From assembly GCA_039714075.1 (NCBI GenBank), contig JBDLKA010000040.1:1-28493 (forward strand): DNA of 28,493 nucleotides. The letters run 5' to 3'. Shown here piece after piece: positions 1-28,493 of the stretch. The DNA is from Candidatus Krumholzibacteriota bacterium. GTDB taxonomy: Bacteria; Krumholzibacteriota; Krumholzibacteriia; LZORAL124-64-63. Under the pieces are notes generated by a model that ran no database searches, was not told where the DNA came from, and saw only the letters and a program-made list of their open reading frames with translations. The translations under genes and the position numbers were made by a program. Positions within the stretch are counted from its first letter, which is position 1, and each line of letters opens with the position of its first letter.

Positions 1-1697
1 ATGGCCTGGCCGGTAAGCTGACTCGGCAGGTGGAGGTCGGTCACCTGGCCGACAAATTCCAGTTCCACCTCATCGGGTTCCAATTCTCCGGAGGCCTTTA
101 CCCGGATACCGGGCATGTCGATATCGAGGGTATCCAAACGGGCGGTCAGATACCGGAGACCGTGTTCCCTCAAGGCATCAAGATCCGTTTCGGCTGAACC
201 GGCGATCACGCCCTTGTCCATCCAGGGGCTCGAGCCAAGGTCCAGATGCAGGGCGCCCCGGGCCACAGGGGCCTCGTAGGCGCCGGTGACGGCCAGGTTT
301 CCCGACACGGACTCGAATTCCCCGTGCGGAAAATCCTCCGGCAGCCACGAGTGGAAATACGAAGACCCGGGCAACAGGAAACCGCAATCGAGACGGCCGG
401 TGTACCTGGGCCCGGCTCTGTCGAGTGCGGCCACCGCATCCAGACGGACCGGCCCCGTGTCCCGCCAGACGTCCCGCGACTGGGGATTCATCAGGGAGGC
501 CACCAGCCCGGGCAGGGTGCTGTCCGCCAGGGTGACCGCCAGATCCAGGCCGGCCTCTTCGGATCCCCAATCCCCGGAAGCCGCCACGGTCAGGCCGTGC
601 AGAGCGAGGTCCAGGGTATCCAGGTGTGCGGTGAGCACCTGGATTCCGTGGACCCTCATAGAGTCGATGTCCGCCTCGACGCCACCGGCGACCAGGCCGT
701 TTTCCACCCAGGTGTCCGAACCCAGATCCAGACGCAGGGTGCCTTTGGCCAAGGGATCGGTATAGCTACCGGCGACATCCAGGTGTCCCGTCACCGGCCC
801 GAACTCCTCGCAGGGAAAATCCTGTGGCAGCCAGGGACGGAAGGAAGCGGAGCCGGGCAGACCGAAGTCGCCGGCCAATTGTCCCGAAAATTCGCCGTCG
901 CTCCAATCGCCGCCGGCGGGAATTTCGAGTGACAATCCGAGACCCAGTTCCGCGACCGACACCTCCAGCACGGGCGCACCGGCGGTATCGCCGAGGGCGG
1001 CCAGGAACCGGGCGCCGACATGTTCGACATCAAGGGTGGCGGGAGCGGCATTGCCGGCGTCGGCCCGGCCGACCAGTTCCAGATCGCGGACGGCCATGCC
1101 GGGTGCCAGCCGGGCCCGGGCCACTGCCAGGTCGACTTTGGCCACGACGACCGACGGCATACCGGGCAGGCTGCCGGGTTGGAGGAAGGGCACCTCTCCG
1201 GGAGGTTCTTCGGTCAGCGTGGAGTCGGGACGAATCGTTGCCGCGGTGTCCTCGAAGGCCGCGGCCATGGCGGGAACATCAAGATTGCGGATTTCCAGAA
1301 GCAGGGAATCGACCCGCCCGTTCTTTTTTCTCAGGGCGTCCATATCCAGGGCAAGATCCAGCCTGGCCACATCGGCCAGGGTGTCGCCGGGCGCGGCTGC
1401 GGAACCCGTGACCCAGAGCACATCATCAAGGACGAGACGACCCAACGAAGGCCAGTTGGATTCCCCCACGGTGAGTCGGCCGGGCATGGCTTCATCGGCA
1501 AACCGGATACCCCAGCCCAACAGGGCGCCGCGGGTCTGGGGAATCAGGAGGACCAGGGCCAAAACGAGAATCAGACCAGTCAACAGGAGCAGGACCCAGG
1601 TCAGCATCCGGCGCACCAAGCGGAGATACCTCTTCCACGAGGGCGGTTTCCCCTCATGCCCGTCGGGCCGGTTTGGTTTCCTGATCACGCCTACCAT
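1..1697 (-). CDS. tamB: TamB/AsmA-like translocation and assembly module protein (3' end runs off the window)
   Basis: Not in the ORF track because it has no stop in the window. Hand translation is open from ATG 1697 (overlapping the tamA stop; GTG 1688 is an alternative) to the edge. Basic N-terminus, one TM anchor (MLTWVLLLLTGLILVLALVLLIP), then amphipathic beta-rich sequence. Directly downstream of a TamA-like gene. Confidence 0.8.
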   Translation of the reverse strand, partial: MVGVIRKPNRPDGHEGKPPSWKRYLRLVRRMLTWVLLLLTGLILVLALVLLIPQTRGALLGWGIRFADEAMPGRLTVGESNWPSLGRLVLDDVLWVTGSAAAPGDTLADVARLDLALDMDALRKKNGRVDSLLLEIRNLDVPAMAAAFEDTAATIRPDSTLTEEPPGEVPFLQPGSLPGMPSVVVAKVDLAVARARLAPGMAVRDLELVGRADAGNAAPATLDVEHVGARFLAALGDTAGAPVLEVSVAELGLGLSLEIPAGGDWSDGEFSGQLAGDFGLPGSASFRPWLPQDFPCEEFGPVTGHLDVAGSYTDPLAKGTLRLDLGSDTWVENGLVAGGVEADIDSMRVHGIQVLTAHLDTLDLALHGLTVAASGDWGSEEAGLDLAVTLADSTLPGLVASLMNPQSRDVWRDTGPVRLDAVAALDRAGPRYTGRLDCGFLLPGSSYFHSWLPEDFPHGEFESVSGNLAVTGAYEAPVARGALHLDLGSSPWMDKGVIAGSAETDLDALREHGLRYLTARLDTLDIDMPGIRVKASGELEPDEVELEFVGQVTDLHLPSQLTGQA

Positions 1698-3511
1698 GGG
1701 TATCCGATTCCGAAATGGAAGATATCGCGGGGCTGCCCCTCGATCCGGTTGGACACGTTCCAGCCGTAGCCGGCGCGCACCGGACCCAAAGGTGTCCGCA
1801 GATCAAGGTCCACGCCGATGGCCAGGGGGATCCCCGCCAGGGTGGCTTCCCGCGGTTTGTCCCACACCTGGCCGGCATCCGCGAAAACAGCCGTCTCGAG
1901 AATCCAGATCAGGGGGAACCGCACTTCCAGTCCCGCCAGGGCCACGAATTCCCCCCCGAGGGCGTTGCCGCCGGCATCGAGCGGTCCGAGTTTCCGCCGC
2001 CCGTAACCGCGGTGGGTGTTGTATCCGCCGGCATAGAATCGCCGGGTGGCCAATACCTCGACCGCCTCACCCAGCGGTGTCTCCCAACCCACCCGGACCC
2101 GGCCGGCGATGACGACGGGTTCCACAGGCGTACGGTAGACCGACGCATCCCCTTGAATGGCGACATAGGGAATTTCGGAAAAGAAACCCGGCGGGGCCAC
2201 CGTGAAGGAGGTCTTCAGATACCCCCCCGTTTCGGGAAACAGCGGGTCGTTCGTACGGTCCCATTTCACGTCGGTCCATATTTCCATCAGCCGGCCCTGG
2301 CTCTCCGGTACGTCCGACGCCTCGGGAATCACCCGGTTCACGTCGGTAAAGGAAAACGTGAGCCCGAGATTCCAGATGTTCCGGTTGCGCGGCCGGAAGG
2401 ACTGGATGAGTTCGACCCTGGATTCGTGGGAGAGGTAGGCGTCTTCGTCCTCGACCAGGAAACCCAGCCCGGCCCGCGTCCGCGCCCGGGGGGAAAGAAT
2501 CCCCAGCCAGTTGACGCCGGCTCCCGCGCCCAGCCGATGGGTGCCGACCACCCCGGCGACGTCGAAACCGACACCGTGTCCGAACAGGTTCCGGTGCCGC
2601 CACCCTCCCCTGACCAGCCAGGGGTTGTCCGAGAAGGTGCCCACGCCCGCTTCCAGCATTTTCATGCGGCCGTTTTCCAGATTGGCGACCAGTTTCAGCT
2701 CACCCGGACCGACGGGTTCGACTTCCAGGACCACCATGCTGAACAACTGGGTGCTGCGCAGATCGAGCGAGGCGTTGGAAATCAACTGGAGGGAATAGTC
2801 CACACCCGCCTCGATGTTCATGACCCTGCGGGCCACTTTCATCAGGTCGTCACTGCACCCGCGGATTTCAACCCGGGTAATCCGGTAGAATTCGCCGGGC
2901 GTCACCTCGAACAACACGGCCACCAGGCCCGGGCCCATGGGTTCGAGAGTGTAGGTCACCTCCACGGTGGCAAATCCCGAGTCGAGCAGGTGCTGTTTCA
3001 GATGGGAATGGGCCTCCACCACTTTCACATCGCTGAAGATTTCTCCCACCGTCAGGGTTTTATTGTCGGTGGTATCCGGAAAGTCGATCGCTTCAGGCCA
3101 ACCGTCATACTCGATCCTGCCGATCCGCACCGGATTCCCGGGCACAACCCGCAGGACAAGATCCAATTGCCTGGCCTCGGTCTCGGGAACGGCCACTGGT
3201 TCCACGGTGGCGGCGGGGTAACCGTTCTGGGCCAGGAACAACCGGATCCGGGCCAGATCCTCCGCCAGCGTCTTCACCGAAAAATCCGGACGCTGCATGC
3301 CGCCGAGAAGTTTCCATTTCCCGCTCTGGGCCAGGCCGCGTTGCAGGCCCCTCTCAAGCTCCCGGGGCATTCCCTCCACGGCAAAGGACTTAATCTTCCA
3401 GCCGTTGTAGGACTCCCATTCCCCGTTGCCCTGGGCCTGCGAAAAGCCCGCCGACATGCCGGTCAGCAGAATGGCGGCCACCATGACAAGATGGAGAGAT
3501 CGAAGGGTCAA
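1691..3511 (-). CDS. tamA: TamA/BamA (Omp85) family outer-membrane assembly protein
   Basis: Signal peptide, POTRA-like segments (LAQNGYPAATV, LLDSGFATVEV), Omp85 motif RFYAGGYNTHRGY, LRTPLGPVR, aromatic C-terminus FHFGIGYPW. Start moved from 3625 to TTG 3511 (GAGGA upstream); ATG 3484 is an alternative. Confidence 0.88.
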   Translation of the reverse strand: MTLRSLHLVMVAAILLTGMSAGFSQAQGNGEWESYNGWKIKSFAVEGMPRELERGLQRGLAQSGKWKLLGGMQRPDFSVKTLAEDLARIRLFLAQNGYPAATVEPVAVPETEARQLDLVLRVVPGNPVRIGRIEYDGWPEAIDFPDTTDNKTLTVGEIFSDVKVVEAHSHLKQHLLDSGFATVEVTYTLEPMGPGLVAVLFEVTPGEFYRITRVEIRGCSDDLMKVARRVMNIEAGVDYSLQLISNASLDLRSTQLFSMVVLEVEPVGPGELKLVANLENGRMKMLEAGVGTFSDNPWLVRGGWRHRNLFGHGVGFDVAGVVGTHRLGAGAGVNWLGILSPRARTRAGLGFLVEDEDAYLSHESRVELIQSFRPRNRNIWNLGLTFSFTDVNRVIPEASDVPESQGRLMEIWTDVKWDRTNDPLFPETGGYLKTSFTVAPPGFFSEIPYVAIQGDASVYRTPVEPVVIAGRVRVGWETPLGEAVEVLATRRFYAGGYNTHRGYGRRKLGPLDAGGNALGGEFVALAGLEVRFPLIWILETAVFADAGQVWDKPREATLAGIPLAIGVDLDLRTPLGPVRAGYGWNVSNRIEGQPRDIFHFGIGYPW

Positions 3512-3560
3512 TTCGGCAAATCCTCGGTGAGGGGTCGGGACAACGGCTCCAATCGCCTTC

Positions 3561-3589
3561 AGGATAATGCCCGGTCGGCGGCCTGTCCA
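3561..3589 (-). promoter_or_regulatory. Putative sigma70 promoter of tamA-tamB
   Basis: TGGACA-N17-TATCCT on the minus strand; supports a start downstream of 3560. Confidence 0.5.
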
Positions 3590-3618
3590 TGTCTCGGGTC
3601 TGCAGCGGCCATTCCGGG

Positions 3619-3647
3619 TCGCCACAAGCCGTGGCTCAGGTTATCAT
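3619..3647 (+). promoter_or_regulatory. Putative sigma70 promoter of the cysteine desulfurase gene
   Basis: TCGCCA-N17-TATCAT, back-to-back with the tamA promoter. Confidence 0.45.
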
Positions 3648-3689
3648 GGGGCCTGCCTTCCCGAACCCGACCAAATCCGAAAGGGCGCC

Positions 3690-4856
3690 ATGGGCACCAT
3701 CAACCAGGCCGATCCGATCTATCTGGACTACAACGCCACCACTCCGGTGGATCGTCGCGTGGCCGACGCCATGACACCCTACCTGCGGGAGCATTTCGGG
3801 AATCCCTCGAGCAGCCATGTCCTGGGTCAGCGCACCCGGGCCGCCGTGGAAAACGCGCGTCGCCAGGCGGCTTCCTTTTTGGGAGCCGAACCGGACGGCA
3901 TCATTTTCACCAGCGGTGGCACCGAAGCCAACAACCACGCCATCATCGGTGCGGCGACGGCGCGCCGTGACCGGGGCCGTCATATCGTGACCACGGCGGT
4001 GGAGCACCCGGCCGTCAGCGAAGTCTGCCGGCATCTCGAATCACGCGGCTTCTCCACCACTTATGTCCCGGTCGATGAAAATTGCCGTGTGGACCCCGAC
4101 CAGGTTGCCGCTGCCTGCAACGAGCAGACGGTTCTCGTATCGGTGATGCACGCCAACAACGAGGTCGGCACCCTGCAACCGGTGGCCGAGATTGCCGCGC
4201 AGGCCAGGCAGCGGGGTATACTCAGCCATTCGGATTGCGCCCAATCCGCGGGAAAAATTCCCGTGACCCTGGATGGCCTGGGCGTGGACATGATCTCGGT
4301 GGCCGGACACAAATTATACGGTCCCAAGGGGGTGGGCCTGCTTTGCCTGCGGCCCGGGCTGGAAATACCCAACCTCATGTTCGGTGCGGGACACGAAGGC
4401 GGACGTCGGCCCGGGACGGAAAACATCATGGAGATCGTGGGCCTGGGTGTCGCTTGTGAACTGGCGGCCGCCGACCTGGATCATGAAGGGCCCCGCCTGA
4501 CCGCTTTGCGCGACCGTCTTCAGACCGATTTGCTCACGGCCTTCCCTGAAGGCAGGGTCAACGGTCACCGGGAATTGCGCCTGCCCAACACACTGAGTTT
4601 CAGCGTGCCGGACGTCACCGCCTCGGCCATCATCGGGAATCTGCCGCAGGTGGCGGTATCCGCGGGCGCCGCCTGCCACGGGGACGGCGGGGTGACCATC
4701 TCCCATGTGCTGGCCGCCATGAACGTGAAGGAAAAATACGCTCTGGGAACGATCCGTCTCTCGGTGGGTCGGATGACGACGGAGCAGGATATCGACGCTG
4801 GTGCCGCCGCAGTCATCCTGGCCGTCAAGGCCGCCCGGAAGGAAACGGCCTGTTAA
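3690..4856 (+). CDS. Cysteine desulfurase (IscS/NifS-like, class V PLP enzyme)
   Basis: IYLDYNATTP, FGNPSS, FTSGGTEANN, MHANNEVG, AGHKLYGPKG (PLP Lys) and the SAGAACH catalytic Cys loop. Start ATG 3690 after AAAGGG. Confidence 0.95.
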   Translation: MGTINQADPIYLDYNATTPVDRRVADAMTPYLREHFGNPSSSHVLGQRTRAAVENARRQAASFLGAEPDGIIFTSGGTEANNHAIIGAATARRDRGRHIVTTAVEHPAVSEVCRHLESRGFSTTYVPVDENCRVDPDQVAAACNEQTVLVSVMHANNEVGTLQPVAEIAAQARQRGILSHSDCAQSAGKIPVTLDGLGVDMISVAGHKLYGPKGVGLLCLRPGLEIPNLMFGAGHEGGRRPGTENIMEIVGLGVACELAAADLDHEGPRLTALRDRLQTDLLTAFPEGRVNGHRELRLPNTLSFSVPDVTASAIIGNLPQVAVSAGAACHGDGGVTISHVLAAMNVKEKYALGTIRLSVGRMTTEQDIDAGAAAVILAVKAARKETAC

Positions 4857-4859
4857 AGG

Positions 4860-5321
4860 TCAGGATTTATTATCCGGCATGGAGGGCTTCAGGGTCTCCA
4901 ACTGGGCCCGCAGGGTCGGGCAGGGATTTTCCTCGGACAGGATCTCGGCCAGGGAGGTTCCTTCAAAGGCCCTTTGCACCATGGCCATGGCCTGATCAAG
5001 TCGGTTGTGCAAGGGGCAAAGATCAGAGCTGTGCCCTTCCAGGTCCAAGGGGCAGGCTTCAATCCTCTTGTAGGGACTGACCGCGTTCAGGACTTCCAGC
5101 ATATTCAGGTCCCCCGGCTCCTTCGCCAGGACGAAACCGCCTCTCAATCCCCGCGTCGAATGAACCAGACCGGCCCTGACCAGGGATTGAAGCACCTTGG
5201 ACAAATAGCTTTGGGGAACCTTCATGGTTTCGGCGATCTGGCGGGTGGTCATGGGGCTACCGTCCCCGGCACCCAGAGCCACCATGGCACGCATCGCATA
5301 TTCAATGGTAAGGGAAAACAA
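4860..5321 (-). CDS. Rrf2 family transcriptional regulator
   Basis: EYAMRAM, YLSKVLQSLVRAGLVHSTRGLRGGF winged HTH, CPL...H...LCPLH. TTG start with GAAGGTGG upstream. Confidence 0.95.
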   Translation of the reverse strand: MFSLTIEYAMRAMVALGAGDGSPMTTRQIAETMKVPQSYLSKVLQSLVRAGLVHSTRGLRGGFVLAKEPGDLNMLEVLNAVSPYKRIEACPLDLEGHSSDLCPLHNRLDQAMAMVQRAFEGTSLAEILSEENPCPTLRAQLETLKPSMPDNKS

Positions 5322-5369
5322 TGAGGATCCACCTTCGGTCTAAATTTGGTCGGCACAGGCAAATTCCCT

Positions 5370-5391
5370 AATCAGACATTGATATCCAATT
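5370..5391. promoter_or_regulatory. Putative Rrf2 operator (imperfect palindrome)
   Basis: AATCAGACATTGATATCCAATT is 14/22 self-complementary and overlaps the -10 and start region of the Rrf2 promoter. Confidence 0.55.
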
Positions 5392-5416
5392 TACAAGGAC
5401 AAATGGAGCCTGTCAA
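5388..5416 (-). promoter_or_regulatory. Sigma70 promoter of the Rrf2 gene
   Basis: TTGACA-N17-TAAATT; the -35 overlaps the stop codon of the upstream beta-barrel gene. Confidence 0.7.
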
Positions 5417-6123
5417 CGACCGAAGGAGAACCCCACCCTGACGATGAAATAGTCCCAGTTGTAGGTCATCTTGCCGGCAAGGGGCGGAAGGTTGACGGAA
5501 TCGAAACGATTGTAGGTGTACTCGCCGACCAGTTCGATATTGTTCATCTTGAAACCAAGGCCGCCGCTGTAGGCGGGAGTGTTGACGCTGGTTTTGAAAA
5601 ACCCGATGGTCTGCATTTCGTCCCGGTAGATATTGTGGGCCAGGGCGATGCCACCGGTCAGGAAAGGCCGGAAGGAAGATCGCGGACTGCCCGTGAACAC
5701 ATGGAAATCCAAACCGTATTTGTAGGTGGACGCCCGGACCGTATAGGCCAGGTTCTGGCTGCCCTCGTAGTCGGTGACGCCCGAGGCCGAGCCCATCCTG
5801 ATGTAGTGGAAAGCGGGTGATACGGCGAAATAATCGCTCAGATAACCACGGATGCGGAAACCGACTTCATATCCGGTGCCCTGTCCCAAGCCCCGCACAT
5901 TGGCCATGGGGTCTTCACTGACCAGATGAAGTTCATCCTTCTGGTCACCCATGGGTTCTGCAAGGCCCCCTTCCACGAGAAACTCATGACTGGACTGACC
6001 GCGCTGGTACTGTGACCCGCCATGGCCAAGAACAATTCTAGCCTCGGCCTCGGACACCTGGGACATGACTCCCAAGAGTATCAGCAGCACGAAGTATGCG
6101 GTTCCGTTCGTCAGGCGTTTCAT
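5413..6123 (-). CDS. Outer-membrane beta-barrel protein (OmpA/Opacity-like small barrel)
   Basis: ATG 6123 with GGAGGAGG RBS. Signal peptide ending AEA, alternating beta-strands (RPFLTGGIALA, YSGGLGFK), C-terminal beta-signal IVRVGFSF. Confidence 0.85.
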   Translation of the reverse strand: MKRLTNGTAYFVLLILLGVMSQVSEAEARIVLGHGGSQYQRGQSSHEFLVEGGLAEPMGDQKDELHLVSEDPMANVRGLGQGTGYEVGFRIRGYLSDYFAVSPAFHYIRMGSASGVTDYEGSQNLAYTVRASTYKYGLDFHVFTGSPRSSFRPFLTGGIALAHNIYRDEMQTIGFFKTSVNTPAYSGGLGFKMNNIELVGEYTYNRFDSVNLPPLAGKMTYNWDYFIVRVGFSFGR

Positions 6124-6195
6124 GAGCTTCCTCCTCCGGTGAATTAGGCCGGATCGAAAGGGGGCCTGCATGGACTCTCAATCCATCAGTGAATA

Positions 6196-6211
6196 TGCAG
6201 GGAGGATGCCC
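6196..6211 (-). promoter_or_regulatory. Putative sigma54 -24/-12 promoter
   Basis: Minus strand GGGCATCCTCCCTGCA has exact GG-N10-GC spacing and resembles TGGCAC-N5-TTGCA; about 70 nt upstream of the beta-barrel start. Confidence 0.55.
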
Positions 6212-6246
6212 GTTGGCGGGACCAATACAATAAAGTTTTAAGCCAT

Positions 6247-6270
6247 TTATTTGCAGATGGTTGCAAATAA
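6247..6270. promoter_or_regulatory. Inverted repeat TTATTTGCA-N6-TGCAAATAA in an AT-rich tract with an IHF-like site
   Basis: Perfect 9-bp arms. Minus-strand AATAAATGGCTTA (6239-6251) has one mismatch to the IHF consensus WATCAANNNNTTR. Confidence 0.5.
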
Positions 6271-6318
6271 TAATCAACGTAATTTACGAACCTGAAGGGC
6301 CTGTGGCGGCCCACCGCT

Positions 6319-6356
6319 GTGCCCCCAGTAGGACACTCGCGGACCAAAAAGGACAG
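6319..6356. promoter_or_regulatory. Putative bEBP upstream activating sequences
   Basis: GTGCCC-N6-GGACAC palindrome at 6319-6336, with a second GGACA half-site exactly 20 bp further (6351); about 110-145 bp upstream of the -24 element. Confidence 0.45.
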
Positions 6357-6382
6357 CTGCCCGGAGTTCATCTCCGGGCAGC
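6346..6382 (-). terminator. Intrinsic terminator after the TPR-bEBP gene
   Basis: 11-bp stem GCTGCCCGGAG/CTCCGGGCAG C with 5-nt loop, followed on the minus strand by TGTCCTTTTT. Confidence 0.7.
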
Positions 6383-6399
6383 CGCACAAGGTTGACCGC

Positions 6400-8976
6400 T
6401 CAATTGGTGGTCACATTGGTCACGGTTTTACCCGCGATGCCGAGTTTTTCCATCTGCCGGTACAGGGTGCTGCGGCTGACGCCCAACAGTCGGGCCGCCT
6501 GGGCGCGGTTGCCGTCGGTCTCGGCCAGGGCCAGCAGGATACGGGACCGGCCCGTTTCCATTTTATCGTGCTGACGTGGTCCGCGGCCCGGCACGACCGT
6601 CAATTGGACGTGGCCCGGATCGGTCGCCCCGGAAATATTTCCCGGACCCTGGAAACACCAGACCCGATCATCGCCACCCCCGACTTCGACCTGGACACGG
6701 CCCCGGGACTCGACCTGGACCTTGGCCTGTCGGGCCACCATGGCGATTTCACGCACGTTGCCCGGCCACTCGTACCCGAGCATCAGGTCCAGGCTTTCCT
6801 GGTCGAAGAAATCCCGCAGCTCGACCGGCTGTCCCGACGCCAGGGTCAGGAAGTGGCGCAGCAACGGCAGGATGTCTTCGGTCCGGGATGTGATCGGAGG
6901 CAGTTTGAGTTCCAGGATCTTCAACCGGTAATACAGATCCGCGCGGAATTTCCCTTCGGCCACCAGCTTCTGCAGATCGGCGTTGGTCGCGGCGACCAGA
7001 CGGATGTTGGTCCGTCGCTGGGAAGGATCACCAATGGCCTGGTAGGTACCGTCCTGCAACAGGCGCAGCAGTTGCGGCTGCAGTTCCAGGGGCAGGTCGC
7101 CGATTTCATCCAGGAACAGGGTCCCGCCGTCGGCCTTGGCCGCCAGGCCGATGCCGTCGCGCTCCGCGCCGCTGAACGAGCCCCGCGTGTGGCCGAAAAA
7201 TTCCCGGGCAAAAATCGTCTCGGGAATGGCGGAAACATTGACGCTCACCAGTTCGGCCGACCGTCGGCCGCTCTGGCGGTGAAGGCGCCGCGCGAAAAGT
7301 TCCTTGCCGGTCCCGGTTGCCCCGGTGATCAGAACCGGTTCATCCGAGTCGGCAAAAGCGTCCGCCAACTGGATGAGATCCCGCATTCCGGGAGACACAT
7401 GGATGATGGGGCCGGCCTCGGCATGTTTCGGCCGGTTGCCGTGCAGGCGATCGGTGGCGACGATCATGCGCTCGGTCTTTTCCAGATCGGCCCGGCGGCC
7501 GGAAATGAGGGAGACCAGCTTGCGGGCCGCCAGGATCCAATGATCCACTTCCATCTTCAGGAACAGGTCCAGGGCGGACATGGACGCCTTCCAGGCCTCG
7601 TCCAGAAGGGTGGCCGGGTCCTGGCACAGGCCGCTGTCCAGCCGGGCCAGACGCGCCCGGGCCAGGGTCATCTGGGCCAGGCCCAGTTCATGGCGAGCCC
7701 CCACGCTCCGGAGCAGGCGTGTCGCTTCGACCGCGTGATGGGCCGCGGAATCGAGATCCCCGAGTCCCAGCAGGTTCTCCCCGAGGACACGGCGGACCAC
7801 GCCTTCCTCGTAACGATCACCCTGCCGGCGCGTCTTGGTCAGGGCGCTGCCCAGAACCGTCACCGCTTCGGAATGGCGGCCGAGTTTTTCCAGACACTCT
7901 CCCTGCCGGCGCAGGACTTCCATGACGATGTCGCCGTCCGGGGCAATGCTGCGGCCGATGGCCAGGGCGCGGCTGTAGTAGCGGCGGGCCTTGTCGATGG
8001 CGCCTTCGTCCCGGCAAACGTCACCCATGAACTCCAGGGCCAGGGCTTCCTCGCGCGAAAGCATCAACTGGTTCGCCACTTCGTAGGCCGTCATCAGCCG
8101 GTCGCGGGCCGCTTCGAAATGCCGCTGCAGACGCAGGGTGTTGCCCTGGGCAATGGCGCACCGGCACAGGCTGACCTTGGCGTCGACTTCCTTCAACAGA
8201 CGCGCGGCCGCATCCAACTCGGCCAAGGACCGGCCGAGGTGGCCCTGCTTGTAGAAGGCGATGCCGATGTTCATCCGGTTGCCGCCCATGTTCTTGAACA
8301 TGCCCAACTGCGTGTGCAGGTCCAGGGCGCGCCGGAACCACAGTTCGGCTTTCGGGTAATCGGCCGTCTTGAAGGTGATGACGCCCAGCAGGTTGGCGGT
8401 GCGGGCACATTCAAAATCACGATTCAGGACCTTGAAAATGGAATAGGCGGCTTCGGTATCATCCCGGGCACGGTCAGGATCGCCCAGATGGGTATAGGCC
8501 AACCCCCGCAAATACAGGAAATCCGCGATCACCGGTGGCAGGTTGTGACGGTGCGCATCGATGTACCGGGTGGTCTCGTCCACCACCAGAACGTAATCTC
8601 CCCGCTTGCAGGCGAAAGCCAGCTGGACGGCATCCAGTTCCGGTGATTCTTCCGCCACCATGCCCCACTTGCCGGCGGAGGCCTGCAGCACCTCGAAATC
8701 ATCGAACCTTTCCAGCTGGAAAAGATTCTTCGCGCACAGAACCACGGCGTCCTGCAACTTGGGAGCCGAGGGGTCGGGCACTAGGGACAACGGGGGCCGT
8801 TCCCCCGCGTCGACCTCGTCCAGGCAGCGCCGGGCGGCTGCGAGAGAGGCCTCATAGTCCTCTTTCAAATGTGCCTGCCAGGCTGTCTCCCAGGTCGAGG
8901 GATCAAGAAGGAGATCCTTCAGGGGACCGTCGCCAGAGCGAGCGACGATTCCAGGGCGAACTTTCTCAGGGCGCAT
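6400..8976 (-). CDS. Sigma54-interacting transcriptional regulator with N-terminal TPR array, AAA+ domain and Fis-type HTH
   Basis: Start ATG 8976 (GGGGGA RBS), 858 aa. About 7 TPR-like repeats (e.g. ANLLGVITFKTADYPKAELWFRRAL), Walker A GATGTGKE, GSFSGA loop, Walker B LFLDEIGD, RADLYYRL, WPGNVRE, HTH GNRAQAARLLGVSRSTLYR. Confidence 0.93.
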   Translation of the reverse strand: MRPEKVRPGIVARSGDGPLKDLLLDPSTWETAWQAHLKEDYEASLAAARRCLDEVDAGERPPLSLVPDPSAPKLQDAVVLCAKNLFQLERFDDFEVLQASAGKWGMVAEESPELDAVQLAFACKRGDYVLVVDETTRYIDAHRHNLPPVIADFLYLRGLAYTHLGDPDRARDDTEAAYSIFKVLNRDFECARTANLLGVITFKTADYPKAELWFRRALDLHTQLGMFKNMGGNRMNIGIAFYKQGHLGRSLAELDAAARLLKEVDAKVSLCRCAIAQGNTLRLQRHFEAARDRLMTAYEVANQLMLSREEALALEFMGDVCRDEGAIDKARRYYSRALAIGRSIAPDGDIVMEVLRRQGECLEKLGRHSEAVTVLGSALTKTRRQGDRYEEGVVRRVLGENLLGLGDLDSAAHHAVEATRLLRSVGARHELGLAQMTLARARLARLDSGLCQDPATLLDEAWKASMSALDLFLKMEVDHWILAARKLVSLISGRRADLEKTERMIVATDRLHGNRPKHAEAGPIIHVSPGMRDLIQLADAFADSDEPVLITGATGTGKELFARRLHRQSGRRSAELVSVNVSAIPETIFAREFFGHTRGSFSGAERDGIGLAAKADGGTLFLDEIGDLPLELQPQLLRLLQDGTYQAIGDPSQRRTNIRLVAATNADLQKLVAEGKFRADLYYRLKILELKLPPITSRTEDILPLLRHFLTLASGQPVELRDFFDQESLDLMLGYEWPGNVREIAMVARQAKVQVESRGRVQVEVGGGDDRVWCFQGPGNISGATDPGHVQLTVVPGRGPRQHDKMETGRSRILLALAETDGNRAQAARLLGVSRSTLYRQMEKLGIAGKTVTNVTTN

Positions 8977-9346
8977 TGTAATCCCCCACGCCAAGATCGA
9001 GCAGGCCGAGATCGGTATTGTCCACGACAATGATCCGGAGGATGACGATCCCACCCAGGTATTCGGGGACCACCAGTACCCGGAGCCGGCTGGAGCTGAA
9101 TCCCAGCAGGTCGAAGAATCGGGTCGTTGTGGAATCATTGTGGATGTCGCTTCCGCCACCGCCACCGCCGCCCACATCATTGGTGTCCAGGGGATCACCT
9201 TCACTGCCGTCGCCGGTGCCGCCGCCGCCCAGACTCATTTCCTTCTTGGCCAAAGCGCCCGTCGGAGCTAAAAAGCTCGCGACCAGGAAAGCGGGAACAA
9301 GCAACGACACGAGACGGCCAGACAATTTGGAGATCAATTTTTTCAT
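8966..9346 (-). CDS. Small secreted Gly-rich protein (126 aa), unknown function
   Basis: GGGAGGGAG RBS before ATG AAA AAA. Sec signal peptide ending ALA (residue 33). Stop overlaps the bEBP start by 11 bp. Confidence 0.8.
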   Translation of the reverse strand: MKKLISKLSGRLVSLLVPAFLVASFLAPTGALAKKEMSLGGGGTGDGSEGDPLDTNDVGGGGGGGSDIHNDSTTTRFFDLLGFSSSRLRVLVVPEYLGGIVILRIIVVDNTDLGLLDLGVGDYNAP

Positions 9347-9470
9347 GACTCCCTCCCAAGGGATTTGACCGGACCGTCGAGATTTAAGCTTATCCCGAGG
9401 GTTGAAATACACTAACAATCCGGGCAGGTCTATCAGGGGACGTTTTCTGAAGCTACGGAATTGGCGGAGG

Positions 9471-9509
9471 AAAGAAAAGAGGGCCGGTCCACTTTATGGT
9501 CCGGCCCTC
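9471..9509 (-). terminator. Intrinsic terminator after the receiver-domain gene
   Basis: GAGGGCCGG...CCGGCCCTC stem followed on the minus strand by TTTTCTTT. Confidence 0.75.
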
Positions 9510-9528
9510 GAAATCAAGCTGGGGGTTG

Positions 9529-10041
9529 TCAGGCGTGAACCGGGACCCACCGGGACAGTGCTTCGCGAAGGACTTCCGGTTCAAACGGCTTGTAGAGGAA
9601 GTCGTTGGCCCCCGCACGCTGGAATTCGTCAAGGCGGTCTCCGGGGTTGAACGAGGTCACGATCAGGATGGGTACGGGGCGAATGCGGTAGGGATGCTCG
9701 GGTGGAAGTTCGGCCTCCAGTTCGCGGATGGCCCGGCTGGCTTCCATTCCGTTCATGCCCGGCATGTTCATGTCCATGAGGACCAGATCGTAGCGTGCTT
9801 CAGGACAGCCGTCCCGGAACAGGGCCATCGCGTAATCCCCGGTGGTGGCGGGATCCACCTGGCAACCCATGCGTCCCAGCAAGCGGCTGCCCACGGCCAG
9901 GTTGACGGGTGCGTCGTCCACCAGCAGGATGCGCAGGGGGTGGGCGTCACGATCCACGCCGGGCACGTCGATTTTCCGGTCGCGAATGGATCCCGAACGG
10001 CGGCGGGGCAAGGGAGGATGATCTCTGAATCCTGGACACAT
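9529..10041 (-). CDS. Stand-alone response regulator receiver protein
   Basis: ILLVDD, DLVLMDMNMPGMNG (phospho-acceptor Asp), FLYKP. Start chosen at ATG 10041 (GAGG upstream); start uncertain. Confidence 0.88.
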   Translation of the reverse strand: MCPGFRDHPPLPRRRSGSIRDRKIDVPGVDRDAHPLRILLVDDAPVNLAVGSRLLGRMGCQVDPATTGDYAMALFRDGCPEARYDLVLMDMNMPGMNGMEASRAIRELEAELPPEHPYRIRPVPILIVTSFNPGDRLDEFQRAGANDFLYKPFEPEVLREALSRWVPVHA

Positions 10042-10151
10042 GGCGAACCTCGGTTTCCGGTCAGGGGAATAAGTTGCCTGCCCTGGAAATTTCGGCCGCA
10101 AACGGCGCTTTTTTAGTCGGAAATGAGGCTCGCAACACCGGCCGCACAACC

Positions 10152-10169
10152 GTTGCAATATTTTGCAAC
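10152..10169. promoter_or_regulatory. Palindrome GTTGCAA-N4-TTGCAAC in a divergent promoter region
   Basis: Perfect 7-bp arms, upstream of an extended -10-like TGgTACATT (10190-10198) for the AKR gene. Confidence 0.45.
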
Positions 10170-10237
10170 TACCGCCTGACCCGGACTCGTGGTACATTGT
10201 GCGGATTGTGAATCCCCAAATCCCTCAAGGAGTCGCC

Positions 10238-11266
10238 ATGGAATACAGGTTTCTGGGCAAATCGGGCTTGAAGGTCTCTGCCCTTTCCTTTGGCGCCTGG
10301 GTCACCTTCCAGGACCAACTCGACGTGGCCAAGGCCCATGAGTGCATGAAAACGGCCTTTGATGCCGGGGTGAATTTTTTCGACAATGCCGAAGTCTATG
10401 CCGGGGGGATGGCCGAGACCATCATGGGGCAGGTCATCAACAAGGCCGGTTGGCGGCGCAGCGACCTGGTGATCTCGACCAAGATCTTCTGGGGCGGTAC
10501 GCCCCAGGGTCCCGGGCAGCCGTTCAAATACGGTCCCAACGACCGCGGCCTGTCGCGCAAGCACATCATCGAAGGGACGGACGCCGCGCTCGAGAGGTTG
10601 GACCTGGACTACGTCGACCTCCTGTTCTGCCACCGGCCGGACATCGACACCCCCATCGAGGAAACCGTGTGGGCGATGAACCACGTGCTGCAGCAGGGCA
10701 AGGCCCTGTACTGGGGCACCAGCGAGTGGTCCGCCGCCCAGGTCCGCCGGGCCTACGACATCGCCCGGCGCGAGCACCTGATTCCCCCCACCATGGAGCA
10801 GCCCCAGTACAACATGTTCTGCCGGGACAAGGTGGAAACGGAATACGCTCCGCTATACGACGAGATCGGCCTGGGCACCACCATCTGGAGCCCCTTGGCC
10901 AGCGGTATCCTGACCGGAAAATACAATGACGGCATTCCCCAAGGTTCCCGCCTGTCGCTGGAGAACTACCAGTGGCTGCGGCCGGAGCTGGAAAGCGATG
11001 CCGGACGGGCCAAGGTGGAAAAGGTCAAACAGCTGATGCCCCTGGCCCAGGAACTGGGATGCACCATGGCCCAGCTGGCCATCGCCTGGTGCCTGACCAA
11101 CGATGACGTCAGCACCGTGATCACCGGCGCCTCCCGGCCCGAACAGGTGACCGAGAACATGACCGCGCTCAAGGTCGCCGAGCGGTTGACCCCCGACGTA
11201 CAGGAACGCATCGAAGATATTCTCGACAATCGTCCCGAGGGCGAGCAGAACTGGAGAGGAATGTAA
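10238..11266 (+). CDS. Aldo/keto reductase (Kv-beta-like AKR6 subfamily)
   Basis: [62 protein letters not shown]. Confidence 0.95.
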
Positions 11267-11268
11267 AC

Positions 11269-13422
11269 ATGAGGAAGGTCGTTCTGATCATGGCGATGAT
11301 GAGTATTCTCGGCGGTTGCGCCGATGACGGGTCCGGCGGCGGATCCACCGATACGGCGGCCACCACTGCCGAAACAGTTCAGAATCCGTTTTTCGAAGAG
11401 TGGGACGGACCCTTCGGGACCCCTCCTTTCGATAAAATCGAGATCGCGCACTACGAACCCGCCATGATGCGGGGCATGGCCGACCACAAGAAAGAGATCG
11501 CGGCCATCGCCCGCCATCCCGAATTCCCGAACTTCGCCAACACCATCGAAGCCATGGATTCCGCGGGTGCCCTGCTGACCAGGGTCGCCAACGTCTTCAG
11601 CGCCATGAACGGCACCATGACCAACGACGAGATGCAGGCCATCGCCAAGCGTCTGGCTCCTTTGCGCTCCCAGCACCGGGACGAGATCCTGTTGAACGCC
11701 GAATTGTTCGCCCGGGTCGACGCCGTCCACCAGCAGCGCGGCAAGCTGGGCCTGGAACCGGAACAGGATCGCCTCCTGACCGAGACCTGGAAACGTTTCG
11801 TGCGCGGCGGCGCCAACCTTTCCGAGATCGACAAGGACAAGCTGAAGACGCTGAACGAAGAGCTGTCCGTGCTGTCGCTGCAGTTCGGGGAAAACGTCCT
11901 GAAGGAGACCAACAAGTTCGAAATGGTCATCGAGAAGCAGGAGGACCTGGCGGGACTGTCGGCGGCCTCGATCGAAGCGGCGGGTGAAGCGGCCGCCAAA
12001 CGGGGGCATGAAGGCAAATACGTCTTCACCCTGCACAAGCCCAGCCTGATCCCCTTCCTGCAGTACAGCCCCAATCGCGAACTGCGGGAAAAGATGTTCA
12101 AGGGCTACACCAACGTCGGCGACAACGGCGACGAACTGGACAACAACGCCATCCTGGCGCGCATGGCTTCCCTCCGGGTGGAAAGAGCGAACCTGCTGGG
12201 CTTCCCCAGCCACGCCCACTACGTGCTGGACGACAACATGGCCAAGAATCCCGACAACGTCTACGAACTGCTGAACAAGCTGTGGACCCCGGCCCTGGAC
12301 CGGGCCAAGGGCGAGGCCGCCGAGTTCCAGAAGATGATCAACAAGGAGAACAGGAAGGCCGGCCGGTTCGAACTGGCGGCCTGGGACTGGTGGCACTACG
12401 CCGAAAAGGTGAAGAAGGCAAAGTACGATCTGGACGAGGAAATGGTGCGCCCCTACTTCGAACTGGAGAACGTCCGGGCCGGGCTGTTCGACACCGTCAC
12501 CAGACTCTTCGGCATCACCTTCACCGAGCGCCACGACATCCCCGTCTATCAGGAAGACGTGAAGGTCTACGAGGTAAAAGAAGCCGACGGCAGCACCGTC
12601 GCCATCTGGTACAGCGACTACTTTCCGCGCGAAAGCAAGCGCGGCGGCGCCTGGATGAGTTCCTTCCGCAAGCAGTACTACGACAGTAACCAGCGGGTCG
12701 TCCCGGTCATCTACAACGTGGGCAACTTCACCAAACCCACCGCCGACACGCCCGCCCTGCTGAGCGCCGACGAGGTGGGCACCATGTTCCACGAGTTCGG
12801 CCACGCCCTGCACGGCATGCTGTCGGACTGCCGCTACCGGACCCTGAGCGGCACCTCGGTGGCCCGCGACTTCGTCGAACTGCCCAGCCAGGTGATGGAG
12901 AACTGGGCCTTCGAACCCGAGGTCCTGGCCACCTACGCCAAGCACTACCAGACGGGCGAAGTGATCCCCGCCGCTCTGGTGGAGAAACTCGAGAAGAGCA
13001 AGCACTTCAACCAGGGTTTCGAAACCACCGAATACCTGGCCGCGAGTTTCCTGGACATGGACTGGCACACCCTCGAGACGACCGCCGAAGCGGACGTCGA
13101 CACCTTTGAAATCGAATCCATGGGCCGCATCGGGTTGATTGGCGAAATCGTTTCCCGGTACCGCAGCCCCTACTTCCGTCACGTGTTCGCCGGAGGTTAT
13201 TCTTCCGGGTACTATTCCTACGTGTGGGCCGAAGTGCTGGACGCCGACGCGTTCGAGGCTTTCAAGGAAGCGGGTGACATTTTCGATCCCGCAACCGCGA
13301 AGTCCTTCAGGGACAACATCCTGGCCCGCGGCGGGTCGGAGGAGTCCATGGACCTGTATCTGAAGTTCCGGGGCAAGGACCCGGAGATTGGTCCCCTGTT
13401 GGCAAGGAAAGGCCTGGACTGA
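11269..13422 (+). CDS. dcp: M3A metallopeptidase (peptidyl-dipeptidase Dcp-like), predicted lipoprotein
   Basis: HEFGH zinc motif, KRGGAWM, DFVELPSQVMENW, YSSGYYSYVWAEVLDAD; lipobox ILGGC at residue 17. Confidence 0.93.
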   Translation: MRKVVLIMAMMSILGGCADDGSGGGSTDTAATTAETVQNPFFEEWDGPFGTPPFDKIEIAHYEPAMMRGMADHKKEIAAIARHPEFPNFANTIEAMDSAGALLTRVANVFSAMNGTMTNDEMQAIAKRLAPLRSQHRDEILLNAELFARVDAVHQQRGKLGLEPEQDRLLTETWKRFVRGGANLSEIDKDKLKTLNEELSVLSLQFGENVLKETNKFEMVIEKQEDLAGLSAASIEAAGEAAAKRGHEGKYVFTLHKPSLIPFLQYSPNRELREKMFKGYTNVGDNGDELDNNAILARMASLRVERANLLGFPSHAHYVLDDNMAKNPDNVYELLNKLWTPALDRAKGEAAEFQKMINKENRKAGRFELAAWDWWHYAEKVKKAKYDLDEEMVRPYFELENVRAGLFDTVTRLFGITFTERHDIPVYQEDVKVYEVKEADGSTVAIWYSDYFPRESKRGGAWMSSFRKQYYDSNQRVVPVIYNVGNFTKPTADTPALLSADEVGTMFHEFGHALHGMLSDCRYRTLSGTSVARDFVELPSQVMENWAFEPEVLATYAKHYQTGEVIPAALVEKLEKSKHFNQGFETTEYLAASFLDMDWHTLETTAEADVDTFEIESMGRIGLIGEIVSRYRSPYFRHVFAGGYSSGYYSYVWAEVLDADAFEAFKEAGDIFDPATAKSFRDNILARGGSEESMDLYLKFRGKDPEIGPLLARKGLD

Positions 13423-13445
13423 ACCATGCCCACAGCCGGTGATTC

Positions 13446-15689
13446 ATGAAAAAAGCCTGGGCGGCCGACCCTCTGAACGCAATTTCCCTGGCGGTCTTTC
13501 TGGTCTGGGGAATCGTCGGGATCTGGTTCAGACCCATCGGTGATTTCGGTGTCGAAACGGATTTCTACGGGGATTTCGTTCCTCACGCCCGCCAATGGAT
13601 GAGCGGAAATCCCTCGCTGTTGTCGGGATACCGCGGCCCCTTCTATTACTTGCTGCTCGGGGCTGTTTCCACTTTCGGCGACGCCTTTCTCCTGGGAAAA
13701 ATCCTCTCGGCCGCCTGTGCCGGCGTGGGCATCCGCATCATCGGCGGGGTACTGCGGAGCTTGTGGAATCCCACTGTTGCGGTGGCCGGATCCCTGTTCC
13801 TGGCCGCCAACCCCACCCTGATCCGGTACTCCTATCGAGCCGGTACGGATCTCGTTTTCTGGGTCCTGTTCGCCGCCACCCTGGCTCTTTTGTTCGCGCA
13901 GACCCGCAGGCATTATCCAACCTGGATCCTGGGGGGCGTCTTTGCGGGTCTGGCCTACCTGACCCGTTACAACGGAGTCGCCCTGCTGCCCATGGGCATC
14001 GTCGCGGCACTCGTCATGGTTCGGCCCTGGAAACGATCTGCCGCCACGGCCCTGACCTTTGCGGCAACCTGGCTCGCCGTCGTATCGCCCTGGCTTTTGT
14101 TCCTCTGGAACCAGACCGGCGATCCGTTCTGGAGCCGCAATTTCGCCCTGGTTGCCGAAGGAGTCTACGGGCCCAGCCCCGGTTTGGCGAATATCGGGCA
14201 ATTGGTGAATTCAGTCGGGTTTTCCTCGCTCGGGGATGTCATCCGCCTGGACCCGGGGCGATTTTTCCTCGCCATGGCCGCCAACTTGTACCGGCACCTC
14301 TGGCTGGACATCAAACTCCTCGTCGGGCCGGTCTGGGCCGTTATCGGACTGGCCGGATTCGCTGTCTCCTGGCGAAGCTGGTGGAACCGCCGTTGCCTGG
14401 CGTTCGCACTGGTGGGACTGATCGCCTATGCCGCGCTGCTGCCGGTATTCTACAACAAGCGGTTCATGCTCACCCTGCTGGTTTGGTGGGCTGCGGGAGT
14501 CGGCGGTGCGGCTGGTTTCCTGGCGGACTGGATTCAGAGGGGGATTTCAAAATTTTTCACCAAAGCCCCGGACCGATTCGGTTGGCGAATGGTTCGGATC
14601 GTTGTCCTGGTGGTCGTGGCCGTGGCGGCGGTTCAGGCATCATACGAGGGGATTCAAAGGTCCCAGGGCCGTTTTGGAGAACCGACCATGCCGGTTGCCA
14701 TCCTGGACCTGGCTAATGAAGTTCGCGAATCCGACCTTGTTTTCGCTGACAACACGCCCATCGCCGCGCGCAAGCCTCACATCGGTTACTATCTCGGCGC
14801 CCCGGTCCACACCATTTCCAGCCGGAGCAACCTGAACGACATGGCGGGCACGGGTATGCACTACCTTCTGGTTTCCGGCATCGAGAGCAGGATGTTTCCT
14901 TCCCTGAGCCCCATGCTGACCGACAGCCAACCGGTGAGGGATTTTCCCGGGTTTCGCTTTCTGGCCGCAAGCGGACATTGGGAAAGATCCGGTCTCAAAC
15001 AATCCGCGGCCCTGTATGAGGTACTCAACCCTTCAGTCTGGGACCCTGCTGAGGGTGCGAAGGCCACCCCTCCGGCACCAGCCATTCCCGGCCTGGACCA
15101 CCTGGATCATCTGCGTGCCAAGCTGGCCCGCTGGTACATGAACTGGACCAACGACCAGCCGTTACTGCCGCTTTTCTCCCTGATGAGCCCCGTATCCCGC
15201 ACCCACCCGCTGGTCAGGGAAGTCCTGGGGGACGCCTACCTTTCCGCCCGTGATTACGCCCAGGCCGAGATACAATATCGTGATCTTCTCCAGGAGTCCG
15301 GCGACCCCTCCGAGACACTCCTGAGACTTGCCCTGGCGAATCACCTGGCCGGGAATCACTCCGGATTTGACCGGTTCATGGATGAGTACGTTTCCAACTG
15401 GGAATTGGATGGCGACCCCACCCTGGAAGATTGGATCAACGAGGCCGCCACCCTGGGCCGGGCCAGGAATTATGTCCCCGCGGCGGCTCTGATTATCCAG
15501 TTCCGCAAAACAGGTCCTGATTTCCCCGCCGGCGAGGACCACCGTATGCTCGGCTACTGTTACCTGAACATGCGTCATTACGGACGGGCCAGGGAATCCT
15601 TTGCAAAATACCTGCAACTGGCCCCCAACGACCCCGAAATCATGTCCATTCTGCAAAATGATTTACGAATGACCGAATCCCGACCCTAG
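13446..15689 (+). CDS. GT-C (ArnT/PMT-like) membrane glycosyltransferase with C-terminal TPR region
   Basis: Many TM helices, acidic first loop VETDFY, GPFYYLLL, GLAYLTRYNG, SPWL; C-terminal TPRs (LGYCYLNMRHYGRARESFAKYLQLAPND). Confidence 0.8.
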   Translation: MKKAWAADPLNAISLAVFLVWGIVGIWFRPIGDFGVETDFYGDFVPHARQWMSGNPSLLSGYRGPFYYLLLGAVSTFGDAFLLGKILSAACAGVGIRIIGGVLRSLWNPTVAVAGSLFLAANPTLIRYSYRAGTDLVFWVLFAATLALLFAQTRRHYPTWILGGVFAGLAYLTRYNGVALLPMGIVAALVMVRPWKRSAATALTFAATWLAVVSPWLLFLWNQTGDPFWSRNFALVAEGVYGPSPGLANIGQLVNSVGFSSLGDVIRLDPGRFFLAMAANLYRHLWLDIKLLVGPVWAVIGLAGFAVSWRSWWNRRCLAFALVGLIAYAALLPVFYNKRFMLTLLVWWAAGVGGAAGFLADWIQRGISKFFTKAPDRFGWRMVRIVVLVVVAVAAVQASYEGIQRSQGRFGEPTMPVAILDLANEVRESDLVFADNTPIAARKPHIGYYLGAPVHTISSRSNLNDMAGTGMHYLLVSGIESRMFPSLSPMLTDSQPVRDFPGFRFLAASGHWERSGLKQSAALYEVLNPSVWDPAEGAKATPPAPAIPGLDHLDHLRAKLARWYMNWTNDQPLLPLFSLMSPVSRTHPLVREVLGDAYLSARDYAQAEIQYRDLLQESGDPSETLLRLALANHLAGNHSGFDRFMDEYVSNWELDGDPTLEDWINEAATLGRARNYVPAAALIIQFRKTGPDFPAGEDHRMLGYCYLNMRHYGRARESFAKYLQLAPNDPEIMSILQNDLRMTESRP

Positions 15690-15707
15690 ACGGACCCTCG
15701 CTGCGGA

Positions 15708-17258
15708 TCAGTGGAACCAGGCCTGCAGGAAAATCATCGAGGCCAGCAGCAGCAGGCCCATCAGGCCGACCCGCCGATCCTCCACGTGCCAGATGTCGCG
15801 CAGGCGAATCCCCCGCCGGTTCCTCAGCCAGGCTTCGGTCGCCACGATCGAAAAACCGATCAGGATGGTCAACGCGGTGATGTTGAAATAGGCGGCGTCC
15901 GGAAAGATCCATTCGAGCAGCAGCTTGATCCCGACAGTCAGGATCATCATCGCCAGCACCAGGGACGGGTTGGCGCGGTACAGGAAAACCGCCGACATGA
16001 TCAGGATCACGAAGCCCACCTTGATGTAGTACGACATGTCGTTGAACCAGTGGGTCAGCGCGAATTCGGGGTTGCTGAACTTGATGTAGACCTGCACGAA
16101 CCCGAAGCACAGGCCCGTGACCAGGGTGACGACGATGGCCTTCTTGCCCATGCGCACCACCTGCCGGTCGGTGGCCGCGGGGTTGATCCGCCCCTTGTAG
16201 ATATCGATGGACCACAAGGTGGACACCGAGTTGAAGATCGAGTCCACCGAACTCATCAGCGAGGCAAACAGTCCGCACAGGATCAGTCCGCGCAGTCCGG
16301 TCGGCAGCAGCATGTTGACCAGCGTCGGGTAGGCCTGGTCGGGATCGGCGAGCGGGTTATCCTTCAGCAGTCCGGCCAGGGCGATGCTCGGTACAACGAT
16401 GATGGCCGCCATCACGTATTTCAGCACGCCGCTGGCAAGAAGCCCTATCTGCGCGTGCCGCACCGACCTGGCCGCCAGCGCCCTTTGCAGGATGATCTGG
16501 TTGCTGCCCCAGTAGTTCAGGTTCAGCAGCAGCATGGCGCCGATGGCCGTCCAGGGCAGCTTGGGATGGTCGGCCGGCAGGTGCAGGTGCATCAGGTCGG
16601 TCTGCTCGTAGAGCTGGTGCCAGCCGCCCAGTTCCCGGAGGGCCAAAGTCAGCAGGGTCAGGCCGCCGAGCACCAGCAGGACGAACTGGATGGCGTCGGT
16701 CCGGACCACCGCCCGCAGGCCGCCCAGGTAGGTGTAGGTGGCGGAGAACATCCCCAGACCGACCATCATGATCATGATGCGCGTCGCCGGGTCGGGGCCC
16801 AGGAATGCGATCTGCGCCGGGAAGAGCGCGTTGACCGCGTAGGCGCCCCAGAAAAGCGTGGTCCCCAGGTACAGGAAACCGTAGAGCACCATCGTCAGCA
16901 CCGAATACGCCGTGGCCACCCGCGGTCCGAACTTCTGTTCGAAGAACTGGGTGATCGTCACGACCTTCATCCGCAGGTACAGGGGGACAAAAACGAAGGC
17001 CGCCATCAGGATGCCGAACACCGCGTTGATCTCGAGGTTGGCCTGGGCCAGTCCGTACAGATAGGCCGAACCGGCCATGCCCAGAAAATGTCCCGCGTGG
17101 ATGTTGGTGGCGATGGTCGACAGGGCGATCGAAGGCCACTTGAGCGACCGCGAACTGATGAAGTACTCCTCGGCCGAGGCGTCGTCGCCGGTCCGCGACA
17201 TGATGCCCACGAGCATGACGACGGCGAAGTAGGCGAAGATGATGAGGATGTCAATCAC
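15708..17258 (-). CDS. Sodium:solute symporter (SSS/SLC5 family)
   Basis: EEYFISSRSLKW, YTYLGGLRAVVRTDAIQ, YWGSNQIILQRALAA, ASLMSSVDS; GTG start overlaps the MFS stop. Confidence 0.93.
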   Translation of the reverse strand: MIDILIIFAYFAVVMLVGIMSRTGDDASAEEYFISSRSLKWPSIALSTIATNIHAGHFLGMAGSAYLYGLAQANLEINAVFGILMAAFVFVPLYLRMKVVTITQFFEQKFGPRVATAYSVLTMVLYGFLYLGTTLFWGAYAVNALFPAQIAFLGPDPATRIMIMMVGLGMFSATYTYLGGLRAVVRTDAIQFVLLVLGGLTLLTLALRELGGWHQLYEQTDLMHLHLPADHPKLPWTAIGAMLLLNLNYWGSNQIILQRALAARSVRHAQIGLLASGVLKYVMAAIIVVPSIALAGLLKDNPLADPDQAYPTLVNMLLPTGLRGLILCGLFASLMSSVDSIFNSVSTLWSIDIYKGRINPAATDRQVVRMGKKAIVVTLVTGLCFGFVQVYIKFSNPEFALTHWFNDMSYYIKVGFVILIMSAVFLYRANPSLVLAMMILTVGIKLLLEWIFPDAAYFNITALTILIGFSIVATEAWLRNRRGIRLRDIWHVEDRRVGLMGLLLLASMIFLQAWFH

Positions 17259-18483
17259 GGGGCACTCCCGGTTTGCCGGCGGTCAGCAGCATGACACCCG
17301 CGAGCAGGACCCCGAACAGACCGACGGGCCAGAACGCCGCCGCTCCCCCTGCCCCCAATCCGTCCACCGCGGCTCCCAGGACCGGCGCGATCACCATGGT
17401 CGCCAGGGTCTTGGCCTGGCTTTCCACCGACAGCACGGTGGCGCCTCGGGTCTCGTCCGAATAGGCATCGAAGCGGCTTATCTGCATGGGGCGAAACAGG
17501 TTCTGAAGAAGGAACAACAACAGGAAAGCCCCGACGGCCACCATTTCCCAGCCCAGGTACAGCAGGGGAATCAGAACCAGGTAGGCCAAGAACGACAGTC
17601 GCCAAACGACCAGGACGCCGGGTTCCTCTCCCCCGTACTTTTCGACCACCCGGTGGGAGCGCCGGCTGCCGAACGCCGACACCAGGTTCACCACGAAGTA
17701 GACCGCGCCGATCAGCAGCGCCGTCCGGGATTCGGTCTCGAGGGCGACCAGGAACGGCAGCGCCAGGGCGGCCTGTTTCACCACGGGCTGCAGATAGTCC
17801 TTGCCGGCCTTGAACATTCCTTCGTAGGTCATCGACTCCAGGATGAGCCGGCGCAGGTGGGACTCGGCCAGGATCAAGTGCGCCGTCTCGCGCAGGTGCC
17901 CGAACACCTCCTTGACCGAGGCCTTTTGCCGGGGACCGTCCAACCAGGCGGGATAGAGCAGAAAATTGATGATCCCCAGGCAGTAGGGAATCATCGCGAA
18001 CCAGAAAACATAGGAATAGTCCCGCAACCAGAAGACGCAGGCGGTGGCCGGCACCAGGGAAATAGCTGCCCCCATCTTGGACCAGGAGCGGGTGATTCCA
18101 TAAACCTTGGTCTTTTCGTCCAGCCGGTTTTCGCGGCGCAGCCAGGTGAAGATCATCGCCTTGTGGGTTCCGGTTCGGAACGCGTCGCCGCCCGCGTACA
18201 GAACCATGGCCAAGGCGAACTGCGGAAAACTTTCCCCCGTCGCGAACAGGCCGAAAGAAATCAGGTAGGAAAGGAACGACACGATCATCACGCGCCGCCG
18301 ACCATAAAGGTCGGCCAGGGCGCCCGAGGGTATCTCCATCAGGTTGGTGGCGAATTCCCGGATGGCCACCAGCACGCCGATCAGCGTGAAGGACAACCCA
18401 GCGTCCAGGAAGAACAGGATGATGAAGGGTTCGAAGTACCGCTGGTTCTTGAGGAATCCGTAGAGGGAAAAGCGGAAGAGCAA
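17251..18483 (-). CDS. MFS transporter
   Basis: MEIPSGALADLYGRRR (motif A), GDAFRTGTHKAMI, about 12 hydrophobic segments; TTG start. Confidence 0.9.
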   Translation of the reverse strand: MLFRFSLYGFLKNQRYFEPFIILFFLDAGLSFTLIGVLVAIREFATNLMEIPSGALADLYGRRRVMIVSFLSYLISFGLFATGESFPQFALAMVLYAGGDAFRTGTHKAMIFTWLRRENRLDEKTKVYGITRSWSKMGAAISLVPATACVFWLRDYSYVFWFAMIPYCLGIINFLLYPAWLDGPRQKASVKEVFGHLRETAHLILAESHLRRLILESMTYEGMFKAGKDYLQPVVKQAALALPFLVALETESRTALLIGAVYFVVNLVSAFGSRRSHRVVEKYGGEEPGVLVVWRLSFLAYLVLIPLLYLGWEMVAVGAFLLLFLLQNLFRPMQISRFDAYSDETRGATVLSVESQAKTLATMVIAPVLGAAVDGLGAGGAAAFWPVGLFGVLLAGVMLLTAGKPGVPRD

Positions 18484-18808
18484 GGCGAAGTCCCTCCCTC
18501 AGCCGGTGCGGCGGTTCCTGCATCGGAACTTGGGGTACAGGTTCGTGTCCAGACTGCGCGCGGATTCTACCGTCTCGGAGCGGTGCTTGCCAGCCCGGTT
18601 TGGGGGACGGGAACATAAACCAACATAAATATGTGTTATTCAACCATTTACAACACACCGGCCCGCCGGGGGGCAATTCCCCCTTAAACCATTGACAGGA
18701 AACAGGTTATACGACTTAAAGTTCTTTCTGTGGTATTTTTTTGATATTTAGGTTCATTTTTGGCTGATTTTTGCGATATAACTATTAAGCTACCCAAGGA
18801 GGAGACCC

Positions 18809-19732
18809 ATGAATCCGCGCGTCAAGCATGTGCTAGTAATAACGACCGCCACGATCCTGTTGGCGACCGCCGGCTGGGCCCTGGCCCAGGACTGCCCCAC
18901 CGAACCCACCGTCCAGAACTTCACCGGCGGCGGCAGCACCGCCTGCCCCTGCTTCGCAATGGACGAAGAGGCGGGCGCGGTTTTTCCGGTTCCGGTCGAA
19001 CACTTCCCCATCGAGGTTCTCAAGGTGGGTGTGGGCTGGGGATCGGTGTTCGGCGGCAGCCCGTCCCAGACGGAACGGGCCATTTATATCTACAACGGCC
19101 AACTGCCCGACCCCGGCACGCCCGTCTTCTCGTTGCCCGGACCCGTGATGGTCGACGGTGTCATCAACGAGTTCAACATCGAACCGGTGGGCCCCGTTAT
19201 CATTCCCGCGGCCCCGGTCGCGGCAACCCTCCAGTTCTTCATTCCCAACGCGAACAACATCTACGCCCCGACAGTGGTGCATGACGGCAACGGCTGCACC
19301 GGCGGGATGAACCTGATCAATGCCATCCCCGGCGGCTGGATGGATGCCTGCGCTGCGGGCATCACCGGCGACTGGATATTCCACCTGGTCTACCGCCAGG
19401 TCAATTGCCTGTCCGACGTGGGCGACGACATCCATACCGTCAGCAACGTGCCGCTGAAGGCCCAGCTGAACGACTGCTACCCCAACCCCTTCAACCCCCA
19501 GACGCTGATCAGCTTCGACATGCCGGCCGCCGGCAGCGCGCGGCTGGAGATCTACGCCCTGGACGGCAAGCGGGTGGCCACGCTGGTCGACGGCGAAGTC
19601 GGGGCCGGCCGGCATGAAGAGGTCTGGTACGGACGTGATGACGCGGGGCGGATGGTGCCCTCGGGTGTGTATTTCTACAGGTTCCAGACCAAGGACTTCA
19701 GCGACAGCAAGCGGATGGTGTTGCTGAAGTAA
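18809..19732 (+). CDS. Secreted protein with C-terminal FlgD-like/'YPNPFNP' Ig domain
   Basis: AAGGAGG RBS, signal peptide ending ALA, C-terminal YPNPFNPQT...IYALDGKRVATL...WYGRDDAGRMVPSGVYFYR...MVLLK. Confidence 0.88.
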   Translation: MNPRVKHVLVITTATILLATAGWALAQDCPTEPTVQNFTGGGSTACPCFAMDEEAGAVFPVPVEHFPIEVLKVGVGWGSVFGGSPSQTERAIYIYNGQLPDPGTPVFSLPGPVMVDGVINEFNIEPVGPVIIPAAPVAATLQFFIPNANNIYAPTVVHDGNGCTGGMNLINAIPGGWMDACAAGITGDWIFHLVYRQVNCLSDVGDDIHTVSNVPLKAQLNDCYPNPFNPQTLISFDMPAAGSARLEIYALDGKRVATLVDGEVGAGRHEEVWYGRDDAGRMVPSGVYFYRFQTKDFSDSKRMVLLK

Positions 19733-19763
19733 CTTCGCTTTGGCCGTCCTTCAATCCGGTCGC

Positions 19764-21083
19764 TTAACCCGGGAGGGTTAGGCGACCGTTCAATTCCGGC
19801 AGGACCTCCGATGCCTTCAGCTCGCGGCCCACGGTCTGTAGATGGTGCCTGCGGGCACGTTTCAAACCCCCACCCAGGGTCCGTATCTCCGTGAACTTCT
19901 CGCCCCCGGCCAGGCAATGCGCCAACGCCCCGGCCGCCGCCCGGGTGGCATCGTCGCCATGGTCATGCAAAAAGAGATCGAGTCGGGCCGGCCACATACC
20001 GGGATCGAGGCGATCGAGCCAACGCATCATGGCACCGGAGATGGCCGCGGGATCGCCCCCACGCAAAGCCGACTCGAGTCGCTTGAAGTAAGCCGCCTCC
20101 GATTCCCGCCGGAGATTTCTCCACCTGCGCCACCGGGGATGCACGACACGACCCAGTCCGAATCCCAAGGCGACGATTGCCGTGACCGCAACACCGATCA
20201 ACAGGAGGCCACGTGATCCGGCAGGTTGCTCTTCAACCGCAACCGAAGCTGCCTCCTGAACAGGCTCCCCGACCACCACCAAGGCCAGGCCGGGCAATTC
20301 GATTTGCCGCAGCGTCTGTGCTTTGATGTTCCACCACGGCAGCACGATGTCGGGCAGGATTACTTCACCGGGTTGCTCGAATACATAGGTGACGGTTTCC
20401 ACCCGTTCACCGCGCAGGGCGCCGCGATTGGTTTCGTCGGCTACCGACGGCTCGCCGGGGTAGACGCCCAGGCCCTCCCGTTCGGGATGCTGCATGGGCG
20501 GGAACGCCATGGCGGAGACATCTTCGGCACGCAGGGTCACGGTGCGCGTGATGGCGTCCCCCAGATCCACGGTGTCCGGTTGGGCTGACCAGACCTGGCC
20601 GGCGGAAAGACCGGTGGTGCTGATCAGACCCCGGATTCCTTCGGCCCCCGGCGGGACCTTGCAGGTCACATGCGTGGGCGGGGTTCTGAGTTCCCGCCGG
20701 GTCTCCGCGGGCTGCGCCCCCCACTGCTTCACGGCAACCGTAACCGGCATGGCGGGGATATCCACCCGGCCCGCCCGCTGGCAATAGAGGGAAATCTCGT
20801 ACCTTTGACCCATGAGGGCCTTGCCGCCGATGGTCTCGTTCAGACGCGTCCCCTGGCTTTCGGTTCGCAAGACGTAGGCGCCGGGAATTTCCAGATCGCC
20901 CGCTTTGGCGATCTGCGCCCATCCGTCGGCGGCCAGGACATCGACATGCAACAGAACGCGCTGCCCGACCCAGGCCACCTCCGGAGTCATCGAGGTGCGC
21001 AGAACGATATCCTCCGCGGAAAAAGCGAGGCCGGAACCGAGCATCAGGACGGCCAGGACAATTGCCGGTGTGAAAGATTTCAT
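19764..21083 (-). CDS. batD: BatD-family protein
   Basis: Signal peptide, AWVGQRV, GDAITRTVTL, LPWWN, late TM helix; last gene of the MoxR/VWA operon. Confidence 0.8.
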   Translation of the reverse strand: MKSFTPAIVLAVLMLGSGLAFSAEDIVLRTSMTPEVAWVGQRVLLHVDVLAADGWAQIAKAGDLEIPGAYVLRTESQGTRLNETIGGKALMGQRYEISLYCQRAGRVDIPAMPVTVAVKQWGAQPAETRRELRTPPTHVTCKVPPGAEGIRGLISTTGLSAGQVWSAQPDTVDLGDAITRTVTLRAEDVSAMAFPPMQHPEREGLGVYPGEPSVADETNRGALRGERVETVTYVFEQPGEVILPDIVLPWWNIKAQTLRQIELPGLALVVVGEPVQEAASVAVEEQPAGSRGLLLIGVAVTAIVALGFGLGRVVHPRWRRWRNLRRESEAAYFKRLESALRGGDPAAISGAMMRWLDRLDPGMWPARLDLFLHDHGDDATRAAAGALAHCLAGGEKFTEIRTLGGGLKRARRHHLQTVGRELKASEVLPELNGRLTLPG

Positions 21084-21721
21084 TGCGCGTCACCGCCCGC
21101 ATTCTCCGACCGCGTGGAGAACTGGTAGGCGAACTTGGCCCGCAGGAAATCGGCCGGTTTGGTCTGCACCTGCCGCAACCAGATCGAGCGAAGTTCCTCG
21201 TCGCTCATCTGGTCGCCGCCCTCGGTCTGTTCCTCTGTCGACGACGACTTCTTCTTGTCCGAGAAAACGATCTCGTCGGGCTCCAAACGGCCGCCGGTCA
21301 TCTCGCCGCCTTCGGTGTCGAGCAGGGCCGCCCGCGCGGCGGCAATATCCCGGTTGACCCGCGCGGATTCCCAACCGGCCTCGAGTTCCAGTGCGCGATC
21401 GTACCTGGCCACCGCCTCGTGGTACCGACCCATCAGGACCAGGGCGTTGCCCTGGTTGAAGGCGGACTCGGCGGTGTCGAATCCCGAGAACACACCCGCC
21501 GCCTGTTCGAACTCGCCCTGCCTGAAGAGCGAAACCCCTTGCCACAAGGGATCGCGGAAAGTCTCGGCCGCGGCCGCGAAGTCGCCGGCCGCGAAAAGGC
21601 GGTGGGCCCGCTGGTCGGGGGTCAACAACGGACAGGCGTTCCTCAGCAGGCAGTAGAACACCACCGCCACCACTCCCAGGCCCAGGACCATGAACACGCC
21701 GCCGGATCGCCGGATCTTCAT
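21080..21721 (-). CDS. TPR protein (BatC-like / split C-terminal half of BatB)
   Basis: LTPDQRA, FRDPLWQGVSLFRQGEF, FNQGNAL, WLRQVQTKPADFLRAKF; ATGA overlap with the upstream stop fixes the start at 21721. Confidence 0.85.
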   Translation of the reverse strand: MKIRRSGGVFMVLGLGVVAVVFYCLLRNACPLLTPDQRAHRLFAAGDFAAAAETFRDPLWQGVSLFRQGEFEQAAGVFSGFDTAESAFNQGNALVLMGRYHEAVARYDRALELEAGWESARVNRDIAAARAALLDTEGGEMTGGRLEPDEIVFSDKKKSSSTEEQTEGGDQMSDEELRSIWLRQVQTKPADFLRAKFAYQFSTRSENAGGDAQ

Positions 21722-22629
21722 GACACGACCCACCCTCTGCGGGACCATGCGAGCCCGACAAGCGCGATCAGCGGCAGCACGGCATAGCCGGCATCCCGCC
21801 ACCGCTCGTCTCCCGCCGCCGTGGGCGCGGCGCGAAAATCCGTCTGCGCCCTCGCGGCAATCTCGTCCACGTCAGCCTGGTCGATGGTCATGGGCACCAC
21901 CGCAGCGTGGCGCATCCGCGCAACCTGTTTCAAACCGTCGTCTGCCGGGACGTTCGGCGGCCGGACCGAAAGGAACTGCACCGGAAGGCCTGGAGCGGCC
22001 TCTTCGACGGCGCTCACCTGGTTCGGTGAAACGGCATCCGCCACCACCAGCACCGAGCCCGGCGCACCGGCGCGTTCGAGCACCCTTTCGGCCAGTTGAA
22101 GTGCTTCACCCAGCGCGTCGCCGTCCCGGGGCATCAATTCCGGTGAGAGTTCGTTCGCCATGGCGGTCAGAATGCGGCTGTCCCGGGTCAGCGGCATGAC
22201 CAGGTGGGCGCTGCCGCTGTAGACGATGAGTCCGGTGGTCGCGCCTTCCCGCCTTTCCAGAAGGTCCTGCAGCTTGTGTTTGGATCGTTCGAGGCGCGAC
22301 GGTTGCACGTCCGTGGCGTTCATGGTCGAGTTGGCCTTCAGGAGAACCACCAGCCCTGCCTGGTCGTCCGCGAAGGGTGACGGCTCACGTTCCCAGGCCG
22401 GTCCGGCCAGCGCCAAGATACAAACCGCCCCGAGGATGAACGCGAGATGGACCGGCCGCAGCCGACGTCGTTTCCGTTCGCCCACGAGTAAATGATCGAG
22501 CAGGTGGGGATCGATCATCCGCCGCCAGGCCGAGGTCTGATCCTGGACGCGCCAGAGACCCCACCAGACCAGGACGACGGGCACCAGGCCCCACAGCCAC
22601 AGCGGACGCAGAAAGTGGAACTCAGCCAT
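21718..22629 (-). CDS. VWA domain membrane protein (BatB-like, degenerate MIDAS)
   Basis: MAEFHFLRPLWL, ALAGPAW, DVQPSRLER, GSAHLVMPLTRD; the MIDAS position reads KANSTM. Confidence 0.88.
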   Translation of the reverse strand: MAEFHFLRPLWLWGLVPVVLVWWGLWRVQDQTSAWRRMIDPHLLDHLLVGERKRRRLRPVHLAFILGAVCILALAGPAWEREPSPFADDQAGLVVLLKANSTMNATDVQPSRLERSKHKLQDLLERREGATTGLIVYSGSAHLVMPLTRDSRILTAMANELSPELMPRDGDALGEALQLAERVLERAGAPGSVLVVADAVSPNQVSAVEEAAPGLPVQFLSVRPPNVPADDGLKQVARMRHAAVVPMTIDQADVDEIAARAQTDFRAAPTAAGDERWRDAGYAVLPLIALVGLAWSRRGWVVS

Positions 22630-23617
22630 GGGCCGCCCTCCTCGTCCTGCGCGCCTGCAGCAGAAATAACGCGGTGTGCTGGAGAAGACCGAGAACCAGA
22701 AACACACCCAACGGCCAGTGGAAACGGTCCAGACGGGGCCGATAGGTTTCCGCATCGATTTCGCGCGTATCGAGGCGGTCCAGTTCGTCATAAATTCCGG
22801 CCAGTTCGTCCCGGTCCTGGGCGAAGAAGTAGCGGCCGTCGGTGACGCGGGCCACCGCCGCGAGGGCTTCCTCGTCCAGCACTTCCTCGCCGGTGGCGGC
22901 GGGATCGCCAACCCCAATCACGTGAATCTGGATCCCGTTGTCACGGGCAATCCTGGCGGCTTCAGCCGGCGGGATCCTGCTGCCGGTGTCGTTGCCGTCG
23001 GTCAGGGCGATCATCACCCGGTTTTCGACCTCGCTGCGCTCGAACAGGGTGATGCCCAGGCCGATGGCGTCGCCGAAAGCGGTCTTCGGCCCGGCCATGC
23101 GCACGGCGGTTTCCTCCAGCAGCATCCGGCAGGCGTCCAGGTCCTGGGTAAAGGGCACCTGCACGAAGGCCGCGCTGCCGAAAACGATCAGTCCCACACG
23201 GTCGCCTTCGCGGCGGGTCAGGAACTCGTCCAGCACTTCTTTGACCGCGGTCAGGCGGTCCACTTTCTCGCCACCGGCGTTGGTAAAGTCCTCGGCGTCC
23301 ATGGAGCCCGACAGGTCGACCAGGAGCAGCAGGTCGCGGGTGGGATTGACCCGGCTGATCGGCGGCTCGATGAATTGCGGTCGCGCGAGAGCCAGCACGA
23401 GCAGCGCCCACAGCAGCCACTGGAAGATGAGCCGGTACCAGGACGTCCGGGCAACCACAGCTCCATCGGCCGGTTTGGCGTCGAGCAGGGTCGCCAGCCG
23501 CTGGAACCAGGGGGCGCGGATCGCCTGCCGCGGTTCACGGTAGGACGGCAGCACCAACCGCAGCAACGGCGGCAACAGGATCAGCGACAGAAGCCAGGGG
23601 TAGGCGAGGGTGTACAT
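22622..23617 (-). CDS. batA: VWA domain membrane protein (BatA-like)
   Basis: LALARPQ, MIDAS DLSGSM, GDRVGLIVFG, TAFGDAIGL, LTDGNDT. Confidence 0.9.
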   Translation of the reverse strand: MYTLAYPWLLSLILLPPLLRLVLPSYREPRQAIRAPWFQRLATLLDAKPADGAVVARTSWYRLIFQWLLWALLVLALARPQFIEPPISRVNPTRDLLLLVDLSGSMDAEDFTNAGGEKVDRLTAVKEVLDEFLTRREGDRVGLIVFGSAAFVQVPFTQDLDACRMLLEETAVRMAGPKTAFGDAIGLGITLFERSEVENRVMIALTDGNDTGSRIPPAEAARIARDNGIQIHVIGVGDPAATGEEVLDEEALAAVARVTDGRYFFAQDRDELAGIYDELDRLDTREIDAETYRPRLDRFHWPLGVFLVLGLLQHTALFLLQARRTRRAAHG

Positions 23618-23618
23618 C

Positions 23619-24071
23619 TCAGGACCCGCCTTCCCGCACGACCCCGCGGGGAACACGGTGATGCAGGATCCAGACCCGGGCCTGGCTCCGCAACTCGGAG
23701 GAAGCCTCGTCGCCGTAACCCGATGCGGCCAAGGACGCGAACCGGGCCCGTGAGCAGGATCCGTCCAGAAAGCCCGCCCAGTCCTCGCCGTACAGAGGGG
23801 CTATCTGCGGCCGGGGAAAGGCCGCCAGGGCCACCCGTTTGAGGATGATGTCGACGTCCCGCACGGTGCGGGCGTTCGCCAGAAGCGCCAGTCCGGCCCG
23901 CCGGTAGGCGCTGCGTGCGCGAGAGCGGCGCACCAGGACGATGAGCGTCAGGGCGGCCGCAAGGATGATCACAAGGACGACCCACACTCCGGGAGCCGGC
24001 GGCCACAGCGGCGGCGGCGCGGGTTCGACGATGTCACGCAGGTTCTGCAGGCTGGCCGCCGATTCGGTCAT
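23619..24071 (-). CDS. DUF4381-family membrane protein
   Basis: LRDIVEPAPPPLWPPAPG followed by a TM helix, YRRAGL, LKRVAL, LYGEDWAGFLD. Confidence 0.85.
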   Translation of the reverse strand: MTESAASLQNLRDIVEPAPPPLWPPAPGVWVVLVIILAAALTLIVLVRRSRARSAYRRAGLALLANARTVRDVDIILKRVALAAFPRPQIAPLYGEDWAGFLDGSCSRARFASLAASGYGDEASSELRSQARVWILHHRVPRGVVREGGS

Positions 24072-25033
24072 GACGGCCTCCCGGGAACGCCCAACAGCCG
24101 CCGTACCTGGGCCACGACGTCGCCCTGGTTGCTGATCATCAGCAACGGCGCGGACAACCGTCGCAGGAAACGGGTCAGGTTTTCCTGCTCCTTGCGGTAG
24201 TCGGCGGCCACCTTTTCGTTCACCGAACGATTCGTCAGGTCGAGATCCATCTGCAGAGCGCCGTCGGAGACCGTCACCCGCTGGCCGGTGGGATCGACGC
24301 GGAGGGGGTCATGAATCAGGAAAGCGAGGACGTCGTTGTGCGCCGTCAGTCCGGCGGCAAGACGTTCGGTTTCCGCATCGACACCCATGCCGTCGCTGAT
24401 CGTTACCACAAGCACGTCGTGGGGCGCAAGGACCCGGGCCTTCTCCAGCGCCTTGTTGAGTTGGCCAGGATTCGGGGGCACATCGCTGTCGGCCGCCAGG
24501 GCGTGGTTCTGGCGCACGACCTCCCCGAGGATCTGCATGACGGCCTGCTGACTGCGTTGGGGCCTGATCTCCACCATCTCGTTGTCGTTGAACACGATCG
24601 CCCCGATACGATCCCCCACCGACAGGGCCCGCCATGCCGCCAGGGCCGCCAGTTCCGCGGCCGTCACGGACTTCAGTTTTTCACGTGTGCCGAAGAACAT
24701 GTTCTGCCGCTGGTCCACCAGCAGCAGCACGGCGCGGTCCTTTTCCTCGGTGTAGACCCGGACGTGGGGACTGCGTGTCCGGGCGGTGACCTTCCAATCC
24801 ATGTTGCGGATGTCGTCGCCGGGAAGGTAGCGCCGCAGTTCCTCGAAGTTCAGCCCGCGACCGCGCAATCGCGAAGCGTAACGGCCGGACAGAACGCTGG
24901 TCACGGGCTGCCGTGGCTGGAAGGAGAAGTCGCGCGCCTTGAACTGGATGCGGATCAACTCGTCGAGGTCGGCATACACGCCGGCGGGCCTGCTGGCCGT
25001 GGCACGGTTGCGTTTGATCTTCGACCAGTCCAT
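24068..25033 (-). CDS. DUF58 protein (MoxR partner)
   Basis: RGRGLNFEELRRYLPGDDIRNMDWKVTART, MFFG, GDRIG. Confidence 0.93.
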   Translation of the reverse strand: MDWSKIKRNRATASRPAGVYADLDELIRIQFKARDFSFQPRQPVTSVLSGRYASRLRGRGLNFEELRRYLPGDDIRNMDWKVTARTRSPHVRVYTEEKDRAVLLLVDQRQNMFFGTREKLKSVTAAELAALAAWRALSVGDRIGAIVFNDNEMVEIRPQRSQQAVMQILGEVVRQNHALAADSDVPPNPGQLNKALEKARVLAPHDVLVVTISDGMGVDAETERLAAGLTAHNDVLAFLIHDPLRVDPTGQRVTVSDGALQMDLDLTNRSVNEKVAADYRKEQENLTRFLRRLSAPLLMISNQGDVVAQVRRLLGVPGRPS

Positions 25034-25058
25034 CGTCCCTCCCTCCCGGGATGCAGAG

Positions 25059-26027
<969 letters not shown>

Positions 26028-26059
26028 GTTCCCCTCCTGTTCCGCCCCGCGGCCCCTGG

Positions 26060-26839
26060 TTAGTTGAACTGCATGTTAAGCGCTGTGAAAATCTGGAATT
26101 TCGGGGTCCCTGCGCCCTCGTGCAGGACCGTGAACTGCGGTTCCAGGAAGATATTGAAGACCGTGTTCCCGGATTTGACCACCTGGCCGAAGCCGAATCC
26201 GAAAGGCACTAGGTAGTTACCACTCTTGAGATCGAAGGCCATGGTCGGGGCGGTGCGCAGGTATTTGCCTCCGCCGAGCTGCCAGAAACCGAAGGGCTGG
26301 ATGGCCAGGACACTGGTATCCGCACGTTCTTCGTCCCCGCCGACGCTGGCCTGCCAGAACACGAGCCCGCCGTACTGCAGCTGGGGCGAGGGAACCATGA
26401 ACGTCACCGCCGCCAGGCCGAGCTGGGTCTTGCCGGTGCCCAGTTCATGGCGCTCGGCGGTGGGCAAAGACAGCTGGGGACCGATGCCGAATGTCTGCTC
26501 GGGTGTGCTCTTCAGAAGGTAGGCGCCGAAAATTTCGAAATCGCCGAGCCCGGAAATGGGGGCATCCATACCCGGAATGGTCTTGACGGGCAGTGAGGCG
26601 CGCCACAGCACGGGGCCGGTCGGTTTCGCGGCACGGAACCAAAGAGTGTTGACGGTCTCGTCCGGCACGCCGAAGAGGGTCGGGGCATAGTAGTTCTGGA
26701 CGTTGAAGGCGGTCATGTCGGCCAATGGATTGTTCGCCTTCGCCAGTTCCTCGGCGCTGGGACCCTCGGCCAGGGCGGGCTGTGACAGGGCGAGTGTCAG
26801 GATGAAGATCACAGAAACGATCCCGGCTGGTTTTCTCAT
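26060..26839 (-). CDS. Putative outer-membrane beta-barrel/transporter protein
   Basis: Signal peptide, ELAKANNPLA, GLGD, GPQLSLPTA...LGTGK, C-terminal ALNMQF beta-signal; AAGGAG RBS. Confidence 0.75.
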   Translation of the reverse strand: MRKPAGIVSVIFILTLALSQPALAEGPSAEELAKANNPLADMTAFNVQNYYAPTLFGVPDETVNTLWFRAAKPTGPVLWRASLPVKTIPGMDAPISGLGDFEIFGAYLLKSTPEQTFGIGPQLSLPTAERHELGTGKTQLGLAAVTFMVPSPQLQYGGLVFWQASVGGDEERADTSVLAIQPFGFWQLGGGKYLRTAPTMAFDLKSGNYLVPFGFGFGQVVKSGNTVFNIFLEPQFTVLHEGAGTPKFQIFTALNMQFN

Positions 26840-27230
26840 TACTGGACTCCTTGGGCAAGGGCACCATCATTAAAACCGGGCGGCAATCGGGCCGTCCGCT
26901 TTGAGAGAGAGTTGTTCAGGTATGATTGATCCGATTTGTCCCCATGCGCAACCGGACCCTGGAGCCCCGGCAGGGTATCATGGCCAATCCATGGATTCAA
27001 TTCGAAATTCGACCCAATCAGACCGGTAATCTTATACCAGAAAGGTGATTACTCCTCCCGGAATCAAGCCTGTTTCCGGCACCGGCAAGGCAGGCCGCAT
27101 GGAGCGAAAAATGCATTCCCCCGGCAAGTGCAAATCCTGGTTAAGGGTTCGCCCTTGACCATCGTATCCCAACGTTTCCCATCGGCCCTGATGGTGCCGC
27201 CCTGCCCCTCGATACCGGGAGGAAAGTTGC

Positions 27231-27830
27231 ATGAAATTCATCAGTGACGGGCTCCGCTTCAATGCAAAGTCCTCCAAATTCCGTACCCTTTGGAACGATC
27301 TGCGAACCAATCCCCGGTATTCCCGTTTCGGAATCCTCTCCGCCCTGTTGACGGCCTGCGTCATGACCTTCTACCTGAGCCCGATACATGATCTCGGCAG
27401 CGAAACCTTCGTGTGGCTCTATACCCTCCCCGCCATGCTGGCGATCCAATCCGTGGGATTCGTGGGCGGATTTTCCCTCGCGATAGCCATGGGAACGGTT
27501 GCCGCGGTGCGACCGGGCATGCGCCTGCGGGCTCTGGGAATCATCAGTGCCCTGGTATCGGTCAACTACCTGTGCGAGTACAAGACTGGGTTCCGCTTGG
27601 GGGAATCCCTCCTGTGGGATGTTCAAACCGGAATCGAAATGGCTGTCGGGATCCCGGCCAGCCTGGCCTTCGATCTAGCGGGACATAACCCGGTCCTGGC
27701 TTGCCTGCTTCTCGTTCTGATACCTGTGTTGATGTGGGTTTCCTGCCGCGGGTGGGTCCTCGGATTCATGAAAGCCCGGCGGTCAGCACAAAACCGGATG
27801 CAGCAATGGGGATTCGACGAAAACTTTTGA
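27231..27830 (+). CDS. Hypothetical integral membrane protein
   Basis: GGGAGG RBS, about 4 hydrophobic segments; fills the gap between the Bat operon and the tRNA. Confidence 0.65.
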   Translation: MKFISDGLRFNAKSSKFRTLWNDLRTNPRYSRFGILSALLTACVMTFYLSPIHDLGSETFVWLYTLPAMLAIQSVGFVGGFSLAIAMGTVAAVRPGMRLRALGIISALVSVNYLCEYKTGFRLGESLLWDVQTGIEMAVGIPASLAFDLAGHNPVLACLLLVLIPVLMWVSCRGWVLGFMKARRSAQNRMQQWGFDENF

Positions 27831-27887
27831 GTTGGCGTCGCGGCCGTGCATCAAGGTGGCACGCACAGCCGACTCAAACCTCCCATC

Positions 27888-27923
27888 AAAAAAAGGGCCC
27901 ACGGCAAACGCCGTAGGTCCTTT
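27888..27923 (-). terminator. Terminator downstream of tRNA-Lys (possibly bidirectional)
   Basis: Minus strand AAAGGACCTACGGC-GTTT-GCCGTGGGCCCTTT followed by more Ts. Confidence 0.8.
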
Positions 27924-27933
27924 GAAATTCATT

Positions 27934-28009
<76 letters not shown>

Positions 28010-28104
28010 ACCATAATCCGTATTTTTTGAAAGCTGTGGTGGCCGGGACCTTCCGGTGCTATCCTGCACCCGACGCAGACGCCCAAAACCTCCACAGGGC
28101 GCAA

Positions 28105-28133
28105 AAACTAGCATTCACACCTGGAGATGTCAA
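28105..28133 (-). promoter_or_regulatory. Sigma70 promoter of the tRNA transcript
   Basis: TTGACA-N17-TAGTTT with TG extension and GC-rich discriminator (TTGCGCCC). Confidence 0.75.
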
Positions 28134-28175
28134 GGCGACCCGCCATGGGCCGCCCCCTGAATAGAAGGAATGACG

Positions 28176-28493
28176 ATGCCCGCTGAAAAACCCCTGAAAA
28201 CCCTCCGCACAAGGCGCAAAAAGGCGGTCGAGATAATCGCCGTCCTGCGCGGGGAATTTCCCGACACAAAGTGCAGCCTGGAGCACCGGGACGCCTGGCA
28301 ACTGCTGGTGGCAACCATCCTTTCGGCCCAGTGCACCGACGCCCGCGTGAACAAGGTCACCCCCGGCCTGTTCGAACAGTTTCCCTCCCCCAAGGACTTC
28401 GCCGAAGCCCCCATCGAGGAAATCGAAGAGGCAGTCCGCAGCACCGGCTTCTATCGCAACAAGGCGAAATCACTGCAGGGAGCCGCCCGCGCG
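28176..28493 (+). CDS. nth: Endonuclease III (3' end runs off the window)
   Basis: Hand translation: CSLEHRDAWQLLVATILSAQCTDARVNKVTPGLF...STGFYRNKAKSL; AGAAGGA RBS (ATG 28170 is an alternative). Confidence 0.93.
   Translation, partial: MPAEKPLKTLRTRRKKAVEIIAVLRGEFPDTKCSLEHRDAWQLLVATILSAQCTDARVNKVTPGLFEQFPSPKDFAEAPIEEIEEAVRSTGFYRNKAKSLQGAARA

Follow-up and report, generated by a model that had tools for sequence, protein, structure and literature searches.

In a contig of Candidatus Krumholzibacteriota bacterium (GCA_039714075.1, contig JBDLKA010000040.1, positions 1-28,493; the whole stretch of 28,493 nt is hereafter the window), a gene for a small exported protein was found to overlap the start of a gene for a sigma-54 activator (bEBP) with a TPR superhelix as its input domain. 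As the best reading, held tentatively, we propose that the pair belongs to a Krumholzibacteria-type envelope-reporting module and that the TPR-bEBP would be gated by its exported partner. As judged from sequence, the module may consist of three conserved parts, the small exported protein, the TPR-bEBP and a beta-barrel gene with a sigma-54-type promoter. All lie on the minus strand, in the order small-protein gene, bEBP gene, palindrome, -24/-12 promoter and beta-barrel gene, with the following features.

9466..9509, minus strand: intrinsic terminator hairpin plus U-tract (RNA fold; recurs in L001, L003, L004 and L006)
9447..9462, minus strand: candidate promoter box AATTCCGTAGCTTCAG (recurrence by eye in most of 27 upstream regions)
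9414..9427, minus strand: leader box 1 CTGCCCGGATTGTT, consensus TGTCCGGATTGTT (alignment of 13 leaders and printed upstream regions)
9369..9379, minus strand: leader box 2 CGACGGTCCGG (alignment of 13 leaders)
8966..9346, minus strand: gene for the small exported protein, 126 aa (ORF and sequence)
9248-9346, minus strand: signal peptide, residues 1-33 of the small protein (read by eye)
9176..9199, minus strand: codons of the invariant motif G50-D-P-L-D-T-N-D57 (36-sequence alignment)
9020..9085, minus strand: codons of the hydrophobic beta-hairpin, residues 88-109 (AF2 strands)
8966..8976, minus strand: 11-nt overlap of the small gene and the bEBP gene (bEBP ATG within the last small-gene codons)
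6400..8976, minus strand: sigma-54 activator (bEBP) gene, 858 aa (Pfam domains)
7477-8976, minus strand, taken as domain: TPR superhelix of the bEBP, residues ~26-499 (AF2 and Pfam)
6907-7404, minus strand: AAA+ sigma-54 domain of the bEBP, residues 525-690 (Pfam)
6442-6543, minus strand: HTH_8 of the bEBP, residues 812-845 (Pfam)
6353..6385, minus strand: intrinsic terminator 3' of the bEBP gene (scan and fold; also in L001, L003 and L004)
6318..6335, minus strand: palindrome TGTCCTACTGGGGGCACA, candidate UAS (pattern search across loci)
6250..6267, minus strand: palindrome TTTGCAACCATCTGCAAA in the A+T-rich UAS-promoter spacer (read from sequence)
6196..6211, minus strand: sigma-54-type -24/-12 promoter GGGCATCCTCCCTGCA, 73 nt 5' of the barrel ATG (conserved upstream regions)
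5413..6123, minus strand: small outer-membrane beta-barrel-like gene, 236 aa, signal peptide MKRLTNGTAYFVLLILLGVMSQVSEAEA (look-alike clusters)

All sequence elements named in a preliminary description of this DNA were borne out, at positions exact or a few bases off. Two terminators had been said to bracket the small-gene/bEBP pair, and both hairpins indeed fold strongly, the 5' structure (9466-9512) at -25 kcal/mol (z -4.94; 0 of 200 shuffles as good) and the 3' structure (6340-6392) at -30.4 kcal/mol (z -5.09). The consensus terminator scan detected the 3' terminator only, as a stem of 14 pairs with a T-run after it. The hairpin at 9466..9509 ends the receiver-only response-regulator gene (9529-10197) located upstream of the pair, so that it delimits the two-gene unit on the 5' side. 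The 11-nt overlap between the small Sec-type gene (8966-9346) and the bEBP gene was also found as described, the bEBP starting at ATG 8976, 11 nt ahead of the small-gene end; this ATG is preceded, at 5-8 nt, by a GGAG-type ribosome-binding site inside the small gene. For comparison we used 26 related loci, mostly from Krumholzibacteria MAGs, making 27 sources with the window. The same overlap, with the pattern NAT GNN NNN TRR at the small-gene end, was present in 25 of the 27 sources (24 loci and the window), and a TGATG junction takes its place in L016 and L018. The overlap indicates that the two genes are probably translationally coupled. The sigma-54 promoter pattern was detected in none of the 27 regions upstream of the small gene. 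The box AATTCCGTAGCTTCAG, about 100 nt 5' of the small gene, may be a housekeeping-type promoter element, and a two-gene operon driven by a non-sigma-54 promoter is predicted.

The small gene is preceded by a GGGAGGGAG ribosome-binding site, and is considered to be a real coding gene because dN/dS was 0.21-0.69 in 12 of 12 pairs. By eye, its product has at the N-terminus a basic n-region, then a hydrophobic core, then ALA|KK; a Sec-type N-terminus of the same kind was found in 25 of the 26 related loci. The family proteins are 119-135 aa long, and the mature form, of ~93 aa, is acidic and Gly-rich (pI about 4.1-5.4; 11-22 Gly). Searches gave 17 close homologues and, at E<=1e-3, 180 clusters at 50% identity, the 150 listed spanning 81-192 aa. 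No Pfam family matched the protein, and NCBIfam gave one sub-threshold match only, limited to the signal peptide. The AF2 model consists of a signal helix, a disordered segment (38-83) and a hairpin (88-109), the last being the only region of the mature protein that is modelled as folded with confidence (strands E88-97 and E100-109; block pLDDT 83-85). Hydropathy peaks in this hairpin (KD19 2.26 at residue 90), and its polar turn (PExxGG) is conserved. Within the disordered segment lies the family pattern GDPxDxND; all 36 sequences compared share G50, D51, P52, D54, N56 and D57. Conservation spans the full length with one invariant motif, unlike that of a diversifying short mature peptide; the conserved C-terminal residues are explained by overlap with the bEBP start signals (ribosome-binding site, ATG). 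Evolution of the TPR domain is 2.5-4 times slower (dN/dS 0.08-0.26, as against 0.21-0.69 for the small protein). An invariant 8-residue motif in a disordered, fast-evolving protein is the mark of a putative short linear motif with a conserved reader.

For the bEBP, Pfam detected TPR families, Sigma54_activat (525-690, E 1.3e-59), AAA_lid_14 and HTH_8 (812-845) only; REC, GAF and PAS domains were not found in this search. A transmembrane segment is also lacking, because the highest 19-residue hydropathy is only 0.98. Both results agree with the initial claim that receiver, GAF, PAS and transmembrane regions are missing. The TPR array, described as a sole sensory region of ~550 aa, is the only input domain but ends near residue 500. 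By AF2 modelling (pLDDT 91.1, 23 helices) it is a superhelix of 11 TPR repeats, of LGN/Pins type; among solved structures the closest are LGN/Pins TPRs in crystals together with long extended peptides, and Rap of phage phi3T stands at rank 33 among the fold relatives (E 3e-7). The Asn residues pointed out in TPR helices are present (ANLLG at residue 194, MNIG at 235), and N195, N229, N233 and N236 are shared by all 25 sequences; Asn at such a helix position is presumably part of the ordinary TPR_12 consensus. The TPR domain as a whole is unusually conserved (66% mean column identity), with the invariant blocks KNMGGNxxNxG, REEALALE, ARRxYSR and APxGDxVxEVxxRQG. The activator part carries GTGKE at 555, which we take to be Walker A, LFLDEIG at 620, and GSFSGA at 599, presumably a variant of the GAFTGA loop. 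In the bEBP family search, PF00158 was found on 94 of the 119 listed proteins.

Adjacency of a small signal-peptide gene to TPR-bEBP homologues had been proposed as a check, and a small-gene homologue was found directly upstream of the bEBP gene, on the same strand, in all 26 loci, which cover 51-87% TPR identity. In 19 sources, the pairwise distances between small proteins correlate with those between TPR domains (r 0.77). After removal of the M3 peptidase as a proxy of species divergence, the partial r was 0.59, a value reached in 0 of 2000 permutations. Such a mirror-tree correlation can stem from shared history or linked rates. The M3 peptidase gene is a neighbour in 24 of the 27 sources and the whole neighbourhood is syntenic; adjacency is therefore partly common descent within one lineage. 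Within this one little-known bacterial lineage, the two genes were always found as a pair.

The barrel protein matched no Pfam family; its feature-based look-alikes are OMP_b-brl/OmpW clusters, in line with the beta-barrel gene proposed at 5413-6123, and a match to PorT/SprT was weak (E 5e-4, far below cut-off). In 12 of the 26 loci a barrel homologue is encoded downstream on the same strand, and in some loci two phosphorelay genes are located between the bEBP and barrel genes. The sigma-54-type promoter proposed 5' of this gene (GGGCATCCTCCCTGCA) is by itself no better than chance, with 110 three-mismatch matches expected in the window and 99 counted, yet GGCA[CT]-N5-NTGCA was kept in all 13 cases in which the DNA covered reaches the barrel gene. 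The alignment of 12 of these regions (mean identity 48%) shows GGCA and TGCA unchanged in 12/12, and L024 carries the element too. The palindrome at 6318-6335 is a candidate binding site (UAS) of the bEBP. The window, L001, L003, L004, L008, L015, L017, L022 and L024 carry the strict pattern TGTCC-N6-9-G[GC]ACA 5' of the barrel gene, with looser variants by eye in L007, L020 and L023 and an ambiguous case in L019; GTCC is nearly invariant in the upstream alignment. The A+T-rich spacer also occurs in other loci, where the exact TTTGCAACCATCTGCAAA palindrome is absent; this palindrome may play a role in DNA bending. The TPR-bEBP is the sole sigma-54 activator found in the related loci, and from proximity only we infer that the barrel promoter is a target of this bEBP and not of one encoded elsewhere.

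In the proposed mechanism, the bEBP would bind the TGTCC-N-GCACA palindrome through HTH_8 and open the sigma-54 promoter in front of the barrel gene, with ATPase activity set by the occupant of the TPR groove. The likeliest occupant would be the disordered acidic segment of the co-translated small protein, caught before export or as a fragment re-imported from the periplasm. The bEBP would thereby sense the export of its partner or what becomes of it in the periplasm, that is, cell-autonomous envelope status and no cell-to-cell code. This envelope-reporting reading is favoured because the pair was kept in 26/26 loci with the identical overlap in 25/27 sources, because the invariant linear motif meets an unusually conserved TPR domain as candidate reader whose nearest fold relatives hold extended peptides, because the distances of the two proteins remain correlated (partial r 0.59), and because the -24/-12 element (13/13) has the palindrome upstream of it and the TPR-bEBP is the only sigma-54 activator found in these loci. 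A cell-to-cell code is disfavoured because the motif is invariant lineage-wide and a sigma-54 autoinduction site was found in 0/27 regions. The same reading is weakened because the signal peptide separates the small protein from the TPR domain by the inner membrane, because no peptide importer gene (Opp-type) was found within the window, because flanking kinase and receiver genes offer the TPR domain another input, because synteny explains part of the adjacency and shared history or linked rates could give the mirror-tree signal, and because phosphorelay genes split the bEBP and barrel genes in some loci.

These flanking genes form the basis of a serious rival, doubtful as we judge it, in which the small protein is periplasmic only and the TPR domain receives its signal from a phosphorylated receiver-only protein. 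Histidine-kinase (HisKA/HATPase) and receiver genes without DNA-binding output adjoin the pair in 20 of the 26 loci and in the window, as read from gene maps with Pfam on 12 of these proteins and the receiver protein of the window. Among the proteins of the cluster, only the TPR-bEBP, which lacks a receiver domain, is DNA-binding; its proposed contact with the phosphorylated receiver would resemble that of Rap proteins, which bind Spo0F. The small protein is exported and its isolated hydrophobic hairpin needs a partner; it would modulate the sensor of the neighbouring HAMP-GAF histidine kinase, or partner the barrel via the hairpin. The former action would be similar to that of ZraP and CpxP, periplasmic accessory proteins modulating the sensors of their own systems, but the small protein showed no similarity to any known family of periplasmic accessory proteins. 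Moreover, L015, L017 and L022, with both flanks covered, carry no such kinase or receiver genes on either side, whereas the small gene was found in every locus, coupled to the bEBP gene rather than to a kinase gene.

Co-expression only, with operon and overlap being historical and the TPR domain sensing something unrelated, is unlikely. All loci belong to one lineage with synteny over many genes, and an overlap is hard to undo once formed. However, the overlap was kept down to 51% TPR identity despite rearrangement of neighbouring genes, an invariant linear motif calls for a reader that is conserved as well, and the partial distance correlation favours a link; one-to-one coupling of an exported protein with a low-abundance regulator would be odd without shared function.

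The pair had been proposed as an RRNPP-like peptide signalling system, in which the small protein would be exported, cut (e.g. around EGDPLDTND), leave the cell, re-enter via both membranes, and switch the bEBP by binding in its TPR groove. Of this claim, adjacency, the signal peptide and a peptide-holding TPR superhelix related to phi3T Rap stand; protein size, receptor size and TPR position do not, and we regard such communication as improbable. In the published RRNPP signature, which comprises five criteria, propeptides of 21-50 aa are validated and 10-100 aa allowed, receptors are 250-500 aa long, and an N-terminal TPR is a ground for discarding a candidate (PMC10075063). Compared with this signature, the pair agrees in two of five points (Sec-type signal; TPR receptor gene at -11 nt) and departs in three (small protein of 119-135 aa, receptor of 858 aa, N-terminal TPR). 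Furthermore, the mature product is a conserved protein of ~93 aa with a beta-hairpin, its motif shows no diversification into specificity groups, and it is encoded in single copy per locus within conserved chromosomal synteny, with neither an autoinduction promoter nor, in the window, an Opp-type importer. RRNPP peptides are usually located at the propeptide C-terminus, where conservation is here owed to the overlapping bEBP start signals. In a diderm the peptide must cross the outer membrane both ways; speculatively, a regulated outer-membrane barrel could serve such traffic.

A secretion-monitor ORF like SecM, MifM and VemP, nascent chains of this class, in which a force-sensitive chain stalling near the stop would set the frequency of bEBP initiation, fits the N-terminal export signal, the ORF end lying over the bEBP ribosome-binding site and ATG, the Ala-Pro-stop in the window clade and a hairpin that would occupy the exit tunnel at termination, but is highly improbable, with final residues varying (AP, AD, VR, AR, AQ, AH, AE, VE, EK) and the downstream gene being a regulator and no secretion factor.

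In the leader of the small gene, consensus RNA structure was weak (-1.9 kcal/mol, without real covariation among 13 leaders). Across all 13 leaders in the alignment, the GGTCC core of leader box 2 shows little or no variation, and leader box 1 has TGTCC in common with the palindrome upstream of the barrel gene.

The preliminary description had proposed a small Sec-type gene overlapping the gene of a TPR-containing sigma-54 activator (bEBP), with two terminators around the pair and a promoter and a barrel gene behind it. This reading of the sequence proved correct, and the elements, together with an Omp85/POTRA gene that agrees with a diderm host, are as follows.

Features of the window around the small gene and the bEBP gene
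9529-10197 (-): receiver-only response-regulator gene (Pfam Response_reg)
9466-9509 (-): terminator hairpin with U-tract ending the receiver-only gene (fold -25 kcal/mol, z -4.9)
8966-9346 (-): small gene, 126 codons, with a ~115-nt leader and the ribosome-binding site GGGAGGGAG in front
6400-8976 (-): bEBP gene, 858 aa, ATG at 8976, starting 11 nt ahead of the small-gene end
6353-6385 (-): terminator 3' of the bEBP gene (fold -30.4 kcal/mol, z -5.1)
6318-6335 (-): palindrome TGTCCTACTGGGGGCACA upstream of the barrel gene, next to an A+T-rich stretch
6196-6211 (-): -24/-12 element GGGCATCCTCCCTGCA, 73 nt before the barrel gene
5413-6123 (-): gene for a barrel-like protein of 236 aa with its own signal peptide
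1691-3625: Omp85/POTRA protein gene (Pfam)

Pfam analysis of the bEBP indicated TPR families over the first ~500 residues (TPR part ~26-499), with the output domains behind this N-terminal part: Sigma54_activat at 525-690 (PF00158, E 1.3e-59), then an AAA lid, then HTH_8 at 812-845. Receiver, GAF and PAS domains were absent from the Pfam matches, and in the hydropathy profile no segment rose to the level of a transmembrane helix. Full-length members of the family are 817-864 aa long. Within the AAA+ domain we found what we take to be Walker A (GTGKE at 555), Walker B (LFLDEIG at 620) and a version of the GAFTGA loop (GSFSGA at 599), the homologues carrying GAFTGA or GSFTGA. The Walker motifs and GAFTGA-type loop, the C-terminal Fis-type HTH and a candidate target with an upstream site and a -24/-12 promoter are all those of a sigma-54 activator. 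The TPR array had been described as the only input region with a length of ~550 aa; its role as input stood, and its length was revised to about 500 residues, folded into 23 helices in the AF2 model (pLDDT 91, pTM 0.86). Asn 195, 229, 233 and 236 and whole blocks of the TPR domain, among them KNMGGN, REEALALE and ARRxYSR, were invariant in 25 of 25 sequences.

Many input domains of sigma-54 activators are known, among them REC, GAF, PAS, V4R and FHA. The present bEBP shares with these activators the central AAA+ domain and C-terminal HTH_8, and their N-terminal domain gates activity; unlike them, its input is a 500-aa TPR superhelix. Its input arrangement is a new one among sigma-54 activators. 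Source annotations give TPR-bEBPs only as 'NtrC family response regulator/TPR repeat protein'. Within the literature covered by full-text searches, no sigma-54 activator gated by a TPR superhelix, no link of RRNPP (Rap/NprR/PlcR/AimR-type receptors with an exported propeptide) to sigma-54, and no sigma-54 activator always co-translated with an exported partner was described; the literature listed for Krumholzibacteria had no bearing on this question.

The solved structures closest to the TPR domain are those of the LGN/Pins (GPSM2) TPR with NuMA, Inscuteable, Frmpd4 or Afadin peptides. A sequence-profile search gave Pins (5a7d_B, E 3.7e-11) and LGN as the best natural matches, with kinesin light chain next, and in the fold comparison the top ranks went to LGN/Pins bound to peptides of NuMA, Inscuteable and Frmpd4 (6hc2, 3sf4, 4a1s; E about 1e-10 to 1e-9). 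Similarity in fold to the RRNPP receptors was distant, phage phi3T Rap being at rank 33 (E 3e-7). Both LGN/Pins and the present domain are long TPR_12-type superhelices, and the inner groove of LGN/Pins holds long extended disordered peptides; LGN/Pins are, however, eukaryotic polarity proteins of 16-20% identity to the TPR domain and unrelated to transcription, and the likeness concerns the fold class only and says nothing on the ligand here. As modeled, the TPR domain belongs to a class that holds long extended peptides, though it is not specifically RRNPP-like.

The N-terminus of the small protein has a basic stretch, a hydrophobic core and the sequence ALA|KK, which together read by eye as a Sec-type signal. 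By eye, the window and 25 of the 26 related genome loci show an N-terminus of this type (basic n-region, hydrophobic core, AxA-type site), and in the remaining locus, L024, Met is absent from the aligned position. The length is 126 aa in the window and 119-135 aa in the 25 related loci whose start is clear. The mature part (residues 34-126, ~93 aa) is acidic, with pI about 4.1-5.4, and conserved over its full length; across 36 sequences only G50, D51, P52, D54, N56 and D57 (GDPxDxND) are invariant after Met1. In the AF2 model (pLDDT 61) a signal helix is followed by a disordered stretch at 38-83, which holds this motif and Gly runs, and by a hairpin at 88-109 (block pLDDT ~85). The hydrophobic C-terminal stretch was also considered as a membrane helix; the beta-hairpin was preferred, since charged residues are conserved in the turn. 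At the C-terminus, the conserved pattern E-[AG]-x-[HNYD]-[AV]-x was rejected as a mature peptide or as a ligand of a TPR 'carboxylate clamp', because the same nucleotides carry the ribosome-binding site and, in another frame, the ATG of the bEBP gene.

Neither Pfam at E<=10 nor the atlas search gave a family match or usable look-alike for the small protein, and NCBIfam matched the signal peptide only (E 0.04). The family comprises 17 close relatives, and a profile search over 1.84 billion representatives gave 180 clusters, of which the 150 listed are all stand-alone proteins of 81-192 aa, with no fused form among them that hints at function. As judged from sequence, the small proteins are an orphan family.

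The search with the TPR part of the bEBP yielded 119 proteins, 94 with a sigma-54 domain (rows P0018-P0110 and P0115 of the search), and those named by their sources are called Krumholzibacteria-type MAG proteins. Rows P0108-P0110 are distant TPR-bEBPs, with 28-42% identity. By scanning one genome per species with the TPR-only alignment (A2), 26 loci (L001-L026) were obtained, 19 of them titled Krumholzibacteria, -ia or -ota, with a TPR identity to the window of 51%-87%. In all 26, the small-protein profile matched the same-strand ORF that immediately precedes the activator (E 1e-63 to 4e-7); the expectation that a secreted small ORF consistently adjoins the TPR-bEBP was borne out. The two genes are also coupled: the bEBP ATG lies exactly 11 nt before the small-gene end, behind a GGAG-type site, in 24 loci and the window, and TGATG stands in place of this overlap in L016 and L018. 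In L012 and L024, which keep the same ATG overlap, the longest frame after the small gene (L024 6001-8498, L012 3667-5157) differs from the frame of the activator tblastn match, a mismatch that points to frameshifts or faulty assembly of these records. Pairwise distances of the small protein and the TPR correlated with r 0.77 in 19 sources; with the neighboring M3 peptidase removed as proxy of species divergence, partial r was 0.59, a value reached in 0 of 2000 permutations. This correlation lends weak support, because linked genes share history.

For the 5413-6123 protein, no Pfam family match was detected even at E<=10. Its match to PorT/SprT was weak (E 5e-4; 19 bits, the cut-off being 125), and feature look-alikes scoring 0.97 lie within clusters that carry OMP_b-brl or OmpW. 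Downstream and on the same strand, a homologue of this putative barrel gene was found in 12 of 26 loci; the sequence of the remaining 14 stops within the activator or phosphorelay genes or just behind them. Taken alone, the -24/-12 match is not above chance, with 99 three-mismatch occurrences in the window against 110 expected, and the element was accepted only because it is conserved. The sequence GGCA[CT]-N5-NTGCA lies 62-87 nt ahead of the barrel start codon in 13 of 13 cases (window included), and GGCA and TGCA are invariant columns of an upstream alignment otherwise 48% identical. In most of the 13 cases a palindrome TGTCC-N6-9-G[GC]ACA stands about 120 nt further upstream, L019 being ambiguous. 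Palindrome and -24/-12 element form the classic layout of a predicted enhancer-dependent promoter. The alignments confirmed the pair and this putative target promoter as a module conserved lineage-wide.

The window has a further palindrome with perfect arms, TTTGCAACCATCTGCAAA at 6250-6267 (-), in the A+T-rich spacer that separates the upstream site from the -24/-12 promoter. The spacer is A+T-rich in the other loci as well, and the palindrome itself is not conserved. The leader of the small gene has three conserved boxes, AATTCCGTAGnTTCA, TGTCCGGATTGTT and CGACGGTCCGG, at 9369-9462 (-), seen at the same places in L001-L008, L012, L014, L019 and L020. TGTCCGGATTGTT, at 9414-9427, and CGACGGTCCGG have GTCCGG in common, and the TGTCC of TGTCCGGATTGTT recurs as half-site of the palindrome ahead of the barrel gene. 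These boxes may represent a promoter and an operator for autoregulation. A structured RNA in the leader was rejected (consensus -1.9 kcal/mol, double change in 1 of 6 pairs), and an Rfam scan of 6100-9560 at E<=1 gave no match.

The activator is proposed to bind the palindrome and open the barrel gene's sigma-54 promoter, with an activity that would depend on the occupant of the TPR groove. For the small gene, dN/dS was 0.21-0.69 in 12 of 12 pairs, as against 0.08-0.26 for the TPR domain in the same pairs. A short invariant motif within a fast-evolving disordered chain needs a conserved reader, and the obvious candidate would be the TPR domain, which is strongly conserved and translated from the same mRNA directly after the small protein. 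As the small protein is exported, contact with the TPR would take place either before export or after return of a fragment, and by either route the module would report the fate of its own partner at the envelope. We tentatively prefer this reading, an activator whose TPR is gated by the exported partner, and regard it as possible though short of probable. If the partner does gate the activator, a cytoplasmic transcription motor would have a new way to read the state of the cell envelope.

The occupant of the groove could instead belong to a phosphorelay, a reading that we consider rather unlikely. In the window and in 20 of the 26 loci, genes of a multi-step phosphorelay lie beside the pair. 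They encode a histidine kinase with HAMP and GAF domains (~1050 aa), a ~520-aa receiver-kinase and receiver-only proteins, and a DNA-binding output is absent from all of these relay proteins. Against an input from this relay to the TPR domain, such genes are absent from L015, L017 and L022, for which both flanks are present in the sequence; in three further loci the sequence ends too early to judge.

Phosphorelay genes near the pair
L002: 8294-13075
L009: 2455-4482 and 7635-12439
L007: 6323-8306
L019: 7005-8946
L026: 5-1609 and 4766-9300
Window: 9529-10197

That small protein and activator are joined by co-expression only is unlikely in our estimate.

The preliminary description had taken the pair for an RRNPP-like system. 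As in Rap-Phr, NprR-NprX, PlcR-PapR and AimR-AimP, a cytoplasmic TPR regulator adjoins a small gene with a Sec signal, and the genes of all these pairs overlap or nearly touch. In RRNPP systems the mature peptide is taken up again by the cell and bound in the TPR groove of the receptor. In the excerpted text of PMC10075063, receptor and propeptide genes are direct neighbors (PMC10075063), the propeptide is exported by the Sec translocon (PMC10075063), propeptides are 21-50 aa when validated and 10-100 aa in the detector range (PMC10075063), receptors are about 250-500 aa (PMC10075063), and the peptide-binding TPRs sit C-terminal to the effector domain, clusters with an N-terminal TPR being discarded (PMC10075063). 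Of these five signatures, as worded in that excerpt, two agree with the present pair, namely the gene neighborhood (11-nt overlap in the window, adjacent in 26 of 26 loci) and Sec export (signal read by eye). The other three do not: the small protein has 126 aa in the window and 119-135 aa in the loci and is conserved along its full length, the bEBP has 858 aa against 285-473 aa for RRNPP receptors, and its TPR is N-terminal. Unlike RRNPP systems, the output is an AAA+ sigma-54 motor with HTH_8, the small gene precedes the receptor gene, and the host is a diderm outside Firmicutes. The RRNPP-like reading was supported in part. The module is not a member of the RRNPP family. True communication of the RRNPP-like kind, for which the two shared signatures speak, is quite improbable in view of the three others and of three observations: GDPxDxND is invariant across the lineage, a sigma-54 site upstream of the operon was found in 0 of 27 sources (the 26 loci and the window), and no Opp-type peptide importer gene lies within the 28.5-kb window.

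A bolder reading, to which we give an equally small chance, is that the small protein or its GDPxDxND fragment, back in the cytoplasm, is the direct ligand of the TPR groove, in the first peptide-gated sigma-54 activator. If true, this would be the first circuit working in an RRNPP-like manner in a diderm outside Firmicutes, built of unrelated parts, and with a returning peptide as ligand RRNPP-type peptide signaling would extend to diderm bacteria; the putative sigma-54-driven outer-membrane barrel might then serve peptide traffic. A small gene acting as a secretion-monitor upstream ORF is highly improbable.

Regulation by a small protein encoded beside the regulator is established for ZraP with ZraSR, CpxP with CpxAR and PspA with PspF, in which ZraR and PspF are sigma-54 activators and ZraP and CpxP are periplasmic. 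ZraP and CpxP act on a membrane kinase and PspA on the AAA+ domain, and zraP, cpxP and pspA are themselves targets of their regulator. In the present module a non-sigma-54 promoter serves both the small gene and the activator gene, the two are co-translated, and the activator has a TPR input. No sequence similarity to ZraP, CpxP or PspA was detected by Pfam, NCBIfam or the atlas; the small protein is not in the CpxP/Spy/ZraP-type family, no match outside the signal peptide being found by Pfam or NCBIfam. In another group of systems, FlgM with sigma-28, the TPR chaperone IpgC with MxiE and the secreted IpaB/C, and ExsE-ExsC, the partner of the regulator is exported, so that transcription reads the state of export, and the binding module of IpgC is a TPR. 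Their partners exit by type III or flagellar machines, not by Sec, and no sigma-54 activator takes part.

As the module is conserved in an uncultured lineage and has a clearly marked target promoter, its reconstitution from three parts should be feasible in a host with sigma-54. Should neither gating by the partner nor a returning peptide hold, the analysis would still define a new family of small exported orphan proteins (180 clusters) and a candidate sigma-54-controlled outer-membrane protein of Krumholzibacteria.

The 775-aa open frame at 6319-8646 (+), antisense to the bEBP gene, is an artefact of G+C-rich sequence, and the region may be miscalled by automatic annotation. Both the length-based and the GC3-based gene callers favored this frame or its counterparts in several sources, and gene maps of the loci were relied on only where Pfam or homology concurs. 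No rpoN gene lies within the 28.5-kb window, and the sole Rfam match in the window at gathering thresholds is a tRNA gene at 27937-28009 (-). A Bat/MoxR-type cluster at 19764-26839 (-) comprises an AAA_3 MoxR ATPase, DUF58, DUF4381, a VWA protein, a TPR protein and a BatD-like protein. The M3 family peptidase gene at 11269-13422 (+) (Pfam E 4.5e-131), nearby on the opposite strand, encodes a lipoprotein-like N-terminus, MRKVVLIMAMMSILGGC, and was found in 24 of the 27 sources. After the barrel gene follow an Rrf2-family regulator at 4860-5321 (-), a class-V aminotransferase resembling cysteine desulfurase at 3567-4856 (+), and then the Omp85/POTRA protein, and this order recurs in several loci.
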